Sequence record: ON470580
DNA length: 38,458 nt
Source: Escherichia phage vB_EcoM-606R7
Direction: 5' to 3' (one strand)
This document shows positions 1-38,458 of the stretch, in pieces. The notes below the pieces were generated by a model. The model saw only the letters and a program-made list of their open reading frames with translations. It did not search any database and had not been told where the DNA came from. The position numbers and the translations under genes were made by a program. How positions within the stretch are numbered: the stretch's first letter is position 1; each line of letters opens with the position of its first letter.

Positions 1-642
1 TCAGCGACCAATCACCACAACCTGACCACCATCACCTTCATCTGCTGTGCTGATCTCCTGAGATACCACACGTGATCCCACGCGCATTTCACCGTACAGA
101 ACGGGCAGAACATTGCCCTGGGCAACCATATTATCCAGTGAAGAAAAATAGGTGTTCTGTTTGCCGTTATCCGTTGTCTGTGTGCGGGGGGTTTTGGGTT
201 TAGGGGCCAGCATCTGTGCAACACCGCCAAGCGTCATACTGGCACCGAGAGAAAACAGCAGATTACTCGCCATAATTCCTACCCCCGGCATCCATATAGC
301 AACCGCCATAACAGCCGCCCCCAGCACAGCCTGAAACACACCGCCACTTTTGGCTCCTGCCAGACGCGGCACGATATGGATCACAGCACCATTTGCCAGC
401 GGTTCATTAAGACGGGCTGATAATTCCGTTTCACCTGTATCACGCCCGGCAATGCGTACCTGATACCAGCCGTCGCTCAGCTTCTGACGAAACGCCGGGA
501 TCTGCATGGCCAGCGCCCGGATGGCTTCGGCCCCCGTTTTCACACGCAGATCGATGCGGCGGACAAATCGTTGTAAATCCCCGTAAAGGCAGATGCGTGC
601 CATGCCTGGTGACGCCAGAGGGAGTGTGTGCGTCGCTGCCAT
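1..642 (-). CDS. I: Tail assembly protein I (lambda gpI family)
   Basis: 213-aa ORF whose N-terminus (MAATHTLPLASPGMARICLYGDLQRF) and C-terminus (VSQEISTADEGDGGQVVVIGR) match lambda gpI as I recall it; overlaps K as in lambda. Confidence 0.9.
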   Translation of the reverse strand: MAATHTLPLASPGMARICLYGDLQRFVRRIDLRVKTGAEAIRALAMQIPAFRQKLSDGWYQVRIAGRDTGETELSARLNEPLANGAVIHIVPRLAGAKSGGVFQAVLGAAVMAVAIWMPGVGIMASNLLFSLGASMTLGGVAQMLAPKPKTPRTQTTDNGKQNTYFSSLDNMVAQGNVLPVLYGEMRVGSRVVSQEISTADEGDGGQVVVIGR

Positions 643-1252
643 TTGTCGGTATACCTCTCTCGTTTGCTCAGTTGTTCAGGAATATGGTGCAGCAGCTCGC
701 CGTCACCACAGTAAATGGCGGCATGATTCGGCACCGATGAACCAAAACAGCACAGCAGCACATCGCCCGGCTGCGCCGCTGACAACGGCACCTGATATAG
801 CCCTGTGGCCTCCAGATTATCCAGATAGAGATTCTGACCGTGACGCCACCAGTCATCCTCGCGATGAAAATCCGGCATCTCAATCCCCGCCAGATGGTAA
901 GCATCCCGGAACAGCGTGTAACAGTCCGTCACCCCGTGCTCAAAGCGCCGCCCGGTGAGATACGGCACACAGCGGAATTTATGAATCTCCCCACGGCAGA
1001 CCAGCCACCACGGCAAATCACTCTGCACCTGCAGCCGCCGGTCGGCCTCACTCNNNNNNNNNNNNNNNNNNNNNNNNNNNNNNNNNNNNNNNNNNNNNNN
1101 NNNNNNNNNNNNNNNNNNGCCTCCGGCTCACCGGAGATATTCACGCAGGGAAAATATCTGTCCCCCTCCGGCGTTCTCACCACGAAGCCGCACGACTCCG
1201 CTGGCGCACATCGCCGGGCGTGCGCCAGAATCGCTGATTCTGTCTCTGTCAT
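540..1252 (-). CDS. K: Tail assembly protein K (lambda gpK family, NlpC/P60 and JAB-like), interrupted by an N-run
   Basis: Two ORF pieces (929-1327 and 540-1028) flank the N-run and together match recalled lambda gpK (MTETESAILAHARRCAPAESCGFVV ... HAAIYCGDGELLHHIP). ATG at 1250-1252 read from the sequence. Confidence 0.85.
1054..1118. other. Assembly gap (65 N)
   Basis: Run of n characters in the sequence. Confidence 0.99.
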
Positions 1253-1256
1253 GGGT

Positions 1257-1955
1257 TTACTGCGAAAGTTTGTTAATGGAAAGGTAGCCGCCAAAATTGC
1301 CGACGTTATTGCGGAACTTGCAACCACTCAGGCATTTGCTGCACTTATCCTTCGTGATATCGGACGTTGGCTGGTCATATTCATCCGCGACCGCCGGGCC
1401 ATCATAACCGCACTCATCGCCGCGGTAGATCCAGGTGCAGGTGTTGGCCAGCATGATGCGCCCCGGAAAAACAGCGCCATCCGTTTCCGTCGGTGTGGAC
1501 AGCACAAAAGAGGCACTGACCGCGCTCAGTTCGCTGCACTGTTCGATGCGCCAGCGGCTGATCACCTCCTGCTCCGGATCGGCGTCACTGTTTCCGTTGA
1601 CGAAGTTCACCGCATCCAGAAAACGGGCGTAAACCTTACGCCGGACCACCGTTCCGCCGACCAGACTCTGCAGATCTTCCGCCATCCCGGTGACCATGCC
1701 GTACAGATTAGAGACTTTAAGCGTTGGCCTTGCACTGGCTCCTTTGCCGTTCATCTCAAATCCGCTTCCCTGAATGGGATAAGCCTGATACTGCCGCCCC
1801 TGCCAGGTGACTGGTTCACCTTTTTCGTTCTGCTCATTACAGAAGAAATAACGATCTCCGCCGACCTCTGTCAGATCAATTTCCCAGAGCACGACCAGCG
1901 CGGATTGCTCCGTTTTAGTGCACTCATTGAGTGTTTCCTGCTGTATATCCTGCAT
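1257..1955 (-). CDS. L: Minor tail protein L (lambda gpL family)
   Basis: 232-aa ORF, the same length as lambda gpL, in the lambda position between M and K; sequence matches recalled gpL closely. Confidence 0.9.
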   Translation of the reverse strand: MQDIQQETLNECTKTEQSALVVLWEIDLTEVGGDRYFFCNEQNEKGEPVTWQGRQYQAYPIQGSGFEMNGKGASARPTLKVSNLYGMVTGMAEDLQSLVGGTVVRRKVYARFLDAVNFVNGNSDADPEQEVISRWRIEQCSELSAVSASFVLSTPTETDGAVFPGRIMLANTCTWIYRGDECGYDGPAVADEYDQPTSDITKDKCSKCLSGCKFRNNVGNFGGYLSINKLSQ

Positions 1956-2311
1956 CAGTGAGTGACCTCTTCAAAGGTACAGTTAAAATCGGTATACATG
2001 GCATTATCCGAAATGCTCCACTCCCTGCAGACAACCCGGACAGTCCTGTTGTGTTTTGGCGGACGCCACAAAAAAGCACGAATCCCGGCATGACGGGATA
2101 AAAAACTGTCCAGCGCGGCACGGGAATATTCATCTGTGACACGAAATACCGGTTTAAACGTTTTCAGATCCGCATTCAGACCACCAGCCCGTCGCTGTTC
2201 ATATCCGTCACCAAACTTTACCGTAATAACTGATGGCTTTCGTGTCGTCTCCATCCCCTCACGGGGGATCCAGTTAAAAACTTCAGGCTCAGGCACTGTA
2301 CAATCCTCCAT
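1955..2311 (-). CDS. M: Minor tail protein M (lambda gpM family)
   Basis: ORF aligns with recalled lambda gpM (VRFGDGYSQR versus VKFGDGYEQR). Start placed at the MEDCTVPEP methionine; an alternative start is at 2254. Confidence 0.75.
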   Translation of the reverse strand: MEDCTVPEPEVFNWIPREGMETTRKPSVITVKFGDGYEQRRAGGLNADLKTFKPVFRVTDEYSRAALDSFLSRHAGIRAFLWRPPKHNRTVRVVCREWSISDNAMYTDFNCTFEEVTH

Positions 2312-5300
2312 CCCGACGCGATGACTGCATAATTGACACAACCCTGCTGTCGATCAGATCCACCAGTCCCCTGGCTGAGCGCGCATCTATCTCGCCATTG
2401 CTCCCTTGATTCTGAATGCTGATGTGATACACGGGAGAATAAACAAATCCACCACCACCATTCACATTTCCAATGGCCCTGACCCCAAGAGAGCCGTCCG
2501 CTGCCCGTGTCAGTGGCATGATTGCTTCAGGCCCGGCCTCGCCCATCAACCCGGCACCTTTCGCAAAAGCAAAATACGTCGGTGTATCCACAATAGTGTT
2601 ACTGTAAGCACTCAGATTTGCCGATGTGTAAACACCACCTTTTGCGTTTGCCACTGCCCCCGAAATCCATCCGCCGACCGTACCAAGCCACCCTCCGGCA
2701 CCGGAGAGTGATTTCAGTCCGTTAACAATGGCTGCATTCATCAGAATTTTTGAAACTTCCCGGAGAACTGAACTCCCCCAGTTCCTCCAGTCCACAACAT
2801 TCCCGGCCAGTGCATCGGAAATATTTGATACCAGCCCGTCCATCGTGGAAACGACAGCATCTGCCGCCTGTGAAGCATAATCGGTGGCACTGTCTGCCCA
2901 GTTGGTCAGTCCCTCCTGGAGTCCGGCATTCCAGTTATTACGTAAAGCATCGGCCTTTGCATAATAATCCTGCTGATCGCTGAGACGCTCTTCCAGATAT
3001 TTTTTATTCAGTTCTTTCTCCTGTTTCCACAGGGCTTCTTCAATTTCTCCGGCCTGATACTGTCTCAGCAGCTCGTTATTTTTCTGCTCAAACGCCTGCC
3101 GGATACTCCACATTTCCTGGAGTCGTTCACGCATCCGTGAGCCTTCACCATATCCCAGCAACTGCGCTTCGTCAGATGCCCGGGCACTGGCATTACTGTC
3201 CGCCAGACTGCTCTCATACGCAGCAAGCTGCTCACGAATCTTTTTCTGGTCGATGAGTGCTGCATTCTGCAAAAGCGTTTTTTTCTGCGCTTCTGACAGG
3301 GTTGATAATTCGCCCTGACTGACCTGATATTTCATCTTAGCCAGTTCAGTATTCTGCCCTGCCAGTGCTATTTGTTCTTTTTGCTGTTTAATCAGCCGTT
3401 TATAAATATCTTCTGTTTTTTCCGCTTCGGTCTTTTTATACGCTTTGGGTTTATTTGCCTGGTTATTTCGCCAGGCATCCAGTGAGTTATTGATATAATT
3501 CTGTCTGGCTGTCTGATACGCCTCTCCCACAAAGCCGAGATCATCCGCAGCATAACCCAGGCGGGCACGCTCACGGGCTTCCCCCTTCAGGCGGGACAGA
3601 GCCAGTTCGCGCTCGCTGTTATTCAGTGCGGTCTGCTGTTTATCATCCAGGGTTGCCTGTGGTAGCCGTAACGGTACATTCACCAGCCCCTGTCGCTGCA
3701 GAAGTAATTCATTACCGAGCCCGAGAAGGCGATTAAACTCGGTATGCTGCCCATTCATGATCAACAGGGACTGATACGCTTTGTTTTGTTCCGCGGCCTG
3801 TTGACGGATCAACGCCACCCGTCGCTCCTCCAGCCCGGCAAGCACATCCTGAATGGATTGCGCTTTGCCCTGCATTTGTGTGAGACGGGACTGTTCAACT
3901 GCCAGTTGATTTGTTGCTTCTGCAAGCCCTTCTGTGACAGTTTTTACCGACGTCATGTGGTTAATCATAAAACCGTTATCGGTTGTCCAGCCCGGGTTTG
4001 CCAGCACATACTGATAGCCAGCAATTTTTTCCTGTAAGGATTTAATCTTACTTTTCTGCTCGTCAATTAACCTGTTTTGCTCATCAAGTGCCTGCCGCGT
4101 CTTTTCCTCATTATCTGACGCTTCAGGAAGCGACATTGCCGACGTTTTCTGGCGAATTTCGTCGATTGTTGCGGCATACTGGCGTGCAGATTCTCTGGCC
4201 TGCTCCTGATTCTGATACATCGTGTACCAGGCCGTCGCCCCCAGCATGACGAGTCCCGGCACACCACCAACCAACCCCAGCGCACCACTTAACAGACGAC
4301 TCCCCACTGACGTGACAGTATTCAGCGTTGTCTGTGCAGCTGTTCTGGCCGCAATATTACGGGTAAGTGACGCCTGGGCAGCTGTCAGCTTCGCTTCTGC
4401 TGCGGCCTGCCTTTCGGTACCGCGAGCAGCAACAACCGCCTGTTGCGCACGATAAACCGCCGCACGCGCCCTGGCGGTTGCTATCTGTGTCCCCCGAAGT
4501 TGCGCTTCAGCAAGAGCCACTTCGTTTCTGGCTGCAGTAATTAATCCGGCAGTTGCAGATCCAGCAGACGACGCCATATTGCCAAAATATCGGGCTACCC
4601 CGACGGCAACCAGTGCGCCAGCTGCAGCAGCCACGGTATCAATATTGTCTGCAACACCATTCAACACCCCGGTGAGTGTCTTTGTCACTCCGCTTGCCTC
4701 GTTCGCACCACCAACCCAGGCCATAAAGGCGTTTTCAACTTTGGTTGCAGAGGATGAAACAGTATCAGGCATTGCTGCATATTCATCACGCAACGCCCCA
4801 AGCTGACTAATCAGTGCAGGAACAACCTTATCGGCGGTCAGTTTTCCGTTATCCGCCATGGCCTTCAGATCCTTACGGGCAACACCCATTCCCGCAGCCA
4901 GCGCACGAATAACACGATCGCCGTTCTCATTCACAGAGTTAAATTCTTCACCGCGCAGCACTCCCTGCGCCAGTGCCTGACTGAACTGCGTGATCACCGA
5001 ACTGGCTTCTGCTGTACTGGCACCGGATAATTTCAGGCCCGTGGAGATCGCCTCGGTGACTTTCAGTACCTCCTCAGAACTGTAGCCATACTCCCGCATG
5101 GAAGCTGCAGAGCGGGCAAAAAGGCTGGCGTTATCAGAAAACGCCGTTCCCGTTCTCTGGCTGATTGCCATTAATTCACGTTGTGATACCTGAAAATCAT
5201 CACTGGACTGTGAAGCCTGCTTCAGACGGGCATTTACTGAATTCCACTCATCGGCGAGAGAAATAAGATGACCGGTAGCAAAAGCTCCGGCAAATGCCCC

Positions 5301-5522
5301 CGCCATATTCAGTGCCGAAGATTTAGCTGTATTTATCTGATCCGTCACTTCTGCCAGTGCACGCCGCATTTCACGGGATGCAGCAGCGGACTGCCGGCCT
5401 CCGTTCTGCATGGTACGGTAGTAATCCTGCCCCATACGCGAAGCCCGGGAGATCTCTGACTGGAATGACCGGGAATTTGCCGAGATTTTAATAATCAGTT
5501 CACGTAATGTCGCCACACTCAT
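2289..5522 (-). CDS. Tail tape measure protein (gpH analogue)
   Basis: 1077-aa ORF, Ala/Gln-rich and coiled-coil-like, in the position between G/T and M; its C-terminal region resembles the lambda H C-terminal region. RBS GGAG precedes the ATG at 5522. Confidence 0.85.
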   Translation of the reverse strand: MSVATLRELIIKISANSRSFQSEISRASRMGQDYYRTMQNGGRQSAAASREMRRALAEVTDQINTAKSSALNMAGAFAGAFATGHLISLADEWNSVNARLKQASQSSDDFQVSQRELMAISQRTGTAFSDNASLFARSAASMREYGYSSEEVLKVTEAISTGLKLSGASTAEASSVITQFSQALAQGVLRGEEFNSVNENGDRVIRALAAGMGVARKDLKAMADNGKLTADKVVPALISQLGALRDEYAAMPDTVSSSATKVENAFMAWVGGANEASGVTKTLTGVLNGVADNIDTVAAAAGALVAVGVARYFGNMASSAGSATAGLITAARNEVALAEAQLRGTQIATARARAAVYRAQQAVVAARGTERQAAAEAKLTAAQASLTRNIAARTAAQTTLNTVTSVGSRLLSGALGLVGGVPGLVMLGATAWYTMYQNQEQARESARQYAATIDEIRQKTSAMSLPEASDNEEKTRQALDEQNRLIDEQKSKIKSLQEKIAGYQYVLANPGWTTDNGFMINHMTSVKTVTEGLAEATNQLAVEQSRLTQMQGKAQSIQDVLAGLEERRVALIRQQAAEQNKAYQSLLIMNGQHTEFNRLLGLGNELLLQRQGLVNVPLRLPQATLDDKQQTALNNSERELALSRLKGEARERARLGYAADDLGFVGEAYQTARQNYINNSLDAWRNNQANKPKAYKKTEAEKTEDIYKRLIKQQKEQIALAGQNTELAKMKYQVSQGELSTLSEAQKKTLLQNAALIDQKKIREQLAAYESSLADSNASARASDEAQLLGYGEGSRMRERLQEMWSIRQAFEQKNNELLRQYQAGEIEEALWKQEKELNKKYLEERLSDQQDYYAKADALRNNWNAGLQEGLTNWADSATDYASQAADAVVSTMDGLVSNISDALAGNVVDWRNWGSSVLREVSKILMNAAIVNGLKSLSGAGGWLGTVGGWISGAVANAKGGVYTSANLSAYSNTIVDTPTYFAFAKGAGLMGEAGPEAIMPLTRAADGSLGVRAIGNVNGGGGFVYSPVYHISIQNQGSNGEIDARSARGLVDLIDSRVVSIMQSSRRDGGLYSA

Positions 5523-5532
5523 TCTCCGGACG

Positions 5533-5554
5533 AAAAAAAACCGCCGAAGCGGTT
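5533..5554 (-). terminator. Terminator-like hairpin (UUCG tetraloop plus U8) in the T-H spacer
   Basis: Minus-strand RNA reads AACCGC-UUCG-GCGGUU followed by eight U, directly upstream of the tape-measure RBS. Confidence 0.4.
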
Positions 5555-5562
5555 ATGTTGAC

Positions 5563-5853
5563 TCACTGAGACACTATTAAAAGCGCGTTTTCCAGTCCGG
5601 CAAATGGATCTGATACGCCTTCTGTCTGCTCCTTCTCCCACTGAAGAAGCGCATCATTCAGTGGCACTTTGACCCCCTGCGCACCGTAAACAGCTGAAAC
5701 AATCTGGGCAGCCCGGATATCAGCCCGTTCGTCCCCCAGCGGACTGAACCTGTCAAATTCTGCCCACATCATGATTTCTGATGCTGACATTTCCCGGCGT
5801 AACTGTGACAATGTGCGCCCCATCCTGAGCGCCAGCATCATCAGAAAACGCAT
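5563..5853 (-). CDS. T: Tail assembly chaperone T segment (expressed as a G-T fusion by -1 frameshift)
   Basis: 96-aa ORF with the Phage_tail_T-like motif MLALRMGRTL...SEIMMWAEF; its frame is entered from G at the slippery site 5868-5876. Confidence 0.7.
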   Translation of the reverse strand: MRFLMMLALRMGRTLSQLRREMSASEIMMWAEFDRFSPLGDERADIRAAQIVSAVYGAQGVKVPLNDALLQWEKEQTEGVSDPFAGLENALLIVSQ

Positions 5854-5864
5854 CCCCGGAAGCG

Positions 5865-6251
5865 CTACTTTTTTTTAACCTCGCCGGCATCACTGATCAG
5901 TTCCAGAGACTGCCGAAGAAGCCGCGCATGCACCGGACCATACACGGCAATCACCTGTTCACGATCATCCTCTGAAAATACAGGTTGCAGTCCGGTATCA
6001 CACAGAACATCAATGAACAGTTCAACATCTGCCTCCAGATTTCGGCGGGCGCGCTCCGCAACGGATAACGGTGTCTCATCATCTTTTGCTTTAACGATCT
6101 CCTGCCAGCGCAACCAGGCTTCTGCAGAAGGTTCCCGTAATACAACCGTTGCTCCCTCCCATTCATGCACATCAACAGTTTTATGGCGAAACCCCGACAT
6201 CGTTGCCAGTGCCAGATTGCGGATATTTTTAGTCATCACATCTATCCTCAT
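5865..6251 (-). CDS. G: Tail assembly chaperone G
   Basis: 128-aa ORF between the major tail gene and the tape measure, ending GEVKKK-stop on a slippery A-run. Confidence 0.75.
   Translation of the reverse strand: MRIDVMTKNIRNLALATMSGFRHKTVDVHEWEGATVVLREPSAEAWLRWQEIVKAKDDETPLSVAERARRNLEADVELFIDVLCDTGLQPVFSEDDREQVIAVYGPVHARLLRQSLELISDAGEVKKK
5868..5876 (-). promoter_or_regulatory. Programmed -1 ribosomal frameshift site (A AAA AAG) for the G-T fusion
   Basis: mRNA reads GTT AAA AAA AAG TAG; slipping one base back at A AAA AAG continues as K-V-A-L-P-G-M-R-F-L into the T frame. The T frame has a TAA just upstream, so it can only be entered by the shift. Confidence 0.65.
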
Positions 6252-6958
6252 TAACTGACGGTAACAGTGCAGGAAGTGGAGGTCACCTTGTTAACAGGGC
6301 TTGCTGAATCAGAAATCTCGCAGGTATACGCACCGGCATCACCTGATGCTGCTGATGCCTTACTGAATGTTGCCGCCGTCTGTCCGGAAACAGGAGAACT
6401 ACCTTTCTTCCAGACATAAGAATAAGGCGGCACACCACCGGCAGCCTCAACCACCATTTCGAGTTTCGCTCCGGCAGAAACCTGCAGCGTGCTGTTTAAA
6501 TCGACCTTCACTTTCAGCGGCTCTGTCGTCAGCACAGGTTTACCTTTCAGGCGCAGGGAAAACGTTGCAGCCACAACACCATTGGTTCCTGCAGACCAGG
6601 TATGCTGACGCACCTCTGCCATAAAGGTAAATCCGTTTCCTGACGGAAAAATAACTTTAAAGCCATACGTGGTGTCATTGTCATAGGCACTGCGCAACGC
6701 GTTCTGGGCAGCATTGAGGTAAAAGTTGCCTGACATGGAAATCTCTGACGCGGCACCAAGACCGTTAATATTTTCCTGCTCAACAGAACACAGCGTGGTG
6801 ACATCAATATCCTGCTTTTGTCCTGCGGTAAACTGCACCTCTTTGATTGTACAGCTCAGACCAAGATAGCTGGCAGAATCCAGGGTTTCTGCTGTTACCG
6901 GTGCAGACGAAATCATAATTTTCGTCAGTTGCGAACGCTCAAAATTAGAGGACATACT
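6251..6958 (-). CDS. Major tail protein (gpV analogue)
   Basis: Position directly upstream of G/G-T; Ser/Thr/Gly-rich C-terminal region resembling an Ig-like domain. Start taken at MSSNFE behind RBS AGGAGA; the ORF track extends to 7006. Confidence 0.75.
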   Translation of the reverse strand, partial: SMSSNFERSQLTKIMISSAPVTAETLDSASYLGLSCTIKEVQFTAGQKQDIDVTTLCSVEQENINGLGAASEISMSGNFYLNAAQNALRSAYDNDTTYGFKVIFPSGNGFTFMAEVRQHTWSAGTNGVVAATFSLRLKGKPVLTTEPLKVKVDLNSTLQVSAGAKLEMVVEAAGGVPPYSYVWKKGSSPVSGQTAATFSKASAASGDAGAYTCEISDSASPVNKVTSTSCTVTVS

Positions 6959-6972
6959 CGTCTCCTGAAAAT

Positions 6973-6993
6973 AAAAAACCCGCCAGCGGCGGG
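6973..6993 (-). terminator. Hairpin plus U-tract immediately upstream of the major tail gene RBS
   Basis: Minus-strand RNA reads CCCGCC-GCU-GGCGGG followed by UUUUUU, about 15 nt before RBS AGGAGA. Confidence 0.35.
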
Positions 6994-7014
6994 TGGGTAA
7001 AATCATTAACGACC

Positions 7015-7359
7015 TCAGGCTATTACCTGAAATTCAAGCGTGGCTCTGCTCAGACGGGAATCAGGATCATAACCCTGAGTTTTAGAAATAACGGAGGGTG
7101 CAAGTTGCCTTACCGCATCAAGCGCCTGCTCACGGATATCATCTGCGTCATCAGGTACTGTTGCCCAGACATCGATCTGCACGGTAATTCTGGATTCAGC
7201 CTGACCATCAAGCACATCAGACGCAGTGTCAGACACCACAGAAAATACCAGCCATGGCGGAGATACCGCAGGCTTTCCCTCCGTCAGCGGGACCACATAA
7301 GGATAAACCTGTCCTCCGGCCAGTTGAGACAGCAGGGAATACAGTGTGGTCTCTCTCAT
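7015..7359 (-). CDS. Putative tail terminator (gpU-like position)
   Basis: 114-aa ORF directly upstream of the major tail gene; assignment by position only. Confidence 0.45.
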   Translation of the reverse strand: MRETTLYSLLSQLAGGQVYPYVVPLTEGKPAVSPPWLVFSVVSDTASDVLDGQAESRITVQIDVWATVPDDADDIREQALDAVRQLAPSVISKTQGYDPDSRLSRATLEFQVIA

Positions 7360-7805
7360 TTACTTAAGACCTCATCAATAGCCTGATTCATTCGCTGTAT
7401 GGCAATCTGTGCTGCCAGTTCCTCTGTCGTATCGAAAGCCGGGCGAATGAACGGATGCGCGGGCATGTTTATCGTTCCCAGCTCCACAAAGCGCCAGTAA
7501 AACGCATTTCGGGGATCACTGGCTTTCATGCTGTTATCACTGTTTCCGGTCCGCAGGTTCCGTCCACGAATGTGGACACCCGAGATAATTTCCCCCCGAC
7601 GCTTTGAACGCTGAGTGAGAACAACCACATTTTTCTTCAGTTTCCCGGTTCGCTCCGGCGCACGTTCAACAACTGCATCCCGCATAACTTCAGCACCGGC
7701 ACGGGTGGCATCGCGCAGTACCTTATTGTTTTCTGCCCTGCTGAGCGTCTCCAGATCCCGTGCAATATCCGCCAGACCTGAAAAATCAAGACTGAAATCC
7801 ATCAC
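7356..7805 (-). CDS. HK97 gp10-family tail completion protein
   Basis: 149-aa ORF starting MMDFSLDFSGL, typical of the HK97 gp10 family as I recall it; sits between the adaptor and the tail terminator. Confidence 0.6.
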   Translation of the reverse strand: MMDFSLDFSGLADIARDLETLSRAENNKVLRDATRAGAEVMRDAVVERAPERTGKLKKNVVVLTQRSKRRGEIISGVHIRGRNLRTGNSDNSMKASDPRNAFYWRFVELGTINMPAHPFIRPAFDTTEELAAQIAIQRMNQAIDEVLSK

Positions 7806-8140
7806 ACATTCCCCTTCTGAGAACAGAGTATCTCAAGCCGTGTGGCACGAGCATCCGGTATCGGCGGACCGTCTATACTCAGAATCGCGCCTTTGAATGC
7901 ACCAGTCAGCACTTTCAGACATGAAGTTGCTGTTACATCTCGCCGGAATCTCATCCAGACCCTCACTGTAGCCTGAGCAGTTTCTGCGCCTCCGGATATT
8001 CTCTCCCTGCCACTGATCCCCTTAACTTCTGCCCATATGGTTGCCCCCTCCGTCATTGTTTCCACAGGGTGCCCTGACGGAGACCGAACGGTGGTGGCAT
8101 TCAGAATAACCACACGATCACGTAATCTTCCTGCCTGCAT
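7802..8140 (-). CDS. Head-tail adaptor / head closure protein
   Basis: 112-aa ORF in the head-tail joining block; resembles the SPP1 gp16/HK97 gp9 adaptor family (recalled). Confidence 0.55.
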   Translation of the reverse strand: MQAGRLRDRVVILNATTVRSPSGHPVETMTEGATIWAEVKGISGRERISGGAETAQATVRVWMRFRRDVTATSCLKVLTGAFKGAILSIDGPPIPDARATRLEILCSQKGNV

Positions 8141-8148
8141 GAATCCTC

Positions 8149-8454
8149 CTATGTTCCGGGATGAAATCGATACATCCGCAGTCCGGTATAGAAAAAATCA
8201 GGCACTGCATCCTGCATTTCCCTGTTCTCGTACCAGTAGCCAACCAGTTGCATAAGACGCAGTTTTATCAGAGGTGTTATTACAAGCCCGGTCGTATCCT
8301 GCTCAGAAACAGTTTCATCGTAAAGCGTCCGGTTTAAAAACTTTTCAGCCTCTTCCCTGGCAGCAGCCAGATACATCATAAGAAGAGAATTCTCCTGTTC
8401 ATTGTCATCATCAATCCGGCACTGAACACGAAGCTCTTCCAGAGTGGGCATCAT
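8149..8454 (-). CDS. Head-tail connector protein (gp6-like)
   Basis: 101-aa acidic ORF following the capsid gene. Confidence 0.5.
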   Translation of the reverse strand: MMPTLEELRVQCRIDDDNEQENSLLMMYLAAAREEAEKFLNRTLYDETVSEQDTTGLVITPLIKLRLMQLVGYWYENREMQDAVPDFFYTGLRMYRFHPGT

Positions 8455-8465
8455 TTGGGCAACCT

Positions 8466-8654
8466 CTATGAATGCTGTTTTTTAGACTTATCAGCCCCCC
8501 GCGCAACAGGTGTTCTCTTATCAGAGACAATCCCAGCTGCAGTGGCAATTTCGCGTACCCGTTCGGGTAATTCTTTATCTTCATACTCACCGGCCCGAAT
8601 AATCTCAACACGCATACCGTCCGGTGACCATTTCAGATCTTGTTTCAGGATCAT
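8466..8654 (-). CDS. Hypothetical small protein between capsid and connector
   Basis: 62-aa ORF in the correct orientation in a tight spacer; no family recognised. Confidence 0.4.
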   Translation of the reverse strand: MILKQDLKWSPDGMRVEIIRAGEYEDKELPERVREIATAAGIVSDKRTPVARGADKSKKQHS

Positions 8655-8704
8655 GATTCTTTCACCTGTCAGAACAGGGGCGCACTTCTGCGCCCCCTGA
8701 ATGA

Positions 8705-9910
8705 TTACGCTGCTGCAATCTTCAGCAGTTTGATGGCCTGCGAATCGACCAGCATCCCGCCGGTGCGCTTGGTGGTATAAAAACCGACAAACGGTTTATT
8801 GGTGTACGGGTCACGCAGAATGCGGGTGCCGATACGGTCAACGATGGTGTAACCCCGTTTGAAGTTACCAAATGCAATGGCTTTCGCATCAGCGGCGATA
8901 TCCGGCATCTGTTCGTTTTCAGCGATACCGTAACCCGCCAGAGAGGACGGCTGCCCCAGTTCCAGCCCCGGACGCCACAGATAGTTACCCTCGCTGTCTT
9001 TAAGCAGACGGATGGCAAACAGGCTGTTGTTGTTCATCATGAACTTCGCGCCAGTGCGGTGTGCCTTACGCAGCGTGTAAATCAGTTTGATAATGGCATC
9101 TGCGGTCACTGCCGTCGCTTCGCCGGATACAATATGCTGAAGTTTGCCGAACGCCCGGACCTTGTCGGTTTCATCAGTGGACTCATACGCCAGGAACCCT
9201 TTCGGCTTCTTGGTACCATCGCCGGTGGTAAAGGCAATTTCTTCCTGTTCGGCAAATTCGGTTGCCAGCTCGCTGTTGATCCAGGCCTCCACGTTGAAGA
9301 AAGCATCATCCAGCATTTTCTGGGTGGCCTGCGGGTTACCGTAGATTTCCCCCATGAAAGGTTCAATCAGTCCCAGTTTTGAGGTGGCAGTCTGGGAGCG
9401 CGCGTCAGTCTCGCCAACCCATCCGGAAGCCGTGCCGCCCAGATTCACCAGTTTTTTGTAGTCGGAACCGCCAACGGTGATCACCGTGGCTTCCTGGCGC
9501 ATCACCACTTCATCTTTCAGCAGATTGAGAATGTTGCGATCCAGTTCTTCCGGCACGGCATAGCCGCCGTCTTCATCGGTGCCCACCTGTAATGCCTTAC
9601 GCTCCAGATCGCGCAGACCATCTTCACGGCCTTTACGCAGGAAGCCCACAAACGCTTCTTTATGCTCGGTGGCCAGTTTATTTTGCGCACCACCTGCCGG
9701 ACGTTTCAGCTCAAGCAGCTCTTTTTCAAGATCGCTTTTGAGATTTTCCAGCTCGCTGAGTTTTCCGTTCAGGGTTTCCACCTGCCCGGCAAGTTTGCCT
9801 TTTTCCTGCTCAATCGCCTCAACGCGCTTGTCGTTCTTTGCTTTGAAGTCGTCAAACTTCTGCTGCAGCTCCTGCGCGACCTGTTCGACATCTTTAATAT
9901 CAACCGCCAT
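8705..9910 (-). CDS. Major capsid protein, HK97 fold
   Basis: 401-aa ORF with an N-terminal coiled-coil delta-like region followed by a capsid domain; follows the prohead protease. Confidence 0.85.
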   Translation of the reverse strand: MAVDIKDVEQVAQELQQKFDDFKAKNDKRVEAIEQEKGKLAGQVETLNGKLSELENLKSDLEKELLELKRPAGGAQNKLATEHKEAFVGFLRKGREDGLRDLERKALQVGTDEDGGYAVPEELDRNILNLLKDEVVMRQEATVITVGGSDYKKLVNLGGTASGWVGETDARSQTATSKLGLIEPFMGEIYGNPQATQKMLDDAFFNVEAWINSELATEFAEQEEIAFTTGDGTKKPKGFLAYESTDETDKVRAFGKLQHIVSGEATAVTADAIIKLIYTLRKAHRTGAKFMMNNNSLFAIRLLKDSEGNYLWRPGLELGQPSSLAGYGIAENEQMPDIAADAKAIAFGNFKRGYTIVDRIGTRILRDPYTNKPFVGFYTTKRTGGMLVDSQAIKLLKIAAA

Positions 9911-9924
9911 CGTATTTCTCCTGA

Positions 9925-10611
9925 TTAGAAGTTCAGATTTTTCAGTGCATTCAGTGCAGAGCCCACATCCTCAGCGTCGCGCAGGGACAGTGCGCCATAG
10001 CCCCCGGCCATGAATGCTTTGGCCTGGGTACGGGAGAGTCCGACATCACGCAGGACTCTTTCGATTTTTTTCTGTTCGGGGATTTCCCCGCGGGCCAGTG
10101 CGTTCTTGACGTCGCTGATCCGCGCCTCGTCGTTAGACGGGAACGTCACCAGGCTGACTTCCCAGAGGTCGATTTCTTTCAGCAGAAAGGCTTCTTTGCT
10201 CCGGTCGTATTCCCAGTCTTTCAGGACGTACCCAATAGAAAGGCCGGTTAACGAACCGGCCTTCATGTGTGCATGTGCGCGTTTTGCGAGGGGATCATCA
10301 TCAATAAGCAACCGTCCCCTGACGTAAAGCCCGACATCGTCTTCCTTCATTTCGGTGTAAACACCGATGGGTTCATCCATGCGGTGCTGCCAGAGCAGCG
10401 CAGGTAACGCTTTTCTGTCACTCCACGCCCGCAGGGAAGCAGCAAATGCCCCGGACATCACCACATCATCGTGGCTGTCCTTTACACCAAAGACGGAGCC
10501 ATACCCTTCAAACTCACCGGAGTCACTGACAGATTTCAGACTCAGCGGTACATCAAGACGTTGTTTCGTCTGCATTGGCGTTATCCTTCTGCTTACCGGC
10601 TTTACTGCCAT
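9925..10611 (-). CDS. Prohead protease (HK97 gp4 family)
   Basis: Contains the EFEGYGSVFGVKDSHDDVV motif and sits between portal and capsid. Start is uncertain; the ORF overlaps the portal 3' end. Confidence 0.8.
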   Translation of the reverse strand: MAVKPVSRRITPMQTKQRLDVPLSLKSVSDSGEFEGYGSVFGVKDSHDDVVMSGAFAASLRAWSDRKALPALLWQHRMDEPIGVYTEMKEDDVGLYVRGRLLIDDDPLAKRAHAHMKAGSLTGLSIGYVLKDWEYDRSKEAFLLKEIDLWEVSLVTFPSNDEARISDVKNALARGEIPEQKKIERVLRDVGLSRTQAKAFMAGGYGALSLRDAEDVGSALNALKNLNF

Positions 10612-11794
10612 CGGAGGGTTTCGTGGTCATGTTCATCGGGGTGAGATAGACATCACCACCGGGACGCGGATTCATATCTTCCAGGTCGCGGCAGTCATTA
10701 GGAGAGTAAATTCCCCAGTTGATCCCGGTGGCGTAGGCTTCAAAACGGGACTTCATATCCCCGCGCAGTAACGCCCCGGCGTTAAATTTGGCGTAATAAA
10801 CGCCCTGCTTACTTTTTCGTACCAGTCCGGTGTTGATCCGCTGCTCAATGCGGGTCAGATACGGCACCAGTGAATAGTTGATAAATCCCAGCCCCAGCTC
10901 TTCGATATTGTTGAAGGTGGCGCGATCGGTGTTCTGCACCATGTGCAACGGCACCCGAAACAGACGACAGATTTCTTCAAGCTGAAACTTGCGGGTTTCC
11001 AGGAACTGGCTGTCCTCGGCGTTCAGCGCCATCGACTTCCAGTCCAGCCCCATCTCAAGGATCATCGGGCGGTGAGCATTGCCAAGCCCGGTGTGACGCT
11101 CCTCAAAATCTTTCTTCAGGCGCTCGTAAGCCTGATCTGACAGCGTCTGCTCTGTACGCAACACACCGGACGTCACCGCACCATTGCTGAACAGTCTGGC
11201 CCCGTGCTCTTCGGTCGCTGCCGCCAGCGATATTGCCTCGCGGGCATAGGCGATGGGATTCAGCCCCACCAGTCCGTCCAGCGTCAGCGTGCGCACATGC
11301 CAGATATCCTCCTGGCTCAGTACATCCGTGGAGCCGTCCGGGAATGTGACCTGATAGACCGGCTCCCAGCTACTGTTAAGCTTCGGTACCACACAGCCAG
11401 GATCGACGGGCAGCAGTTCAGCCACTTCGCCAAATGCTTTCACTTTGTAGGCGTAAAAGTTTCCCCTCAGGCACAGACAGGTGACCACCAGCTCCCAGAA
11501 CTCCTGCGGCGTCATATATCCATTGGGATGCGTGGAGATCAGCTTATGCAGACGTTCGCCGGTGGCTCTCTGTTTCAGGCTGCCGTTCAGGTGATACAGA
11601 TTGCAGGGCAACATCCCGACCGACTCTGCCAGCACCCTGACGCAGGAAAAAACCGCCGTCAGTCGCATGGCCCGCTGGCTGCTGATCTGCTTTCCGGTAT
11701 AGGTGTCGTATGACAGCCCGATAGCATCCGCCAGCTCTGCTGGCGTGGTCACCGGCGCGTCACTTTTTCGTTGAAATAATCCCGAAAAGAACAC
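10553..11794 (-). CDS. Portal protein (HK97 family)
   Basis: 413-aa ORF between the terminase block and the protease; typical portal length. Confidence 0.85.
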   Translation of the reverse strand: MFFSGLFQRKSDAPVTTPAELADAIGLSYDTYTGKQISSQRAMRLTAVFSCVRVLAESVGMLPCNLYHLNGSLKQRATGERLHKLISTHPNGYMTPQEFWELVVTCLCLRGNFYAYKVKAFGEVAELLPVDPGCVVPKLNSSWEPVYQVTFPDGSTDVLSQEDIWHVRTLTLDGLVGLNPIAYAREAISLAAATEEHGARLFSNGAVTSGVLRTEQTLSDQAYERLKKDFEERHTGLGNAHRPMILEMGLDWKSMALNAEDSQFLETRKFQLEEICRLFRVPLHMVQNTDRATFNNIEELGLGFINYSLVPYLTRIEQRINTGLVRKSKQGVYYAKFNAGALLRGDMKSRFEAYATGINWGIYSPNDCRDLEDMNPRPGGDVYLTPMNMTTKPSDGSKAGKQKDNANADETTS

Positions 11795-11976
11795 TATTTA
11801 CCTCCGCCGACAGACGGCTGTGTACGGTCGAGATATCGCGCCACCAGCCACGACCAGAACAGGCACAGCGCCCCGGCAACAACAAAACCCGCCGGGGGAT
11901 AAATCAGCCAGGCACCATACGCCAGCAAAAGCGCACCCAGCACGCCCACCAGTGGCGCGAGAATTATCAGAAACAT
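11794..11976 (-). CDS. Small two-helix membrane protein inserted between terminase large subunit and portal
   Basis: 60-aa ORF with two hydrophobic helices ([26 protein letters not shown]... [21 protein letters not shown]). RBS GAGGT precedes the ATG at 11974-11976; the stop overlaps the portal ATG. Confidence 0.6.
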
Positions 11977-11987
11977 AATGACCTCGG

Positions 11988-13745
11988 TTAAAGCGAGCGG
12001 ATGCCCACGCTGACCAGATGTTCAGACAGATCCGGCTCCGGTTCACCACCATTGACCAGCATCCGGCTCATTGCTGTAAACATCGCAACAGGGCCGTCGA
12101 TTTTGGCTTCCAGCGTGGATTTATTCGGGAAGATATTGTCGTTTTTGTCCGGTTTTACCGTAACGTTAGACATCATCCAGTTCATGACCGGATGATTGCT
12201 GTGATGGAAACGTCCGGCATAGACCAGTGATTCCGTTTCCTTCATGGCCTCTGACAGATTGCGAACCGTCTGCGGAACCTCCACCAGCGGTATCCCTTCT
12301 TCAGCCAGTGCTAGGCTGAACTGCATCGCGCTCCACGGGTCAAATCCCAGTTCCCTGAGGTTTTCACCACCAATCCATTCCAGTAAGTCACTTTTTATCT
12401 GAGCATGATCGATAACATCACCATCCGTCAGAATCAGCTTATCCATCTCCGCCCACTTCCGGTAAAGTTCTGCCTGCTGCCGCGAGCATCGTTCCAGCCG
12501 TCCTTCCGGGAGCCAGAATTTAAAATCGGCATGAACATGCCCGTTATCCGTTCGCCAGAGTTTTGCCGCCGCACAGATATCAATCTTATGAGCAAGGTCA
12601 ACGCCGACCCACATGGGATACGTTTTCAGCTCATGTCGCGGGGCAATGTATTCGCACTTCTCCCACTTAATCATGTCCATCCAGGCAGACTCTGCTGTTA
12701 CCCACACATTCATGTGTTTGGTAAAAAAATTCACCCGCGCAGAGACCTGTTCTTTCGCTTTTTTCGCCAGACGACGCAGATCATCCCAGCGTTTACAGAT
12801 GCCCAGGCCAGGATTCGCTTTCTGCCAGACCGTTTCATCAAACGGATCATCTCCCTCATCGAGGGTGTAAATAATCGCAAAGTAGGAGTCGTCTTTTACA
12901 GCGCCCTCCACGTCGCTGTTATAGCCACGCAATACCTTGATGGCATAATCACGCTGCTCGTAACAAATCCCTTCCTTGTTAAACCCTGCCGTGGTGATAC
13001 CAAATAAAAGGGACTGCAGACGGGCACCGGTTGCCGTTTCCAGAACGTCCCACACGTCACGGGTTTTATGTGCATGCAGCTCATCAATAATGGCGCAGTG
13101 GATGTTCAGACCATCCAGGTTGTTTGCATCCGAAGAAAGCGGTTCAAATTTTGATGCGCTCTGCTCCTGGTAAATCGCCAGCTTGTTGAAATCAAACAAC
13201 CGCCCGAGTGTCGACCGGGCTTTTCTGACCATATTTTTGGCGTCTTCAAACACGATTCTGGCCTGGTCACGCGTGGTTGCGGCTGAATACACCTCAGCAC
13301 CGCCTTCACCATCTGCCCCCGTCATATACAGACCGATACCCGATGACAGGGTTGATTTTGCGTTTTTACGGGCAACTTCGTTGTATGCTGTCCGGAACCG
13401 GCGCACCATCACCGGGCGCCCGCTGCCATCGCTGCGCATGACAACTTCCCCGGTCTCTTCATTGACCAGCGGAATGACAAAACCAAAAATATTAATGAGG
13501 ATAAATACATGCCAGTCCATCAACTCAATAGGCTGGCCTGCCAGCGCCCCTTTTACATGAGGCACAAATTTGTAGAAATTCAGGATGTGCTGCGCACGTG
13601 GTTCACTGAAATAAATCCCCCGCTCTTCGCCGTACTTTAGATCATCAAGAAAACGCTGGCAGGCCAGGCGGACAAATTCGCCAGCAACAATTTCTCCTGC
13701 AACAACACGTTCGGCGTAGCGGATCCCGTCAGCCACTTTTGCCAT
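11988..13745 (-). CDS. Terminase large subunit
   Basis: 585-aa ORF with a Walker-B-like IIDELH segment and nuclease C-terminal half; follows the small subunit. Confidence 0.9.
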
Positions 13746-14227
13746 CAGTCTCTCGCTTTTAAAAGCTCCGCCAGCGGATCAACATCATCCGGTCCGGCAA
13801 TATTTACTTTAGCCCGGCTTGCCGGTGACATACCAAACTCTGCAAGCATTGCCCGGATCCGCTTCCAGGCATCCGCTTTCATTGCCGCCGCGGGGTGCGC
13901 CTTAATCAGTACATCACCGCTCTGCGTTTCCGTGCGGTAGGTATACCCCTCAACATCGAGTGTTTCGCAGTGATGCCGATATTCGGTATAGGCTTCCACC
14001 AGCAACTCGAGTGCACGCGCATCAAGCTGAGAAATGATCCCTTCCGCATTCAGCTCTTCCGCCATTCGCCTGAACCAGTACTTCCCCTGTGCCCCTAAAT
14101 GCTGCGGAATTTTAGGGAGACCTTTTTCATCCTTTTTAGCGGTTTTTTTTGAGTCTTTAACGGGGCGCTTTGAGGGGTTGCCTCGTATCAAATGCAGGCG
14201 TGGCGGGGTTTTCGGAGGTCCTGACAT
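13745..14227 (-). CDS. Terminase small subunit (P27 family)
   Basis: 160-aa ORF with a basic N-terminus, immediately upstream of and overlapping the large subunit. Confidence 0.7.
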   Translation of the reverse strand: MSGPPKTPPRLHLIRGNPSKRPVKDSKKTAKKDEKGLPKIPQHLGAQGKYWFRRMAEELNAEGIISQLDARALELLVEAYTEYRHHCETLDVEGYTYRTETQSGDVLIKAHPAAAMKADAWKRIRAMLAEFGMSPASRAKVNIAGPDDVDPLAELLKARD

Positions 14228-14374
14228 AATCGGTCTTACCTATCAATCGTTTGTTCACATTTCCAAAAAAAGTTTTCGAACCTGCGGCGATGTGAGGAAG
14301 GGTCAGGCGGCGGTACTGAGCAGCCAGGGTTGCAGAGATTTGACCCGCCCCTCCCCTACAGATGGGAACTGTTA

Positions 14375-14725
14375 TCAATTGATGCGTTCGCGCGCTGTTT
14401 TTGCTTTATGACAGGGCCAGCACAGACTCTGCAGGTTACTGTCTGCATCCGTGCCACCATGAGCTTTCGGAATGATGTGGTCCACAGTTCTGGCTTCAAC
14501 GGCTCTCCCATTGCGCAGGCAGTTCTGACACAGATGATTATCACGCTTCAGTATGCGCGCACGTATGGCATCCCATTTCGAGCCATAGCCACGCTGGTGG
14601 CGGCTCAGTCCGCGTTGATGCTGTACCCATCCTTCGCCACGATGTTTATCGCAGTAACCAGAACTGTCTGTGGTTGTACCTGCACATCCACGCTTACGGC
14701 AGGCGCGTGGGATTCGTGATGGCAT
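14375..14725 (-). CDS. HNH endonuclease (packaging-associated)
   Basis: Cysteine pairs CRKRGC and CQNC with the HNH core DHIIPKAHGGTDADSNLQSLCWPCH; sits upstream of the terminase genes as in HK97-like cos phages. Confidence 0.85.
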   Translation of the reverse strand: MPSRIPRACRKRGCAGTTTDSSGYCDKHRGEGWVQHQRGLSRHQRGYGSKWDAIRARILKRDNHLCQNCLRNGRAVEARTVDHIIPKAHGGTDADSNLQSLCWPCHKAKTARERIN

Positions 14726-14767
14726 AAATACCTCATACCCTGCGAAATGTTTACCACGATAAAAAGG

Positions 14768-15247
14768 CTACTTAATGCACTGAGTGCGGATATACTCCTG
14801 TGCCCCTTCCAGTTGCATCTGCATCGTCATCAGCCGCTCTCTGAGGGTGAAATAATCCCGTTCAGCGGTGTCTGCCAGTCGGGGACTGGTTGCATTATCC
14901 ACGCCGGAGGCGGTGGTGGCTTCACGCACTGACTGACAGACTGCTTTGATGTGCAACCGACGACGACCAGCGGCAACATCAGCGCGCAGAGTTTCATTTT
15001 CAGCTTTCGCATTGGCTAATTCTCTCGAGTACTTTGCATCGAGCGCAGCAACATCACGCTGACGCTGCTGCATGTCAGCGATGGTGGCGGTCACCTGCTT
15101 CAGCTCACTGACTTTTTTATCACGCTGTTCTTTGTAGGTGATGGCGTTATCACGGTAATGATTGACCGCCCACGACAGGCAGACGATGATGCAGATAACC
15201 AGAGCATAAATAATCGCGGCGACTCTGCTCACTGATCTATTCCCCAA
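14768..15247 (-). CDS. Rz: Spanin inner-membrane subunit Rz
   Basis: Near-identical to recalled lambda Rz ([25 protein letters not shown]...[28 protein letters not shown]). Confidence 0.85.
14830..15012 (-). CDS. Rz1: Spanin outer-membrane lipoprotein Rz1, embedded in Rz in the +1 frame
   Basis: 60-aa ORF with lipobox VVGC and a proline run ([30 protein letters not shown]), matching recalled lambda Rz1. Confidence 0.85.
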
Positions 15248-15762
15248 CAGGCTAATGCGCTTTCCTGGTCACGACGAATAACCTGTCCATAGCAGTTATT
15301 TGAACGTATGCGGCAATCGCGCCCACCATCTTTTATCCACCAGCGAATCGCCTCGCATGCGCCCTTACGATCACCGGCATTCAGCCGCTTATAAAACGTC
15401 GACGGAAAACACTTACCGGGGCCAATGTTATAGGGACAAAATGACGCGATACCCGCTTTTTGTGGTTCGGTCAGTGGTACTTTAATATTGCGCTCCACCC
15501 ATGCCAGCGCCTTATCACGCTCAATGGCGTTGACCTGGTCGCATTTTTCCTTCGACAGTTTCATACCGGGAAAAACGGGTTTTCCATCCACCATCGTGGC
15601 ACCCCGACAGATGGTCCAGATGCCGGAACCATCACGGTATGCCGTTGTGTGGTTACCTTCTTTTTCATCCAGAAACTGGTCGAGAATATCAGGCGCGGGC
15701 GCACCGACGGCAATCAGTGCCAGAACGGCAGCCGACAGGCCGTATCTGATTTTTGCGTTCAT
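15229..15762 (-). CDS. SAR endolysin (T4-type lysozyme, phage 21 R-like)
   Basis: N-terminal weakly hydrophobic signal-arrest-release segment ([16 protein letters not shown]) followed by the E-x8-D-x5-T catalytic spacing ([16 protein letters not shown]). Confidence 0.85.
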
Positions 15763-15825
15763 GGATATTTATCAGGATTTATCGGTTTCTGCCCACGGAC
15801 AGGTTTATCTGTTCCGGTCAGTGAC

Positions 15826-16176
15826 TTAAGGTTGTGATTCCGGAGGAGTCTTCAGAGAACCAGTAATTCTTCCTGGTAGCTTTCCTTTGTAGGTTATCCA
15901 TACATTCTGCGCCTCTAAAATTACGGGGCGCTTTTCCGGCGACTGCTCATCCCCTTCACATAACCCGGCAGCGACATCCAGGAAGACCTGTCTGATGCTC
16001 CTTCTGGCCGCTGCCTCATAAAACTCCAGCGCAGCACCTTCAACACGGTCCAGCGAGATGTCCAGGTCAAAAATTTCACCGTCAAAGCGTTCTTTGTCCT
16101 GTAATGCTAAAGTTACCGTAACTTTATTCTCAAAATTGCGGATCCCTTTCACAATCAGTTCATAGTTTTGAGTCAT
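15826..16176 (-). CDS. Hypothetical protein inside the lysis cassette (YdfR-like)
   Basis: 116-aa ORF between holin and endolysin; resembles the Qin ydfR product in position and, from memory, in sequence. Confidence 0.5.
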   Translation of the reverse strand: MTQNYELIVKGIRNFENKVTVTLALQDKERFDGEIFDLDISLDRVEGAALEFYEAAARRSIRQVFLDVAAGLCEGDEQSPEKRPVILEAQNVWITYKGKLPGRITGSLKTPPESQP

Positions 16177-16180
16177 TGAA

Positions 16181-16396
16181 TTACTCTCCCCGTGCAGCCT
16201 TACGCTTGTCTTCTCTGATTTTGAAGTACAGATTTGTCAGATAAGTCAGGAAGCCCAGAACCAGACTCCCCAGTACACCAATCGCAGCCCACTGTGAAGG
16301 ACTGACCTGATCAAGCCACTGTAAAAACCAGTAGCCAGCACTGCCTGCGGAGGTGCCGTAGGCAATGCCCGTTGAAATTTTGTCCATGGATTTCAT
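16181..16396 (-). CDS. Pinholin, phage 21 S-type, with dual-start motif
   Basis: 71-aa ORF starting [29 protein letters not shown], matching recalled S21; Met1 and Met4 give the antiholin and holin forms. Confidence 0.85.
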
Positions 16397-16456
16397 AGCC
16401 TCACCTCCGCAAATAACGGATGGCGTAGTTTTACACTGAGAAATGAAAGGGATTTG

Positions 16457-16482
16457 AAAAGAAAAACCCGCAAAAGCGGGCG
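16457..16482 (-). terminator. Terminator-like hairpin upstream of the holin gene
   Basis: Minus-strand RNA reads CGCCCGC-UUUU-GCGGG followed by UUUUU. Confidence 0.45.
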
Positions 16483-16688
16483 AAACGATATATACAGAAA
16501 GGAAAGCACTCTATCCAACAAACCAACCACAGTTAATTGGAATAAAAGCAGAGTGCTTATGAATGATCGCCTGCCCGAAGGTTAGTATTTCTGCACAGCA
16601 ATTTTGCAAAAAAAGGCGATCATTCATAACTTAAACGTCTTTCAGTCACTCCGGGATTTCCCATCATCGCAGACTGAAAGACTCTAAC

Positions 16689-16763
<75 letters not shown>

Positions 16764-16766
16764 ATA

Positions 16767-16842
<76 letters not shown>

Positions 16843-16844
16843 AC

Positions 16845-16921
16845 TGGACCGCCACCGGGGACTCGAACCTCGCACACTCAACTTAAAGGGTTGACGCTCT
16901 TTCCTGATGAGCTAGTGGCGG
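16845..16921 (-). tRNA. tRNA gene with an atypical anticodon loop (CCUUUAA; best guess anticodon UUU, Lys)
   Basis: Sits in the array with 2-nt spacers. Acceptor CCGCCAC/GTGGCGG (C1-G72), TAGCTCA D-arm start, T-loop TTCGAGT, CCA encoded; C at position 33 and one T-stem mismatch. Confidence 0.5.
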
Positions 16922-16922
16922 T

Positions 16923-16998
16923 TGGTGGCCCTTGCTGGATTTGAACCAGCGACCTGGCGATTATGAGTCGCTCGCTCTCACCACTGAGCTAAAGGGCC
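16923..16998 (-). tRNA. tRNA-Ile2-like (gene anticodon CAT; ileX/ileZ type, alternatively elongator Met)
   Basis: GGCCCTTTAGCTCAGTGGT...CGACTCATAATCGCC...GGTTCAAATCCAGCAAGGGCCACCA resembles recalled E. coli ileX. Confidence 0.75.
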
Positions 16999-17116
16999 GG
17001 GCGCAGGATAATAATGTTACGAAATCAATGTTGCAAGCATTCAAAAATCACCTGGTTAAAAATCACCCTTATCTCCTCCACCAGCGCATTCACCATGCCT
17101 ATCCGAGATAAGTGGC

Positions 17117-17155
17117 ACAAAAAACCCGCTTGTGGGCGGGTTTTGTTTGCTTTTG
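17117..17155 (-). terminator. Bidirectional intrinsic terminator between Q and the tRNA array (tR'-like)
   Basis: Hairpin CCCGC-TTGTGG-GCGGG (17125-17140) flanked by A6 on one side and a T-rich tract on the other. Confidence 0.6.
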
Positions 17156-17195
17156 CCATCACGTACAAAATCGGCAAAATATCAGATTTGCATGA

Positions 17196-17224
17196 AATAT
17201 ATGCCTTTCAATCTACTTTTGCAA
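17196..17224 (-). promoter_or_regulatory. Candidate late promoter (pR'-like): -35 TTGCAA, 17-bp spacer, -10 TATATT
   Basis: Hexamers read directly on the minus strand at the 3' end of Q, about 40 nt upstream of the terminator. Confidence 0.5.
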
Positions 17225-17903
17225 CACTTTGCTTTGAAAATGCCGCCTTTTGTTTTGAACGTGTTCTCATTACAAACAATAAAGCCTCACTATCAAGTCG
17301 GTGAAAAATGTGTTTCATTGCAACCCAGTGACGAGTAAATGTTTTGGACCAGTTTTTAGTTGTCACTCCCGCCAGTAATGCCAGCTCCTGGTATTCATAA
17401 CCTTCCCCACCAAAAAGTTCTGCTTTTACTGCCTGCGCCGCCAGCCAGATTAATTTTTTCAGGCGTTCCTGCGTTTTCCCTGCAATTTTTCTGGTACCGG
17501 ATTGAGTATTAAATTCATTCCACGCCCACTGTGTTATCGCGATCTGATATTCCCAACAAATACTCCCGCTGTAACACCACAACAACCAGGCTTTATGATG
17601 TTCTTCAAGAGACAGAACAGCCCGCCGCCACGATGATGTCGAAAACTCAACCGGACTGACCAGAGGAATTGACGTCCCCTTCGCCAGCGATTGCTTTCCC
17701 GGGATTGGTGGATTATCCCGCGTTATCATTTTTCCAGTCACTTCATCGCGGTACCGGATTTTTTTTCGCCTGTAACGCCCTGTATCGAACATGGCATTCT
17801 CTTGCCAGGCTTCAAGCTGACCTTTTGTTGCCCCACTCAAATCAGCGGTGGCGATAATGAGCTGCTCACGCACAAACTGTAAATACTGGTTATTCATGCG
17901 CAC
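17208..17903 (-). CDS. Putative late-gene antiterminator Q
   Basis: 231-aa ORF directly upstream of the late promoter, terminator, tRNA and lysis block, and downstream of rusA; family assignment is mainly positional. Confidence 0.5.
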   Translation of the reverse strand: MRMNNQYLQFVREQLIIATADLSGATKGQLEAWQENAMFDTGRYRRKKIRYRDEVTGKMITRDNPPIPGKQSLAKGTSIPLVSPVEFSTSSWRRAVLSLEEHHKAWLLWCYSGSICWEYQIAITQWAWNEFNTQSGTRKIAGKTQERLKKLIWLAAQAVKAELFGGEGYEYQELALLAGVTTKNWSKTFTRHWVAMKHIFHRLDSEALLFVMRTRSKQKAAFSKQSVAKVD

Positions 17904-18259
17904 TCCAGTTCTGTGATTTTTATCCCCAGCCGCCCACCAGGAACGAGCTGACCGCGCACAATATTGATTTCATCAAACTGCTCGTCGTCTATAAGTAGTC
18001 CGGCATGCGTCAGCGCATCCAGTGGTGCCTTCAGGATATTGTCCAGGTCGCGGCGGCGCTTATCCGGTGGCTCTGCAATAATCTTTATCGCCAGCCTTCC
18101 GGACAGGCTTAATTTCAGCCGCTGCTGGCGAACAATTAGCGCCACATCACGGCGATAACGCTTTCCGGCTTCCGAGATGAAATACGTATTGCCATGACGT
18201 CGCCAGTAGGTATTCACCGTCGGCGGGTAAGGCAAAACAAATTCTATGCGTTCAGTCAT
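17894..18259 (-). CDS. rusA: Holliday junction resolvase RusA
   Basis: 121-aa ORF with PPTVNTYWR and KRRRDLDNILKAPLDALTHAG motifs matching recalled RusA (PPSNNRYY, DRRRRDLDNLQKAAFDAL). Confidence 0.85.
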   Translation of the reverse strand: MTERIEFVLPYPPTVNTYWRRHGNTYFISEAGKRYRRDVALIVRQQRLKLSLSGRLAIKIIAEPPDKRRRDLDNILKAPLDALTHAGLLIDDEQFDEINIVRGQLVPGGRLGIKITELECA

Positions 18260-19318
18260 TCATGCTTTCCACTTCAGGACACCCGAATTTCTCGCGTGCA
18301 TCAAAAAACGAATCAGCAACAACAGCTGGCTGCCGTGTTTTTCTTCAAAATCTTTTACCCCGGCGTGCAGTTCGTTATGACATTTACGGCACAGCGGAAT
18401 AACAAACAAATCATCAGCCTTTGTTCCCATCCCTCCCAGCCCATGACCAATGATGTGATGCGGATCATCTGCCTGATTACCGCACGTCATGCATTTCTGC
18501 GTTTTTACCCAGCGCGTGTATACAGGCATCTCTTCCCGTTGTGGTTTCTGGCGCTGGAGATACTGAGCCGGTGACTCCGGATCAACGGCAATGCTGACCA
18601 CCGTCTCTTCCTGTGGTGGGTTCTGTTGCTGGTGGACGAGAGGCGGTAGCGCAATATTTTTTGTGCGCTGCTTCAGTATGCTGGTGGCGGTCTGCTCTCC
18701 CGGTACGATGTCGCTTTCACGGTACATTGAGCGGATTTTTTCCGCACGCAACCCCAGCGAACGACGTAATACTGCCTCCGGAAGCGCGTCCGCCACTTGA
18801 TTGCAGACCGCCCACCAGGATAATTCAGCCAGCGATAACTCCCGCTCCTGCGTGCCATTCATTGCATGGCGTATGACGTCAATCATCCATGCTGACAGGT
18901 TTTGATGAGCAAGTTGCCCGAGTGATTCGGATGTCTGGTCACGCAACTGGTTGTCGCAGTGCCAGCACAACACCATCGCGCCGGTACCATAACGATGTAT
19001 GACGATTTCACTGTGATGATAGTCACCATGAGGCCACTGGCAGGATTTGACATGACGCAACAGCCAGTCAGACAGTGCACTAGCGCCGCCAGCAGCACGA
19101 ATCACACGCTCATTGCTGAAAAATGGCAGTAATGATTTATCCTCCACCAGCGGCTGGCGGACGGCAGGGACGACTCCGGATGGCAGGCCGCGCATGCTTT
19201 TCGGTTCCGGCTCCACCAGTACCCGGGGATTATGAAATACCTGCATGGATTCACGGCCCGGCTTAAGGACCACCAGCCCGAGTTCCGGCACCGGAACAGG
19301 TCGAAGTAATACCCGCAC
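18260..19318 (-). CDS. DUF968-family prophage protein with C-terminal HNH-like Cys/His motif (YdfU-like)
   Basis: 352-aa ORF; C-terminus CMTCGNQADDPHHIIGHG...CRKCHNELH; lies between Q/RusA and the hok region, as ydfU does in Qin (recalled). Confidence 0.55.
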   Translation of the reverse strand: MRVLLRPVPVPELGLVVLKPGRESMQVFHNPRVLVEPEPKSMRGLPSGVVPAVRQPLVEDKSLLPFFSNERVIRAAGGASALSDWLLRHVKSCQWPHGDYHHSEIVIHRYGTGAMVLCWHCDNQLRDQTSESLGQLAHQNLSAWMIDVIRHAMNGTQERELSLAELSWWAVCNQVADALPEAVLRRSLGLRAEKIRSMYRESDIVPGEQTATSILKQRTKNIALPPLVHQQQNPPQEETVVSIAVDPESPAQYLQRQKPQREEMPVYTRWVKTQKCMTCGNQADDPHHIIGHGLGGMGTKADDLFVIPLCRKCHNELHAGVKDFEEKHGSQLLLLIRFLMHARNSGVLKWKA

Positions 19319-19319
19319 G

Positions 19320-19592
19320 TTACCTCCAGATCCGTTGCTGGTATGTGCGGGATGGACGCGGCGGGCGTTCGGAATAAGGGAGCCTGACGTAGATTATCCA
19401 GTGACGGTAGTCGAGGCTAAGGGCTTTCTTAAACTCATATCCACGTCTGCGGTAGTTATGAATCAGCCATTCGGCCTGTTCTTCAGTGCAGGGATCGTGC
19501 TGATACCAGTCATATTTGAATGCGTGAGAACGCAGCCCGTGCCTGCTGGCAAGGTCGGTATCAGAATTGTGATGTTTGGTATTGTGCGCCAT
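19320..19592 (-). CDS. Hypothetical nin-region protein
   Basis: ORF in the correct orientation; start placed at MAHNTK because the longer ORF start runs into the upstream terminator. Confidence 0.35.
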   Translation of the reverse strand: MAHNTKHHNSDTDLASRHGLRSHAFKYDWYQHDPCTEEQAEWLIHNYRRRGYEFKKALSLDYRHWIIYVRLPYSERPPRPSRTYQQRIWR

Positions 19593-19663
19593 CGGTTGTC
19601 TCTGCTGGCGCAGCAGGTGCCAGTTGTTCAGGCTGGCGTGCGTATTGTAAACCAGAATGCCAG

Positions 19664-19690
19664 AAAAAAACAAAACCCGCCGAAGCGGGT
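19664..19690 (-). terminator. Intrinsic terminator downstream of the lipoprotein moron
   Basis: Minus-strand RNA reads ACCCGC-UUCG-GCGGGU followed by a U-rich tract. Confidence 0.55.
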
Positions 19691-19819
19691 ATGCTAAAAC
19701 AAACTGAAGGTAATATGCCGGACTTGTAAAGGAACGATAGAATAATTATCGGATTAAATCCTGACTCAATCCATAGAGTTTACAGCGTTTTCACTAATAA
19801 TTTACCGTCCCGCTATACA

Positions 19820-20212
19820 TTACTGCCCAGTTTTAACGAAGTTTTTAAAGGAAACAATTGCCTGATAGGGGTTTGGTTGACAGCCAAACATATTATCGCA
19901 AAAAGGCTTGATGAAAATTCTTGCGGATCCATCTTCATTTGGCATTTTACTCACTTGATAAGCGAGGAATGGGCTATTTGGTGAAGGGTTATAAGTGGAA
20001 ATTAGCGTGTCTGTCGCCGTTTGAATTTTCCATGAGGAATTATTAGCCAACCAGAATTGCGCTCGTTTCCAATAAAAGTCACATTGCTTTTCATCTTTAC
20101 ATGTTAGTGGTTTCATTGCTTCTGCTTTCAACGCAGGATCGATCTTTGCTGCACACCCTCCCAACATTACTGTTGCAATCATTACACCTGCAACTAAAAC
20201 AAGTTTCTTCAT
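19820..20212 (-). CDS. Lipoprotein moron (AT-rich, signal peptide with lipobox)
   Basis: MKKLVLVAGVMIATVMLGGCAAK signal with lipobox; RBS AGGGAG; locally AT-rich compared with its neighbours; own terminator downstream. Confidence 0.7.
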   Translation of the reverse strand: MKKLVLVAGVMIATVMLGGCAAKIDPALKAEAMKPLTCKDEKQCDFYWKRAQFWLANNSSWKIQTATDTLISTYNPSPNSPFLAYQVSKMPNEDGSARIFIKPFCDNMFGCQPNPYQAIVSFKNFVKTGQ

Positions 20213-20354
20213 CTCCCTGCCCCCATCAGTAAAAGTTCGGTTCTCTGATAATAGAGTTAATCAACGGAAAAACGCCGAAGCGGGTTAAGTGTGGGTGCAT
20301 TGAGGATGCCTGACACATCAGAGGTGGCGAGGGATTTCTCCCCCGCCTGGTCTC

Positions 20355-20510
20355 TTACTCCTCAGGTTCGTAAGCTGTGAAGACAGCGACCTCCGTCTGG
20401 CCGGTTCGGATTCGTACCTCGCAGAGGTCTTTCCTCGTTACCAGTGCCGTCACTATGACGGTTAAACAGATGACGATCAGGGCGATTAGCATCGCCTTTT
20501 GCTGCTTCAT
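20355..20510 (-). CDS. hok: Hok/Gef-family type I toxin (HokD/RelF-like)
   Basis: 51-aa sequence MKQQKAMLIALIVICLTVIVTALVTRKDLCEVRIRTGQTEVAVFTAYEPEE matches recalled HokD; long untranslated leader upstream (20511-20800). Confidence 0.85.
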   Translation of the reverse strand: MKQQKAMLIALIVICLTVIVTALVTRKDLCEVRIRTGQTEVAVFTAYEPEE

Positions 20511-20800
20511 AGCCTGCTTCTCCTTGCCTTTCGGCACGTAAGAGGCTAACCTAGATTTGCCGTTCATAGATTGAGCCTCAGATTAATGTTAAGCGTCTTG
20601 CAGGACGCGTAATGTTAACTGGGGCTTTTCTCTACCTGCCGTTGGTGTTCATGCCCGAGGCAGATAGCCTCAAGCACCCGCAGCAATTCTACTTAACTCT
20701 CCTTTTCCCGCAAACCGTTTTTACCCCCAGCGGCAAATCGAATACACCACCAGCGCCACCGCCATCGCAATTCCTACCGTTGTGAATGCTTCAGGCCAAG

Positions 20801-21196
20801 TCATCGATTCACCTCCTGCTCAATATTTTTAAGGTCATTTTCCGCATACAGTATTGCTGTCCTGGCTGCTCGTAACCGGGATTTGGCATTTTTCTCTTCA
20901 CGTTCAAGTTTTGCCACAGCTTCACGAAGAGCATCCCGCTTTGCATAGAGTGATTTAATCTCAGTCACGATGTTTTCACCGTTTCTCGCACGGTCGAGAA
21001 CAAGTTCGAACGGATCTAAAGCCAATCCACACCGTTTGCAGGTAATCGTACGATTCACTTCTGAAATTGTTGTACGGATATGCTGACAGCATTTTTGCTC
21101 GACACTTTTTTCGTTGGTTATCACAACGTTGAGGAGTCCTTCCTCCTCTGATTTTGGCTGTACCAGGGTGATAACATTGTCGATTTCATTTTTCAT
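20801..21196 (-). CDS. Hypothetical protein with Cys-rich zinc-ribbon-like segment and coiled-coil C-terminus
   Basis: 131-aa ORF with CCQH...CKRCG cysteines and a charged heptad-like tail; its stop abuts the next gene. Confidence 0.45.
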   Translation of the reverse strand: MKNEIDNVITLVQPKSEEEGLLNVVITNEKSVEQKCCQHIRTTISEVNRTITCKRCGLALDPFELVLDRARNGENIVTEIKSLYAKRDALREAVAKLEREEKNAKSRLRAARTAILYAENDLKNIEQEVNR

Positions 21197-21708
21197 CAGT
21201 TCACCTCCCGCGGTGGTTCCGGTAGCGGCATCCAGTGAGTTGCCTGCTCAATACCATTACCCGGCTTAATCGTTGCTTCTCCTCGCCGGAATGTGCTTCC
21301 TGTATAGCGTGCGGAGCATATTAGCGGTTCAACCAGAGAGCTATCGAAATTCACCGAAATAAGCACGTTCTGGTTCTTTTCCGGCATTCGCTCACTACAG
21401 CTTATCCAGCCATCCGGAGTTACCGGCACTGGCTGGGCGGTGTAAAGTGGAACAACTCGCCCTCCCCATTGCTTAACACTACTCTCAGCGAACACTAAAT
21501 GCTCAGTCCGATAATACCCAGGGGCATCAATATCTTTTCTTTCGCTATCCCACATGTAAACCACCGGCTCCGCTTCCAGCGATGCCAGTGCGATACGAAA
21601 CACATCAGCAAGTAGGCTGTTTGAAGATTGGTTATCGTGCGCCGGATCGCTCAGGAAACCAGTGATGAATGATTTAATTTCCGCGTTTTCTCTGGTAATA
21701 GTGGTCAT
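21196..21708 (-). CDS. DUF551-domain prophage protein
   Basis: C-terminal ...THWMPLPEPP motif typical of DUF551 (recalled). Confidence 0.5.
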   Translation of the reverse strand: MTTITRENAEIKSFITGFLSDPAHDNQSSNSLLADVFRIALASLEAEPVVYMWDSERKDIDAPGYYRTEHLVFAESSVKQWGGRVVPLYTAQPVPVTPDGWISCSERMPEKNQNVLISVNFDSSLVEPLICSARYTGSTFRRGEATIKPGNGIEQATHWMPLPEPPREVN

Positions 21709-21914
21709 TTATTAATCCTCAAAACTTTATGCCCGGGCGCAAAAGCACGCGTTTTGTCGGCGCTTATTCGCCACCCATCTTTACGTGCCTCTTTTGCACA
21801 GCCAGCCCATGACGTACCGATATACTCACCAAAATCTGGCGACTGATATTTGCCATTTGTACACTGGAGGCAATCACAATAGAGATGCATGGTGTAACTT
21901 GCGGCAATACCCAT
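21705..21914 (-). CDS. Hypothetical Cys-rich small protein
   Basis: 69-aa ORF whose stop overlaps the next start. Confidence 0.35.
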   Translation of the reverse strand: MGIAASYTMHLYCDCLQCTNGKYQSPDFGEYIGTSWAGCAKEARKDGWRISADKTRAFAPGHKVLRINK

Positions 21915-22274
21915 TCAGCCTCCTTTGATGCCAGTGTTTACAACCAGGCAGGCCTCCTTGAGTACCCAGTCAATAGCGTCCTTCCATGCTCCGGTTTCAG
22001 CTGGCGGATTCTCACACTTTACCTGTTCATAGAAGCGCACTGCTTTAATCAATCCTTCTGGTATCAGTGGCACAGGCGGGGCAGTGAATAACGCCTGAAT
22101 TTCATAGCTCGGCCTGTCGTTGCAATCCTCTTTTGTCGGTACATATTTCCAGTCACCAACCCACGGCTCCCCCTGAGAGTCCGTAACGCCTTTTTTCACG
22201 TAGCGATATCGCCATGCAACTGGTTTTGCCTGCCCTGCCGTTTCATGCCCTTCCTGATAATTAATCTCGCTCAT
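21915..22274 (-). CDS. Hypothetical nin-region protein
   Basis: 119-aa ORF; its ATG overlaps the TGA of the upstream reading frame. Confidence 0.4.
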   Translation of the reverse strand: MSEINYQEGHETAGQAKPVAWRYRYVKKGVTDSQGEPWVGDWKYVPTKEDCNDRPSYEIQALFTAPPVPLIPEGLIKAVRFYEQVKCENPPAETGAWKDAIDWVLKEACLVVNTGIKGG

Positions 22275-22336
22275 TCATCGCCCCACTCATCACAATATGC
22301 TTCGACCGGTGTTTTTCCTGCTTCATAATCATCACG

Positions 22337-22447
22337 CTATGCATCGGCATCAGCAGCACTTCCACCGCGTAACTCTGCATAGTCCATTAACAGTTCATGC
22401 CATTCTTTAAAACTGACGTTGTATTTAGTTGAACCAAAATCAGCCAT
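22337..22447 (-). CDS. Small ORF (36 aa) ending at an in-frame amber codon
   Basis: ATG overlaps the stop of the upstream ORF (ATGGCTGA). After TAG, 21 more in-frame codons run to a TGA that overlaps the next gene's ATG. Confidence 0.3.
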   Translation of the reverse strand: MADFGSTKYNVSFKEWHELLMDYAELRGGSAADADA

Positions 22448-22622
22448 TTTGTTCTTCCTCTTCGTCTTTTATTTCGTGATATGAGTAATTGCAGTAGTTA
22501 AAGAAAATTTCTTTTGCTTCGTCATGAATTTCATCAGGTGTTGCGTCATCGTCCACTTCGAATACATCCTCAAAATCTCCACCAGCTATTCCAGTTTCAA
22601 TAATTACTTTGAACTTTCGCAT
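22440..22622 (-). CDS. Hypothetical acidic small protein
   Basis: 60-aa ORF preceded by an RBS. Confidence 0.4.
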   Translation of the reverse strand: MRKFKVIIETGIAGGDFEDVFEVDDDATPDEIHDEAKEIFFNYCNYSYHEIKDEEEEQNG

Positions 22623-22828
22623 TTCACTACCGCCCTTTCGGGTGGCCTCCTGCTGTTCTGAGGGTGCAGAAATCCCTCCGGTAAAGGATTAAATTTTTAA
22701 CCGTGCTAAATTTAATTATTCAGTTCTGGATTTTGTCACCCTGCGTATCCGCGCTTTCGCGTTACGCTCAATCTGAATTAACTTTTCTATATTTTTCCGT
22801 CTTTCCTGTTCCTCCTGGCGCAATAGCC

Positions 22829-23083
22829 TTACATCATCTGCCAGTCTGGTTTCTCTTTTCNNNNNNNNNNNNNNNNNNNNNNNNNNNNNNNNNNNNNNNN
22901 NNNNNNNNNNNNNNNNNNNNCTCTTTCCGATGGCTCATAAAGAAAATTAACCTGATTACGTGGGTCATCCTCTTTTACCGGAAATAAAACGATATTGCTT
23001 AACTCATCTTCTGGTTTTATTTCCATGCTCTTCTCCTTTGATGTGAATGCCAGCGGTAATTGAAGCCTGATAGCTAATTTCAT
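22829..23083 (-). CDS. Hypothetical protein (interrupted by an N-run)
   Basis: ORF spans the N-run; only its N-terminal part is reliable. Confidence 0.3.
   Translation of the reverse strand: MKLAIRLQLPLAFTSKEKSMEIKPEDELSNIVLFPVKEDDPRNQVNFLYEPSERXXXXXXXXXXXXXXXXXXXXXKEKPDWQMM
22861..22920. other. Assembly gap (60 N)
   Basis: Run of n characters. Confidence 0.99.
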
Positions 23084-23506
23084 TCACAGTATCGCCTCCT
23101 GAAAATTACCCTGATAGAAAGCCAGTACACGCTGCATAGCTTCGCTCTTCCGGCACTCGCTACAGATTATGTTCTGACGCCTGTCGTAGCGGCGTATTTC
23201 TCCGTCTGGTAATGACCAGATAAGGTCCGGATCAATCACAGATGTTTTCTTCAGATTTGCCCTTGAGAGTTTTTTGCGGGCATTTTGCCAGTCCTTACGC
23301 GCCTGTTCAGACGGGAATAACCCGTAACCAGAGTTGTATACATCGCCACTGGCAACCAGCTCTCTGGCGAGAACGCTGATCAGATATCTTGTTGCACCTG
23401 TTTTAGCTTCCAGTTGTCGTAACGTCTCGCGACCGCTCTGGCGCACAAGTTCGACCACCTGCCCTTTAATTTTTTCCCGCTCTTCCTGTGTAAAAACTTT
23501 TACCAC
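23084..23506 (-). CDS. Hypothetical protein downstream of the replication initiator
   Basis: 140-aa ORF in the position where lambdoid phages carry a P or helicase-loader gene; no family recognised. Confidence 0.4.
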   Translation of the reverse strand: MVKVFTQEEREKIKGQVVELVRQSGRETLRQLEAKTGATRYLISVLARELVASGDVYNSGYGLFPSEQARKDWQNARKKLSRANLKKTSVIDPDLIWSLPDGEIRRYDRRQNIICSECRKSEAMQRVLAFYQGNFQEAIL

Positions 23507-23546
23507 AAGTCCTCCTTAAAATTACCTCATGACCTGAAATCAACAC

Positions 23547-24623
23547 TTATCCCCTGAAACCAGGCGGAATTTCTGTATCAGGTTCAGAAATATGATTCAC
23601 ACAACGCTGGTTGTTCGTGCCGCTTACCGGGAGCAACCAGGGGTTCTCAAAATTCCGGTCCGGTCCAAAAAACGTCGTCGCTCGCTGAACAAATTCCGTT
23701 CCCGTTTTCCCGGTAGCCGCCAAGTATCTTGCGTAACGCCTCACGCCATCCAGCATGGCCTCTGGTGGCACCCCCTCGCGTAATCTGGCCTTCCAGGCAC
23801 TGAAAGCGGATTTCTTCGGGTTTGCCCCGGCACGCAACGGGTACTCCCGCCAGACCTGTTCGAACACATCCGGATAATCCACTCGTCCCACAGACTGCCC
23901 GGTTTTTTCCGGGACTACCCGATCGGCTTCCCGCTGAATGGCGGAATCGGCTTCAGGCTGCTGCAGTTGGTGTGATTGCTCCGGCCTTGCGGTCATCACC
24001 TGCTGCACAGCGCCCGAATCGGCTTTCAGCGCATACGCTGAATCGGCTTCCGGTGTCGTGCCTGCTGGCTGACCAGGATTGACGGTCTGAACATCCCCTG
24101 CCTGGTTCGTGGCATTTTTTACGCCATGGACCATAGTGTTTTGATCTTCTTGATCTGTATCTTTATCTGTATCTTTATCTGTCGTGACTTGTCGTGACAT
24201 GTGCGTGACATTTCGTGACGCGCCGTGACAATCGCCATTTTGTTCCCGCTTTCTTTCCCTCTCTCGCTGCGCCCTCTTGCGCTCTGCAGGAGATTTTGCG
24301 GTTTGCGAAATATTGCCGTTGTCCTCTTTAAGCACCTGGCGTTTTTCCCATCCAGTGATTAAATCACCATCAAGTACCCGCCCCTGCATCGTCTGCAAAA
24401 TTGAATCAATTACCTCTTCTGTCACGTCGAGCGCACTTGCCAAATCTTCTGTCGTGACATCAATGTGACCTCGCGTGACATTTCGTGACGCGCTCACCAA
24501 TAGGTGGATATACACTGCCATCACTGTTGCAATTGGCTGCCCTGACACCCTGGCAATTGTTCGCCACTTAGGGTCATTTGGCATGTCATGCCATAATCTG
24601 AGCCAGGCGTTAGCCATACTCAC
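23547..24623 (-). CDS. Replication initiation protein (O-like) with internal origin iterons
   Basis: 358-aa ORF immediately downstream of the YdaS/YdaT pair; N-terminal HTH-like region, acidic DKDTDKDTD linker encoded by direct repeats, C-terminal replication-type domain; contains the CGTGAC iteron arrays. Confidence 0.6.
   Translation of the reverse strand: MSMANAWLRLWHDMPNDPKWRTIARVSGQPIATVMAVYIHLLVSASRNVTRGHIDVTTEDLASALDVTEEVIDSILQTMQGRVLDGDLITGWEKRQVLKEDNGNISQTAKSPAERKRAQRERERKREQNGDCHGASRNVTHMSRQVTTDKDTDKDTDQEDQNTMVHGVKNATNQAGDVQTVNPGQPAGTTPEADSAYALKADSGAVQQVMTARPEQSHQLQQPEADSAIQREADRVVPEKTGQSVGRVDYPDVFEQVWREYPLRAGANPKKSAFSAWKARLREGVPPEAMLDGVRRYARYLAATGKTGTEFVQRATTFFGPDRNFENPWLLPVSGTNNQRCVNHISEPDTEIPPGFRG
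24183..24229. repeat. Origin-like iteron array: five CGTGAC repeats at 10-11 bp spacing
   Basis: CGTGAC at 24183, 24193, 24204, 24214 and 24224, preceded by tandem tatctgtatcttta repeats (24153-24180). Confidence 0.6.
24452..24488. repeat. Second iteron cluster: four (C)GTGAC repeats
   Basis: CGTGAC or GTGAC at 24452, 24464, 24473 and 24483, with an inverted copy GTCACG at 24419-24424. Confidence 0.5.
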
Positions 24624-24688
24624 CTCTTTTGATACCGAATCTTTTTACTCACAAATTGCCGGAAGTGATCCGGTATGAATATTGCGAG

Positions 24689-25114
24689 TCAATGCACAGC
24701 CACAATATTTCCTGCAGGGCCACCACGATTCATCTGGTTGAAACCAGCGATCGCCACTGCGACAAAATCATCAGCGTCTCTCACCAGTCGTTCCCGCGTC
24801 TCCACTAGTTCCCGAAAATAGGCTGAGCTATGGCTGCGCATTCGGGCCACCAGCAGAGGCGGCATTGCTTTTTCGATAGCTGGTAACAACGCCTGAATTT
24901 TTTTAACCGCATCAGGGGTGTCTTTCTCCACCCAGCGGAAAATTTTCTGAGTATTGCGAGCCAGGGCTTCCGGATGGCTGTCGTTATACAGTTCCGGGAA
25001 CGTCATTCCCAGCTCGAAATACGCTTTGGTAATTTTCGCAGCCGGTACTTTTTCGCCGTCCGGATGCGCCCAGGCATTCATCGCCATGCGGATATGTTCA
25101 TGTTTGATTTTCAT
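24689..25114 (-). CDS. ydaT: YdaT-like protein (CII-position regulator / putative toxin)
   Basis: 141-aa sequence MKIKHEHIRMAMNAWAHPDGEKVPAAKITKAYFELGMTFPELY... matches recalled Rac YdaT. Confidence 0.8.
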   Translation of the reverse strand: MKIKHEHIRMAMNAWAHPDGEKVPAAKITKAYFELGMTFPELYNDSHPEALARNTQKIFRWVEKDTPDAVKKIQALLPAIEKAMPPLLVARMRSHSSAYFRELVETRERLVRDADDFVAVAIAGFNQMNRGGPAGNIVAVH

Positions 25115-25338
25115 GAATCACTCTTCCTTTTATCCCGGGTGGTATCCTTCTTTTTGTAAAGCTCTGGGTTCAAAGATAATTTTCCCTTGGAGTATGCAGC
25201 AGCTTCCGCAGCTCTCCCTTTCGGAACTATTTCACCGGGGCGCTTACGCCACATGTAAATAGCTTCGCGGGTTATCCCATAAAAATCAGCGACCCTCTGA
25301 ACAGAGCCAAAAAACTGAACAAGTTCATCAACTCGCAT
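25111..25338 (-). CDS. ydaS: YdaS-like Cro-type HTH regulator
   Basis: 75-aa sequence MRVDELVQFFGSVQRVADFYGITREAIYMWRKRPGEIVP matches recalled Rac YdaS; divergent from the repressor gene. Confidence 0.8.
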   Translation of the reverse strand: MRVDELVQFFGSVQRVADFYGITREAIYMWRKRPGEIVPKGRAAEAAAYSKGKLSLNPELYKKKDTTRDKRKSDS

Positions 25339-25351
25339 TTCACCCTCCTAA

Positions 25352-25371
25352 AATCTAAGTATTTTTAGATT
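25352..25371. promoter_or_regulatory. Operator: perfect palindrome AATCTAA-N6-TTAGATT
   Basis: Read directly in the 96-bp divergent spacer between ydaS and the repressor gene. Confidence 0.6.
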
Positions 25372-25395
25372 ACAGGATAATTTTTTTTAGGTCAA
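25367..25395 (-). promoter_or_regulatory. Candidate pR for the ydaS operon: -35 TTGACC, 17-bp spacer, -10 TAATCT
   Basis: Hexamers read on the minus strand; the -10 overlaps the operator palindrome. Confidence 0.4.
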
Positions 25396-25398
25396 TGC

Positions 25399-25418
25399 AA
25401 TCTAAAATAATTTATATT
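25399..25418. promoter_or_regulatory. Second operator: AATCTAA-N6-TTATATT (one mismatch)
   Basis: Same half-site and spacing as the first operator, 47 bp away. Confidence 0.45.
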
Positions 25419-25434
25419 CAACTCGCGGGAGAAA

Positions 25435-26082
25435 ATGATGGAAAGCCTTGGCATCAGGCTTAAGAAACTCAGAAAAGATAAGGGACTCACCCAAGTAGAA
25501 CTGGGTAAGCTTTCAGGCGTGACTGGGGTTACTATAGGGTACTGGGAGAAAGATCTAAACGAACCCGGCAGCAAAGCTCTAAGTAAGTTAGCCCAGGCAT
25601 TAGGAACTACTGAGTCCTATCTCCTGTATGGAGTATCGTCTCCTGAACTATCTTTTGTGCAGAGCAATCCAGGCACCAAGATCCCCTACTTTTCGTGGGG
25701 TGACGCGATTTCTTTCCTAATCTTAGAAGGAGAGAAAACAATGGGAAATGTCGATAGGATCACCACATTCTTTGATGTAGTGGAAGGTGATTTTGCCGTT
25801 TCAATGCCTGATGACACTATGCATAACCCCTCAGGGTCGCCGAGTATCCCGGTTGGTGCCACTGTGATCCTAAGACCAGGAGAGAGTTATAAAAATGGCA
25901 GTATCGTCGCTGTAATAGTTCCAGATCCACTTACAAATGAACCGTCTATGACTATAAAAAAATTAGTTATTGATGGAAAACTTGTGTATTTAAGCCCTCT
26001 CAATCCGCGCTATCAATCATCCTTGCTTACGCCAGAGTGTAAAATTGTTGCCGTAGCAAAAGGTGTACAGTTCAACCTATAA
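25435..26082 (+). CDS. CI-like repressor (N-terminal HTH, C-terminal S24/LexA-type peptidase domain)
   Basis: HTH-like segment LTQVELGKLSGVTGVTIGYWEK and an S24-like C-terminal half with a conserved KK motif; divergent from the cro-like gene. Confidence 0.8.
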   Translation: MMESLGIRLKKLRKDKGLTQVELGKLSGVTGVTIGYWEKDLNEPGSKALSKLAQALGTTESYLLYGVSSPELSFVQSNPGTKIPYFSWGDAISFLILEGEKTMGNVDRITTFFDVVEGDFAVSMPDDTMHNPSGSPSIPVGATVILRPGESYKNGSIVAVIVPDPLTNEPSMTIKKLVIDGKLVYLSPLNPRYQSSLLTPECKIVAVAKGVQFNL

Positions 26083-26105
26083 CCCTGCCATGTCCTTGAA
26101 CTTAA

Positions 26106-26130
26106 GGTCGGTTATGCCGACCTTTTTTTT
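26106..26130 (+). terminator. Intrinsic terminator after the repressor gene
   Basis: GGTCGG-TTAT-GCCGACC followed by T8. Confidence 0.65.
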
Positions 26131-26149
26131 AAATCAATTTAGATTTCCC

Positions 26150-26178
26150 TTGACTACAAAACTAAATACTTTTAGATT
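26150..26178 (+). promoter_or_regulatory. Candidate pL: -35 TTGACT, 17-bp spacer, -10 TAGATT, flanked by TTAGATT operator half-sites
   Basis: Hexamers read directly; TTAGATT at 26139-26145 and 26172-26178 is the same half-site as the operators. Confidence 0.5.
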
Positions 26179-26356
26179 TATTGCATACCAACCCACCCCG
26201 CCCCACAGAACGCCGGGCAATACTTCGAGTTACCAGGTAGTGGTCAGGGGGTAAGTAGCCAGCCCGAGGCGTAAGAACATGACGGCAGGGTTCAACTTTA
26301 ACTATGCAGCAGGTTTTTGTTCCGCTCCCCCGGCGTTAAGGGGAAATGAGGTCAAC

Positions 26357-26512
26357 ATGGATACTATCAATCTTGGCAACAACGAATCTCTGGTGTGCGG
26401 CGTGTTTCCCAACCAGGACGGCACGTTCACCGCGATGACGTATACCAAAAGCAAAACGTTTAAAACCGAAAATGGTGCCCGTCGCTGGCTGGAAAGAAAC
26501 TCAGGTGAGTGA
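26357..26512 (+). CDS. ydfA: YdfA-like small protein
   Basis: 51-aa ORF (MDTINLGNNESLVCGVFPNQDGTFTAMTYTK...) behind RBS GAGGT; resembles recalled Qin YdfA. Confidence 0.55.
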   Translation: MDTINLGNNESLVCGVFPNQDGTFTAMTYTKSKTFKTENGARRWLERNSGE

Positions 26513-26513
26513 T

Positions 26514-26642
26514 ATGGATTTCGACACAATCATGGAAAAGGCTTACGAAGAATACTTCGAAGGCCTTGCCGAAGGCGAAGAAGCTCTCAGCTTCAGTGAG
26601 TTTAAACAGGCGCTTTCCAGCTCGGCAAAATCTAACGGCTGA
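26514..26642 (+). CDS. ydfB: YdfB-like small protein
   Basis: 42-aa ORF (MDFDTIMEKAYEEYFEGLAEGEEALSFSEFKQALSSSAKSNG) starting 2 nt after the ydfA stop. Confidence 0.5.
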   Translation: MDFDTIMEKAYEEYFEGLAEGEEALSFSEFKQALSSSAKSNG

Positions 26643-26671
26643 TAAGCGAAGCAGCACCGCGAGGAATCAGT

Positions 26672-26890
26672 ATGCAGAAACGAGAACCTGTCATCATCGC
26701 GCCAGACTATACCGATGATGAACTTTATGAGTGGATGCACCAGAAAATTAATGCAGCGCAGGATCTGAAATGGGCCAATGAAGCCAGGGCTAAGCAGGCT
26801 GAAAATCTGTCCGCTCTGGAGCAGGATATCACCAGGCTGGAAAAAGCAGCGGCATTAAGCATTGCCAGAATGATTACATACCCGCGTTAA
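26672..26890 (+). CDS. ydfC: YdfC-like protein
   Basis: 72-aa ORF (MQKREPVIIAPDYTDDELYEWMHQKINAAQDLKWANEARAK...); resembles recalled Qin YdfC. Confidence 0.55.
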   Translation: MQKREPVIIAPDYTDDELYEWMHQKINAAQDLKWANEARAKQAENLSALEQDITRLEKAAALSIARMITYPR

Positions 26891-27230
26891 TAGCTAACCA
26901 ACGAAGCTAAGGTTGGTAATTAAGGAGTTCTCCACGGGTGAGGTGGAGTGCGTGCGCCGGACACGGGTGAGCATCCGGCACTGACAGTTTACTGAAAGGA
27001 TATTTCCCTGAAAAGTCAGACCATAACGCGAAAGCGCACGGCGAGGTAGCTGGTTCATAGATAGCCTGTCGTTAAATTATCGTCGACCGTGCGCTTCCGG
27101 TTGTGGCACTCCGCGAAATGGCGCGGCGGTAAGTATGGCGGGGTTATTCCTTCCCCGTTGAGGACACCGGGTTGTCAGGTTGACCATACGCTTAAGTGAC
27201 AACCCCGCTGCAACGCCCTCTGTTATCAAT

Positions 27231-27288
27231 TTTCTGGTGACGTTTGGCGGTATCAGTTTTACTCCGTGACTGCTCTGCCGCCATTTTT
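27231..27288 (+). ncRNA. dicF: DicF-like small RNA (cell-division inhibitor)
   Basis: TTTCTGGTGACGTTTGGCGGTATCAGTTTTACTCCGTGACTGCTCTGCCGCC followed by ATTTTT matches the DicF sequence as I recall it; GGCGG...CCGCC terminator stem; sits between ydfC and dicB. Confidence 0.6.
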
Positions 27289-27457
27289 AAAGTGAATTTT
27301 GTGATGTGGTGAATGCGGCTAAGCGCACGCGGAACAGTTAAAACCAAAAACAGTGTTATGGGTGGATTCTCTGTATCCGGCGTTAATTGTTAACTGGTTA
27401 ACGTCACCTGGAAGCACCAGGCACCGCATCACAAAACTCATTGTTGAGGGCGCGATA

Positions 27458-27646
27458 ATGAAAACGTTATTACCAAACGTTAATACGTCTGAAGGTTGTT
27501 TTGAAATTGGTGTCACTATCAGTAATCCTGTATTCACTGAAGAGGCCATTAACAAAAGAAAACACGAACGGGAGTTATTAAATAAAGTATGCATTGTTTC
27601 AATGCTGGCCCGTTTACGTCTGATGCCAAAAGGATGTGCACAATGA
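27458..27646 (+). CDS. dicB: Cell-division inhibitor DicB
   Basis: 62-aa sequence MKTLLPNVNTSEGCFEIGVTISNPVFTE.AINKRK.ERELLNK.CIVSMLARLRLMPKGCAQ matches recalled DicB; RBS GAGGG. Confidence 0.8.
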   Translation: MKTLLPNVNTSEGCFEIGVTISNPVFTEEAINKRKHERELLNKVCIVSMLARLRLMPKGCAQ

Positions 27647-27831
27647 ATCCAGTATTTGCACTTATTCTGACGGTTTTTCTTGTTTCCGGAGAGCCAGTTG
27701 ATATTGCAGTCAGTGTTCACAGAACAATGCAGGAATGTATGGCCGCAGCAACCGAACAGAAAATTCCAGGCAACTGTTATCCGGTCGATAAAGTTATTCA
27801 CCAGGATAACGAAATCCCGGCAGGATTTTAA
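27643..27831 (+). CDS. ydfD: YdfD-like small membrane (lysis) protein
   Basis: 62-aa ORF MNPVFALILTVFLVSGEPVDIAVSVHRTMQECM... with a hydrophobic N-terminus; ATGA overlap with the dicB stop. Confidence 0.65.
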   Translation: MNPVFALILTVFLVSGEPVDIAVSVHRTMQECMAAATEQKIPGNCYPVDKVIHQDNEIPAGF

Positions 27832-27924
27832 AACAGCACCGTAATAAATATCCAGTTTCATTCTTATATGTCAGCAATGGCAGAGATTTGTTCACCCTTA
27901 AATCTGTGATGAGGTTTATCAATA

Positions 27925-30368
27925 ATGAGCACTGATAAAGAAGAATTTGCACTATATTGCGAAGCAAAAAATGACAAAGTAAGAAAACGCCTGGGAATTA
28001 AAGGTGGTTTTTACTGGACTACAGCAAAAAAATTATCTGTTGCAATCTCCCGCTGCATTACCGCAATGGATGACAACGATTATGATGAAGACGACTTTAA
28101 AAAACCCGTCCGCGTCAATTTGCCCGTTGTTGACGACCTTCCGCCAGAAGGCGTGTTTGATACTGAATTCTGCAACCGCTATGAAAAAGGCGGGAAAGAT
28201 GGCATCACAATGACATTTATCGGCCCTTCCCCCTCTGTTCAGGACAAACCAGCCAGCACTGACAATACCAACATCAACGGCGAAGACATGACTGAGATTG
28301 AGGAGAGCATGCTTCTGCCTGTCTCCGGTCAGGAACTGCCCATTCGTTGGCTTGCTCAACACGGCAGCGAAAAACCAGTAACGCACGTTTCACGCGACGA
28401 ACTCCAGGCATTACACATTGCACGGGCTGAAGAACTACCGGCTGTTACTGCCCTGGCTATTTCGCATAAAACCAGTCTGCTCGACTCGCTGGAGATTCGC
28501 GACCTCCACAAACTGGTTCGTGACACTGACAAAGTTTTCCCTAATCCTGGTAATTCAGACCTGGGACTAATAACTGCTTTTTTCGAAGCATACCTGGACG
28601 CTGACTACACTGATCGGGGTCTGCTGACAAAAGAGTGGATGAAAGGAAATCGTGTTTCACGCATCACCCGCACGGCTTCCGGTGCTAATGCTGGCGGTGG
28701 GAACAAAACCGATCGCAATCCGAATTTAGTACACACCCTCGACACACTGGATGTGGAGATTGCAGCAGCCACACTTCCGATGGATTTTAATATTTATGAA
28801 ATTCCGGGCAGCGTTTATCGTCGCGCANNNNNNNNNNAGTCCTGAAAAAAGAAAGTCCGTTCAAAGAATGGTCCGCAGCACTTCGTGCAACCCCGGGTAT
28901 TCTGGACTATTCCCGCGCCGCTATTTTTGCACTTATCCGAAGTGCACACCCTGAATTTTATCACTACCCGGGACGCCTTCAGGGGTATATCAACGCCTAT
29001 TTGACGGAAACTGATCACGAGAACCCCAGCAAGGAAACTCTCACAGCTGCCCGGCATACGCCGGAAAAAGATATCCTGGAAGAAATTAACCGCGAGGTGG
29101 TTACTGAGCGTGAAACAGAAGAAGAAAAACCACAACCATCTGACGCAATGGCAGGTGAACAGGCAACAACTGAAACAATGGAACCGGATACAACTGAACA
29201 TTGCCAGAACGCGCAGTCGCTGGATGCTCAGTCGCAGGTGAGTTCCGCTAACCAAGTAAAAGTCACCGCTGACGAAGTAAACAAAATTATGCAGGCAGCC
29301 AATATCAGCCAGCCTGACGCCGATAAGTTACTTGCTGTATCGCGTGGTGAATTTGTTGAGGGGATTAGCGACCCTAATGATCCGAAATGGGTCAAGGGGA
29401 TCCAGACTCGCGATTCTGTGAACCAGAACCAGCATGAATCGGAACGGAACTACCAAAAAGCGGAACAAAACAGCCCAAATGCGTTACAAAACGAGCCAGA
29501 AACGAAACAATCCGAACCAGTAGCGCAACAGGAACCGGAAAAAGTCTGCACCGCCTGCGGTCAGAGCGGTGGCGGCAACTGCCCTGATTGTGGCGCGGTG
29601 ATGGGCGACGCAACATACCAGGAAACATTCGATGAAGAGAATCAAGTTGAAGTTCAGGAAAATGATCCGGAGGAAATGGAAGGCGCTGAACATCCACACA
29701 AGGAGAACCCTGGCGGCAATCAGCATCACGCCAGCGATAATAAAACTGGCGAGGCGACAGATCCCTTAATTAAGGTGAATGGTCATCATAAGCTCACATC
29801 CACCAGCAGAGCGGGGATTCATCTGATGATCGACCTTGAAACCATGGGAAAAAATCCCGATGCCCCGATTATCTCAATAGGCGCAATATTTTTCGATCCA
29901 CAAACCGGAGATATGGGACCGGAATTTAGCAAGACCATCGATCTGGATACTGCTGGCGGAGTCATTGATCGTGACGTCATTAAATGGTGGCTGAAGCAAT
30001 CACGTGAAGCGCAGTCTGCCATTATGACCGATGAAATCCCGTTAGATGATGCACTACTGCAATTGCGGGAATTTATCGACGAAAACTCCGGTGAATTTTT
30101 TGTTCAGGTCTGGGGTAATGGGGCCAACTTCGACAACGTGATTTTACGCCGTTCATACGAACGACAGGGTATCCCCTGCCCGTGGCGCTACTGCAACGAT
30201 CGCGATGTACGCACAATCGTTGAGCTGGGGAAAGCCATAGACTTCGATGCCAGAACTGCTATCCCATTCGAAGGTGAGCGCCATAATGCACTTGATGACG
30301 CTCGTTACCAGGCAAAATACGTTTCAGCTATCTGGCAAAAACTGATCCCGAGTCAGGCTGATTTTTAA
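27925..30368 (+). CDS. Exodeoxyribonuclease VIII-like protein (YdfE-like N-terminal part, DEDDh-type 3'-5' exonuclease C-terminal domain); spans a 10-N gap
   Basis: Reading frame stays open from 28839 to 30368, and the 27925-28827 ORF is open up to the gap, so one roughly 810-aa product is likely. C-terminus carries [15 protein letters not shown] and HNALDDA motifs. Reading frame across the gap is not verifiable. Confidence 0.55.
28828..28837. other. Assembly gap (10 N)
   Basis: Run of n characters. Confidence 0.99.
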
Positions 30369-30426
30369 TGTTCAACCCTAATTGCCGCTAACCGTATATA
30401 GTTAGCGGCGGTTATGAGATATAGCT

Positions 30427-30630
30427 ATGAGCAGCTTATTTTTAACCGAAGATGAATTGCTAATATTAACGGGCTGCAAATATGCAAGCCACCAGCGAAA
30501 ATGGTTAATGGAAAACGGGCTTCCGTTCTATACCAATCGTAGTGGCAAACCGATTGTCAGCCGGGAGCTATTTACCTGCAATAAAACTTTACCACCACGC
30601 GAGGTAGAGCCGAATTTTGGTGCGATCTGA
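30427..30630 (+). CDS. xis: Excisionase (Xis)
   Basis: 67-aa ORF immediately upstream of int with a one-base stop/start overlap. Confidence 0.6.
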   Translation: MSSLFLTEDELLILTGCKYASHQRKWLMENGLPFYTNRSGKPIVSRELFTCNKTLPPREVEPNFGAI

Positions 30631-31655
30631 TGGGAAGACGAAGGAAAAATCCTGAACACGAAAAATTACCTCCAAATGTATACCCAAATAAATATAGTTA
30701 TGTATGGAAACCAACATCCAGAGAATCTGTCACACTAACCGCCATCAAGGATGGTTTGGCTGCTTTATGGAAAAAGTATGAGGAAACTGTAAATAATCGC
30801 GATCGTGCAATGACATTCGGTCGCTTGTGGGAAAAATTCCTCGCCAGCGCCTATTACAGTGACCTTAGTCCAAGAACACAAAAAGATTATCTGCAACATC
30901 AAAAAAAGTTGCTTGCCGTATTCGGTAAGGTACCAGCGGATTCCATAAAACCAGAACACATCCGTCGATACATGGACAAAAGAGGGGAGCAGAGTAAAAC
31001 GCAAGCCAACCATGAAAAAAGCAGTATGTCCCGTGTTTACAGTTGGGGGTATGAGCGAGGGTACGTGAAGGCTAACCCATGTGCAGGTGTAAGTAAATTC
31101 AAGGCCAAAAACCGCGAACGATATGTAACCGACAAAGAATACCAGGCAGTATTAAGCGTTGCACCTCTTCCTGTTTTTATCGCAATGGAAATTGCCTATC
31201 TGTGTGCAGCGAGGGTTTCCGATGTGTTATCGCTGAAATGGGAACAGATTGGAAACGACGGGATATTCATCCAGCAAGGGAAAACCGGAAAAAAACAGAT
31301 AAAAGCATGGAGTCCACGATTACAGGCAGCGATCGAAAAAGCAAAACAGTTACCAAAATCTGCCTATGTGATCAGCAATCAATACGGCAACCGATATATG
31401 TACAAAGGCTTTAACGAAATGTGGGTAGAAGCAAGAAATCGCGCAGGCAAAATTTCAGGTATTTTAACCGACTTCACCTTTCATGATCTGAAGGCGAAAG
31501 GAATTTCAGACTATGAAGGAAGCAGCCGGGATAAGCAACTTTTCTCTGGTCACAAAACCGAAGGGCAAGTGCTAATCTATGACAGAAAGGTTAAAGTTTC
31601 ACCAACACTTGATGTCCCGTTACCTGAAAATATTCCAAGAAAATATTCCAAGTAA
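30630..31655 (+). CDS. int: Tyrosine integrase (lambda Int family)
   Basis: 341 aa; N-terminus MGRRRKNPEHEKLPPNVY parallels recalled lambda Int MGRRRSHERRDLPPNLY; C-terminal catalytic region with FHDLKAKG; ends 53 bp from tRNA-Ser. Confidence 0.85.
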   Translation: MGRRRKNPEHEKLPPNVYPNKYSYVWKPTSRESVTLTAIKDGLAALWKKYEETVNNRDRAMTFGRLWEKFLASAYYSDLSPRTQKDYLQHQKKLLAVFGKVPADSIKPEHIRRYMDKRGEQSKTQANHEKSSMSRVYSWGYERGYVKANPCAGVSKFKAKNRERYVTDKEYQAVLSVAPLPVFIAMEIAYLCAARVSDVLSLKWEQIGNDGIFIQQGKTGKKQIKAWSPRLQAAIEKAKQLPKSAYVISNQYGNRYMYKGFNEMWVEARNRAGKISGILTDFTFHDLKAKGISDYEGSSRDKQLFSGHKTEGQVLIYDRKVKVSPTLDVPLPENIPRKYSK

Positions 31656-31707
31656 TTCCAAGTGTGATTTTTGTCACTGACTTAATGATGTGTAAGTGAT
31701 TGAATTT

Positions 31708-31797
31708 TGGCGGAGAGAGGGGGATTTGAACCCCCGGTGGAGTTGCCCCCACTCCGGTTTTCGAGACCGGTCCGTTCAGCCGCTCCGGCATCTCTCC
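31708..31797 (-). tRNA. serU: tRNA-Ser (anticodon CGA), serU-like; probable prophage attachment target
   Basis: Hand-folded: GGAGAGATGCCGGAGCGGCTGAACGGACCGGTCTCGAAAACCGG... with long variable arm and CCA; 3' end faces the integrase gene. Confidence 0.8.
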
Positions 31798-31890
31798 GTT
31801 CAGATGGTTGCCATGATGCCAGGAAATTTGGCATTTTAACAGTCCCTGTCCGTGCAATTTTGTTCAAGTGACGAGTTTGCGAGCAAAACG

Positions 31891-32688
31891 ATGATTAAGT
31901 GGCCCTGGAAAGTACAAGAATCAGCACATCAAACTGCCCTTCCCTGGCAGGAAGCACTATCGATCCCCCTTTTAACGGGTCTGACGGAACAGGAACAAAG
32001 CAAATTAGTCACTCTTGCCGAACGTTTTTTACAGCAAAAGCGGCTTGTTCCTTTACAGGGCTTTGAACTGGATTCATTAAGAAGCTGCCGGATAGCACTT
32101 CTATTTTGCCTACCCGTTCTGGAGTTAGGACTGGAATGGCTGGATGGTTTTCATGAAGTCTTAATTTATCCTGCGCCATTTGTGGTCGATGATGAATGGG
32201 AAGACGATATCGGTCTGGTGCATAACCAACGTATTGTTCAGTCAGGTCAGAGCTGGCAGCAAGGGCCTATCGTTTTGAACTGGTTGGATATACAAGATTC
32301 TTTTGATGCATCTGGTTTTAACCTGATTATTCATGAAGTCGCTCATAAGCTGGACACCCGTAACGGCGATCGCGCCAGCGGAGTTCCCTTTATTTCGTTG
32401 CGTGAGGTTGCTGGCTGGGAACACGATCTTCATGCTGCAATGAACAACATTCAGGAAGAAATCGAATTAGTTGGTGAGAATGCAGCGAGCATTGATGCTT
32501 ATGCTGCCAGTGATCCTGCTGAATGTTTTGCCGTACTTTCTGAATATTTCTTTAGCGCCCCAGAACTTTTTGCTCCTCGTTTCCCTTCATTGTGGCAACG
32601 TTTCTGTCAATTTTATCAACAAGATCCTTTGCAGAGACTGCATCACGCTAATGATACAGACTCGTTTTCGGCGACGAATGTTCATTAA
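31891..32688 (+). CDS. mtfA: Mlc titration factor A (MtfA/YeeI), chromosomal
   Basis: Starts [28 protein letters not shown] and contains the metalloprotease-like HEVAHKLD motif; matches recalled MtfA. Confidence 0.85.
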
Positions 32689-32788
32689 TTAACAACTTTG
32701 CAGATTAATTAACCAATTGAAATGGCTTATGAAATTTAGTGTTGACAGACAAGGTACCGCTAAGTAATATGCGCTCCGTTCACACGAT

Positions 32789-32864
32789 TCCTCTGTAGTT
32801 CAGTCGGTAGAACGGCGGACTGTTAATCCGTATGTCACTGGTTCGAGTCCAGTCAGAGGAGCCA
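32789..32864 (+). tRNA. asnT: tRNA-Asn (anticodon GUU), asnT-like; HPI attachment site
   Basis: TCCTCTGTAGTTCAGTCGGTAGAACGGCGGACTGTTAATCCGTATGTCACTGGTTCGAGTCCAGTCAGAGGAGCCA read directly. Confidence 0.9.
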
Positions 32865-33025
32865 ATTTTCTGTTTTCATGCATCCTTGCAAATCTTTATC
32901 TGATGTTGATTCAACAGGTTAGTGTGAAAACTCTTCTCGGTGCATTTTGATTTTACCCTACGCATCGGGAAAAATTGGTGGTCAAATCTGGGATCAGGTT
33001 AGTTCGATAATGGAGTGACCCCCAT

Positions 33026-33941
33026 ATGTTCCTTACCGACGCAAAAATCCGCACCCTCAAGCCTTCTGATAAACCCTTTAAAGTCTCCGATTCTCACGGT
33101 CTGTATCTGCTGGTCAAGCCGGGTGGCTCCCGCCACTGGTATCTCAAAGCTGGAGGTTGCGTCCCGCACACGGCAGCACCTGAGTAACATAATGCGCCAT
33201 GCGGTCCATCAGGAGTTAATCGATACGAACCCTGCAGCAAACCTTGGCGGCGTGACCACACCTCCTGTCAGACGGCACTATCCTGCCCTGCCGCTGGAGC
33301 GGCTGCCTGAACTGCTTGAACGTATTGGGGCATATCATCAGGGCCGTGAACTGACCCGGCATGCCGTTCTGCTGATGCTGCATGTGTTCATTCGCTCCAG
33401 TGAACTGCGTTTCGCCCGCTGATCAGAGATTGATTTCACAAACCGAGTCTGGACGATACCCGCGACGCGAGAACCCATTATTGGCGTGCGTTATTCCGGC
33501 CGCGGGGCAAAAATGCGAATGCCGCATATCGTCCCCCTCTCAGAACAGTCCATCGCCATTCTGAAACAGATTAAGGATATCACCGGTAATAATGAACTGA
33601 TCTTCCCCGGCGACCATAACCCGTATAAGCCAATGTGTGAAAACACGGTCAATAAGGCACTGCGGGTGATGGGTTACGACACGAAAAAGGATATCTGCGG
33701 TCACGGCTTCCGGGCAATGGCATGCAGTGCGCTGATGGAATCGGGTTTATGGGCAAAGGACGCAGTAGAACGCCAGATGAGTCATCAGGAGCGCAATACC
33801 GTGCGCATGGCTTATATTCATAAGGCAGAGCACCTAGAAGCCCGCAAAGCGATGATGCAGTGGTGGTCGGATTATCTGGAAGCATGCCGAGAATCTTATG
33901 CACCGCCTTATACAATTGGTAAAAATAAGTTTATCCCATAG
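33026..33941 (+). pseudogene. int: HPI P4-like integrase, inactivated (internal deletion with frameshift plus an in-frame TGA at 33420-33422)
   Basis: N-terminus MFLTDAKIRTLKPSDKPFKVSDSHGLYLLVKPGGSRHWYLK stops after 51 codons; the integrase reading continues in another frame (LEVASRTRQHLSNIMRHAVHQ...) to a TGA, then resumes in frame (SEIDFTNRVWTIP... to the end). Confidence 0.8.
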
Positions 33942-34134
33942 TATACTAACGAATCCCTCACTCTGGCAAATTACCACCACCTCCACAGGAGGTGGTTCTA
34001 TATAGACTTTTATCAACTTCATGACGAAAAACACCTATTTTATCCCAAAAGAAGACAATAGAGTCACAGAGGAATCAAAGAGCGACTCAATTGTCTTTGG
34101 ACAGTCTGGTTGTGAGGTTAGAAAACAGTTACTC

Positions 34135-35439
34135 CTACACCATTAAATAGGGCGCAATGCTCGCTAATTTCTCCCGGGTTTCTGTCAGTTCGCGTTCCGG
34201 CGTAGATTGCGCGATGATTCCCGCCCCCGCCTGTATCCAGCAGCGCTGGCTATCCTGAAATACGGAACGCAGAACTAGCGCCGCATCAAAGCGCGTATCG
34301 TCCAGCAGCAGGATTGCGCCGGAATAAAGCTCTCGCGGCGTCTTCTCAATTTGCATAATCGCGTTCAGAGCAGCATTTTTAGGGATACCTGAGGCGGTAA
34401 TCGACGGAAACAGCACGGTAAACGCATCCCAGGCATCCTTGTTTTCCGAAAGCTGACCGCTCACGCCAGACCCCAGATGCTGAACGCTGCCGCGCTGGCG
34501 AACCGACATTAAATCTTCAACCACCACGCTGCCCGGCTGGCAAACAGCCTCCAGTTCAGCAATAGCTTCTTTGACAGAAAGGATATGCTCAAGCACCTCT
34601 TTACTGTCGTGCAGCAGTTCTGCCTCTTTCGCCTTATTATGCTCCGGGTTTCCCATGCGATCGCGGGTGCCCGCAAGCGGTTCAGTGACCACTTTATTGC
34701 CCATCACTGACATCACCAGTTCCGGGCTAAAGCCCAGCGCTTCGCGTCCTTCCTGACGGAACATAAACGAGCGCACAGGCGTGTTTGCCTGCCGCCCGTA
34801 TAACAGCGTGGCGGGCATATCAATCCGCGATGGCAGGGGAATGGCGCGCGAGACAATCACTTTGACATACTCGCCACGGCGGATCTCCGCAACGGCGCGC
34901 GCAACCTGTTGTTTATATGCCTCACCATTGAGGGCGGTATCCACCGCCAGTGGTGCGTTCTGCGTCGTTGTACCGGCCTCTTTTACCCACTCGCACAAAC
35001 GTCGGCACCCGTCGGCGGAGTCCGCATAAACGGTGACATTTCCCTTTTCAAAAATAAGTTCTTCACGGGGAACGGTTAACGTCAGCAGCGGCCACTCCCC
35101 GGCGTTAAAGGCAATCCCCCGCGCATGCGCCGCAAAGTTGAACCCAACCTGTCCATATACCCGACGTCCTTTCACCTGAGGATGCGCCATAAAACGACGC
35201 GCGCAGTCGGCAATGGAATCCACCGCCCATTTTTGCTCCCCGGCATCATCAATAAATGTCGCCTGCGTTCCGTCGGCATTAATGTGCAGCCGTGCCTGGC
35301 ACCCTTTGCCTAAATACCAACAGGGTTGACGCTCATAGACATAACACTCTTCTTCTGCGAACTGGCGTAAAACGCCAGAAATCGTCGGTAGCCATTGTTC
35401 CTCTGGTAACGCCAGATGTAGAAATTCACTGATTTTCAT
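34135..35439 (-). CDS. ybtS: Salicylate synthase YbtS (Irp9)
   Basis: 434-aa MKISEFLHLALPEEQWLPT... chorismate-utilising enzyme fold; recalled as YbtS; position next to ybtX. Confidence 0.85.
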   Translation of the reverse strand: MKISEFLHLALPEEQWLPTISGVLRQFAEEECYVYERQPCWYLGKGCQARLHINADGTQATFIDDAGEQKWAVDSIADCARRFMAHPQVKGRRVYGQVGFNFAAHARGIAFNAGEWPLLTLTVPREELIFEKGNVTVYADSADGCRRLCEWVKEAGTTTQNAPLAVDTALNGEAYKQQVARAVAEIRRGEYVKVIVSRAIPLPSRIDMPATLLYGRQANTPVRSFMFRQEGREALGFSPELVMSVMGNKVVTEPLAGTRDRMGNPEHNKAKEAELLHDSKEVLEHILSVKEAIAELEAVCQPGSVVVEDLMSVRQRGSVQHLGSGVSGQLSENKDAWDAFTVLFPSITASGIPKNAALNAIMQIEKTPRELYSGAILLLDDTRFDAALVLRSVFQDSQRCWIQAGAGIIAQSTPERELTETREKLASIAPYLMV

Positions 35440-35466
35440 CCCTTACCTCTCTGTGTTATTCCCGGA

Positions 35467-36747
35467 TCAATCAATTGCGCTTGTCATCAGTTCTCTTGCC
35501 GAATGCAGCCGGATATAAGCAACCCACGCCGCCAGCAACGTGAATGCCCCGGCAAACAGGAAGCAGGCCGCATAGCCAAAATGTTGAGCAACAACGCCAC
35601 CGATAACGCCTGCCAGAATGGCGATTGCCGCATCAGTACATTGAAAGAGGGTGAAGTCGACACCGGCCTGCAAAGGCGATGAAAGCGACATCAGCGTGGC
35701 GTAAAGACAGACCAGCGCGCAGGCCAGCGAAATGGACTGGACAATGACCAGACACTGGAGAATCTGCAGCAGCAGATGACCCGGCGCCATCATGAGCGTC
35801 ATCACCACCGCCAGCAGCGCGATCCCCTGGACGCCATAAGCCGTCAACAGCGCTCTGCCGGGTGAGGTGTATTTCATCAGCAATCCGCCGGCCAGCGTTC
35901 CTGCTATGCCCGCTGCAATATTGCCGCCGCTGAACAACGCGCCCAATGCGGACATGCTCAACCCATGATCCAACAACAGCGGTGCCAGAAGAGGCAGCAC
36001 AAACCGCATGCCTGAATTCAGCATCAATACCAGCAGTAAGCCCAGGCGCGCCTGCTTCCTCCTTAGCGCATAACCTAACGCCGGAACATGCAGGATAGTC
36101 GCTGTTCGCGTCGGCTCCGTAATGCGCCACAGCGGGAGTGACAGCGCCATAATCAGCACCGCCATCATCAGCATGGCGACAGGCCAGCCGGATGCCGCCG
36201 ACAGCATCAGGAACACCCCGCCGCCGCACATCATTCCCAGATAGCTGCCGCCGACCTGCACGCTGTTTCCCCAGCCGTAACCCGTGCGGGTCAGTTGATC
36301 GACACAAAAGCCGTCGCTGGCGATATCAATGGTGGAGGCGACCGTGCCTGCCACCATAAACAGAACAAATAACGCGACGATTTGCGTATCGGGGAATCCC
36401 CCTTCTCGCCTAAACCAGCCAATCGCTGCGGCAATAGTCAGGATCGCCGCTAGCGCGACCTGACCACGCAGGATTAACATGCGGGAACGGCGTTCCTGGC
36501 TACCGGGCGGAAGCCGCCAGCGCTCGATCCACGGCGCCCAAATAAACTTCAGCGCCCAGGGCAGCATAAACAGGGTTGTCGCACCGGCAAGCGCCAGCGA
36601 ACCGCCAGCAGCGCGCACCAGCGCGGGTAAGGACTGCATAGACAGCGCCGATACCAGACTCTGCGTCACATAGACGCCGGCAATAGCAAAAATCACCCGT
36701 CCGGTCGTCAACGTCGGCGGTTTCACATTCGACTGAACATCACTCAT
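35467..36747 (-). CDS. ybtX: MFS transporter YbtX
   Basis: Multi-helix hydrophobic ORF; start taken at MSDVQSNVKPP, whose ATG overlaps the ybtQ stop (ATGAGTGA). Confidence 0.75.
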   Translation of the reverse strand: MSDVQSNVKPPTLTTGRVIFAIAGVYVTQSLVSALSMQSLPALVRAAGGSLALAGATTLFMLPWALKFIWAPWIERWRLPPGSQERRSRMLILRGQVALAAILTIAAAIGWFRREGGFPDTQIVALFVLFMVAGTVASTIDIASDGFCVDQLTRTGYGWGNSVQVGGSYLGMMCGGGVFLMLSAASGWPVAMLMMAVLIMALSLPLWRITEPTRTATILHVPALGYALRRKQARLGLLLVLMLNSGMRFVLPLLAPLLLDHGLSMSALGALFSGGNIAAGIAGTLAGGLLMKYTSPGRALLTAYGVQGIALLAVVMTLMMAPGHLLLQILQCLVIVQSISLACALVCLYATLMSLSSPLQAGVDFTLFQCTDAAIAILAGVIGGVVAQHFGYAACFLFAGAFTLLAAWVAYIRLHSARELMTSAID

Positions 36748-38458
36748 GCACCCACTCTCCAGACGCGGAAACCCCGTCGTCGCGCCACACGCGCGCGGCC
36801 ATTTGCGCCTGCCACAGCGCCTGATAACGCCCATGATGTGAGAGCAATTGCGCATGAGTACCCTGCTCAACCACCTGTCCCTCTTCCATCACCAGAATGT
36901 TTCCGGCCCCGGCGATGGTGGATAAACGGTGAGCGATGATAATCACCGTCCGGTTGTAAACCAGGTTATCGATCGCTTTTTGCACCGCCAGCTCGCTTTC
37001 AATATCCAGCGCGGCAGTCGGTTCATCGAGAATGACGACTGGCGCGTTTTTCAATAACGCTCTGGCAATGGAAATCCGCTGGCGCTCGCCGCCCGATAGC
37101 TGGCCGCCCATCTCTCCCATTGGCGTCAGCCAGCCTTGCGGAAGACGGGAAATAAACTCAAGGCACTGCGCCGCGCGGGCGGCCTCTTCTACCTCCTGCC
37201 GCGTCGCCTGTGGGCGCGCGATACGGATATTCGCCAGCAGCGTGTCATCAAACAGCCAGACATCCTGGAAAACAACAGAAATCAGGCTATTGAGCTGTTC
37301 CGGCGTCAGGCGGCGAATATCGACGCCGCCAATAGAAATCTGCCCTTGCTGCGGATCGGCATAGCGCATTAACAGTTTGGTGACGGTAGTTTTGCCTGCG
37401 CCGGAGGCACCCACCAGCGCGCTCATACTGGCTGCCGGGAACGTCAAAGAAACATGATTAAGCGCGTGGCCGTCGCCTTCTTCGTAGCGATAGCTGACGT
37501 TGTCAAAGCGGATATCGTAACGTTCCGGCATCTCGCTTTGCTCTGCGACGGGAAGCGGTGCTATCGCCATAAACTGCTCAATCCGTTGCAGGGCGCTGGC
37601 GATCAGTTCCACAACCGAGGTGTAGCTGATAAACATCGCCATCGGTTCTGCGAAGCGCATAATCATCGCGACGGCGGCAATCAAAAAGGCGAGGTTCAGA
37701 GTGCCCGTCACTACCCAGACGATCCCGGATAACACCACCACCTGTAGGCCCAACTCCACGACGCTGGCGATCAGCATCGTCGCGCCAGCGCCCTGACGGT
37801 GAGTGCGGGTCTGTAAGTTTTCCAGCGCATTGAAATGCGCCAGCAGCGCCCGGCTTTTATCGGCATCGCTGCCGCAGGTGCGCAATACCATCATCCCCTG
37901 AGCAAATTCAACGATATCGCCGCTCAGACGCTGGTGCGCTTCCCCCAGCGTCTGCATTTGTCGCCGCATCGCCGGGCGGCGCCAGTAATAAAACGGCACC
38001 AGCAGAGGGAAGATCAGCAACATCACCAGCCCCAGCCGCCAGTCTATCCACAATGTCGCCAGCGACGCCGTCAGCGGCGTGACAATGGTGAGCAGCAAAA
38101 TATTGGCTATCGCAATAACATAATTGAGGTTTTCATCCACGCTGCCCAGCAGCAAGGCGTTCATTTCACCCGCCCTGCCGCGCTGGAGCTTCTCCAGCGG
38201 CACGCGGCGTAACTGCTCGCCAAGTCGCAGGCGCAACTCATGGGTGGCCTGCGCCAGATGACCACGGTATTCAAAGCCCAGGCCATACCAGCGTAGCACC
38301 AGCGTCACAATTGCGGCGACGCTGAAGGCCATAGCCCAGTTAAGAAGTTGCGGCGCGTCTCCCCGTAACAGCGCATCAATGATCGGATAAAGACAGGCAA
38401 AGGCGATCCCCTGCATGAATGCCGCCAGCAACAGCGCCAGCATACTGCGTCGCAGCAT
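36740..38458 (-). CDS. ybtQ: ABC transporter permease-ATPase fusion YbtQ (5' end beyond window edge)
   Basis: Transmembrane domain followed by Walker A GASGAGKTT, signature LSGGERQR and Walker B VILDEPT; ORF runs to the window edge. Confidence 0.8.
   Translation of the reverse strand: MLRRSMLALLLAAFMQGIAFACLYPIIDALLRGDAPQLLNWAMAFSVAAIVTLVLRWYGLGFEYRGHLAQATHELRLRLGEQLRRVPLEKLQRGRAGEMNALLLGSVDENLNYVIAIANILLLTIVTPLTASLATLWIDWRLGLVMLLIFPLLVPFYYWRRPAMRRQMQTLGEAHQRLSGDIVEFAQGMMVLRTCGSDADKSRALLAHFNALENLQTRTHRQGAGATMLIASVVELGLQVVVLSGIVWVVTGTLNLAFLIAAVAMIMRFAEPMAMFISYTSVVELIASALQRIEQFMAIAPLPVAEQSEMPERYDIRFDNVSYRYEEGDGHALNHVSLTFPAASMSALVGASGAGKTTVTKLLMRYADPQQGQISIGGVDIRRLTPEQLNSLISVVFQDVWLFDDTLLANIRIARPQATRQEVEEAARAAQCLEFISRLPQGWLTPMGEMGGQLSGGERQRISIARALLKNAPVVILDEPTAALDIESELAVQKAIDNLVYNRTVIIIAHRLSTIAGAGNILVMEEGQVVEQGTHAQLLSHHGRYQALWQAQMAARVWRDDGVSASGEWVHE

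Follow-up and report, generated by a model that had tools for sequence, protein, structure and literature searches.

Terminator-like hairpins upstream of the major tail and tape measure genes of an HK97-type Escherichia coli prophage

Genome maps have shown terminator-like hairpins within the late operons of phages since 2000, the year in which Juhala and colleagues reportedly described the HK97 genome (J Mol Biol 299:27). Reading through all downstream terminators is the defining activity of the antiterminator Q, while morons are inserted genes that carry their own promoter and terminator. Intercistronic stabiliser hairpins, such as REP after malE and those of the puf operon, mark cistron borders between products that are needed in unequal amounts. 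The RefSeq record of HK97 (NC_002167) has a "putative terminator" annotated at both junctions homologous to the ones described below, i.e., between the tail terminator and major tail genes (6692..6719) and between the chaperone region and the tape measure gene (8398..8422). In the P22-like phage L, a predicted intrinsic terminator lies at a module boundary of a late operon with one Q-type antiterminated promoter; its authors still call the roles of such late-operon terminators unknown, and propose partial termination or the stopping of non-antiterminated transcription (PMC8022706). This was the only statement on transcript mapping or function of such intra-operon terminators that we found in the literature. 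The feature reported here is thus already known and ordinary for its phage family, and it offers a clean, small target on a long-standing minor puzzle, that of terminators inside an antiterminated operon.

Two hairpins in the gaps of the late operon

The window analysed is a 38,458-nt stretch of Escherichia phage vB_EcoM-606R7 (record ON470580), an HK97-type E. coli prophage in which all late genes lie on the minus strand. Two terminator-like hairpins, T1 and T2, are found on this coding strand. T1 (6978..6994, minus strand) occupies the gap between the tail terminator or tail completion gene Tc1 (7015..7359, minus strand; PF11367, phrog_347) and the major tail protein gene (6251..6955, minus strand), and begins 20 nt past the Tc1 stop codon (TGA, 7017-7015). 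Its 5' arm ACCCGCC (6994-6988), the loop GCT and its 3' arm GGCGGGT (6984-6978) form a stem of 7 bp, 6 of them GC, with a dG of -12.0 kcal/mol, and T1 is the best-scoring terminator-like match within 1-20000. The U-tract TTTTTATTTT (6977-6968) and a C at 6967 adjoin the Shine-Dalgarno sequence AGGAG (6966-6962). The major tail protein (234 aa, with a C-terminal Ig-like domain) matches phrog_158 (E 3.9e-108), is 72% identical to HK97 gp12 and has its true start at ATG 6955.

Further downstream lie the tail assembly chaperone genes (5563..6236, minus strand; PF06222, PF06223), comprising G (6236-5865) and T (5853-5563, -1 frame), with the slippery site A AAA AAG of the G/T frameshift region at 5874-5868. 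T2 (5539..5554, minus strand) is located 8 nt past the stop of the T (GT frameshift) ORF and consists of a 6-bp stem (AACCGC/GCGGTT, 4 GC) with a UUCG loop and a dG of -8.0 kcal/mol. Its U-tract of 8 T (5533..5540, minus strand), of which the first two are shared with the stem, is followed by GGAG (5527-5524). The tape measure gene (2289..5522, minus strand; PF06120, E 1e-93) has two candidate starts, ATG 5522 and GTG 5516; the latter (MATLRELI, as in HK97) is probably used, because GGAG lies only 1 nt from ATG 5522.

The preliminary description of this DNA had placed a hairpin with a U-tract before the major tail and tape measure genes, each directly upstream of the ribosome-binding site. The positions (6994-6978 and 5554-5539, minus strand), the Shine-Dalgarno sequences and both gene identities bear this out, and the "A-run plus CCGCC..." given there is the reverse complement of the hairpin and T-run, because the late genes are on the minus strand. 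Its view that such hairpins are unexpected in a late operon does not hold in light of the HK97 record, and the functions it offered (attenuator, RNase-protective 3' end) match speculation in the literature.

Both T1 and T2 have the features of intrinsic terminators: a GC-rich stem-loop of about 5-12 bp with a short loop, a U-rich tract 3' of the stem on the transcribed strand (TTTTTTATTTT at T1, T8 at T2), and a noncoding position 3' of a stop codon. Strict criteria (a minimum of 4 GC pairs and of 6 T in 8, with a dG of -8 or lower) yielded 5 sites on the sense strand of 17200..1, compared with 0.16 ± 0.39 expected from 100 dinucleotide shuffles (maximum 2), which rules out a chance origin. 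Four of the five are intergenic, and the fifth (10261-10242) lies within the protease ORF. Between the four-tRNA cluster and the holin gene there is a further strong terminator-like hairpin (16466..16481, minus strand). A search of Rfam 15 over 5450-7100 returned no family at either gathering or E-value thresholds; the best sub-threshold matches over the terminator region were isrK (18.0 bits, threshold 50) and P9 (18.3 bits, threshold 43). A tail-gene promoter at T1 was rejected, as the minus strand has no promoter-like site near 7000-7100, and so was a bidirectional or DNA-level element, the T-run being confined to the sense strand and the upstream spacer being C/A-rich.

In the annotation of phage Evi, the major tail gene starts at the in-frame upstream ATG 7006 and not at 6955, in which case the T1 hairpin would merely be codons. 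The frame from ATG 7006 is open, and GAGG lies upstream of it. However, the homologues of ten phages all start with MS(S/A)xxE(K/R)xQ, corresponding to ATG 6955, and HK97 gp12 is annotated from the equivalent ATG. Furthermore, a 1-nt T-run polymorphism among near-identical prophages would frameshift such a protein. The T1 run is T6 or T7 across 80 near-identical prophages, a set obtained by a viral-contig search with one protein, 97-100% identical and informative for T-run polymorphism only; the T2 run is T7, T8 or T9 among close relatives, and because of this variation both U-tracts must be untranslated. We therefore find a coding role for T1 hardly conceivable and reject the N-terminal extension from ATG 7006 on the grounds of homologue starts and T-run indels, which leaves the major tail gene start mis-annotated in at least one deposited phage (Evi).

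Conservation across related tail modules

The comparison covered 78 prophage loci, spread over many genera (Enterobacterales, Burkholderia, Pseudomonas and others). A hairpin with a T-tract starts 35-44 nt before the major tail ATG in 77 of them, whereas the background of 0.31 hairpins per kb would place one at -35 to -44 in about 2 of 78 by chance. The T1 junction carries 56 distinct hairpin sequences with compensatory changes; 90.9% of the stem cells are paired, versus at most 59% when the partners are slid, and 38 stem cells have double changes, a score reached by none of 500 shuffles. Two Pseudomonas relatives lack T1. The hairpins are found at the same junctions in homologous gene order (Tc1/MTP and chaperones/TMP) as in HK97, and the comparison with homologous tail operons that had been suggested earlier yielded T1 counterparts almost throughout. 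Family-wide conservation of structure with compensatory change is a property of T1; a hairpin before the tape measure gene was found in only 40 of 71 loci. The retention of T1 in diverged HK97-type tail modules with compensatory changes points to strong selection and, as judged from sequence, both T1 and T2 are under selection.

The surroundings of T1 are also conserved. The commonest T-run length is 7 (72 distinct related sequences, sense strand only), and the run is retained even in GC-rich Burkholderia phages, which suggests termination or another U-dependent function and not a mere hairpin. The stretch from stop codon to hairpin, with a median length of 18 nt, is depleted in G (5%), so that the hairpin would lie just beyond a terminating ribosome, free to fold. 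From the 3' end of the hairpin to the major tail ATG there are 18-26 nt, and the U-run abuts GGAG. Hairpins cluster at every gene-block boundary of the related loci, and genes inside the late-operon blocks overlap by 4 nt.

The preliminary description had counted one motif recurring four times. Our analysis revealed instead that T1, T2 and a third hairpin, T3, have in common only the generic CCGC-UUCG-GCGG terminator consensus, and that the sites at 19690 and 20285 represent one 13-bp duplication. T3 (19675..19690, minus strand; arms ACCCGC and GCGGGT, loop TTCG, then TTTGTTTTTT) lies in the early-right (nin) region, outside the late operon, and is the original hok-mRNA terminator, now 3' of an inserted lipoprotein-like gene. 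The left partial copy of this terminator, ACCCGCTTCGGCG (20273..20285, minus strand), is followed by TTTTTCC; this site (20285-20266) lacks the 3' arm and folds into no hairpin. Positions 20285-20273 and 19690-19678 form a 13-bp direct repeat around a 595-bp insertion, which contains the lipoprotein-like ORF (20212-19820, minus strand) and is missing from phage Evi. The two sites are a single hok terminator split by this insertion, and T3, like a moron terminator, adjoins an inserted gene that Evi lacks. A dispersed repeat or mobile element was discarded, as T1, T2 and T3 have unrelated flanks and the only true copies are the two halves of the direct repeat. Terminator hairpins appear to serve as joints for moron insertion.

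T1 is never beside an insert in the 78 loci. T2 adjoins no inserted gene either, its junction being compact with 729 nt from MTP stop to TMP start; in 31 of 71 loci the T-to-tape-measure junction contains an insert of 250-1000 nt. A terminator lies just 5' of the tape measure gene in 24 of the 31 insert-bearing loci versus 16 of the 40 compact ones, and the homologous HK97 hairpin sits 3' of the gp15 moron. Together with the moron visibly inserted into a terminator at T3/20285, these counts would be consistent with T2 being only a moron leftover or landing pad that has no function in the tail operon. Nevertheless, the 16 compact loci belong to different genera and have the hairpin at -32 to -34 with differing sequences, suggesting maintenance rather than decay, and of 80 close relatives 78 have an intact T2. 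We regard a mere leftover as somewhat unlikely.

Proposed function within a probable Q-antiterminated operon

The antiterminator Q gene (17208..17903, minus strand; PF06323, E 8.6e-92) is located just upstream of a candidate late promoter (TTGCAA-17-TATATT, 17224-17196, minus strand) and a candidate promoter-proximal terminator hairpin (17141-17124, in the region 17121..17224, minus strand), whose pR'-like and tR'-like assignments are based on position. A PDB sequence search with this Q returned no match to any solved structure. Given this arrangement, we consider it rather probable that T1 and T2 are genuine Rho-independent terminators in the gaps of a single Q-antiterminated late operon. Their GC stems of 6-7 bp, loops of 3-4 nt including UUCG and U-rich tails of 8-10 nt, all on the sense strand only, support this reading. 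We infer both the termination at T1 and T2 and the read-through, the latter from the known activity of Q.

In the proposed mechanism, polymerase unmodified by Q would synthesise the GC hairpin and U-tract and release the transcript at T1 or T2, which would catch lysogen transcription leaking past the promoter-proximal terminator, as well as spurious or moron-driven starts. Q-loaded polymerase from the late promoter (~17.2 kb) would be resistant and reach the tail genes past tR', the 16481 hairpin, T1 and T2, and tail-gene expression would thus be tightly Q-dependent. Hairpins remaining in the mRNA could add slight residual termination and a block to 3' exonucleases. T1 would date back to the ancestor of the HK97-type tail module, in which it is almost universal, and T2 would be a facultative element, at a junction that is also a hot spot for moron insertion, while T3 and the 20285 site would be the outcome of a moron-type insertion into one hok terminator.

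Several observations weigh against terminators of this kind. A fail-safe role predicts no set position, yet T1 keeps its place ahead of the most abundant tail protein. Moreover, tR' and the 16481 hairpin should already catch leak-through, which would leave only weak selection on T1 for such a role. The T2 hairpin is also weak (-8 kcal/mol). Burkholderia phage KS9 retains T1, but a Pfam search recognised no Q-like gene in it; if KS9 works without antitermination, T1 cannot terminate efficiently there. The literature searched contained no transcript 3'-end data for phages of this group; a Pseudomonas ONT-cappable-seq paper and a lambda sRNA preprint had nothing informative on the T1 junction, and no usable link to tail-gene junctions emerged from the Hfq-CRAC supplementary data (Tree et al.).

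Alternatively, the hairpins might never terminate under Q and might act post-transcriptionally, as boundary elements of expression. They would mark the borders MCP / Ad1-Hc1-Ne1-Tc1 / MTP-G-GT / TMP between translationally coupled blocks of different output, and shield the next ribosome-binding site from upstream structure and ribosome coupling; the U-tract beside the Shine-Dalgarno sequence could be an S1-binding translation enhancer, and the hairpins could set the 5' and 3' ends of mRNA segments that differ in stability. The tightly fixed geometry, the placement of T1 before the most abundant tail protein in almost every locus, the hairpins at every block boundary with 4-nt gene overlaps inside the blocks, and the flanking of the MTP-G-GT segment by T1 and T2 in this phage are all in line with this proposal. 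The same layout is found 5' of lambda gene E (hairpin and U7 in the D-E gap) and of the KS9 major head gene. In addition, translation initiation is said to set the ratios of lambda late genes, to judge from the title of a 1988 study by Sampson and colleagues (PNAS 85:5439). On the other hand, enhancement of the following gene cannot be the general rule, as low-copy genes come after T2 (tape measure) and after the post-MCP hairpin (Ad1). A pure stabiliser needs no U-tract, and the two Pseudomonas relatives manage without T1. We judge such an element, with hairpins that never terminate under Q, to be unlikely. It is quite unlikely as well that the unit of hairpin, U-tract and Shine-Dalgarno sequence before the major tail gene is a conserved post-transcriptional cassette and not primarily a terminator, one that would separate coupled blocks and, for the highly expressed structural gene that follows, would boost or uncouple translation and stability. 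If this were true, lambda gene E and the KS9 major head gene would have the cassette in front of them as well, and what are called "intra-operon terminators" in tailed phages would form a general, overlooked layer setting virion protein ratios.

A stoichiometric role during Q-dependent transcription was also considered, in which Q-modified polymerase would partly terminate and mRNA would step down from head to MTP to tape measure and tip genes. T2, with a few-copy protein next, lies where an attenuator would be expected, as do the hairpins that follow the MCP and MTP genes; 51 of 78 loci have a hairpin in the 1500-1900 nt bins ahead of the MTP start (MCP gene end), 17 of 78 have one after the MTP stop and, as given above, 40 of 71 have one before the tape measure gene. 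The same role has been proposed in the literature (PMC8022706). The attenuator idea fits T2, but fits T1 poorly because T1, the best conserved hairpin, precedes the most abundant tail protein. The genes 5' of T1 encode products needed at roughly 6-12 copies per virion, as known from siphovirus structure. Lambda produces D and E in similar amounts, yet the gap between them carries its hairpin and U7. Moreover, Q-type antitermination is generally efficient at intrinsic terminators, and we consider attenuators setting stoichiometry doubtful.

Comparison with known systems

Among the systems compared, intercistronic stabiliser hairpins and U-rich enhancers (atpE) differ from T1 and T2 in that they lack either the canonical U-tract or the hairpin. 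In phage L, the virion genes are unrelated and the terminator lies at another junction, the end of the procapsid module. The lambda Q/pR'/tR' system resembles this locus in the succession of Q gene, promoter-like site, proximal terminator and long same-strand late operon, and in the hairpin with U7 before gene E. The Q found here, however, belongs to PF06323. In lambda, the 7-nt gap at U-V and the overlap at T/H leave no space for a hairpin. Morons of the HK97 gp15 type are paralleled by T3, which terminates the lipoprotein-like insert absent from Evi, and by the T-to-tape-measure junction with T2, the classic gp15 moron site; unlike them, T1 has no insert in 78 loci and T2 no moron in this phage.

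HK97 itself differs in having a third hairpin, after the major tail gene, and in its pre-tape-measure terminator, the analogue of T2 (8398..8422), which follows the gp15 moron. The hairpin loops are also not alike. The HK97 terminator at 6692..6719, in contrast, is the homologue of T1: its stem is nearly identical (CCCGCC/GGCGGG), and hairpin, U-tract, AGGAGA and ATG follow one another in the same order.

Hairpins and start codons in the late region

The window corresponds to a lambdoid E. coli prophage that is integrated beside tRNA-Ser and tRNA-Asn genes, and its tail region is 96.6–98% identical to those of phages Evi, phi467 and vB_EcoS-689R5. Its structural genes are of the HK97 type and all lie on the minus strand: capsid (PF05065), Ad1, Hc1, gp10-like and tail-terminator genes, major tail protein (MTP; phrog_158, E 3.9e-108; 72% identity to HK97 gp12), chaperones G and T (PF06222, PF06223) and tape measure (PF06120). 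At the end of chaperone gene G there is a canonical site for -1 frameshifting, A AAA AAG (5868-5874, minus), and the T ORF follows in the -1 frame, an arrangement of the lambda G/GT type. A stretch of N at ~1040-1110, either masked or unsequenced bases, breaks the minor tail gene region, where ORF translations show a run of X.

The terminator-like hairpins that the preliminary description placed upstream of the MTP and tape measure genes are present on the minus strand, far beyond chance; what it had read as an A-run plus CCGCC... is, on this strand, a hairpin followed by a T-run. The hairpin before the major tail gene, T1 (6994-6978, minus), is ACCCGCC-GCT-GGCGGGT, followed by TTTTTATTTT, AGGAG and ATG 6955, and ranks as the best terminator-like match in the first 20 kb. 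Its counterpart before the tape measure gene, T2 (5554-5539, minus), is AACCGC-TTCG-GCGGTT, followed by eight T's, GGAG and the tape measure start. With strict criteria, the late region yielded five sites on its sense strand, versus 0.16 ± 0.39 in dinucleotide shuffles. Two of the five are T1 and T2; the others lie promoter-proximally after Q, after the tRNA cluster and inside the protease gene. The protease site is the only one that is not intergenic (10242-10261, minus, in the prohead protease ORF; GGCCGG-TTCGTTAA-CCGGCC followed by TTTCTATT, -13.2 kcal/mol). Rfam returned no family match for the hairpin regions. A strong GC hairpin with a poor U-tract (AGGGGCGC-AGAAGT-GCGCCCCT, then GTTCTGAC; 8676-8697, minus) lies 3' of the capsid gene. 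Next comes an additional 62-aa ORF (8466-8654, minus; phrog_1020, function unknown) that is absent in Evi, the capsid-to-Ad1 gap being 250 nt in the window versus 77 nt in Evi.

T1 would lie inside coding sequence if MTP began at the upstream in-frame ATG 7006, from which both the Evi annotation and the ORF caller start the gene. This start was rejected, since the N-termini of ten homologues read MS(S/A)xxE(K/R)xQ and correspond to ATG 6955; HK97 gp12 is annotated from the equivalent ATG. The T-run of T1 varies in length across 80 near-identical prophages from IMG/VR: roughly half have T6 and most others T7, which a coding region could not tolerate, so that the T-run is not coding. The family N-termini and this length variation show that the real MTP start is ATG 6955, and the Evi record (LR597642; L001 20295-21050, window 6953-7006) carries a spurious 17-aa extension, MILPTRRWRVFYFQETS, running through the terminator. 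The tape measure probably starts at GTG 5516 (MATLRELI, as in HK97), which we preferred by sequence because ATG 5522 is just 1 nt from GGAG.

Conservation of the hairpin before the major tail gene

An MTP alignment of ten phages, with identity down to 28%, was used to retrieve 78 loci in bacterial contigs limited to one genome per species, from Enterobacterales, Morganellaceae, Yersinia, Pantoea, Burkholderia, Pseudomonas, Salinicola and Orbus. A T1-type hairpin with a T-run, its 5' end 35-44 nt upstream of the MTP ATG, occurs in 77/78 loci, a count that includes five loci where A-T pairing can absorb the T-run as well as L099, a locus with a frameshifted MTP gene. Such sites occur elsewhere in these loci at 0.31/kb on the sense and 0.30/kb on the antisense strand, and the former rate predicts ~2 matches at the T1 position by chance. 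The homologues comprise 56 distinct hairpin sequences, most commonly with a 7-bp stem, a 4-nt loop and a T-run of 7. Across an alignment of 54 sequences, pairing is kept in 90.9% of stem cells, versus at most 59% with slid partners, and the 38 double-change cells were matched by none of 500 shuffles. The hairpin lies 18-26 nt from the ATG, and a G-poor spacer (5% G versus 28% background; median length 18 nt) separates it from the stop codon upstream. Even GC-rich Burkholderia phages carry the element; it is absent only from two Pseudomonas relatives, locus L170 and phage PARCL1pr.

Hairpins also occur 32-46 nt upstream of the tape measure start (40/71 loci), directly 3' of the MTP stop (17/78) and, at the capsid gene end, in the bins 1500-1900 nt 5' of the MTP start (51/78). 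By position, these elements mark the borders between capsid, connector genes, major tail gene with chaperones, and tape measure.

Morons at terminator hairpins

The gap between chaperones and tape measure holds 250-1000 extra nt in 31/71 loci, and HK97 likewise carries gp15 at this junction. Of these 31 loci, 24 have a terminator just 5' of the tape measure gene, versus 16 of the 40 compact ones, and the window belongs to the class with a compact junction and a terminator. T2 may be the landing pad or scar of a moron, an inserted gene with its own promoter and terminator, although the persistence of T2-type hairpins with differing sequences in several genera suggests maintenance.

The motif reported to recur at four places held only in part. 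T1, T2 and a third hairpin, T3 (19690-19675, minus; ACCCGC-TTCG-GCGGGT, then TTTGTTTTTT), have in common only the CCGC-UUCG-GCGG core that is usual for intrinsic terminators, with unrelated flanks, and the fourth site, 20285-20266, does not fold as a hairpin; 19690 and 20285, in contrast, are truly related. In Evi, the hok/mok mRNA region passes straight into AACCCGCTTCGGCGGGTTTTGTTTTTTCCTGGCATTCTGG, i.e., T3 and its downstream flank. The window contains, within the terminator hairpin of the hok mRNA, a 595-bp insert (19678-20285, minus) that is absent in Evi and present in the same arrangement in vB_EcoS-689R5. It is bordered by a 13-bp direct repeat, ACCCGCTTCGGCG, the left copy being truncated, and encodes a lipoprotein-like protein (ORF 20212-19820, 130 aa; phrog_16082, function unknown). 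By this comparison, sites 19690 and 20285 are a single terminator that a moron has split, and T3 belongs to the early-right (nin) region, outside the late operon. This suggests that terminator hairpins serve as joints for moron acquisition. Because the insertion truncated hok's own terminator, hok transcripts may now enter the lipoprotein gene. The hok/sok-type toxin-antisense locus itself lies in the nin region at 20355-20679, minus (Rfam sok, 102 bits; Hok/Gef PF01848), and a DicF antisense RNA gene is found in the prophage early region (27232-27283, plus; Rfam 73.4 bits).

Possible roles and comparison with related phages

Upstream of the late genes, the minus strand encodes the Q antiterminator (PF06323, E 8.6e-92), and a promoter-like TTGCAA-17-TATATT (17224-17196) lies where this gene ends. 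After it come a proximal terminator (17141-17124), whose hairpin has T-runs on both strands (17144-17121), another promoter-like site (17036-17008), tRNA genes for Met, Lys, Thr and Gly (four in all), a strong terminator before the lysis genes (16481-16466) and a P21-type holin gene. The Q-promoter-terminator order of this leader (16466-17224, minus) matches the lambdoid pR'/tR' layout. From what is established for Q proteins, polymerase loaded with Q would resist hairpin-dependent termination across the whole operon. We read T1 and T2 as real intrinsic terminators, at which unmodified polymerase would stop and which Q-modified polymerase would read through; the kept U-tract, sense-strand specificity and ribosome-clear spacing fit this view. 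A fail-safe role would leave the fixed position of T1 unexplained, while attenuation fits T2 and the hairpins after the capsid and major tail genes and fits T1 poorly, sited as it is before the most abundant tail protein.

The hairpins could instead act post-transcriptionally, marking a border between mRNA segments or serving as a boundary or insulator whose U-rich part enhances the next gene. We consider this unlikely; it stays alive because of the hairpin pattern in lambda and Burkholderia phage KS9. Lambda (L172, NC_001416) lacks hairpins at U-V and T/H, where there is no room, and carries GGCCGC-CTGT-GCGGCT with T7 ~20 nt before major capsid gene E (6079-6135) and GGCCC-TTCG-GGGCC directly after E (7160-7202). 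The three strongest sense-strand terminator-like hairpins of KS9 (L171) lie directly before the major head gene (16327-16352), directly before the major tail gene (19389-19407) and between two minor tail genes (27646-27667). No Q-like protein was recognisable by Pfam at the expected position in KS9 (gp17, gp18), which is either an annotation gap or a hint that T1 is inefficient as a terminator there.

The preliminary description was right about the hairpins themselves, and its interpretation is supported only in part: its four-copy motif, two copies of which are one split terminator, and its view that such hairpins are unexpected in a late operon were not supported as stated. The HK97 record (NC_002167) already annotates putative regulatory terminators at 6692..6719, 7443..7462, 8398..8422 and in three further late-operon gaps. 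The first lies at the tail terminator/major tail gene junction, and the hairpin before gp12 (AACCCGCC-AGAT-GGCGGGTT, TTCTTTTT, CCAGGAGA) is, by sequence, plainly the T1 orthologue; that at 8398..8422 follows the gp15 moron and precedes the tape measure gene. For intra-operon terminators, a paper on the P22-like phage L offered partial termination, or the halting of non-antiterminated transcription, as possibilities (PMC8022706). The attenuator and RNase-protective hypotheses of the preliminary description are thus the standard proposals. The present analysis adds that the hairpin before the major tail gene is conserved almost universally and with covariation, together with the corrected MTP start and the reassignment of two motif copies to a single moron-split element. 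T1 and T2 are orthologues of the elements annotated in HK97, and are therefore previously known features and ordinary ones within this phage family.

Follow-up and report, generated by a model that had tools for sequence, protein, structure and literature searches.

A conserved class of tail assembly chaperones, G/GT, produced by -1 frameshifting was reportedly set out by Xu, Hendrix and Duda in 2004. In HK97 the pair is gp13/gp14; in the record of that phage, the gp14 CDS is a join that carries the remark 'translated due to a -1 frameshift'. In lambda, G and GT are made at a ratio of about 30:1, with G binding the tape measure protein and T recruiting the major tail protein; both G and GT are needed for tail assembly and are absent from virions (PMC5009743). 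Antonov et al. 2013 (NAR 41:6514, PMC3711429) grouped 41 HK97-like frameshifted genes into a cluster named 'phage tail assembly chaperone', and two cassettes of the cluster were assayed in that study using a GST-MBP reporter in E. coli (PMC3711429, Suppl. Table S2). An E. coli O157/Stx-prophage Phage_TAC cassette with A AAA AAG TAG gave 7% -1 frameshifting, and the second cassette (...GCG_GGA_AAG_CCG_TAA...), which is of the mEp390 type, gave 6% ± 0.61 (PMC3711429, Suppl. Table S2). The heptamer A AAA AAG is read by the single tRNA-Lys(UUU) of E. coli (PMC3711429, PMC4066793). A_AA.A_AA.G is among the three most efficient heptamers in E. coli and A_AA.G is the top tetramer (Sharma et al. 2014, PMC4066793); in that study, reporters with the motif alone and no stimulator shifted much less than the Antonov cassettes did (PMC4066793).

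The DNA analysed here, referred to as the window, is a stretch of 38,458 nucleotides from Escherichia phage vB_EcoM-606R7 (sequence record ON470580), and all positions count from its first letter. We are highly confident that ribosomes undergo a programmed -1 frameshift at its G/T junction, as in the conserved G/GT chaperone class; the junction is located in the HK97-like tail module of an E. coli prophage. Several features can be read directly from the sequence: the anatomy of the site, the homology of both halves, the conservation of frame, position and A AAG core, and the coding constraint on the -1 frame. A preliminary description of the locus had proposed the standard tail chaperone mechanism, a proposal borne out by the gene order, the pairing of Phage_TAC_1 with Phage_tail_T, the prevalence of the -1 arrangement among relatives, the HK97 precedent and the 7% cassette.

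HK97 gp13/gp14 resembles the window in its domains (PF06222 and PF06223), its gene order and its 224-aa fusion, with 63% identity in G and 62% in T (the T part of gp14). The position of the shift is homologous, ...EK|VSTPGVKFLMSLALRMGRT in HK97 and ...KK|VALPGMRFLMMLALRMGRT in the window. The sites themselves differ: HK97 has the imperfect G GAA AAG, whereas the window has the perfect A AAA AAG, and the HK97 zero frame continues for five more codons (SQPPA) before its stop, whereas the window heptamer abuts the stop. In HK97, moreover, a moron (gp15) separates gp14 from the tape measure gene, and the window has only a terminator-like hairpin at this place.

The likeness to lambda gpG/gpGT lies in the mechanism, the gene position and the T domain (PF06223). 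Read directly, the lambda junction has GCG GGA AAG in phase and gives ...SAGK|VFDGELSFALKLAREMGRP; it is analogous to the junction of the window, with K|V followed by ...ALxLAxxMGR.... However, the lambda slip site precedes the G stop by 22 nt, the G protein of lambda falls in PF06894 (Phage_TAC_2) rather than PF06222, and T measures 144 aa in lambda compared with 101 aa in the window. The window protein gave no match to PF06894, the lambda gpG family, and pairwise BLAST of both halves against lambda was not significant (BLASTP against lambda G, E=5); the T-domain link between lambda and the window is made by the Pfam profile PF06223 only. The window G presumably shares the role of lambda G, occupying the same gene position with a different sequence family.

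Compared by eye, the 7% cassette appears to be the junction of Stx2 phage 1717 (locus L007 in our survey). It shares with the window the A AAA AAG TAG C context and the Phage_TAC_1 family, and the two G proteins are about 67% identical. It differs in having AGA upstream (an A6 run) where the window has AAA (A8), and in its downstream sequence. As this cassette frameshifts, the mechanism has been shown to work on the same heptamer and stop within this protein family.

Gene G, the T frame and the slip site

The genes of the module lie on the minus strand in the order major tail, G (5865-6236), T frame (5563-5874) and tape measure. Further upstream of the major tail gene are gp17-like tail completion, HK97 gp10-like and head closure/connector proteins and an HK97-fold capsid. 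The major tail tube protein gene (6251..6955), the product of which has a C-terminal Ig domain, likely starts at ATG 6955, with AGGAG 5 nt upstream, and PGAP gives a major tail CDS of 705 nt in relatives. Gene G (5865..6236) encodes a tail assembly chaperone of 123 aa. Its start is likely ATG 6236, which has GAGGA 7 nt upstream (dG -6.1) and is the ATG at which PGAP places the G start in relatives; the mechanical ORF, 6251..5865, comes to 128 aa and opens at ATG 6251, which has no Shine–Dalgarno (SD) sequence. The tape measure protein gene (2289..5522, 1077 aa) matches PF06120 HK97_TLTM, PF20155 and PF09718 (TMP_3, Tape_meas_lam_C). The tape measure protein is the expected binding partner of G and GT, and the major tail protein the expected partner of the T domain.

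A terminator-like hairpin with a T-run (5539..5554, minus strand) lies past the T stop and ahead of the tape measure gene; it flanks the gene pair and is not a frameshift signal. Another terminator-like hairpin, at 6994-6978, is found just upstream of the likely major tail start and falls within the longer major tail ORF. These two junctions, at 5554-5539 and 6994-6978, are those where HK97 has annotated terminators and a moron. The junction between T and the tape measure gene holds a small moron gene in relatives; an inserted gene of 342 nt occurs there in relatives.

The T segment (5563..5868, minus strand, -1 frame) has GTA 5868..5866 as its first codon and TGA 5565..5563 as its stop, and encodes VALPGMRFLMMLALRMGRT...IVSQ. 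The conceptual CDS of the GT fusion, complement(join(5868..6236, 5563..5868)), reads base 5868 twice and contains no internal stop; its inferred 224 aa equal the length inferred for HK97 gp14 from the joined CDS span, and also the 224 positions of phrog_14766. Residues 6-128 of the fusion match Pfam PF06222 Phage_TAC_1 over profile positions 1-124 of 124 (189.1 bits, cutoff 25, E=3e-56; HK97 gp13 itself scores 203 bits). Residues 156-224 match PF06223 Phage_tail_T over profile positions 1-69 of 73 (67.3 bits, cutoff 25.9, E=2e-18), a profile on which lambda GT scores 52.6 bits. G also matches PDB 2OB9, the HK97 tail assembly chaperone (E=8e-48). An NCBIfam scan of G and T gave no match and was uninformative. 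On PHROG 14766 (224 positions), G covers 1-121 and the T frame 123-220. The two ORFs thus fill contiguous halves of the profile, indicating that it was made from full-length fusions.

The 3' end of gene G reads, on the minus strand, ...GAT GCC GGC GAG GTT AAA AAA AAG TAG CGC TTC CGG GGA TGC GTT..., and the C terminus translates to GEVKKK-stop. The slippery heptamer A AAA AAG (5868..5874, minus strand) is in phase with G and has the form X XXY YYZ, with AAA for the P site and AAG for the A site. Its As belong to an A8 run (5869..5876), and the G of AAG is base 5868. The preliminary description had read the end of G in the same way, and the span that it assigned to the signal, 5865-5876, is the A8 run plus this G plus the stop. 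The zero-frame G stop, TAG (5865..5867, minus strand), lies directly 3' of the heptamer, and a TAA in the -1 frame (5875..5877, minus strand) lies directly 5' of it, closing the T frame just upstream as had been claimed. The -1 frame therefore opens at -7 from the G stop, reads CGA GGT TAA AAA AAA GTA GCG CTT CCG GGG ATG CGT across the junction, and after this TAA contains 103 open codons before TGA 5565..5563. The G and T frames are both open over 7 nt only, which are the A AAA AAG itself (5874..5868). Because the TAA at 5877..5875 shuts the T frame upstream, a productive -1 shift is possible on the heptamer alone. A one-base backward slip there enters the T frame, again as anticipated, and conceptual translation gives ...GEVKKK|VALPGMRFLMM..., that is, ...GEVKKK|VALPGMRFLMMLALRMGRT...; the predicted peptide across the fusion junction is ...VKKKVALPGMRF....

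This is the sole in-phase X XXY YYZ heptamer in G. With both strands counted, the window holds 13 copies of the heptamer, and dinucleotide-preserving shuffles give 8.7 ± 2.7; the difference is not significant, and enrichment was therefore dropped as a line of evidence. Since the heptamer is not rare in the window, the signal rests on phase, frame overlap and conservation, and not on mere presence.

Conservation of the junction among relatives

Escherichia phages vB_EcoS-*, PhiR49_2, Evi and phi467 share the region at 97-98% identity, and the prophage matches 903/5426 complete E. coli genomes, always in the chromosome. For wider comparison we used named phages of decreasing identity, 80 IMG/VR loci and 70 loci from a one-genome-per-species collection spanning Enterobacter, Serratia, Pectobacterium, Xenorhabdus, Proteus, Providencia, Morganella, Yersinia, Pantoea, Orbus and others (individual loci are given as L numbers). 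In 151/157 loci, down to approximately 30% identity, the conserved T motif ..LALRxG(R/K)T is read in the -1 frame when G is taken as the zero frame. Two of the six exceptions (L042 and L071) have a run one A shorter (A7); two (L106 and L111) have T in another frame, probably through indels; and two (L161 and L162) were missed by the regular expression, their -1 ORF and junction being intact.

Slip motifs were tabulated for the 72 species-level and named-phage loci. AAAAAAG is found in 44 of them, followed by GGAAAAG (8), GGGAAAG (7), AGCAAAG (6), GGCAAAG (4), AGAAAAG (2) and GGTAAAG (1); GGAAAAG is the HK97 type and GGGAAAG the lambda-like type. The preliminary description had drawn attention to the difference between the site in the window and the lambda site, G GGA AAG. 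The lambda site is indeed as given there, but the difference is nothing out of the ordinary: A AAA AAG is the commonest motif of the family and a textbook heptamer in E. coli.

Despite this variety, A AAG is present at the homologous position in all 72 loci, and in each of them the -1 frame after it encodes V-x-x-P-...-F-L-M-x-L-A-L-R. The AAG codon and the A preceding it have zero entropy in 56/56 unique ungapped relatives, whereas the other Lys codons in the same G genes comprise 603 AAA and 198 AAG (25% AAG, 198/801). The G stop adjoins the slip site in 97/132 unique relatives and lies 3-30 nt downstream in the others; adjacency is therefore common but is no requirement.

Further evidence for translation in the -1 frame comes from the entropy by codon position in the 56 unique ungapped sequences, in which the periodicity changes frame precisely at the slip site. 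In the 8 codons upstream of the site, the entropies at zero-frame positions 1/2/3 are 0.91/1.05/1.79. Across the 9 codons from the site to the conserved Met, the corresponding values are 0.86/0.83/1.50 in the -1 phase (position 3 versus positions 1+2, Mann-Whitney p=0.0095), and the same bases taken in the zero-frame phase give 0.83/1.50/0.88. Residues before the conserved Met are strongly kept (Val 94%, Pro 98%, Phe 98%), and an ATG occurs anywhere in the 9-codon stretch in 26/56 sequences only. The -1 periodicity and the conserved V, P and F indicate that the stretch before the conserved Met is translated in the -1 frame.

Alternatives to ribosomal frameshifting

G and T might instead be separate proteins, with T initiated at ATG 5853 or 5841, perhaps by termination–reinitiation. 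These ATG codons lie 12 and 24 nt past the G stop. ATG 5853 (5851..5853, minus strand), which the preliminary description had named as the ATG of T itself, opens a 96-aa ORF, MRFLMM..., and is used by depositors as the T start, whereas PGAP starts T at ATG 5841. The only SD-like run before T in the window, GGGG, is placed 11 nt before ATG 5841 (duplex dG -5.7), and in relatives from Burkholderia and Bordetella the conserved Met codon shares bases with the G stop, in the form TGATG. However, the GGGG abuts ATG 5853, at 0 spacing, and the run simply stems from the Pro-Gly codons and is not itself conserved. In place of ATG 5853, close relatives (L051, L074-78 and L035) have ATA, ATT or GTG, and HK97 and Stx phage 1717 have no counterpart; the ATG probably encodes a Met inside GT. 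Nor is the conserved Met universal: two Xenorhabdus loci (L107 and L112) have Leu in its place and no ATG in the first 30 codons. Across relatives neither a start codon nor an RBS for T alone is conserved, the marginal GGGG before 5841 being specific to the window. The codon periodicity ahead of the conserved Met, the retention of V, P and F in that stretch, the invariance of the A AAG core where Lys elsewhere in G genes is 75% AAA, and the frameshifting of a homologous cassette also speak against a separate T, and we judge this reading very improbable. Judging from the sequence, some T-only protein may arise from its own initiation at ATG 5841, as a minor product and not by the conserved mechanism.

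The fusion could also be made mainly by transcriptional slippage, RNA polymerase adding one A on the A8 run and so placing G and T in frame in the mRNA. The clade of the window has an 8-A homopolymer, and homopolymers of about 8 or more nt are typical of programmed transcriptional realignment (PMC3711429). The inferred product, ...VKKKVALPG..., would be the same as that of ribosomal slippage. As both routes yield one protein, the junction peptide that the preliminary description had offered as a check, KKVALPGMRF, cannot tell them apart; trypsin would moreover destroy it. The family at large speaks against this as the main route: 28/72 loci have sites unable to support transcriptional slippage (GGGAAAG, GGAAAAG, GCAAAG and GTAAAG), and the homologue that was assayed has A6 only and yet reached 7%. 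The invariant final G of A AAG matters for re-pairing of tRNA-Lys but not for the polymerase, and the direction in the family is strictly -1, which is characteristic of ribosomal frameshifting (PMC3711429) rather than of transcriptional realignment, where the direction varies among orthologues. Transcriptional slippage is thus unneeded for the family as a whole and unlikely to be the main source of the fusion, with a small additive contribution possible in the A8 clade. A last reading, that the junction marks an originally single gene decayed or pseudogenised by a frameshift mutation in a defective prophage, with no functional recoding, would accommodate the homopolymer-length variants (A7 in L042 and L071), the protein clusters P0002 and P0003, which reflect indels in the run, and P0035, an in-frame G-T fusion. 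Such in-frame or other-frame variants are rare, however; a split with T at -1 is the rule across many genera, the junction also occurs in entries that were deposited as phages (Evi, phi467 and vB_EcoS-*), and both halves are under coding constraint. We consider decay to be scarcely credible.

Mechanism, stimulators and annotation

Under programmed -1 ribosomal frameshifting, most ribosomes would make G and terminate at TAG 5867..5865. The ribosomes that slip are probably a minority, a few percent in this prophage. In these, one tRNA-Lys(UUU) would sit on the AAA of the P site and another on the AAG of the A site, the two would re-pair one base back on AAA AAA, and reading would resume from GTA 5868..5866 along the T frame to give the 224-aa G-T fusion. 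The adjacent stop codon may add to slippage; such 'shifty stops' were reportedly described by Weiss et al. in 1987. The roles of the products in assembly are inferred from lambda gpG/gpGT: many G and few GT copies would coat the tape measure protein, the T domain would bring in the major tail protein, and the finished virion would contain neither G nor GT.

No stimulator of the shift was identified near the site. Downstream folds of 50 and 90 nt are no better than those of shuffled sequences (z=+0.99 and -0.53), and RNAalifold on 18 diverse relatives found 0 conserved pairs downstream of the site. A GCGCUC...GGGCGC hairpin approximately 36 nt downstream was rejected as a stimulator, as it merely encodes ALRMGRT and is lost where those residues change. 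In dnaX, the SD-like stimulator lies about 10–14 nt upstream. The GAGG of the Glu-Val codons in the window was likewise set aside as an SD stimulator; it is too near the site, at a distance of about 4 nt on the 5' side, and close relatives such as L074 lack it. With no conserved structure or SD stimulator found, the site seems to depend on how readily tRNA-Lys(UUU) slips on A AAG by itself. E. coli dnaX tau/gamma and IS911/IS3-family orfAB use the same A AAA AAG and the same tRNA-Lys(UUU). However, in dnaX the heptamer is accompanied by an SD-like element and a hairpin (PMC3711429), upstream and downstream, respectively, and shifting is about 50%, whereas neither element was found for the window. 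The dnaX shift also truncates its protein, whereas that of the window extends it.

The prophage carries a tRNA cluster of its own at 16689-16998. It includes a 'tRNA-Lys(UUU)' (16845-16921, minus strand, Rfam 44 bits), which is a relative of the Stx-phage argN tRNA-Arg(UCG); the anticodon loop is CCUUUAA in the prophage tRNA (anticodon UUU, C33) and CUUCGAA in argN. Were this tRNA expressed late and able to decode AAA/AAG, it could shift the G:GT ratio at A AAA AAG, and the phage would then tune its own frameshift efficiency through its tRNA(UUU), but we regard this as very doubtful. As a requirement for frameshifting the tRNA was rejected: phi467 has the G/T junction but, of the tRNA cluster, matches the Thr and Gly genes only, and the PPompW_699 copy of the tRNA has a D-arm deletion, from which we conclude that tRNA(UUU) is not required. 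A limited literature search for ileZ/argN/argO found nothing. In a milder version of the idea, approximately a quarter of the family (GCA AAG TAA, GAA AAG and GTA AAG) may shift by single-tRNA slippage in the A site, which may take place beside the stop codon without canonical re-pairing in the P site.

The frameshift is a known recoding event of the HK97 gp13/gp14 type and, biologically, it is nothing new. What it changes is the annotation. In 5/5 inspected records (three RefSeq/PGAP genomes and two phage records), T is a stand-alone CDS of 92 or 96 aa, named 'phage tail assembly protein T' or 'DUF4035', with an arbitrary start inside the fusion (for the depositors, the counterpart of ATG 5853), and there is no joined CDS. 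The inspected records of a very common prophage thus lack the GT product of 224 aa. The table of slip motifs, with its perfect and imperfect heptamers and invariant A AAG, could help automatic annotators to set the join.

Annotation of T and length variants of the slip site

In the PGAP and depositor records of the prophage that we inspected (L001–L005), T is a separate coding sequence of 92 or 96 aa that begins at an internal ATG, and none of these records contains a joined G–T coding sequence. These public records have an annotation gap at T. The lambda RefSeq record (NC_001416, locus L163) is similar, with T given as a plain coding sequence (10115..10549) and not as a G–T join.

Public data also contain homopolymer-length variants of the G–T slip site. 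In two IMG/VR contigs (L042 and L071, positions about 1876–1884), A7 replaces A8, and G is read into the +1 frame to give a product of 165 aa. The same read-through of G is seen in P0002, a protein cluster with 54 members; P0003 and P0004 are further proteins grouped with the run-length variants. One protein from a JGI metagenome, P0035, joins G and T in frame but lacks the residues VARP, consistent with a 13-nt deletion. These variants (L042, L071, P0002–P0004 and P0035) could reflect either errors in sequencing or genuine mutations.

Terminator-like hairpins in the tail region

On the minus strand at 5539–5554, between the stop of T (5563) and the start of the tape measure gene (5522), lies a hairpin that resembles a terminator, AACCGCTTCGGCGGTT, with a T-run after it. 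In relatives, the same junction holds a small moron gene. In two records of the prophage (L004 and L005) it is a 342-nt gene labelled 'zinc ribbon' or hypothetical, in Salmonella phage SP-016 it is an ORF of 336 nt, and in HK97 it is gp15. Putative terminators are also annotated at this junction in the HK97 record.

The mechanical major tail ORF (6251–7006, minus strand, 251 aa) contains a strong hairpin of the same type within its first codons (6978–6994, minus strand; 7 bp, of which 6 are GC, then a T-run), and the true start is therefore probably ATG 6955. This ATG has AGGAG 5 nt upstream and gives a 705-nt coding sequence, matching the PGAP call in relatives. A putative terminator is found at the same junction in HK97, between gp11 and gp12.

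RNA genes of the prophage and its probable boundary

Four tRNA genes, Met/Ile2-like (CAT), Lys (TTT), Thr (TGT) and Gly (TCC), form a cluster on the minus strand (16689–16998), the matches to which include a phage named 'SerU-LTIIb'. The 'tRNA-Lys(UUU)' (16845–16921, minus strand) has the lowest Rfam score of the cluster, 44 bits, and is related to argN, the tRNA-Arg(UCG) of Stx phages. In the anticodon loop it reads CCUUUAA, compared with CUUCGAA in argN, and so has the anticodon UUU with C33 instead of the usual U33; it also has U73. By its anticodon, it would be able to read the slip-site codons. Phage phi467, which has the same G–T site, matches the cluster only at the Thr and Gly genes, so the site does not require the Lys tRNA.

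Two further Rfam matches lie inside the prophage: a sok antitoxin RNA of the hok/sok-type toxin–antitoxin system (20505–20679, minus strand; 102 bits) and the DicF sRNA (27232–27283, plus strand; 73 bits). The genes for tRNA-Ser(CGA) (31708–31797, minus strand) and tRNA-Asn(GTT) (32789–32864, plus strand) are probably host genes marking the prophage boundary or an attachment site near serU.

Imperfect heptamers across the G–T family

About a quarter of the G–T family carries imperfect slip heptamers (loci L009, L108, L110, L121, L128, L130–L132, L150, L151, L157, L097, L141 and HK97, L006). These sites read A/G GCA AAG TAA, G GTA AAG TAA or A GAA AAG TAA, and G GAA AAG in HK97. Because P-site tRNA re-pairing after a −1 slip is poor at such heptamers, and because the only invariant part across G–T sites is the tetranucleotide A AAG, usually adjoining a stop, sequence comparison suggests A-site single-tRNA slippage in these lineages.

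Follow-up and report, generated by a model that had tools for sequence, protein, structure and literature searches.

A ymfR-family membrane hairpin gene at the terminase–portal junction of Escherichia phage vB_EcoM-606R7

Why should a gene for a small membrane protein lie between the genes for the terminase large subunit and the portal protein? The question is raised by Escherichia phage vB_EcoM-606R7. An earlier note on its DNA considered a membrane protein unusual at this place and suggested that it could be an exclusion or host-interaction moron. The window analysed here is the whole stretch of 38,458 nucleotides (sequence record ON470580), and its minus strand is the coding strand of the 60-amino-acid reading frame. 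The junction has the following features.

11988..13745, minus strand: terL, the terminase large subunit gene and upstream neighbour (Pfam TerL_ATPase and TerL_nuclease).
11982..11985, minus strand: Shine-Dalgarno sequence GAGG of the small gene, read from the sequence, 5 nt 5' of its ATG (11976..11974) and 2 nt past the terL stop.
11794..11976, minus strand: ymfR-family gene for a 60-aa small membrane protein of PHROG 502 (ORF list, PHROG match, RefSeq CDS, dN/dS).
11801..11805, minus strand: portal Shine-Dalgarno sequence GGAGG within the small gene's final glycine codons (sequence GGC GGA GGT AAA TAG TG).
11792..11796, minus strand: TAGTG, where the small gene's stop TAG (11796..11794) and the portal start GTG (11794..11792) overlap by one base (sequence).
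10553..11794, minus strand: portal gene, the downstream neighbour (Pfam Phage_portal, E = 4e-108).

The small gene is housed in a gap of 193 nt between two Pfam-confirmed neighbours, and 11 nt separate it from the terL stop. GAGG and TAGTG bear out the earlier description of a 60-aa frame with a good ribosome-binding site and a stop on the portal start, and RefSeq makes the same call for the GTG. The TAGTG overlap is the arrangement expected for translational coupling. Relatives retain the small gene's ribosome-binding site as (C/T)GAGG and have a stop/start overlap in the same place, as TAATG or TGATG. At the place of the portal Shine-Dalgarno sequence they carry GGAGG, GGGGG or AAGGAG, with a C-terminal GG(E/D/K); the conserved C-terminal GG of the protein can thus be put down to the portal signal embedded in its codons.

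Judged by its sequence, the gene is a copy of ymfR, which means family membership beyond resemblance. The protein matches PHROG 502 ("membrane protein") over residues 1-55 with E = 2e-27 and shares 56 of 60 residues (93%) with E. coli K-12 YmfR from the e14 prophage. Since ymfR is already named and annotated, although uncharacterised, the gene is a known one and not a new discovery. Annotated counterparts include L37 of phiP27 ("membrane protein"), sb3 of ST64B, orf3 of SfI and a "putative integral membrane protein" of SfII; further carriers at the terL-portal junction are phi467, SfIV and Klebsiella phages. A membrane protein here is therefore the rule in this lineage (phiP27, ST64B, SfI, SfII, phi467 and e14), contrary to what had been supposed. 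Of 5426 complete E. coli genomes, 1387, about a quarter, contain DNA of the small gene, and the relatives form 164 clusters at 90% identity and 168 at 50% identity. A genome search with the narrower alignment gave 15 loci.

Other family names were considered for the protein. Pfam, NCBIfam and PADLOC hold no family for it or for 36 relatives, giving weak compositional matches only (DUF1206, TctB); Pfam, searched at E up to 1, yielded just three membrane families (TctB, DUF1206 and RseC_MucC), all well under their cut-offs. DUF1056, which we take to be a possible occupant of the terL-portal junction in lactococcal phages, was matched by no family member, and in the literature it came up only as an entry in a list. 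Some database homologues (H17, H23, H27) are labelled "head-tail joining protein W". Lambda gpW is a soluble head-completion protein. An identity with gpW was rejected, as the protein is strongly hydrophobic and its Pfam matches were to membrane families only, far below cut-offs; for the latter reason the label on the homologues looks like an annotation error.

The predicted protein is a hairpin of two helices, and its parts are encoded as follows.

11902..11973, minus strand: first hydrophobic helix, codons 2-25, with small residues G11, G14 and G21 (hydropathy, AlphaFold).
11893..11901, minus strand: tight turn of the hairpin, codons 26-28 (YPP), part of the conserved W-L-I-Y-P-P-A-G (alignments A1 and A2, AlphaFold).
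11821..11892, minus strand: second helix, codons 29-52, with a hydrophobic core at residues 29-47 (hydropathy, AlphaFold).

Hydropathy (GRAVY 1.22) gives two hydrophobic stretches with IYPPAG between them. The AlphaFold2 model places helices at residues 2-25 and 29-52 and a turn at 26-28 (mean pLDDT 76), in agreement with the two membrane helices proposed in the earlier note. In the wide alignment A2, G14 is invariant, G11 and G21 are nearly so, and two motifs, W-L-I-Y-P-P-A-G and C-L-x-W-S-W, are still recognisable at 35% identity; across the 19 Enterobacterales sequences of alignment A1 both motifs are invariant. Positive charges are confined to the C-terminal side, and the charged part from R47 on is predicted to face the cytoplasm. 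By the positive-inside rule we infer an N-in/C-in topology, with both ends cytoplasmic. Tandem fused versions of the hairpin occur in nature directly 5' of a portal gene; the AlphaFold model of one of them has four helices at a low-confidence pLDDT of 64 and says nothing firm on their packing. A profile search of PDB sequences gave no match to a solved structure, and Foldseek of the model against the PDB returned only a hairpin of V-ATPase subunit e at an uninformative E = 4.6.

Is the frame a gene at all? RefSeq annotates an identical CDS (WP_000478564.1). Among pairs with dS of at least 0.5, where dS is near 1, dN/dS lies between 0.09 and 0.54 and mostly between 0.15 and 0.35. Amino acids are thus conserved where synonymous sites are saturated, and the protein is under purifying selection. 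GC by codon position is similar to that of the portal gene. Neither of the overlapping frames, one of 84 aa on the minus strand (11798..12052) and one of 52 aa on the plus strand, is retained in relatives, and an Rfam scan of 11300..12500 on both strands found no RNA family. The reading frame is a real gene, more than a chance frame. That it is translated, as the earlier note held likely, is very probable.

The overlap and the internal portal Shine-Dalgarno sequence would give coupling whatever the peptide, and related phages do with terL coupled directly to the portal gene. The frame could then be a chance ORF, or a spacer translated only to adjust how much portal is made, with no function for the protein itself. 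The values of dN/dS speak against this, as do motifs that survive to 35% identity and the recurrence at the same spot of two-helix frames, remote or analogous hairpins, as in loci L061 and L062. An absence of protein function is therefore very improbable.

The gene keeps close company with the portal gene: it lies directly 5' of it in every context examined. At the terL-portal position it overlaps or abuts the portal gene of an HK97-type head module in the window, phiP27, a Klebsiella phage, e14, distant members and 27 IMG/VR loci. Relatives of 35-50% identity come from Vreelandella (Halomonadaceae), from Gilliamella and from a metagenomic contig encoding an alanine-rich variant. In these the gene order is HNH, terS (Terminase_4), TerL, hairpin, portal, protease, capsid, and the head protease is S49-type (ClpP-like), not S78-type (the HK97 prohead protease family).

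Evidence for joint inheritance can be found by comparing loci with the window. In L004 and L008, TerL is 36% identical to that of the window, whereas identity reaches 92-93% for the small gene and 99% for the portal. In L013 the values are 91% for TerL, 69% for the small gene and 82% for the portal. The divergence of the small gene follows the portal and not TerL. Between the window and the SfI-like L004, identity is about 40% over terL and at least 90% from about -25 nt on, through the small gene and the portal gene. The change falls at a short mosaic junction.

11977..12002, minus strand: last ~6 terL codons and spacer (ATCCGCTCGCTTTAAC(C/T)GAGG), common to otherwise unrelated terL types (window compared with SfI-like L004).

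Tail type varies as well: the identical gene in E. coli strain 165 stands beside lambda-like tail genes, and e14 has a contractile-tail baseplate gene. Comparison of these loci shows that the small gene and the portal gene are inherited as one block even where the types of TerL, protease or tail have been exchanged.

This linkage has a range. The conservation in HK97-like prophages on which the earlier note had made its proposal depend is found at the terL-portal junction with all 23 sampled portals of at least 70% identity. Among portals of 45-70% identity, five of eight lack the gene, as do the majority of those under 45%; with portals of 66%, 62%, 61% and 47% identity, terL abuts the portal gene and the small gene is missing. 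HK97 has no such gene. Because sister lineages and HK97 lack it, the gene is not essential to this head type and a core role in assembly is unlikely. It is an accessory gene that HK97-like phages of the P27, SfI, ST64B and e14 types conserve in their head (portal) block. Adjacency and the start/stop overlap alone suffice for co-inheritance, so the linkage is no proof of a functional tie; no fusion of hairpin and portal was found among the matches.

Morons are a further way to account for an accessory gene. The promoter/terminator scan found no terminator-like site for the small gene on the minus strand, and the sole promoter-like match on that strand has its -10 inside the reading frame, 3' of the ATG. 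The GC content of the frame is 0.60, against 0.53-0.59 in the flanks. With no promoter or terminator of its own, ordinary base composition, only 11 nt to terL and an overlap with portal, the gene is not a classical moron. The label proposed for it earlier is not supported, also in view of its block inheritance with portal; the suggested co-expression with the morphogenesis genes, by contrast, is supported by the portal overlap and the lack of separate signals.

A role in exclusion or host interaction need not depend on the label. An inner-membrane hairpin could block the entry of superinfecting DNA or alter the envelope, like gp15 of HK97. Phages can encode small exclusion proteins of the membrane among their morphogenesis genes: gp15, from the tail operon of HK97, bears the annotation of a moron product (Cumby et al. 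2012, as cited in PMC11364771). PHROGs places 502 in "moron, auxiliary metabolic gene and host takeover", the patchy presence among more distant portals suits an accessory gene, and e14 of K-12 has kept ymfR intact next to a truncated terL and a truncated portal gene. Against this, the coding-strand signals and compositional deviation are missing, whereas gp15 is flanked by annotated terminators; the protein does not align to gp15, and four family members matched no PADLOC family at E up to 1. The gene always stands right before portal, and it is with portal that it co-varies and not with the modules for tail or receptor; its sequence is conserved over hosts as unlike as E. coli, Vreelandella and Gilliamella. 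In K-12, a treatment that induced the SOS (lexA) regulon also raised ymfR by 4.5 log2 units, along with the other e14 genes (PMC10012262); this is the behaviour of a phage lytic gene. Nothing was found that points to an exclusion or host-interaction role, which we regard as fairly unlikely.

Lysis is another late event in which small hairpins take part. The protein could be a holin- or antiholin-like factor that makes or modulates late membrane lesions, and thereby times lysis. It resembles class II holins and pinholins in its size, its two glycine-rich helices, its charged C-terminus and its predicted N-in/C-in topology, and its expression is probably late. When 392 membrane-protein clones were screened for release of D-alanine, a K-12 clone overexpressing ymfR was one of 65 that scored in the first round. 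According to the authors such release can reflect leakage or lysis, and the clone was lost at the second round (PMC10299036). The gene lies outside the lysis cassette. In E. coli strain 165 the identical prophage already has a lysis cassette 5' of the HNH endonuclease gene, which encodes a class II holin and a lysozyme as well as a downstream lysis protein, and the window itself has nested Rz/Rz1-like frames (14768..15247 and 14830..15012). Pfam gave no holin match for the protein, and only one of 36 relatives matched Phage_holin_3_6, at E = 0.09. Nor does anything connect holins with portal genes. On this evidence a lysis function is improbable.

A protein whose synthesis is coupled to that of the portal might also be packed with it. 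As an ejection or pilot peptide it would enter the inner membrane of the next host and aid DNA entry, and a hydrophobic hairpin with glycine-zipper-like spacing would fit such a task. A protein of such hydrophobicity is, however, expected to insert into the membrane of the producer cell during its synthesis. The gene is independent of tail type, although DNA entry is usually linked to the tail; it is missing from HK97 and many related heads, and no virion proteomics reporting the small protein was found. A place in the virion is very improbable.

On balance, and counting observed and inferred parts jointly, it is moderately probable that the gene is no moron with expression of its own but encodes an accessory membrane hairpin, made late and coupled to the portal. 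The anatomy of the locus suggests that the late-operon transcript carries the small gene. Ribosomes that end the small gene may re-initiate on the portal gene, and by this re-initiation the small protein would be made late and roughly in step with portal. The 60-aa helical hairpin would insert in the inner membrane and leave both its ends in the cytoplasm. Its conserved glycines and other small residues probably allow it to self-associate there; tandem fusions occur naturally.

What the hairpin may do in the membrane is a more tentative matter. Our preferred guess, which is possible but falls short of probable, is a role at the membrane in partnership with the head module. The hairpin might provide a docking site for the portal or prohead-initiation complex, as gp40 does for gp20 in T4, or a tether for the late mRNA during its translation. 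To our knowledge, HK97-type portals and proheads assemble without membranes, which counts against a docking role. A stronger version makes the hairpin the membrane partner of the portal: made one-for-one by coupling, it would form an oligomer that docks the portal dodecamer or the translating late mRNA. Prohead initiation in this large group of HK97-like phages would then be nucleated at the membrane as with T4 gp20 and gp40, and other portal lineages would be served in like manner by the hairpins of PHROG 7105, L061 and L062. This version is quite unlikely.

The gene is common, being found in E. coli, in Shigella serotype-converting phages, in Salmonella ST64B and in the Stx phage phiP27, and still no member has a reported function. 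The literature held no study of the family as a small membrane protein between terminase and portal, and no functional experiment on any member among the reports that mention ymfR. Because it stays strictly attached to portal across swaps of terminase, protease and tail, it makes a cheap and well-defined target for deletion and complementation. A phenotype in head assembly would mean that membrane-linked portal initiation is not confined to T4, and one in exclusion or lysis would add an accessory function to the late operon.

Several known systems can be compared with this locus. Gp15 of HK97 is likewise a small (62-aa) membrane protein encoded within the morphogenesis operon of an HK97-like phage. 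It differs in having one N-terminal hydrophobic helix and a polar tail, annotated terminators on both sides, a moron label and a place among tail genes, and it shows no sequence similarity. Lambda W and ORFs 3-5 of SPP1 occupy the same position between terL and portal as the small gene; the SPP1 frames are dispensable and are regarded as morons (PMC6316719).

In T4, gp40 is needed for the membrane-bound portal initiator gp20 (PMC9958956), the one case in which a membrane-portal link is established. The comparison is one of how the proteins may work, and no homology is claimed. Gp40 is required for normal head initiation, whereas the small gene is dispensable in sister lineages.

Phage SfV has the terminase of SfI (PMC3636060). 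Its portal block differs from that of SfI and carries a hairpin frame of its own, an unannotated two-helix ORF of 53 aa (2289..2450) that lies at the terL-portal junction and overlaps the gene on either side. This ORF is remotely related to the small gene (hhalign E = 2e-5; PHROG 502 E = 6e-6). It belongs to a separate family, PHROG 7105, lacks the Y-P-P-A-G and W-S-W motifs, and accompanies another portal (28% identity).

The closest likeness is to K-12 YmfR and to the proteins of phiP27, ST64B, SfI and SfII, which agree with the window in length, two-helix hairpin, terL-portal place and stop/start overlap. In e14 the order of genes is aaaE-ymfR-beeE. Relative to phiP27 and SfI the terL of the window is of another type (36-38% identity), and relative to e14 the identical gene in the strain 165 prophage keeps company with lambda-like, not contractile-tail, genes.

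The 193 nt from terL to the portal gene in the window hold a 60-codon ORF, the small gene. The earlier note had described it, with a ribosome-binding site and a stop overlapping the portal start, and that observation is correct.

11988..13745, minus strand: terL, terminase large subunit (Pfam)
11794..11976, minus strand: small gene, 60 codons (ORF listing)
10553..11794, minus strand: portal gene (Pfam)

Between the terL stop and the start of the small gene lie 11 nt, and GAGG precedes the ATG with a spacing of 5 nt. The boundary with the portal gene reads TAGTG, the TAG stop and the portal GTG having one G in common. The portal Shine-Dalgarno sequence falls within the small gene's last codons (GGAGG in the window, GGGGG or AAGGAG in relatives). 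The C-terminal Gly-Gly of the protein is thus conserved because its codons form this site, an explanation at the DNA level.

By sequence, fold and position, the small gene falls in the YmfR / PHROG 502 family. The protein matches PHROG 502, "membrane protein", with E = 2e-27 and shares 56 of its 60 residues with K-12 YmfR; Pfam, NCBIfam and PADLOC hold no family for it. The gene is already known, and deposited records such as those of phiP27 and ST64B class its product as a putative integral membrane protein. The phiP27 copy is L37, annotated "membrane protein", at the same junction, where copies are also found in ST64B, SfI, SfII, SfIV, phi467, 118970_sal3 and Klebsiella phages. E. coli chromosomes carry the same DNA (RefSeq hypothetical protein WP_000478564.1), and a search with the ORF alone was positive in 1387 of 5426 complete E. 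coli genomes. The strain 165 copy lies in a lambdoid prophage beside mtfA and a serine tRNA gene; the prophage combines an HK97-type head with lambda-like tail genes and a small terminase subunit of the P27 family. In K-12 strains the match is ymfR of the defective prophage e14. In W3110 (locus L111, 7841..9578), ymfR is intact and full length between a terL without its N-terminus and a portal gene without its C-terminus; the 136-residue portal remnant also occurs at loci L005 and L007. Among the papers found to mention ymfR, none is a study of its function.

Some deposited labels look wrong. Homologues in ON470603.1, ON470584.1 and PQ793804.1 (matches H17, H23 and H27) are called 'head-tail joining protein W', probably an annotation error derived from position or an automatic pipeline; the Pfam scan gave the small protein no match to gpW. 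The gene also appears at 93-94% identity in OR844959.1 (H26; 1764 bp, named 'Enterococcus phage Efm 3-10') and in L006 (JAEWTL010000102.1), a contig placed in a Bacillota metagenome bin and carrying a portal 99% identical to that of the window. These copies of an enterobacterial gene look like contamination or mis-binning.

The small gene is a real coding gene under purifying selection. Pairwise dN/dS is 0.09-0.54, mostly 0.15-0.35, for pairs with dS of at least 0.5. Relatives form 164 clusters at 90% identity; an exhaustive search yields 168 at 50% identity and a profile search 551, and nearly all clustered relatives are 55-65 aa long. Invariant in 19 Enterobacterales sequences are W23, I25, Y26, P27, A29 and G30 in the turn region, C38, L39, W41, S42 and several glycines; down to 35% identity the glycines and the tryptophan are still nearly invariant.

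Two membrane helices had been predicted, and both hydropathy and modelling agree. The protein is very hydrophobic (GRAVY 1.22), IYPPAG divides its two hydrophobic stretches, and charged residues are confined to the C-terminal tail. AlphaFold2, run with a 36-sequence alignment, places helices at 2-25 and 29-52 around a turn at 26-28 (pLDDT 76). With charges on the C-terminal side alone and a loop of three residues, the hairpin would sit in the inner membrane and have both its ends on the cytoplasmic side. It probably also self-associates, given its conserved small residues and the existence of natural tandem fusions. In the latter, duplicated hairpins are joined into single four-helix proteins of 102-122 aa (P0140, P0147, P0188, P0222), which suggests at least a dimer as the active form of the single hairpin. 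P0188, the tandem form with DNA context (L110, 64..399), ends at the portal gene start; the AlphaFold model of a tandem form is of low confidence (pLDDT 64).

The small gene belongs to the portal block and is inherited with the portal, as comparisons across differing terminases show.

Identity to the window by locus.
SfI-like loci L004 / L008: TerL 36%, small gene 92-93%, portal 99%
phiP27: TerL 38%, small gene 90%, portal 88%
Klebsiella michiganensis locus L013: TerL 91%, small gene 69%, portal 82%

Between the window and an SfI-like locus, DNA similarity is about 40% up to a point some 25 nt ahead of the small gene's ATG and at least 90% beyond it; that point lies within the last six codons of terL, in a short stretch common to unrelated terL types. 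This stretch of about 25 nt (11977..12002, minus strand; terL end and spacer, ATCCGCTCGCTTTAAC(C/T)GAGG; compared with L002, L004 and L008) is shared by terL genes otherwise 36-38% identical at the protein level and is the exact onset of similarity to SfI/phiP27-type phages. It looks like a module-boundary sequence at which terminase and head blocks exchange.

The genomic context of distant members was also compared, in Vreelandella, Gilliamella, two metagenomic lineages and an alanine-rich variant from a metagenome (P0206). All have the order HNH endonuclease, small terminase subunit, TerL, hairpin, portal, protease, capsid, also where the head protease is S49-type (ClpP-like) instead of S78-type (HK97 prohead protease). 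Two further members on short contigs, one of them tandem-fused, lie directly 5' of a portal gene. Tail type is irrelevant, since an identical gene accompanies lambda-like tail genes in strain 165 and e14 has a contractile-tail baseplate gene. Adjacency alone can explain the co-inheritance with the portal.

The window itself has the following genes upstream of terL.

13745..14227, minus strand: P27-family small terminase subunit gene
14375..14725, minus strand: HNH endonuclease gene
14768..15247, minus strand: outer ORF of a nested pair
14830..15012, minus strand: inner, lipoprotein-like ORF, wholly within the outer

An HNH gene directly upstream of the small terminase subunit gene is the arrangement of cos-packaging HK97-like phages. 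The nested pair just upstream of the HNH gene is read as an Rz/Rz1-type spanin pair.

How widely the junction is occupied can be seen among portal relatives.

What abuts the portal gene among 80 IMG/VR loci, the best 80 matches and a non-random sample, by portal identity to the window.
70% or more: family ORF 23/23, TerL directly 0, other 0
45-70%: family ORF 3/8, TerL directly 5/8 (portals 66, 62, 62, 61, 47%), other 0
Below 45%: family ORF 1/45, TerL directly 14/45, other two-helix mini-ORF 2, something else 28

In HK97, terL and the portal gene overlap with nothing in between. By this sampled distribution and its absence from HK97, the small gene has long persisted as an accessory of one portal lineage and is dispensable for this kind of head. 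The earlier note had considered a membrane protein unusual here, which is wrong for this lineage (phiP27, ST64B, SfI and others, and all 23 sampled portals of at least 70% identity); conservation in related phages and prophages, which it had proposed checking, is found in phiP27, SfI, ST64B, e14 and Klebsiella phages. Small dispensable genes at this junction are known, for example in SPP1 (ORFs 3-5; PMC6316719).

In SfV the case is reversed: 98% identity to the SfI terminase extends almost to the terL end, but the portal block is different (PMC3636060). Its annotated 99-nt terL-portal "gap" contains an unannotated 53-aa two-helix ORF (L026, NC_003444, 2289..2450; MKSLIADVIGLAGFGLLTCGVYLQFGMAPALILSGALLLVGALAMARRGTRAA), a PHROG 7105 member (E = 3e-22) remotely related to the YmfR / PHROG 502 family. 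The annotated portal GTG at 2392 falls within this ORF; starting instead from a GTG at 2440, the portal would begin MLLDALFRSKS..., in line with the window portal N-terminus MFFSGLFQRKS..., so the deposited start is probably too far upstream. Two-helix mini-ORFs also end exactly at the start of distantly related portals (40% identity) at L061 (2807..2995, 62 aa) and L062 (2762..2938, 58 aa). Neither matches the family profile, and at L061 the gene upstream has no resemblance to the terL queries. Hairpin mini-ORFs at portal starts may be more widespread than PHROG 502.

The proposal that the gene is a moron is not supported. The coding strand of the region has no terminator-like site, GC content resembles that of the neighbours, and inheritance is with the portal. 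The sole promoter-like match on that strand (11963..11991, minus; TTAACC, 17 nt, GATAAT; 9/12 matches) is a weak sigma-70-like site whose -10 hexamer falls past the ATG, within the ORF. Transcription starting there would take in the portal gene but not the small ORF's start codon; the site is probably a chance match, with 2 sites in the region against 0.4 expected. The gene thus shows neither the transcription signals nor the deviant composition of a classical moron. HK97 gp15, a superinfection-exclusion moron, is bracketed by annotated terminators and has one hydrophobic helix, whereas the small gene has no signals of its own and encodes two; the proteins show no similarity. Nor does the small protein match known defence proteins (no PADLOC family). 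The gene may still act in exclusion, as first suggested, but its architecture gives this no support.

The small gene would be read as part of the late-operon transcript, with translation immediately ahead of the portal; its product would therefore be made late, roughly in step with the portal. In K-12, a treatment that induces the lexA regulon also raises ymfR by 4.5 log2 units, along with the other e14 genes (PMC10012262); these data fit phage-controlled expression.

The one hint of a holin-like role is ambiguous: on overexpression, a D-alanine halo appeared in the first of three screening rounds, and the authors ascribed it in part to leakage (PMC10299036). In strain 165 the prophage is already equipped for lysis, with a class II holin, a lysozyme and a lysis protein downstream. 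The small protein also matches no holin family in Pfam. Losses in sister lineages argue against a core role. A role tied to the head module is weakly favoured.

Why a membrane hairpin stays joined to the portal gene is a real and easily tested question, but no new kind of system is demonstrated. In the sole established precedent for a membrane-portal connection, that of T4, the gp20 portal initiator is bound to the membrane and needs gp40 (PMC9958956).

Follow-up and report, generated by a model that had tools for sequence, protein, structure and literature searches.

The window that we analysed is a 38,458-nt stretch of Escherichia phage vB_EcoM-606R7 (record ON470580). ORF listing together with profile searches gave the following order on its minus strand: the antiterminator gene Q, four tRNA genes, a hairpin, a holin, a 116-aa ORF, a lysozyme, Rz/Rz1, an HNH endonuclease and the terminase genes (Table 1). 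Downstream of Q, the co-oriented holin, ORF, lysozyme and spanin genes make up a lysis module, that of a Qin-like lambdoid prophage. An earlier note had placed a pinholin and SAR endolysin pair, with an extra ORF between them, at 15826-16396. This is the arrangement we found, although that interval holds only the holin and the ORF, and the endolysin lies outside it at 15229-15762.

Q is the upstream boundary of the cassette's late operon, and all of the cassette genes are expected to be carried on the late transcript. The candidate late promoter and the GC-rich hairpin near Q occupy the place of lambda pR' and tR', and it is by this position that we provisionally assign them. Q-modified polymerase would presumably read through the terminator-like hairpin that precedes the holin. 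The four-tRNA array is placed on the late transcript between Q and the holin; its CAT-anticodon member was called Met by ARAGORN and is given as tRNA-Ile by RefSeq in a near-identical prophage. At the other end of the cassette, an HNH endonuclease gene is followed by one for a P27-family small terminase, as is typically seen in HK97-like cos packaging modules.

Table 1. Features of the lysis region and prophage end (coordinates of the window), followed by relatives of the 116-aa ORF that consist of the core alone (coordinates of the core and partner gene pair, by locus).
Feature	Position	Strand	Basis or remark
Antiterminator Q	17208-17903	-	PF06323 (Phage_antiter_Q), E 8.6e-92; RefSeq homologue "bacteriophage antitermination protein Q"
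Candidate late promoter, TTGCAA-17-TATATT	17224->17196	-	consensus scan only
GC-rich hairpin with T/A runs	17121-17144	-	consensus scan only
Four tRNA genes: Met/Ile2-type CAT, Lys-UUU, Thr-UGU, Gly-UCC	16689-16998	-	ARAGORN and Rfam tRNA
Terminator-like hairpin, GCCCGC-TTTT-GCGGGT plus T run	16466-16484	-	between tRNA array and holin
Class II holin, phage 21 S type, predicted pinholin, 71 aa	16181-16396	-	PF04971
116-aa ORF, YdfR family	15826-16176	-	PF07041 (DUF1327)
Conserved DUF1327/YdfR core, residues 1-75, pI 4.6	15952-16176	-	PF07041
Variable tail (…RPVILEAQNVWITYKGKLPGRITGSLKTPPESQP), residues 76-116 plus stop	15826-15951	-	alignment of 72- to 287-aa variants
63-nt spacer before endolysin	15763-15825	-	junction comparison
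Predicted SAR endolysin, T4-lysozyme-family muramidase, 177 aa	15229-15762	-	PF00959, E 1.4e-24
i-spanin Rz (longest ORF)	14768-15247	-	PF03245, E 7.2e-50
o-spanin lipoprotein Rz1, inside Rz in another frame	14830-15012	-	PF06085, E 3.9e-19; phrog_3198
HNH endonuclease gene	14375-14725	-	between spanins and P27-family small terminase
Tyrosine integrase	30630-31655		abuts tRNA-Ser-CGA; prophage end
tRNA-Ser-CGA	31708-31797	-	
M90 peptidase gene, mtfA-like	31852-32688		
tRNA-Asn-GTT	32789-32864	+	
Evi (L005), E. coli phage	2501-3040		core gene in holin/endolysin slot
L006 = L011, Pantoea prophage	4001-4542 (L006)		core gene between Q and lambda-type holin with GH19 endolysin
L007, L008	4001-4548		core gene between tail genes I and J
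L015			core gene between tail genes I and J
L010, metagenomic phage	4001-4542		core gene upstream of another holin and T4-type lysozyme
L017, L018	4140-4773 (L017)		core gene immediately after tape-measure gene

Against PF04971 ("Bacteriophage P21 holin S"), the holin scored 121.5 bits (cutoff 26, E 1.4e-35), and it also matched phrog_9876/phrog_20, which are labelled "holin". Its N-terminus, MKSMDK, does contain the phage 21 dual-start motif that had been claimed for it (Met1-Lys2-Ser3-Met4), with Met1 and Met4 as candidate starts and Lys2 in the longer form only. In phage 21, the dual start yields the holin S21-68 and the antiholin S21-71, which has one extra positive charge (PMC9636201). 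Hydropathy reached its maximum of 2.02 at residues 37-53, in the second segment, while the N-terminal segment is Gly/Ala/Ser-rich and weakly hydrophobic (score ~0.3). This pattern is compatible with two transmembrane segments, the first of which would be able to leave the membrane, although sequence does not establish topology. Judged by its family, the holin would form small heptameric channels that depolarise the membrane without passing the endolysin. A small hairpin enclosing both holin AUGs was predicted in the RNA at 16380-16440 (minus strand), with a minimum free energy of -17 kcal/mol and a z score of -2.0 against shuffles, a weak signal; such a structure may relate to dual-start control.

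The endolysin possesses E35, D44 and T50, the Glu-8-Asp-5-Thr triad, and it aligned in register with the phage 21 lysozyme chains 3hde (from residue 31) and 3hdf and also with RrrD 4zpu, its similarity to R21 being distant only (phmmer E 4e-16). At the sequence level, residues 7-24 are uncharged, weakly hydrophobic and 50% Gly/Ala/Ser, and are preceded by K4 and R6. This composition, the triad residues and the 3hde alignment bear out the SAR N-terminus and intact triad spacing previously ascribed to the protein. A survey of Stx phages likewise lists the same endolysin and holin families as "predicted" SAR endolysins and pinholins (PMC8136144). The enzyme is thus a predicted SAR endolysin that would be tethered to the membrane, freed on depolarisation and active after refolding. 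Downstream, the likely start of Rz is a GTG at 15232 that overlaps the endolysin stop as GTGA, and the RefSeq homologue of this gene is 465 nt long.

The extra ORF begins 4 nt past the holin stop, with a GGAG Shine-Dalgarno sequence within the final codons of the holin gene. A domain search, which the earlier note had suggested, did find a conserved domain in its product: residues 1-112 matched PF07041 at E 7.8e-44 (148.3 bits, cutoff 25), the DUF1327/YdfR family, to which no function is assigned. Several similarly function-less PHROG families were matched as well, including phrog_406 and phrog_2091 at E 1e-67. We are nearly certain that the ORF is a member of the YdfR/DUF1327 family, and both this family and the gene arrangement are already known, old and very common. 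Across Pfam, PHROGs and NCBIfam, DUF1327 was the only domain matched, and we found no similarity to any known lysis regulator (T4 RI/RIII, P1 LydB, Mu releasin). Nor did any of seven proteins, long variants and partner proteins (described below) among them, match a PADLOC defence model at E<=0.1. The ORF product is without a hydrophobic segment (its best 17-residue Kyte-Doolittle mean is 0.56) and acidic, with a pI of 4.9. It is therefore likely to be cytoplasmic, in keeping with its earlier description as soluble.

We compared synonymous and nonsynonymous changes over codons 1-72 between the window ORF and each of five homologues by the pairwise Nei-Gojobori method and obtained dN/dS values of 0.11-0.39, with some pairs near synonymous saturation (dS ~1.7). 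Given this purifying selection on the core, and given the start 4 nt after the holin stop with its GGAG, we conclude that the ORF is a real gene; the dN/dS values also rule out an artefact of ORF calling. Together with the profile E-values, they exclude a chance origin of what we describe here.

The closest named counterpart is the defective Qin prophage of K-12, in which YdfR (b1555, P76160) is part of the cassette essQ-ydfR-rrrQ-rzpQ/rzoQ. Order, orientation and the 4-nt spacing between holin and ORF are the same as in the window, both YdfR proteins match DUF1327, and identities to the window are 84% for YdfR core residues 1-74, 82% for the EssQ holin and 94% for the RrrQ endolysin. However, K-12 YdfR is a 103-aa protein whose basic tail (…SEKVESYLQHQYSFKIENPANKHERPHHKYL) is unrelated to that of the window protein, and the ydfR stop overlaps the start of rrrQ, whereas the window protein has 116 aa and is followed by a 63-nt gap. 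The prophage in the window also differs from Qin in that its ORFs for head, tail, packaging, integrase and repressor all seem to be intact. In the Stx1 phage BP-4795, ORF47 lies between S and R genes of the same types and is 63% identical overall to the window ORF, with a common tail motif, RPIILEAQ.V.ITY.GKLPG.ITGSLKTPP, although in that phage an antirepressor gene separates R from Rz. An equivalent of ORF47, left unannotated, is present in H-19B and in many Stx1a and Stx2c phages. Phage 21 itself (S21/R21/Rz21) has a holin of the same family, with the same 71-aa length and MKSM motif, and a lysozyme with the same fold, triad and weakly hydrophobic N-terminal segment, but the endolysin of the window is the 177-aa RrrQ/Stx-phage allele and resembles R21 only distantly. 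Phage 21 is not known to have a gene between S and R.

The gene is common in E. coli but optional beside its holin. With blastn, we matched it in 4349 of 5426 complete E. coli genomes (~80%), at up to 10 places per genome, and tblastn found it in 100 phage records, among them H-19B, BP-4795, YYZ-2008, Stx2 phage 86 and many Stx1a and Stx2c phages. Over 3.65 kb around the ORF, the window shares 99% identity with an E. coli Ecol_224 prophage, whose genes RefSeq annotates successively as "class II holin family protein", "YdfR family protein", "lysozyme", "lysis protein" and "HNH endonuclease". The 4-nt spacing after the holin recurs in all of the E. coli phages and prophages we inspected (Ecol_224, BP-4795, mEp460, PhiR12_2, Evi, K-12 and L016). 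On the other hand, only ~100 of the 437 phage records with this holin type (~23%) carry the ORF, and in PA2 and ev207 the endolysin follows the same holin type directly. Both phages place the endolysin behind the 4-nt spacer and Shine-Dalgarno sequence that serve the 116-aa ORF in the window, and in PA2 the junction reads GGGGAGAG-TAA-NNNN-ATG, as it does for the ORF. The earlier remark that the canonical model does not need this ORF therefore agrees with its distribution, and it is almost certainly an optional accessory gene. The family is narrow. It has 333 clusters at 90% identity (369 when the core profile was used), a search of 1.84 billion proteins yielded 88 representatives at 50% identity, and almost all of its members are from Escherichia and Shigella.

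Family members share residues 1 to ~75, a core of ~72-75 aa, and then diverge into tails, for total lengths of 72, 76, 94, 103, 104, 114, 116, 161, 176, 183 and 287 aa. In members down to 25% identity, four core residues (Y5, Y53, E54 and A57) never change and three others (L7, V9 and G47) are almost invariant. The tail in the window is of the "RPVILEAQNVWITYKGKLPGRITGSLKTPP" type, ended early at 116 aa; the 176- and 183-aa forms extend into a helical, coiled-coil-like segment, and database entries often have truncated or frameshifted tails, some of them fused to holin fragments. When the gene is compared with that of BP-4795, the core has a synonymous divergence of 1.76 and the tail one of 0.26, and we therefore conclude that the 116-aa gene is itself mosaic, with a recombination breakpoint near AAGLCEG. 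AlphaFold2 models built from 22 diverse sequences consist of three antiparallel strands and one long helix over residues 1-75 (pLDDT 76-92), with no confident fold for residues 76-116 (pLDDT <50); an alignment of 13 close sequences only had given a poor model (pLDDT 51.5). We found no convincing match to a solved or predicted structure, and a profile search of PDB sequences returned noise.

The junction with the endolysin varies as well. In the window, BP-4795 and Evi, a gap of 50-130 nt precedes the endolysin, and it ends in a conserved, AT-rich stretch of ~35 nt that has no obvious Shine-Dalgarno sequence. The window's spacer shares its last ~35 nt (GAAACCGATAAATCCTGATAAATATCC) with BP-4795 and Evi, where they precede the same allele of the endolysin. 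By contrast, the ydfR stop overlaps the endolysin start (ATGA) in K-12 Qin and mEp460. Given that an overlap in some cassettes is replaced by an AT-rich gap in others, the translation signals of the endolysin must differ among cassette variants.

Relatives that consist of the core alone (72-94 aa, 25-54% identical) were found in other genomes, in several genomic settings (Table 1). Directly downstream of the core gene, 9 of these 10 loci (Evi, L006-L011 and L017/L018) have a convergent gene of ~99 aa that belongs to phrog_25324; the exception, L015, has another convergent ORF. We found the core with its partner at four positions: in the holin/endolysin slot, in the Q/holin interval, at the junction of tail genes I and J, and past the tape-measure gene. 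Among loci, identity is higher for the partner (58-82%) than for the core (31-38%). The two genes of Evi converge on an intervening GC hairpin. The partner had no match in Pfam, PADLOC, NCBIfam or the PDB. A tblastn search of the window (E<=10) found no remnant of it, it was absent from the extended-tail variants inspected (L001-L004), and it is present in one record only of the phage collection. Searches of viral and metagenome contigs with four query sequences (A4, P0181, P0182 and P0185) found nothing, and the broad core alignment was too diverse for pattern design. Core and partner together look like a mobile two-gene module. However, since the partner is absent from both the window and the extended-tail variants, its function cannot be necessary for retention of the core. 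The conserved unit is the core, and not the tail or the lysis context, and the simplest reading is that it is a mobile late-region passenger gene that has settled at the holin/endolysin junction in E. coli lambdoid phages.

What might this core do? The experimental information on the family that we found in the literature concerns K-12 YdfR only, and the name "DUF1327" was met only in unrelated genomics work. The first 72 codons of K-12 ydfR were recovered three times in a genomic two-hybrid screen (Gopel et al., RNA Biol 2026, PMC13232886). Both the 72-residue fragment and the full-length protein gave BACTH signals with RNase E 1-597, so that residues 1-72 are sufficient, and Strep-tagged YdfR co-purified the FLAG-tagged RNase E catalytic half (1-598) on StrepTactin (PMC13232886). 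The YdfR eluate also contained much DNase-resistant nucleic acid, for which its authors left a contaminating RNA binder possible; overexpression did not slow growth and changed few transcripts, and no effect on RNase E activity was demonstrated (PMC13232886). Because the interacting fragment of K-12 YdfR is the conserved core, which is 84% identical here, we favor a cytoplasmic protein that is expressed late and would bind RNase E, RNA or both. We would give this reading an even chance of being correct, and an RNase E/RNA mechanism seems the most likely of the available options.

Several phages encode modulators of RNase E, such as T4 Srd, T7 gp0.7 and phiKZ Dip. Like the product proposed here, they are small, phage-encoded and directed at the principal RNA-decay enzyme of the host. 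For T4 Srd, binding to the N-terminal half of RNase E has been reported, the half that K-12 YdfR binds (PMC13232886). Our profile and structure searches detected no sequence or fold similarity between these three proteins and the 116-aa ORF.

An obvious alternative, given where the gene sits, is that it encodes a dedicated cytoplasmic lysis regulator, either an antiholin-like or timing factor that acts on the N- or C-termini of the pinholin or a determinant of endolysin output through translational coupling. In all of the E. coli phages and prophages that we inspected, the gene occupies precisely the interval between a phage-21-type holin and the 177-aa endolysin. Its stop overlaps the endolysin start codon in K-12 and mEp460, and cytoplasmic antiholins do exist, T4 RIII being one (PMC9636201). 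In addition, the Keio ydfR mutant was an envelope-leakage (CPRG+) hit in a published screen (PMC3879167). Yet ~77% of the phage records with this holin type are without the ORF, its distant relatives lie among tail genes or beside unrelated holin and endolysin types, and the protein has neither a membrane segment nor a likeness to known lysis regulators in Pfam, PHROGs or NCBIfam. The 63-nt gap in the window also means that here the ORF is uncoupled from the endolysin. As for the Keio phenotype, read-through from the kanamycin cassette into the adjacent downstream rrrQ would explain it more simply; the rrrQ start overlaps the ydfR stop, and we set an envelope role aside as probably reflecting this polar effect. 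We consider a dedicated lysis regulator unlikely.

It is also conceivable that the ORF is one half of a mobile passenger module, made up of the core and phrog_25324, that serves the lysogen or acts in conflicts between phages (as an exclusion system, an anti-defence system or an antagonist pair), and that the copy in the window lost its partner and gained a tail. The recurrence of the convergent partner in 9 of 10 core-only loci at four genome positions, with a partner better conserved than the core, is as this idea would have it, and the gene on its own strand with a flanking terminator, as marked by the hairpin in Evi, is the layout typical of a lysogen-expressed passenger. Against it, neither protein had a PADLOC match, and the partner is missing from the window, from L001-L004 and from all but one record of the phage collection. 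We therefore regard such a role as unlikely; it would, in any case, be compatible with RNase E binding and not exclusive of it. Alternatively, the ORF might be a decaying, functionless remnant that is kept only by its position between two selected genes. Its highly mosaic tails, which are often truncated or frameshifted, range over proteins of 72 to 287 aa and are in some cases fused to holin fragments, would fit with decay, as would the low confidence with which the tail is predicted and the very narrow family (88 representatives at 50% identity). Decay would hardly leave the core with dN/dS of 0.11-0.39 even at dS ~1.7, however, or its invariant residues in place down to 25-35% identity in other genera, or an intact reading frame in thousands of genomes, and we judge it very improbable.

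Under the RNase E/RNA reading that we favor, lysis itself would proceed by the pinholin route, as homology suggests: the holin would depolarise the membrane, the tethered lysozyme would then be released and refold, and the spanins would then break the outer membrane. The 116-aa ORF would take no part in these membrane steps. Its product, small, acidic and cytoplasmic, would combine the ~72-75-aa core with an exchangeable tail. Made late in infection, it would bind RNase E and/or RNA and in this way modulate how certain transcripts are processed or degraded; lysis timing would be affected indirectly, if at all. The processing of tRNA gene arrays is normally aided by RNase E, and this may or may not be related to the presence of a YdfR-family gene close to such an array in the window. 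A more elaborate proposal, which we offer as distinctly speculative and improbable in its entirety, is that the core is a phage RNase E adaptor or inhibitor that travels with the convergent, lysogen-expressed phrog_25324 gene, became fixed in the holin/endolysin slot of E. coli lambdoid phages, was there given new tails, and tunes the processing or stability of late transcripts (e.g., release of the tRNA array or the half-life of the lysis mRNA), thereby setting lysis timing indirectly.

We do not describe a new kind of element here: the lysis cassette is the textbook one, and annotations of the extra gene exist in thousands of genomes. What the comparison does is narrow the functional focus to the 72-75-aa core, which is not tied to one lysis system. 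A gene of the ydfR type occurs in ~80% of complete E. coli genomes and in many Stx phages, where it lies beside the genes for toxin and virion release. Should its product modulate RNase E in late infection, temperate phages would have an equivalent of the takeover of RNA decay by T4, T7 and phiKZ, and the protein could influence the release of toxin and phage from Stx lysogens.

Other features of the window also point toward Qin. Rfam searches identified a DicF small RNA at 27232-27283 (plus strand, 73 bits) and a sok antitoxin RNA at 20505-20679 (minus strand, 102 bits), beside which a hok-type toxin is to be expected. Together with the cassette resembling essQ/ydfR/rrrQ, these RNAs mark the prophage as a relative of K-12 Qin in which many more ORFs seem to be intact. 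The tRNA-Ser gene, which the integrase abuts, is the probable attachment site. Beyond the tRNA-Asn gene, at 34135-38458 (minus strand), Pfam domains alone identify a chorismate-binding enzyme of 434 aa and an MFS transporter of 467 aa, followed by a long ORF; this region resembles the start of the yersiniabactin high-pathogenicity island (ybtS, ybtX, ybtQ) inserted at asnT. In the early/recombination region, a 455-aa ORF (29001-30368, plus strand) has an Rv2179c-like 3'-5' exoribonuclease domain (E 2e-66) and adjoins an exonuclease VIII-like gene at 27925-28845.

Follow-up and report, generated by a model that had tools for sequence, protein, structure and literature searches.

In E. coli, the 3' external transcribed spacer of the glyW-cysT-leuZ operon, 3'ETS(leuZ), is an Hfq-bound sRNA sponge of about 50 nt, essentially a single-stranded seed and a terminator, which follows immediately 3' of the operon's last tRNA, extends to the intrinsic terminator and is left after excision of the tRNAs. 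Among phages, RNAC and RNAD ('species 1 and 2') of the lytic phage T4 are stable RNAs that are encoded next to, and made with, the T4 tRNA cluster. GOLLD, ROOL and the HDV-like 'theta' ribozymes are other structured noncoding RNAs adjoining prophage tRNA genes. RNAC and RNAD have been referred to as 'RNAs of yet unknown functions' (PMC9697503). Moreover, the region downstream of pR' is a documented hot spot of sRNAs and morons (PMC4104026; bioRxiv 10.64898/2026.05.13.724894). The sRNAs of this lambdoid moron site, namely AgvB/AsxR (RF02702/RF02703), PasD/STnc100 (RF02076), PasA/PasC and the short pR' transcripts of the StxS/IsrK type, are prophage-borne, terminator-ended and located in the niche between Q/pR' and the lysis genes (PMC4104026; bioRxiv 10.64898/2026.05.13.724894; PMC7547250). 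Such prophage sRNAs (AgvB, AsxR, Pas, StxS) rewire host regulation in pathogenic E. coli.

We analysed 38,458 nt of Escherichia phage vB_EcoM-606R7 (ON470580; hereafter the window), in which Q, pR'/tR', four tRNA genes, three hairpins (H1 to H3), an intrinsic terminator and an S21-type holin gene follow one another on the minus strand (Table 1). The initial annotation had placed a block of inverted repeats between the last tRNA gene and the holin gene, and this placement is correct. We tentatively regard the block as the structured 3' trailer of a tRNA operon of a lambdoid prophage, most likely yielding a stable trans-acting sRNA of the 3'ETS or moron-site type. As in 3'ETS(leuZ), the block lies on the same strand as the tRNAs, starts 6 nt past the CCA of tRNA-Gly(UCC) in nearly all loci, and is followed by a predicted terminator with a U-tail. 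On the other hand, the prophage trailer would be about 215-225 nt long with three elaborate hairpins, and has no sequence relationship to 3'ETS(leuZ). It differs from the moron-site sRNAs in its fusion to the tRNA array and in its sense orientation, whereas PasA and PasC run antisense to the late genes (PMC8550237, table S6). It is far smaller than GOLLD and ROOL, and shows neither the nested double pseudoknot nor any evidence of self-cleavage that would relate it to the theta ribozymes. With RNAC and RNAD, which belong to an unrelated phage, it shares the location beside phage tRNA genes.

Table 1. Positions of the tRNA operon, the hairpin block and the neighbouring holin gene in the window.
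Feature	Position	Strand	Basis or remarks
sigma-70-type promoter of the tRNA operon	17008-17036	minus	TTGCAA, 17 nt, TATTAT; scan score 9/12
tRNA array as a whole	16689-16998	minus	ARAGORN; Rfam tRNA matches of 44-74 bits
tRNA-Met/Ile2(CAU)	16923-16998	minus	ARAGORN and Rfam tRNA
tRNA-'Lys'(UUU)	16845-16921	minus	ARAGORN and Rfam tRNA
tRNA-Thr(UGU)	16767-16842	minus	ARAGORN and Rfam tRNA
tRNA-Gly(UCC)	16689-16763	minus	ARAGORN and Rfam tRNA
spacer GUUAGA between the CCA of tRNA-Gly and H1	16683-16688	minus	6 nt, A/U-rich
hairpin H1	16637-16682	minus	11-bp outer stem, 16672-16682 with 16637-16647; variable apical tetraloop
hairpin H2	16557-16629	minus	16-bp perfect stem closing a three-way junction
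hairpin H3	16504-16558	minus	basal stem of 9-10 bp and upper stem
U-rich linker and intrinsic terminator	16456-16503	minus	terminator scan and fold
U-rich linker	16482-16503	minus	
predicted terminator stem-loop GCCCGC-UUUU-GCGGG	16466-16481	minus	tail UUUUUCUUUUC
holin ORF, 71 aa	16181-16396	minus	S21-type

The repeats themselves were largely as annotated. The 11-bp repeat (the outer stem of H1) and the 9-bp repeat (16504-16512 with 16550-16558) were found and are perfect; the longest one, annotated as 15 bp with a 44-nt loop, is present with another size, since its arms (16557-16572 with 16614-16629) form a perfect repeat of 16 bp with 41 nt between them. Perfect inverted repeats with arms of 11 nt or more and loops of up to 60 nt occur three times in the whole window, two of them in this block, compared with a mean of 0.48 in first-order Markov simulations of the window. 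With arms of at least 15 nt, the 16-bp repeat is the only one, against an expectation of 0.0. The minus-strand RNA of 16690-16440 folds with -85.2 kcal/mol, compared with -57.4 ± 4.2 for its shuffles (z = -6.6), and the single hairpins give z = -4.4 to -6.2 (H1 -5.6, H2 -6.2, H3 -4.4). The three hairpins are thus real and statistically exceptional, and the consensus fold consists of three independent hairpins.

In H1, the outer stem carries two compensatory pairs and one A-U/G-U pair. Above it lies an asymmetric internal loop, closed by G16670.U16648 and C16669-G16649, with a 3-nt bulge (G16668, A16667 and U16666) and the tandem pairs G16665.A16650 and A16664.G16651, followed by U16663.G16652 and GGG/CCC. 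The k-turn consensus of box C/D RNAs has RUGAUGA opposite CUGA, forming a 3-nt bulge, tandem G.A/A.G pairs and a non-canonical stem. H1 has GCGAUGA opposite CGGA, in which a C-stem closed by C-G, the GAU bulge, the tandem G.A/A.G and the U.G start of the next stem can be aligned with that consensus (predicted pairs 19-41, 20-40 and 26-37; loop GAUGA/GA). By this direct comparison the internal loop reads as k-turn-like. The tandem is present in nine of the ten variant H1 sequences among copies gathered without constraining H1, and one variant (L145) deviates from the consensus at two positions. In H2, one branch of the three-way junction is an 8-bp stem (16605-16612 with 16588-16595) with a near-invariant 9-nt loop, AAAUUGCUG (16596-16604), and the other is a mini-hairpin CC-UUCG-GG (16574-16581); compensatory double changes were found at five stem pairs of this hairpin. 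The upper stem of H3 joins a variable 5' strand, largely by G.U pairs, to a near-invariant GU-rich strand, GG(G/U)UGGUUUGUUGGAU, a contrast that comes from an alignment (A3) for which the 3' strand itself was part of the search pattern. Three basal pairs of H3 are compensated, with at least three sequence states.

The segment was found at 90-100% identity in 517 of the 5426 complete E. coli genomes by a near search, and 536 genomes in all were reached by a distant search that used the HK639-type query. It is always chromosomal in these genomes, with one to three copies per genome (median 1). It is also present in the phages 689R5, PhiR47_1 and phi467, at 75% identity in HK639, and in Shigella and one Salmonella record filed as a plasmid. 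In a scan of species-representative genomes, it was found only in E. coli and Shigella flexneri, apart from three chance matches within GC-rich coding sequence of unrelated MAGs.

We aligned 30-odd distinct variants from phages and prophages over 60 stem pairs. Pairing was retained in 98.7% of the stem cells, compared with 94.1 ± 0.3% after column shuffles and 38-47% when partners were slid. Double compensatory changes occur at 11 of the 60 pairs, a count that one control did not separate from shuffles (206/500), and at 8 of 40 pairs in an H2-H3 alignment gathered without constraining H1. Independent compensatory events are few, because a small number of splits between clades (window-type versus HK639-type, and sub-clades) accounts for most of the changes. 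The two strands differ: the transcribed sense has 98.7% canonical pairs and the opposite strand 86.0%, with 255 G.U cells against 12 A.C cells. Compensation and this asymmetry together indicate that selection acts on an RNA of the tRNA/late-gene sense, and substitutions in that sense, compensatory or G.U-tolerant, preserve the hairpins. The loops, including the internal loop, vary less than the stems, which drift and compensate. For the loops of H1 and H2 and the GU-rich H3 strand, the search patterns impose part of this difference, and only the BLAST-derived comparison of the window and HK639 is free of it. All three different hairpins are kept together across about 25% divergence. An RNA processing or stability element of the late transcript had been among the early proposals; the compensated stems and the G.U versus A.C asymmetry argue for an RNA element as the kind of object, which is the part of this proposal that stands.

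The block belongs to a tRNA operon that appears to have its own promoter. The promoter is followed by a GC-rich discriminator (cctgcgccc), and tRNA-Met begins 9 nt past the -10 hexamer. The pattern TTGCA(a/g)-17-TAT(t/c)AT with a GC-rich discriminator before tRNA-Met is kept in many loci whose farther-upstream sequences are unrelated. From this pattern, the promoter is probably active, strong and of the stable-RNA type. In most related loci, the same tRNA array precedes the hairpins, with a variable second slot. The tRNA in this slot is non-canonical, and anticodon loops are swapped among loci. The spacer after tRNA-Gly has the variants GUUAGA, GUCAGA, GUUUAA and GUUAAA, and the distance from the tRNA end to the H1 motif is constant at 15 nt in nearly all loci. 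As the sole single-stranded stretch there, the 6-nt spacer is a candidate entry site for an endonuclease, which would cleave between the tRNA and H1. A terminator-like hairpin follows H3 in most of the listed variants; the HK639-type clade has a different sequence there, and no such hairpin was seen after H3 in two variants (L133 and L155). The U-rich linker, terminator hairpin and U-tail correspond to the 3' module that is usual in Hfq-binding sRNAs.

Homology to the window starts at 17000-17040, i.e. at the promoter, in 38 loci and ends at the 3' edge of H3. Breakpoints of homology recur at this edge (16506-16520) and at the H2/H3 border (16554). Genes upstream and downstream vary among the loci, with at least five unrelated N-terminal sequences for the first downstream ORF and no co-varying protein gene. 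Every locus examined has the same prophage context, with H2-H3 always within the interval from pR' to the holin gene. H1 is missing from 20 of the 124 copies of H2-H3, and H2-H3 can follow tRNA-Gly directly without H1, or a 38-aa ORF without a tRNA immediately upstream. There are thus two separable modules, H1, tied to the 3' end of tRNA-Gly, and H2-H3. The hairpins are non-coding and accompany the tRNA module rather than the holin gene. The unit as a whole looks like an autonomous moron of promoter, tRNAs, structured RNA and terminator, inserted between Q/pR'-tR' and the lysis cassette. In HK639, tRNA-Gly is truncated, its 5' part is missing, and the element persists beside the dead fragment. 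This persistence where tRNA-Gly is truncated or absent points to a function of the RNA itself and argues against a mere aid to tRNA processing. STnc100 is the immediate downstream neighbour of the element in HK639, and in another locus (L005) H3 is replaced by other sequence together with STnc100. Some prophages carry and tolerate IS3-family insertions within H1 or H3.

With regard to described RNA families, Rfam 15 gave no family in the hairpin interval when the whole window was searched at the gathering threshold, and none matching 16456-16688 at a permissive E ≤ 10; no family was assigned to the element in four related loci either. In HK639, the element had only a sub-threshold match to istR (E = 0.22), and STnc100 scored beside it. 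Covariance models of AgvB, AsxR, STnc100/PasD and IsrK/IsrJ had no match in the interval. A self-cleaving ribozyme (HDV-like/theta, hammerhead or twister) was likewise rejected, since no Rfam ribozyme matched at E ≤ 10 and the fold is three hairpins. Comparison with the Pas sRNAs used the published E2348/69 probe sequences, not full genes: with as many as six mismatches allowed, the window has no match to the PasA, PasC or PasD probe, and the 23-mer probe of PasB has one match with five mismatches at 8413, in coding sequence outside the element. Since the probes are absent from the element and the orientation differs, we rejected identity with a Pas sRNA. An sRNA candidate of the E2348/69 prophage PP10 lies beside a pseudogenic tRNA-Gly in an analogous layout, with a sequence that on inspection is unlike ours. 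Our literature search found no paper describing this RNA.

For the sRNA that we tentatively favor, the tRNA promoter would be active in the lysogen and give a primary transcript with the tRNAs and the trailer. RNase P and RNase E would excise the tRNAs from it, and from the Q-antiterminated late transcript during lytic growth in the same way. What is left, from the nucleotide after CCA to the U-tail, would be shielded by H1 at its 5' end and by the terminator hairpin at its 3' end. It may then act in trans through conserved parts with little or no pairing, namely the H2 loop, the k-turn-like H1 loop and the GU-rich H3 strand, and probably together with a protein such as an RNA chaperone. Complements of the H2 loop (9-mer) occur in the window at chance level only, with no complementary target in cis. 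Counted for an sRNA is that a recognised one, STnc100, occupies the same slot in relatives. Counted against it are that the RNA, with its length and nearly complete pairing, does not resemble typical seed-bearing Hfq sRNAs, that the confinement of H2-H3 to the interval between pR' and the holin gene fits a role in cis equally well, and also that two variants are without an obvious terminator and that insertions of the IS3 family are tolerated.

The main rival, which we consider somewhat unlikely, is an element for processing, stability or insulation in cis. It might mark the point at which the tRNA precursor is parted from the sequence downstream. Once the tRNAs have been excised from the Q-antiterminated late transcript, its base-paired 5' end might shield the lysis/structural mRNA from 5'-end-dependent decay by RNase E. 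Or the hairpins and the terminator might prevent transcripts of the constitutive tRNA promoter from entering the holin gene in lysogens. In E. coli, 5' hairpins stabilise mRNAs, and terminators can interfere with tRNA processing. Such a role would fit the position of the element, always in sense between pR' and the first of the lysis genes even where no tRNA is immediately before H2-H3, as well as the start of H1 just 6 nt past CCA. Moreover, a promoter that is probably strong and about 600 nt upstream of the holin gene calls for tight termination. On the other hand, a protective hairpin or an insulator needs no set loop sequence, whereas the loops here are more conserved than the stems. The co-retention of three distinct hairpins, the combination of the module with at least five unrelated downstream N-terminal sequences and with different terminators, and its survival beside the dead tRNA-Gly fragment of HK639 do not favor a role in cis either. 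We also considered a put-type antiterminator RNA, i.e. two cis-acting hairpins that modify RNA polymerase for read-through of terminators as in HK022 and HK639. HK639 does carry the element, and the element sits just before a terminator, but transcripts of a constitutive tRNA promoter that continued into the holin gene would harm the lysogen, which argues against this reading.

Alternatively, the block may be a protein-binding RNA that partners the tRNA array, for example a decoy or regulator for a host anticodon nuclease or for a processing or modification enzyme, with the k-turn-like loop of H1 and the conserved loops of H2 and H3 as recognition sites. This reading, which we regard as unlikely, draws on the near-consensus pattern in H1, whose tandem is kept even in variants not selected for it, on the tight physical linkage to tRNA-Gly and on the non-canonical second tRNA. 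Swapping of anticodon loops is, by analogy, as expected of counter-defence tRNAs. We know of no L7Ae-type k-turn-binding protein in E. coli, however, and the copies of H2-H3 without H1, the off-consensus variant and the lack of a co-varying protein gene also weigh against it. That the element founds a new class of protein-binding phage RNA, functionally part of the tRNA array, is quite improbable. If protein binding is true, one version would be that a k-turn decoy or regulator guards or controls the non-canonical tRNAs against host enzymes that attack tRNAs in defence or process them, and the moron in its entirety would be expressed from the prophage as a portable counter-defence cassette.

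The initial annotation had also proposed that the repeats are a scar of cargo exchange. A functionless recombination scar, junction remnant or selfish palindromic DNA (REP-, ERIC- or MITE-like) is very unlikely in our view and largely refuted, even though the site is the classical one for moron insertion (PMC4104026), breakpoints are concentrated at the H2/H3 border and the 3' edge of H3, and H3 can be replaced. The supposed link between repeats and junctions was half right: breakpoints do recur at these two places, but the repeats are internal to the block. The hairpins lie within, not at the flanks of, a conserved module that is itself cargo and is under purifying and compensatory selection, and the asymmetry between the strands is that of selection at the RNA level. 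In fact, the repeats proved largely to be part of a conserved, uninterrupted segment, which the annotation itself had named as speaking against its proposals. The same position of the hairpins between the outer breakpoints (17000-17040 and 16506-16520), together with their compensated stems, led us to reject an att-type junction, and the low copy number in a single prophage context is unlike that of dispersed palindromic repeats (REP/BIME, ERIC, MITE). A tRNA relic and an integrative element at the 3' end of tRNA-Gly were also rejected, because H1-H3 contain no cloverleaf and no match to the tRNA model and no integrase is nearby.

A protein-binding site had been the third early proposal. A site at the DNA level, either a cruciform or an operator-like target of some DNA-binding protein of phage or host, would suit the long perfect palindromic arms in double-stranded DNA but is extremely unlikely. 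Only one strand tolerates substitutions of the G.U type, and pairing survives changes in the arm sequences, whereas an operator would conserve its sequence; the spacers are also long and structured.

Taken as a trailer-derived sRNA, the element would be a clear case of a stable RNA transcribed together with phage tRNAs, like RNAC and RNAD of T4. It shares the pR' moron niche, is carried by about 10% of the complete E. coli genomes and matched no Rfam family. If the apparent promoter and terminator are its own, expression in lysogens is expected, and host physiology, tRNA supply and interactions with phage defence may be affected. The element is small, modular and easily deleted, so that direct testing is feasible.

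Finally, the element has no conserved ORF on either strand. A 38-aa ORF on the minus strand (16511-16627) and a 43-aa ORF on the plus strand (16454-16585) were rejected as coding sequences because 1-nt indels in the U-run abolish them in common variants. The 43-aa ORF is annotated as a hypothetical protein in phage 689R5.

The initial annotation had placed three perfect inverted repeats in the stretch that separates the tRNA array from the holin gene. This placement is correct, because all the relevant genes lie on the minus strand in the order Q, tRNAs, hairpins, terminator and holin, and the three hairpins (H1, H2 and H3 in order of transcription, together the element) are therefore in the sense of the tRNAs and late genes. 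All three repeats occur where they were reported, the 11-bp and 9-bp ones exactly, though the longest has one more pair than described. Just three perfect inverted repeats in the 38-kb window reach an arm length of 11 nt with a loop no longer than 60 nt, two of them in this block, against a mean of 0.48 in first-order Markov simulations of the window sequence; at an arm length of 15 nt or more the longest repeat is the sole case, where none is expected. It is evident that the inverted repeats of the block are well past chance. Moreover, the minus-strand RNA of 16690-16440 folds at -85.2 kcal/mol, whereas dinucleotide shuffles give -57.4 +/- 4.2 (z = -6.6), and H1, H2 and H3 folded singly give z of -4.4 to -6.2.

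Coordinates of the hairpin block, its neighboring genes and other features of the window
Feature	Coordinates	Strand	Description
DUF968/YdfU-like gene, then RusA, then Q antiterminator	Q 17903-17208	-	Q of 231 aa
pR'-to-tR' transcript region	17119-17199	-	sub-threshold IsrK/IsrJ matches
pR'-like promoter and tR'-like terminator	17144-17121	-	
Sigma-70 promoter-like motif	17008-17036	-	TTGCA(a/g), 17 nt, TAT(t/c)AT, GC-rich discriminator; tRNA-Met 9 nt past the -10 hexamer
tRNA array	16998-16689	-	Met/Ile2 CAU, 'Lys' UUU, Thr UGU, Gly UCC
Array slot 2	16845-16921	-	non-canonical, hypervariable
H1	16682-16637	-	11-bp stem, asymmetric internal loop, freely varying apical loop
H2	16629-16557	-	16-bp stem closing a three-way junction
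H3	16558-16504	-	basal stem and upper stem
H1, H2 and H3 together	16682-16504	-	
Longest inverted repeat	16557-16572 with 16614-16629		16 bp, 41 nt between arms
Second inverted repeat	16637-16647 with 16672-16682		11 bp
Third inverted repeat	16504-16512 with 16550-16558		9 bp
U-rich linker and good intrinsic terminator (predicted)	16481-16466 plus U-tract	-	
S21-type holin	16396-16181	-	71 aa
Holin Shine-Dalgarno repeat	16346-16355 with 16402-16411		10 bp, perfect
YdfR-like ORF, endolysin, Rz/Rz1, HNH, terminase		-	after the holin
Other 11-bp inverted repeat	22980-22990 with 23014-23024		perfect; GGAAATAAAAC / GTTTTATTTCC
N runs (masked)	1054-1118, 22861-22920, 28828-28837		inflate naive palindrome counts
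sok (hok/sok-type antitoxin RNA)	20505-20679	-	102 bits
DicF	27232-27283	+	73 bits
tRNA-Ser(CGA)	31708-31797	-	
tRNA-Asn(GUU)	32789-32864	+	

The pairing itself has been under selection. RNAalifold, run on 32 distinct aligned variants, recovered H1-H3 with 60 pairs, and 98.7% of the cells in these pairs were paired, compared with 94.1 +/- 0.3% after column shuffles and 38-47% when partners were slid by 1-3 columns. Compensatory double changes were found in 11 pairs, and in eight of the 40 pairs of a second H2-H3 alignment, gathered by anchors that left H1 and the stems unconstrained, where the H3 basal stem took three or more paired sequence states. Most of the double changes, however, trace to a handful of clade splits and represent few independent events, and by their number alone the covarying pairs do not stand out from shuffles (206 of 500). 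The substitutions are strand-specific: G.U cells numbered 255 against 12 A.C cells, and pairing would fall to 86.0% if the opposite strand were transcribed. This fact points to an RNA in the tRNA sense and speaks against an antisense RNA as well as against a cruciform or a protein operator in the DNA. Neither strand of the element has a conserved ORF. The structured RNA region H1-H3 is non-coding and under sense-strand selection.

The internal loop of H1 consists of a C-stem closed by G.U and C-G, a GAU bulge, tandem G.A/A.G, U.G and GGG/CCC. Its GCGAUGA opposite CGGA agrees in sequence with the box C/D k-turn consensus, RUGAUGA opposite CUGA. One branch of H2 has 8 bp and a near-invariant loop, AAAUUGCUG, and the other is a small C(UUCG)G-type hairpin, while the upper stem of H3 pairs a variable 5' strand, largely by G.U, with a near-invariant GG(G/U)UGGUUUGUUGGAU strand. 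In an unconstrained comparison of the window with HK639, loops and internal loops were conserved more than stems; in the larger variant sets the loop conservation is partly forced by the search patterns.

H1 and H2-H3 are separable modules. Among 124 copies of H2-H3, the exact H1 motif precedes 94 and point variants of it precede about 10 (the G.A/A.G tandem being retained in nine of the 10), whereas in seven H2 comes straight after the tRNA-Gly CCA with no H1. Another 11 come after the stop codon of a hydrophobic 38-aa ORF and lack an immediately preceding tRNA, and two follow other sequence. In the related locus L155, the one member of the 38-aa-ORF class studied in detail, H2-H3 still has a Q-like gene on one side and the holin on the other. 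Conversely, in locus L031 another kind of long branched hairpin comes after H1. The 38-aa ORF, MGVWM(I/V)ALILIASLIAGVVIYIDVISDFI(I/V)DANFLHLP (loci including L133, L136, L139, L144, L147, L155 at 10858-10974, and L158), is a small membrane-protein moron.

The element starts 6 nt past the CCA of tRNA-Gly(UCC) in nearly all loci, and this tRNA is always the last gene of the Met(CAU)-X-Thr(UGU)-Gly(UCC) array. The promoter-like motif before the array is kept despite unrelated far-upstream sequence (another Q type, a methylase gene or a divergent gene), so that the tRNAs and their trailer would be expressed without Q and would probably be subject to stringent or growth-rate control. Breakpoints of BLAST homology to the window gather at 17000-17040 (38 loci), at the borders of tRNAs, at the H3 3' edge (16506-16520, about 24 loci) and at the H2/H3 border (16554, seven loci). 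Downstream, the first ORF has an S21-type N-terminus in about 80 of the 124 copies and otherwise at least four more unrelated N-terminal sequences, and the terminator after H3 differs clade by clade. Promoter, tRNAs, structured RNA and terminator thus appear to form a portable unit, a classical moron, at a site downstream of pR' known to gather morons and sRNA genes (PMC4104026). The repeats had been suspected of marking exchange junctions; the hairpins are part of the cargo rather than its scar, but the H3 3' edge is indeed a recurrent recombination boundary.

Slot 2 of the array is also unusual in other loci (L002, L011, L007, L026, L052, L078 and L108). Its tRNAs share a scaffold, CCGCCACTAGCTCATC...GGTTCGAG..CCGGTGGCGGnCCA, with swapped anticodon stem-loops: Lys UUU in the window, with C33 for the universal U33 and only 44 bits in Rfam, and Arg UCU or Leu CAG elsewhere. 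HK639-type loci have shortened loops here, which ARAGORN calls Phe AAA, Leu UAA, 'Stop' UUA or undetermined. These may be decoy or nuclease-resistant tRNAs.

The element is widespread in E. coli prophages. Of 5426 complete E. coli genomes, 517 contain the 291-nt interval with 90-100% identity, and the number rises to 536 when a distant search with an HK639-type query is added, with one to three copies per genome (median one) and none on plasmids of the complete genomes. Phages vB_EcoS-689R5, PhiR47_1 and phi467 also carry it, while the HK639 copy is 75% identical over the hairpins only, its terminator and flanks being different. IMG/VR pattern scans added about 150 loci with about 50 distinct variants. 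Among species-representative genomes it was found in E. coli and Shigella flexneri only, and one Salmonella record, filed as a plasmid, has it. In some prophages (L132 304-1466, L022 from about 2545 onward, L110) IS3-family elements are inserted within H1 (strain 19451123) or the H3 3' arm, and prophage persistence therefore does not depend on the element.

With regard to known RNAs, Rfam 15 returned no family for the interval at E <= 10, nor any for the element in related loci, and literature searches found no published description. STnc100 (RF02076) directly follows the element terminator in HK639 (L001 2765-2970, 52.6 bits) and replaces H3 in L005 (371-563, 71.7 bits); the element therefore sits in an sRNA gene cluster, and the Q-to-holin interval of these phages is a string of non-coding RNA genes. 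A Pas sRNA was rejected since PasA and PasC are antisense to late genes (PMC8550237) and no Pas probe sequence lies in the interval, the sole loose match in the window being a PasB 23-mer with five mismatches at 8413, in coding sequence. AgvB or AsxR was also rejected, as was a dispersed repeat on the low copy number. The layout resembles that of prophage PP10 of E2348/69 (L131 2558-2870), where the RIL-seq sRNA candidate 'E2348C_2757.EST5UTR' and a terminator come after a pseudogenic tRNA-Gly, though inspection revealed no sequence resemblance. The nearest functional analogies are 3'ETS(leuZ), a tRNA-trailer sRNA sponge, the moron-site prophage sRNAs, and the stable RNAs RNAC and RNAD of T4, which are 'of yet unknown functions' (PMC9697503). 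The element belongs with the prophage moron-site or tRNA-trailer non-coding RNAs and matches no Rfam family.

H1-H3 is the trailer of a tRNA unit with its own promoter-like motif and predicted terminator. In lysogens the unit would be transcribed from its own promoter; during lytic growth, polymerase modified by Q would read it from pR'. The tRNAs would be freed by RNase P and RNase E, leaving a stable RNA of about 215-225 nt with its 5' end closed by H1 and its 3' end by the terminator. We tentatively favor action in trans, as an sRNA or protein ligand, because specific loops are conserved while stems drift, because H2-H3 keeps its identity after varied upstream genes and beside a dead tRNA-Gly fragment, and because genuine sRNAs occupy the neighboring slots. 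The main rival, which we consider less likely, is a cis-acting element that would separate tRNAs from late mRNA, protect the 5' end of the lysis mRNA and/or insulate the holin from the tRNA promoter; that the element always lies between pR' and the lysis genes agrees with this equally well. A protein decoy or counter-defence role, tied to the unusual tRNAs, is improbable. Among the proposals of the initial annotation, an RNA element in the late-transcript sense agrees with the pairing and strand bias, while a scar and a DNA binding site are essentially excluded, by the position of the hairpins inside the cargo and by the strand bias, respectively.

Other regulatory features were seen as well. 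The IsrK/IsrJ (Salmonella prophage sRNA) matches between pR' and tR' score 22.7-24.5 bits, and HK639 (L001 2266-2338) reaches 34.6 against a gathering score of 37; the region fits a short terminated pR' RNA of the StxS/IsrK type. At the holin, the Shine-Dalgarno region (UGCGGAGGUG) pairs with intragenic holin codons, which may be an sdi-like structure controlling the dual starts of the S21-type holin. The presence of sok and DicF adds at least two other known regulatory RNAs to the prophage and a likeness to Qin/Kim-type lambdoid elements. Finally, tRNA-Ser(CGA) and tRNA-Asn(GUU), about 15 kb from the array, may be host genes at the prophage end or attachment site.

Follow-up and report, generated by a model that had tools for sequence, protein, structure and literature searches.

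Genes and features of the locus

The window analysed here, by which we mean the whole stretch of 38,458 nucleotides, carries a lambdoid prophage, with all of the relevant genes on the minus strand. Read from high to low coordinates, an integrase gene is followed by genes for a CI-like repressor and a CII-like activator, by replication genes, and by genes for a DUF968 protein, RusA and the antiterminator Q. After Q come four tRNAs, an S21-type holin, a DUF1327 protein, a lysozyme, Rz/Rz1 and an HNH gene, and beyond the last of these lie the genes for the small and large terminase, portal, protease, major head and tape measure proteins. Judged by Pfam and PHROGs, the late operon on the 3' side of the unit that is the subject of this report is complete and lies on the same strand. 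The features discussed are collected in Table 1.

Table 1. Features of the Q region and its surroundings, from high to low coordinates
Feature	Coordinates	Strand	Basis or remark
Integrase gene	30630-31655		Adjoins tRNA-Ser
Q antiterminator gene, 229 aa	17208-17897	-	PF06323 (Phage_antiter_Q)
-35 element, TTGCAA	17219-17224	-	Within Q coding sequence (codons Ala-Lys)
Spacer of 17 nt, AAGTAGATTGAAAGGCA	17202-17218	-	Last Q codons and stop; candidate Q-binding element (QBE)
-10 element, TATATT	17196-17201	-	Non-coding
Inferred +1, first A of AAA	17189	-	6 nt past the -10 element
Predicted sigma70-dependent pause element, TGATATTTT	17176-17184	-	TG at +6/+7, TATTTT at +9 to +14
GCC at +15 to +17, G/C-rich discriminator segment	17173-17175	-	Sequence; analogy with phage 82
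Expected pause sites, U at +25 and A at +26	17164-17165	-	Inferred from phage 82
Predicted terminated leader RNA, about 71-73 nt	17117-17189	-	IsrJ-like counterpart of lambda 6S RNA
Leader hairpin 1 (+11 to +39), UUUUGCC.AUU / loop / GAUGGCAAAA	17151-17179	-	MFE fold
Intrinsic terminator (tR'/t82 equivalent)	17117-17144	-	Stem 17144-17121, U6 17124-17119
Second promoter-like site, TTGCAA-17-TATTAT, G/C-rich discriminator CCTGCGCC	17008-17036	-	First tRNA begins a few nt beyond it
tRNA array: Met(CAT), Lys(TTT), Thr(TGT), Gly(TCC)	16689-16998	-	ARAGORN, Rfam
Second intrinsic terminator, GCCCGC-UUUU-GCGGGU then UUUUUCUUUUC	16466-16481	-	About 70 nt before the holin gene
Lysis cassette (S21-type holin, DUF1327, lysozyme, Rz/Rz1)	14768-16396	-	Pfam, PHROGs; first late genes that read-through would reach

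The product of the Q gene matches the Pfam family PF06323 over 217 of the 220 profile positions (E = 8.6e-92) and has no other Pfam match. This is the Q82 family, one of three unrelated families of Q proteins (Ebright laboratory, PMC9388147). The protein is 77% identical to Q of phage 82 (X92588), 74% identical to Q of phage 434 and 75% identical to Q of PhiR47_2; the last is itself 97% identical to the phage 82 protein, which makes PhiR47_2 the closest available proxy for phage 82. Translation likely starts at the ATG at 17897, which overlaps the rusA stop codon as ATGA (17894-17897) and thereby suggests translational coupling of the two genes; the program that listed the open reading frames places the start two codons earlier, at GTG 17903. 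The stop codon is the TGA at 17210-17208. None of the solved structures searched has credible sequence similarity to this Q82-family protein, the lone match, a phage lysin at E = 0.005, having been judged spurious. According to the 2022 paper on Q-lambda, it is not known whether Q82 works by the nozzle mechanism.

The promoter at the end of Q

A promoter scan finds TTGCAA-17-TATATT on the minus strand (17224-17196). The Q stop codon falls within the spacer and the promoter therefore overlaps the 3' end of Q, as the original prediction had claimed. Its description there as near-consensus is slightly generous, since the site has 9 of 12 consensus matches. The limits that had been proposed for the unit as a whole, 17117 to 17224, bracket it exactly.

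Promoter-like sites number 11 in 7 kb, against 7.6 +/- 3.1 expected from shuffled sequence, and terminator-like sites 8 in 7 kb, against 7.8 +/- 3.1, so that neither is enriched. Because both occur at chance frequency, promoter and terminator motifs alone prove nothing, and the case for a late switch is made instead by homology and conservation, that is, by the sequence elements, their register, their persistence among relatives and the family of the adjoining Q, all of which can be observed directly. The window contains a single instance of the composite of a -35 element, a 17-nt spacer, a -10 element, 6 nt and AAATCTGATAT, and 100 shuffles contain none.

In phage 82 the QBE lies between the -35 and -10 elements, within the segment from -31 to +30 (Wells et al., PMC4914094). 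The spacer of the present promoter is a candidate QBE, assigned by position only; since it differs from that of PhiR47_2 at 5 of its 17 positions, binding of Q at this site is something that we infer from the biochemistry of phage 82 rather than show.

The initial transcribed sequence and its register with phage 82

The transcript from the inferred start opens AAAUCUGAUAUUUUGCCGAUUUUGUA, and the full-length Rfam alignments of isrJ and isrK, discussed below, begin close by, at 17192 and 17191, respectively. The AAA start and a TG-extended -10-like element together read AAATCTGATATTTT (17189-17176); these are followed by GCC, then by AUUUU, and the nucleotide at 17165, which is +25, is a T (U in the RNA).

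The reference for these elements is the study of the phage 82 late promoter by Bird, Strobel and Roberts (PMC5001585). Wild-type 82 pR' starts with AAA, at which the polymerase stutters. Its pause element is -10-like, nearer to consensus than that of lambda, and of the extended -10 type, and experimental insertions at +9, +15 and +18 mark where the elements are bounded. The discriminator GCC at +15 to +17, with an A/T-rich stretch next to it, sets the position of the pause, which falls at +25/+26 with U at +25. The leader in the window has every one of the 82 pR' features described in the text of that paper, in register. Compared with PhiR47_2, it is identical from +1 to +17 and differs at +18 and +21. 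Because the -10-like element occupies +9 to +14, the pause would be expected at +25, as in phage 82.

The original prediction had drawn a parallel with the pR'-qut-tR' arrangement of lambda. The logic is indeed the same: in both, Q would be followed by a constitutive promoter that contains a DNA site for Q, and there would be a sigma70-dependent promoter-proximal pause, a short terminated RNA, and Q-dependent read-through into lysis and morphogenesis genes. However, the homologue is phage 82 and not lambda, as the Q family and identity and the pause element at +6 to +14 attest. Q-lambda belongs to the unrelated family PF03589, whereas the Q of the window matches PF06323 only; lambda pauses at +16/17, opens its transcript with the -10-like element, and makes a leader of 194 nt (6S RNA). 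With phage 82, in contrast, the window shares the Q family, the placing of the promoter over the last Q codons, the TTGCAA -35 element, the AAA start, the TG-extended -10-like element, GCC, U at +25, and a short leader predicted to be terminated. The two differ, by way of the PhiR47_2 proxy, at the spacer positions and the two leader positions already mentioned; in addition, the terminator hairpin of the window is unrelated in sequence, and a four-tRNA array and a second terminator stand between its switch and its lysis genes.

The terminator

The terminator hairpin is composed of AAAACCCGC, the loop CCACAA and GCGGGUUUU, and has a 5-bp G-C core. Its folding energy is -12.4 kcal/mol, that of the G-C core alone being -8.0. 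The stem begins 45 nt past the inferred +1 and 51 nt past the -10 element, in rough agreement with the earlier statement that it follows the promoter within about 40 nt. The same statement called it bidirectional, which it is in form, there being an A-run on the 5' side and a T-run on the 3' side on both strands. A first scanner reported the terminator on the plus strand only, because it extended the minus-strand stem into the U-tract (by four U) and the remaining tail failed its T-count rule; our own scan, which counts the U-tract, finds the minus-strand terminator too.

Conservation across Q82-family loci

Loci of the Q82 family were collected from one genome per species, from viral contigs (with two different queries) and from phage records. 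In the pattern used for collection, TTGCA was fixed, as were parts of +1 to +11, and the -10 element, +12 to +14 and +25 were left free; conservation of the -35 element and of +1 to +11 is therefore partly by construction. Nearly all of the Q-bearing loci matched the pattern.

At least 172 loci, which represent 112 distinct sequences, have the same promoter and leader at a constant distance from the stop codon of Q. Among the 112 sequences, the -35 element is TTGCAA or TTGCAG in 109 (TTGCA being required by the pattern), and the -10 element, on which the pattern placed no constraint, is TATATT in 98. Six nucleotides separate it from the start in 111 of the 112, and the start itself is AAA in 106. 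GCC occupies +15 to +17 in 81 and GTA +24 to +26 in 79.

Segment identities were computed on 40 representatives below 93% identity. The mean is 0.97 for the non-coding -10 hexamer, 0.99 for +1 to +3, 0.93 for +4 to +8 and 0.90 for the -10-like element at +9 to +14 (positions up to +11 having been fixed in part by the pattern), compared with 0.78 for Q coding sequence upstream of the -35 element, 0.77 for the spacer between the -35 and -10 elements, and 0.58 for +27 to +45. By single position, T9, A10 and T11 are each 98% conserved, as is T14, and T25 is 90% conserved. A terminator is found in 107 of the 112 distinct relatives, its stem ending between +48 and +114 (median +75), and the stems are of at least 20 unrelated sequences. 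To keep the position while the stem sequence is swapped is the signature of a functional terminator.

These figures bear on the reading in which the hexamers fall in the last codons of Q by coincidence, the hairpin merely ends the early operon to which Q belongs, and the late genes are driven from elsewhere. A 9 of 12 match does occur at chance frequency here, and the -35 element is constrained by coding. However, no stretch of the region is better conserved, over the at least 172 loci, than the non-coding -10 element and the first 14 transcribed nucleotides, the pause element of 82 pR' is reproduced in register, and the homologous module of Gifsy-1, which is no longer beside Q, still makes IsrJ from a promoter of its own. 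Coincidence is, in our judgment, scarcely credible. What the homology and the conservation argue for instead is that 17117-17224 is, very probably, the late-gene control unit of a lambdoid prophage of the phage 82 type.

The predicted leader RNA and its relationship to IsrJ

The 75-nt leader stretch folds into a middle hairpin (hairpin 1 of Table 1) and the terminator, with an MFE of -23.9 kcal/mol (z = -3.4). At gathering thresholds, Rfam finds no family in the leader. Below threshold, isrJ (RF01393) aligns over its full length (1-75, at 17192-17120) with 24.5 bits against a gathering score of 37 (E = 0.007-0.04), and isrK, again full-length (17191-17119), with 22.7 bits against 50. As the matches are sub-threshold, the leader is not to be filed as a member of isrJ. 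It has the isrJ architecture nonetheless, namely a 5' AAAUCUGAUAU, a middle hairpin, which the Rfam consensus has at the same place, and a terminator, directly after a Q82-family gene; and in Citrobacter, Raoultella and Klebsiella loci (L010, L011 and L012) isrJ is found directly past the Q stop codon at 38-70 bits. Going by these resemblances, the leader is a diverged relative of Salmonella IsrJ without formal membership of the Rfam family.

IsrJ itself, an RNA of 74 nt, has been detected in vivo, and its own promoter also drives its expression when it is placed on a plasmid; a stable, Hfq-associated RNA of this size has been shown for Salmonella IsrJ only (PMC2330248). In Gifsy-1 (NC_010392) it scores 100 bits and is preceded by TTGCAAAACTGGATTAAAACGGCTATATT, which is a complete 82-type late promoter and includes a remnant of the last Q codons. 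The module (4015-4121) directly follows the stop codon of anrP and is separated from Q by 0.9 kb. It shares with the window TTGCAA-17-TATATT, the first 14 transcribed nucleotides, the length of about 74 nt, and the three-part RNA of 5' single strand, hairpin 1 and terminator; it differs in the sequences of hairpin 1 and terminator, and in its distance from Q, which the module of the window abuts. To judge by sequence and layout, IsrJ appears to be the late leader of Gifsy-1, an insertion of isrK-orf45-anrP having moved it away from Q. Because this homologous module makes a detected RNA, there is indirect experimental support for the view that a module of this kind both fires and terminates. 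The link further suggests that a published, virulence-associated small RNA of Salmonella is a phage late-leader transcript. The text of the IsrK paper contains none of the terms 'qut', 'late promoter' and 'phage 82'. Within the insertion, 3198-3396 of the same record matches the Rfam C4 antisense RNA and c4-a1b1, a P1 immI-like module.

Among relatives (loci L010-L012 and L131-L177) the middle hairpin occurs in two sequence versions at nearly the same position, GCCA..UGGC and, shifted by one nucleotide, GUCG..CGAC, and it is absent from the leaders of phage 434 and similar loci. In an alignment of 38 distinct sequences, chosen in part by their pairing, 84% of cells are paired, against 24-63% in slid controls; double changes are seen in three pairs only, and covariation is not significant, 98 of 500 shuffles doing as well. 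Isolated compensatory changes within one hairpin class (L171, L108 and L015) are without statistical support.

On this evidence must be weighed the idea that the main role of the unit, or a further one, is that of a small-RNA gene, the product of about 72 nt being an IsrJ-like, Hfq-binding regulator that acts in trans in lysogens, in the manner of StxS, with the Q switch only half of its function. The two Rfam families with which the leader aligns at full length are both labelled as Hfq-binding RNAs, isrJ exceeds its threshold at the same position in relatives, and deletion of isrJ lowers invasion and effector translocation by Salmonella (PMC2330248). StxS provides a precedent for a pR'-tR' leader turned small RNA (PMC7547250), and the leader in the window folds well and has both a terminator U-tail and an A-rich stretch before the terminator. 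Against this, the isrJ score in the window itself falls short of its threshold. Moreover, mean identity past +14 drops to about 0.58-0.65, and this poor conservation, together with a hairpin that shows no significant covariation, argues against a conserved seed. A role as small RNA would also be compatible with function as a switch. We consider it unlikely that the unit is to be understood in this way, and hold the late-gene control unit to be the better reading. Similarly, we doubt that the leader serves lysogens as an Hfq-dependent, trans-acting RNA like StxS, or else that its middle hairpin has a function in pausing, termination or loading of the Q82 type. A corollary, if true, would be that Salmonella IsrJ is the displaced late leader, and hence the true Q target site, of Gifsy-1.

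The arrangement around StxS in the Stx phages, which have Q of the Q21/Q933 type, resembles that predicted for the window in that a short, constitutive, terminated late leader stands upstream of a tRNA array. The sequence just before the first tRNA is also shared (84% over 63 nt), the -35-like and -10-like hexamers and their spacing being identical. The Q family, however, is another one and the leader is unrelated; small-RNA activity has been shown for StxS, whereas the leader of the window is known from sequence.

Between the switch and the lysis genes

The original prediction had late gene expression depend on the reading of Q-modified polymerase through the terminator into both the tRNA array and the lysis genes. 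Such read-through is supported by homology, but the tRNAs probably do not depend on Q alone. Both the Stx2 phage Nil2 and L006, a diverged locus from E. coli, have a counterpart of the second promoter-like site of Table 1, and in all of these the -35 element, the -10 element and their spacing are invariant while the spacer varies; going by this conservation, it is probably the array's own promoter. For the lysis genes, the second terminator, standing between the tRNAs and the holin gene, means that at least two terminators would have to be read through.

Several further observations concern this segment. Stx phages have a tRNA-Ile/tRNA-Arg region whose identity to the segment from about 17063 to 16845, which takes in the tRNA promoter region and the first two tRNAs, is about 90%. 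The tRNA that opens the array, with anticodon CAT, corresponds to one that those phages have annotated as Ile. The second, tRNA-Lys(TTT) (16845-16921, minus strand), scores 44 bits, against 65-74 for its neighbours; the comparison hints that a homologous tRNA has changed its anticodon. From tRNA-Gly to the holin gene there is a 290-nt spacer (16397-16690, minus strand), for which the predicted fold (MFE -99 kcal/mol, z = -5.7) has three long hairpins in addition to a strong terminator, one stem being a perfect 13-bp pairing, AUGAAUGAUCGCC/GGCGAUCAUUCAU; the spacer has no Rfam match.

A model of the late switch

Promoter activity, the pause, binding of Q and read-through are here carried over from the biochemistry of phage 82, on which basis the switch may be pictured as follows. 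From the promoter lodged in the 3' end of Q, RNA polymerase with sigma70 would initiate constitutively at 17189 (+1). Retained sigma70 would then bind again, at the TG-extended -10-like element from +6 to +14, and this element, with GCC at +15 to +17, would give rise to a scrunched pause at +25/+26. In the absence of Q, the polymerase would leave the pause and stop at 17144-17117, releasing an IsrJ-like leader RNA of about 72 nt. Q that has accumulated from the early operon would bind its DNA site in the spacer and engage the paused complex, with the help of NusA, and would travel with the polymerase as an anti-pausing and anti-terminating subunit. The modified polymerase could thus pass the first terminator, the tRNA array and the terminator at 16481-16466, to reach the lysis, packaging, head and tail genes.

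The module is found in 1265 of 5426 complete E. coli genomes, or about a quarter, and in up to four copies in some. Prophages of this type being so common in E. coli, the unit might be the intact but inert relic of a defective prophage, whose Q is perhaps never expressed or is blind to the site; the 5 of 17 spacer positions at which the candidate QBE departs from the phage 82 proxy would fit with such blindness. Yet the Q open reading frame is intact and at least 97% identical over 80 viral contigs, each of which has the same leader; the integrase, repressor, CII-like activator, replication, lysis, terminase, portal, head and tape-measure genes are all present; and a near-identical region is found in a deposited phage record, vB_EcoS-689R5. 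An inert relic is thus very unlikely, and the phage 82-type control unit is again the preferred reading.

The late switch is real, but it is also ordinary, common and well understood, the homologous mechanism having been worked out biochemically for phage 82; the gain to biology is accordingly small. The start of the late operon is now fixed for a very common type of E. coli prophage. At these E. coli loci only Q is annotated; pR', the pause element, tR', the leader RNA and the probable tRNA promoter go unmarked by automated pipelines. The collected loci, moreover, constitute a natural series of variants of Q82 and its candidate QBE, which could help to define the specificity of Q82.

Other features in and near the unit

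On the opposite strand, a perfect CII-type box, TTGCAACACTTTGC (TTGC-N6-TTGC; 17219-17232, plus strand), overlaps the -35 element of pR'. The phage 434 record gives the equivalent site the name paQ. The second TTGC of the box, which lies within the Q coding sequence, is only moderately conserved in relatives. A tblastn search with a lambda cII sequence gave no match; PHROGs finds a gene for a CII-like activator (phrog_163; 24689-25114, minus strand), and the box may therefore be an antisense CII site. A second site on the plus strand, TTGCCA-16-CAAAAT (17153-17180; 9 of 12 matches), is promoter-like, antisense to the leader and directed into Q, a resemblance that is probably due to chance.

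Farther from the unit, a Sok antitoxin RNA (20505-20679, minus strand) exceeds its Rfam threshold and adjoins a 70-aa open reading frame (20355-20567), which is named 'host killer protein' in the near-identical phage record. The DicF small RNA is found, also above its Rfam threshold, in the early-left region (27232-27283, plus strand).

Follow-up and report, generated by a model that had tools for sequence, protein, structure and literature searches.

A gene for a 51-residue peptide of the Hok toxin family lies on the minus strand of the window (the whole 38,458-nt stretch of DNA analysed here), and the relB and relE genes that accompany hokD in the K-12 prophage Qin are missing. Is this a toxin gene left without its partners, or part of a complete RNA-controlled module? 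Judged by its sequence, the locus is an ordinary, complete hok/sok toxin–antitoxin cassette in a lambda-like E. coli prophage, and all the sequence elements of a hok/sok type I module are found in it, between ~20714 and 20268. We consider it highly probable that this cassette represents hokD in its full-length form, that it is allelic to hokW-sokW, and that it is a moron of a lambdoid nin region. The cassette type is already known, having been annotated since the 933W genome and characterised experimentally in 2021.

The toxin gene, its leader and its promoter

The hok gene (hokD allele, 51 codons and a stop codon at 20357-20355) occupies positions 20510-20355 of the minus strand and is preceded by the Shine-Dalgarno (SD) sequence AAGGAG at 20525-20520. 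The initial annotation had recognised its product as HokD/RelF, and we found the peptide to be the same as K-12 HokD at 51 of 51 positions (100%) and to match Pfam family PF01848 (HOK_GEF) with an E-value of 3e-23 and 81.6 bits, the cut-off being 22. Its matches to the NCBIfam Hok models fall under their curated cut-offs (48.5 vs 73). The ORF has the hallmarks of a Hok/Gef membrane peptide, namely a length of ~50 residues, a conserved Cys and the RKDLCEV core. RefSeq calls the identical protein HokD in E. coli 042, and the HokD peptide is reported to be toxic when expressed (preprint 10.1101/2025.08.07.668861). No second hok copy is present in the whole window. That a hok-family type I toxin gene sits here in a prophage without relBE was also borne out: a tblastn search of the whole 38-kb window with K-12 RelB and RelE returned chance matches only (best E-values 0.5-1.5), and the window has no relB or relE upstream of hok, as the relBE-hokD (relBEF) arrangement would have.

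Much of what follows draws on an alignment (A2) of 44 distinct full units, taken from annotated records and from the 62 loci obtained in one scan of species-representative genomes; these 44 loci come from Escherichia, Shigella, Kluyvera, Citrobacter, Photorhabdus, Pantoea, Erwinia and others. As in hok/sok modules, an overlapping reading frame with an SD of its own begins upstream of hok: mok, called as an ORF of 70 codons (20567-20355, minus strand), is in frame with hok and encloses it. It starts with the ATG at 20567, 8 nt downstream of a GAGG (20579-20576, nt 101-104 of the predicted mRNA) that is invariant across the 44 loci. All 44 loci have an ATG at the position aligned with the mok start, and in 31 of the 44 mok shares the frame of hok.

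A box of the form GTAnAAT ends 6 nt before GGGTGC or the invariant GGGTGCTTGAGGC in ~50 related loci whose upstream DNA is otherwise unrelated. In the window this conserved −10 box reads TAGAAT (20691-20686) and, with a weak −35 element, TTGCGG (20713-20708), makes up the predicted hok promoter (20713-20686, minus strand). The position of the −10 box, taken together with the family-wide 5′ end GGGTGCTTGAGG, places the start of the mRNA at ~20679. A simple scan of positions 20150-20900 for sigma-70 promoters and terminators called neither; it misses the hok promoter because the −35 element agrees with the consensus at only three of six positions. We rejected the empty scan as proof of absence, since the sok hexamers described below are those of the validated sokW and the hok −10 box is conserved. 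Both promoters are putative elements placed by homology.

With its 5′ end at ~20679, the leader reaches the mok AUG after 112 nt and the hok AUG after 169 nt and, since it contains the mok start, it would be partly translated. The untranslated leader of ~290 nt that had initially been proposed thus gives way to a shorter one that holds the mok start, and positions 20721-20804 belong to another ORF. This separate ORF, on the same strand as hok, encodes a hydrophobic peptide of 27 residues and has a strong SD of its own; it is also kept upstream of hokW and in strain 042, and its comparison with PHROG and Pfam gave no matches.

A scan of the whole window found the leader to match Rfam family RF01794 (‘sok’) with 102.1 bits (gathering score 59, E = 3e-22). 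The match spans 20679-20505 on the hok-sense strand and covers model positions 1-157 of 157. With this strand and an end at the hok AUG, the model represents the leader of hok, i.e. the target of Sok, and not Sok; we therefore rejected the minus strand of this match as the strand of Sok.

Predicted mRNA fold and the Sok antisense gene

The predicted full-length hok mRNA is ~412 nt long (20679-20268, minus strand), its 5′ end being placed by homology and its 3′ end uncertain. The sequence from 20679 to 20262 folds with a minimum free energy (MFE) of −162.3 kcal/mol (z = −5.5). In this fold, tac, the translational activator element formed by nt 1-12 (GGGUGCUUGAGG, 20679-20668), is paired with fbi, the fold-back inhibitory element (CCUCAAUGCACCC, 20305-20293), through 12 base pairs with one bulge. 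The tac/fbi duplex has an energy of −21.5 kcal/mol vs −14.2 ± 2.2 kcal/mol for shuffles, a value reached by 11 of 2000 shuffled 3′ UTRs and equalled at one other place in the 38-kb strand. The long-range pairing of 5′ and 3′ ends that characterises hok/sok is thus predicted here. A fold-back 3′ end had been anticipated in the initial annotation; fbi does exist, but it lies outside the interval then given for the locus (20355-20800), and the locus continues to ~20268.

When the window fold is projected on the 44 loci, 87% of alignment cells are paired, vs 38-45% with slid partners, and at 37 pairs both partners vary. Over these loci, 92% of the cells in the tac/fbi helix are paired. The tac motif is conserved, with compensatory changes, and tac and fbi co-vary, GGGCGC... 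occurring, for example, with ...GCGCCC and GAGAC with CUCUC; the pair U4-A is replaced by C-G in 12 loci. Covariation likewise supports a 3′ stem-loop, GGCGGGGGA-GAAA-UCCCUCGCC (20347-20326, minus strand), which is presumed to form the protective end of the processed mRNA, the role of its R1 counterpart having been described (PMC9841398). In this 3′ hairpin (helix 17) 98% of cells are paired, and four pairs have changed on both sides.

Folds of short fragments predict a metastable 5′ hairpin (nt 3-29, 20677-20651, minus strand) that sequesters tac in the nascent transcript: the first 30-45 nt of the hok mRNA fold as an 11-bp hairpin of −18.8 kcal/mol, and the R1 equivalent of this hairpin is described in PMC9841398. 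Downstream of it lies ucb, the anti-SD element AGCCCCAG (nt 54-61, 20626-20619, minus strand), within which AAAGCCCC is invariant in the 44-locus alignment. In the full-length fold ucb is paired with the mok SD region (nt 99-106), which hides the SD; in fragments of 60-80 nt and in an enforced ‘open’ fold it is paired with tac. The mok SD is then paired with dcb (AGCCUC, nt 133-138, 20547-20542, minus strand), an element nearly invariant in the alignment and placed by constrained folding of a 3′-truncated mRNA. To gauge the energetics of the switch, the open tac/ucb fold was imposed on the full-length mRNA, at a cost of 11.0 kcal/mol, and on mRNA lacking fbi, with its 3′ end cut at the GC-rich hairpin (20347-20326), where the cost falls to 0.2 to 2.4 kcal/mol. 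In the unconstrained MFE fold of the truncated mRNA the leader stays closed, with no switch to the open form, and in constrained folding the open form is only near-isoenergetic with the closed one. The 5′ hairpin, the closed ucb/mok-SD fold and the alternative tac/ucb and SD/dcb pairings were all found computationally and, as modelled here, the tac/ucb switch corresponds to that of R1 hok/sok (PMC9841398).

On the plus strand, a predicted sok promoter (20524-20552) consists of the −35 hexamer TTGCCT, a spacer of 17 nt and the −10 hexamer TAACCT. Both hexamers were missed by the simple scan and are the same as in sokW of 933W, whose −10 hexamer was mutated by Takada et al. to abolish Sok (primer YO-421; PMC8621323). 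The predicted Sok antisense RNA, mapped from the misc_RNA annotation of 933W sokW, is 71 nt long (20559-20629, plus strand). It folds, at −30 kcal/mol (z = −5.6), into a single-stranded 5′ tail of 14 nt, a long hairpin and a UUUU end, and is complementary to nt 51-121 of the hok mRNA, so that the ucb anti-SD, the mok SD and the mok AUG are all covered. The locus thus contains the sequence of a cis-encoded Sok on the opposite strand, with its promoter, tail and hairpin directed at the mok initiation region. An antisense RNA had been expected on the plus strand between 20510 and 20650, and the predicted promoter and RNA (20524-20629) fall within this interval.

The least regular element of the locus is its end. 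In K-12 and most hokD-type relatives, CCCGCTTCGGCGGG and a run of T residues follow 9 nt past fbi and form a terminator of −12 to −15 kcal/mol. The corresponding hairpin of the window is 2 G shorter than in K-12 and most relatives, leaving a 3-bp stem that is not called as a terminator. Comparison with relatives identifies this degenerate intrinsic terminator as CCCGCTTCGGCG followed by TTTTTCC (20284-20266, minus strand), and CCCGCTTCGGCG with five T residues is common to the window, strain 042 and ESBLEC_MG32. The blocks of sequence common to other genomes end at 20273-20283, so the module boundary coincides with the degenerate terminator. The 3′ end of hok may differ here, with read-through into the downstream lipoprotein-like gene. 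In hokW of 933W, unrelated sequence follows fbi and no such terminator is present, yet the locus is functional. Because hokW works without it, we read the degenerate terminator as an uncertainty about the 3′ end and not as inactivation.

Relationship to other hok loci and prophage setting

The closest characterised relative is mokW/hokW/sokW of the Stx2 phage 933W and the Sakai prophage Sp5 (AF125520), with 92.2% nucleotide identity over 538 nt; the sequence in E. coli 042 is 96.8% identical across the full query. Like the window, 933W has an in-frame mok of 70 residues (annotated as mokW), the same tac, ucb, dcb and fbi, and a conserved 27-aa ORF and a DUF551-type gene upstream; sokW has the same 71-nt hairpin with one difference in the loop. 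The two loci differ at the Hok C-terminus, which reads TAYEPEE in the window and VDYESEK in HokW, and at mok codons 2-5, which correspond to the Sok 5′ tail (MNGKS in the window, MLNTC in the hokW locus). The DNA past fbi is unrelated, and the positions are different as well: the window locus lies in the nin region, between the replication genes and DUF968-RusA-Q, whereas hokW lies at the right end of the 933W prophage, beyond the tail genes. Where the locus departs from hokW, the changes affect loops, compensate one another or fall in the variable region of the Sok tail. It belongs to the hokW-sokW subgroup, since its high nucleotide identity extends along the entire unit and takes in the extended Sok hairpin.

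The Hok peptide of K-12 hokD (relF, in the relBE-hokD operon of Qin) is identical to that of the window, and the two loci share the hok SD, coding region, 3′ hairpin and fbi. They also share their surroundings: in Qin, as in the window, DUF968/ydfU and Q lie downstream, in a lambdoid prophage with DicF and DicB. The terminator is full in K-12 and shortened in the window. In the K-12 sequence (JM109 relB-relE-hokD was aligned), however, homology to the window reaches no more than 14 nt upstream of the hok AUG; beyond that point, relB-relE take the place of the promoter, tac, ucb, the mok start and sok. Since homology extends no further than this, relBE-hokD is the derived, truncated form. The absence of relBE, which had initially been taken as an anomaly of the window, is instead the state from which K-12 departs, and K-12 hokD is better read as a truncated derivative. 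The loss of the elements replaced by relB-relE agrees with reports in which K-12 hokD does not function as a hok/sok system (PMC5630033).

All named regulatory elements of plasmid R1 hok/sok (PMC9841398) map one to one onto the window locus: the metastable 5′ hairpin, tac and fbi, ucb and the mok SD, dcb, the 3′ hairpin, and Sok over the site of mok initiation. R1 Hok, at 52 residues, is ~44% identical to HokW and so to the near-identical Hok of the window. The R1 locus is plasmid-borne and has an established role in post-segregational killing, whereas the window locus is prophage-borne. Chromosomal loci of the hokC/mokC/sokC (gef) type (loci L024-L034) share the in-frame mok, the tac motif and the architecture of the leader. 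They have ~80% protein identity to the window and a shorter Sok hairpin, lack the insert of 18-20 nt that lengthens the hairpin in the hokD/hokW group, and are chromosomal, not prophage-borne.

Of 5426 complete E. coli genomes, 4253 (~78%) carry a comparable full leader, defined as 80% or more of the 169 nt, with a median of two copies and a maximum of nine in this count; up to 9-11 copies occur per E. coli genome. Among those 4253 genomes the leader is never annotated. In RefSeq-style annotation the hok CDS (‘HokD’) is the one part that is marked; with mok and sok left out, an intact module can look like an orphan toxin.

The window is a lambdoid prophage beside tRNA-Ser and mtfA, where it is integrated, and carries DicF and DicB in its early-left operon. 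The prophage also has an exonuclease gene with an apparent frameshift. The hok gene lies in a nin-like region, with the 27-aa ORF, a phrog_1621 ORF and a DUF551-type gene upstream and the lipoprotein-like gene, DUF968, RusA and Q downstream, all on the hok strand. In five of five annotated contexts hok is co-oriented with its flanking genes; summing the open frames of 17 loci proved too coarse a test of this, and the five annotated contexts were used instead. Given this co-orientation, transcription of the PR operon would run in the sense direction through hok and head-on into sok. Among near-identical prophage copies, the only part of the leader that varies freely is mok codons 2-5, i.e. the Sok 5′ tail. 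We offer, as a tentative idea in which our confidence is low, that prophage hok/sok loci are orthogonal ‘specificity alleles’, each Sok guarding only against its own hok, or that placement co-directional with the early operon lets head-on transcription, driven by induction, silence sok and time a Hok-assisted lysis. The window allele, with its different Sok tail and weakened terminator, is a natural variant for probing Sok specificity and 3′-end formation.

Proposed mode of action and rival explanations

By homology with R1 hok/sok and hokW-sokW, we infer how the locus would be transcribed and processed, how its toxicity would be controlled and what its biological role may be. The weak promoter would yield a stable hok mRNA of roughly 400 nt, the 5′ end of which would be held by the metastable hairpin while the transcript is nascent. 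In the complete mRNA, tac (nt 1-12) would pair with fbi near the 3′ end to give the closed fold, in which ucb covers the mok SD and neither Mok nor Hok would be made. Slow trimming of the 3′ end to the GC-rich hairpin would take away fbi; tac would then pair with ucb, the mok SD would come to lie in the target hairpin with dcb, and in this open mRNA mok would be translated and hok with it through translational coupling. As long as the lysogen is healthy, the plus-strand promoter would supply 71-nt Sok, a short-lived RNA that would pair with the mok translation-initiation region, and RNase III would destroy the duplex with the hok mRNA. Once sok transcription stops, Sok would decay and the pool of stable mRNA would give Hok, which would enter the inner membrane and depolarise or kill the cell.

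For hokW-sokW, Takada et al. have shown that HokW is toxic and that Sok counteracts it, partly via RNase III and Hfq (PMC8621323). On induction with mitomycin C the sokW RNA vanishes in a RecA-dependent manner, HokW then builds up in the inner membrane, and deletion of hokW-sokW delays growth arrest and halves phage release (PMC8621323). The trigger and role in the window may be as for hokW, the loss of Sok at prophage induction leading to earlier membrane damage and better phage release. By this analogy, help with lysis and phage release, and not the prophage stabilisation or abortive infection initially suggested, is the most likely role here, and addiction and phage exclusion are possible side effects. 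We note that hokW sits elsewhere in its own phage, so its induction-linked behaviour may not transfer.

The same machinery could have been selected for another role. One such role is defence, in which the shut-off of host transcription by a lytic phage would free Hok, abort the infection and so protect the lysogen population. Defence genes are often carried in the nin and moron regions of prophages, which counts in favour of this explanation. Moreover, R1 hok/sok on a high-copy plasmid cut T4 plating by 42% and plaque size by ~85% (cited in PMC8621323), and hok genes are four-fold enriched in prophages, but they are not enriched beside known defence systems (both preprint 10.1101/2025.08.07.668861), and the single prophage copy that has been studied, hokW, aided its own phage rather than blocking others (PMC8621323). 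Selection for defence seems to us rather unlikely. We rate addiction, in which Hok made from the long-lived mRNA would kill cells that lose or excise the prophage unreplicated, at the same low level. This prophage-stabilising role, put forward initially, is the one that hok/sok classically plays on plasmid R1, and the architecture of stable mRNA and unstable antisense RNA is retained in the window; chromosomal hok loci, however, failed tests of post-segregational killing (preprint 10.1101/2025.08.07.668861), deletion of hokW-sokW had no growth phenotype unless the prophage was induced (PMC8621323), and loss of a single-copy prophage is rare.

Two further explanations deny that the module is complete or active. 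The locus might be a silent or decaying remnant, complete in appearance but inactive, for example if damage to the terminator blocked processing of the mRNA. The two missing G residues and the failure to call a terminator point this way, and the frameshifted appearance of the exonuclease gene hints at some decay in the prophage. Moreover, hokA, hokC, hokD and hokE of K-12 are reported to be inactive (PMC5630033; preprint 10.1101/2025.08.07.668861), and the chromosomal loci hokA, hokB and hokC show no post-segregational killing (summarised in preprint 10.1101/2025.08.07.668861). The K-12 loci, however, are inactive through IS insertions or truncation, neither of which is seen in the window locus, and hokW has no such terminator whatever. 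Disruption of the conserved leader elements had been put forward as a sign of an inactive remnant, but every regulatory element was found intact and matches the experimentally active hokW-sokW, the changes relative to hokW being confined to loops and the variable Sok tail or being compensatory. We accordingly judge a remnant to be decidedly improbable. Least credible of all is an orphan HokD toxin, stripped of its relBE companions and preceded by ~290 nt of untranslated leader. The identity of the peptide to HokD and the absence of relBE first suggest it; relBE, however, plays no part in the regulation of hok, and K-12 hokD is the truncated form. The leader, 169 nt long with mok inside it and preceded by an independent small ORF, is found in full in 78% of complete E. 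coli genomes. Alignment with the hok/sok and hokD loci, in which the window aligns with mokW/hokW/sokW at 92% identity and K-12 lacks the leader, refutes the orphan toxin, and we leave it almost no weight beside the complete hok/sok cassette.

A minor feature concerns the hok coding region itself. The codon for Tyr47, TAC, is followed by G (20372-20369, minus strand; confirmed in the sequence), which creates the TACG motif for A-to-I editing by TadA, and editing at the position of the Tyr47 codon is reported for hokC, hokD and hokE (PMC5630033).

Leader and upstream reading frame

The leader of hok is recognized by Rfam RF01794, a family called 'sok antitoxin', whose match at 20505-20679 lies on the minus strand, the hok-sense strand, and stops at the hok start codon. 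The strand of this match is not to be taken for that of the antisense RNA. Within the coding region, the Tyr47 codon of hok is found in a TACG context at 20369-20372 (-).

Codons 2-5 of mok, the reading frame in frame with hok (window 20553-20566), overlap the 5' tail of the Sok antisense RNA (20559-20572, +), and no part of the leader varies more across 13 hokD/hokW-type loci that are otherwise nearly identical. Their Mok N-termini read MNGKS, MLNTC, MSHKC, MHDNI, MLDTC and MLCTC. These differences may determine Sok-target specificity where several copies reside together.

Upstream, a 27-aa hydrophobic ORF (MTWPEAFTTVGIAMAVALVVYSICRWG; 20721-20804, -) is preceded by a strong Shine-Dalgarno sequence, AGGAGG. 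The stop of a 131-aa ORF farther upstream overlaps the start of the 27-aa ORF, whose end lies 7 nt short of the hok -35 element. The small ORF is kept in E. coli 042 and, in the Stx phage 933W, upstream of hokW, and its counterpart in phage vB_EcoS-689R5 is annotated as a 36-aa hypothetical protein. Searches of Pfam and PHROG matched it to no family.

The 3' end of hok

The intrinsic terminator that follows the fold-back inhibitory element (20266-20284, -) has two G fewer than that of K-12 and most relatives (CCCGCTTCGGCG versus CCCGCTTCGGCGGG), and the junction of the hok locus with a downstream lipoprotein-like module falls in the same segment. Because the terminator is shortened at this junction, hok transcripts may read through into 20212-19820.

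hok loci in other records

Near-identical E. coli-type hok loci (protein identity 94-100%) were found in the scan of species-representative genomes (L007, L013, L040, L051, L059 and L066), on contigs labelled Veillonella, Xanthomonas, Acinetobacter, Candidatus Scatousia, Haemophilus and Collinsella, and in phage record PP818812, labelled 'Actinobacillus phage'; their presence under these labels is probably assembly contamination or host mislabelling. Tandem arrays of hok/sok units occur in Photorhabdus and Pseudocitrobacter (L031, L033, L045 and L050), with two or three motifs of the hok mRNA 5' element tac per locus, spaced ~520-715 nt apart.

The surrounding prophage

The antisense sRNA DicF is encoded at 27232-27283 (+; 73 bits) and in the closest annotated genome has ydfABC/dicB-type genes as neighbours, which makes the early-left operon of the prophage Qin/Rac-like. 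The large exonuclease gene, which in strain ESBLEC_MG32 is one CDS of 813 aa, seems to be split in the window (27925-30368, +): the ORFs 27925-28845 and 29001-30368 lie in different frames. This pattern suggests that a frameshift has occurred and that the prophage has decayed to some extent.

Genes for tRNAs lie at 16689-16998 (-), 31708-31797 (-) and 32789-32864 (+). A phage-borne cluster between Q and the lysis genes comprises tRNA-Gly(tcc), Thr(tgt), Lys(ttt) and Met(cat), only three of which are present in the closest genome. tRNA-Ser(cga) adjoins the integrase gene and is the probable attachment site, and tRNA-Asn is located beyond mtfA.
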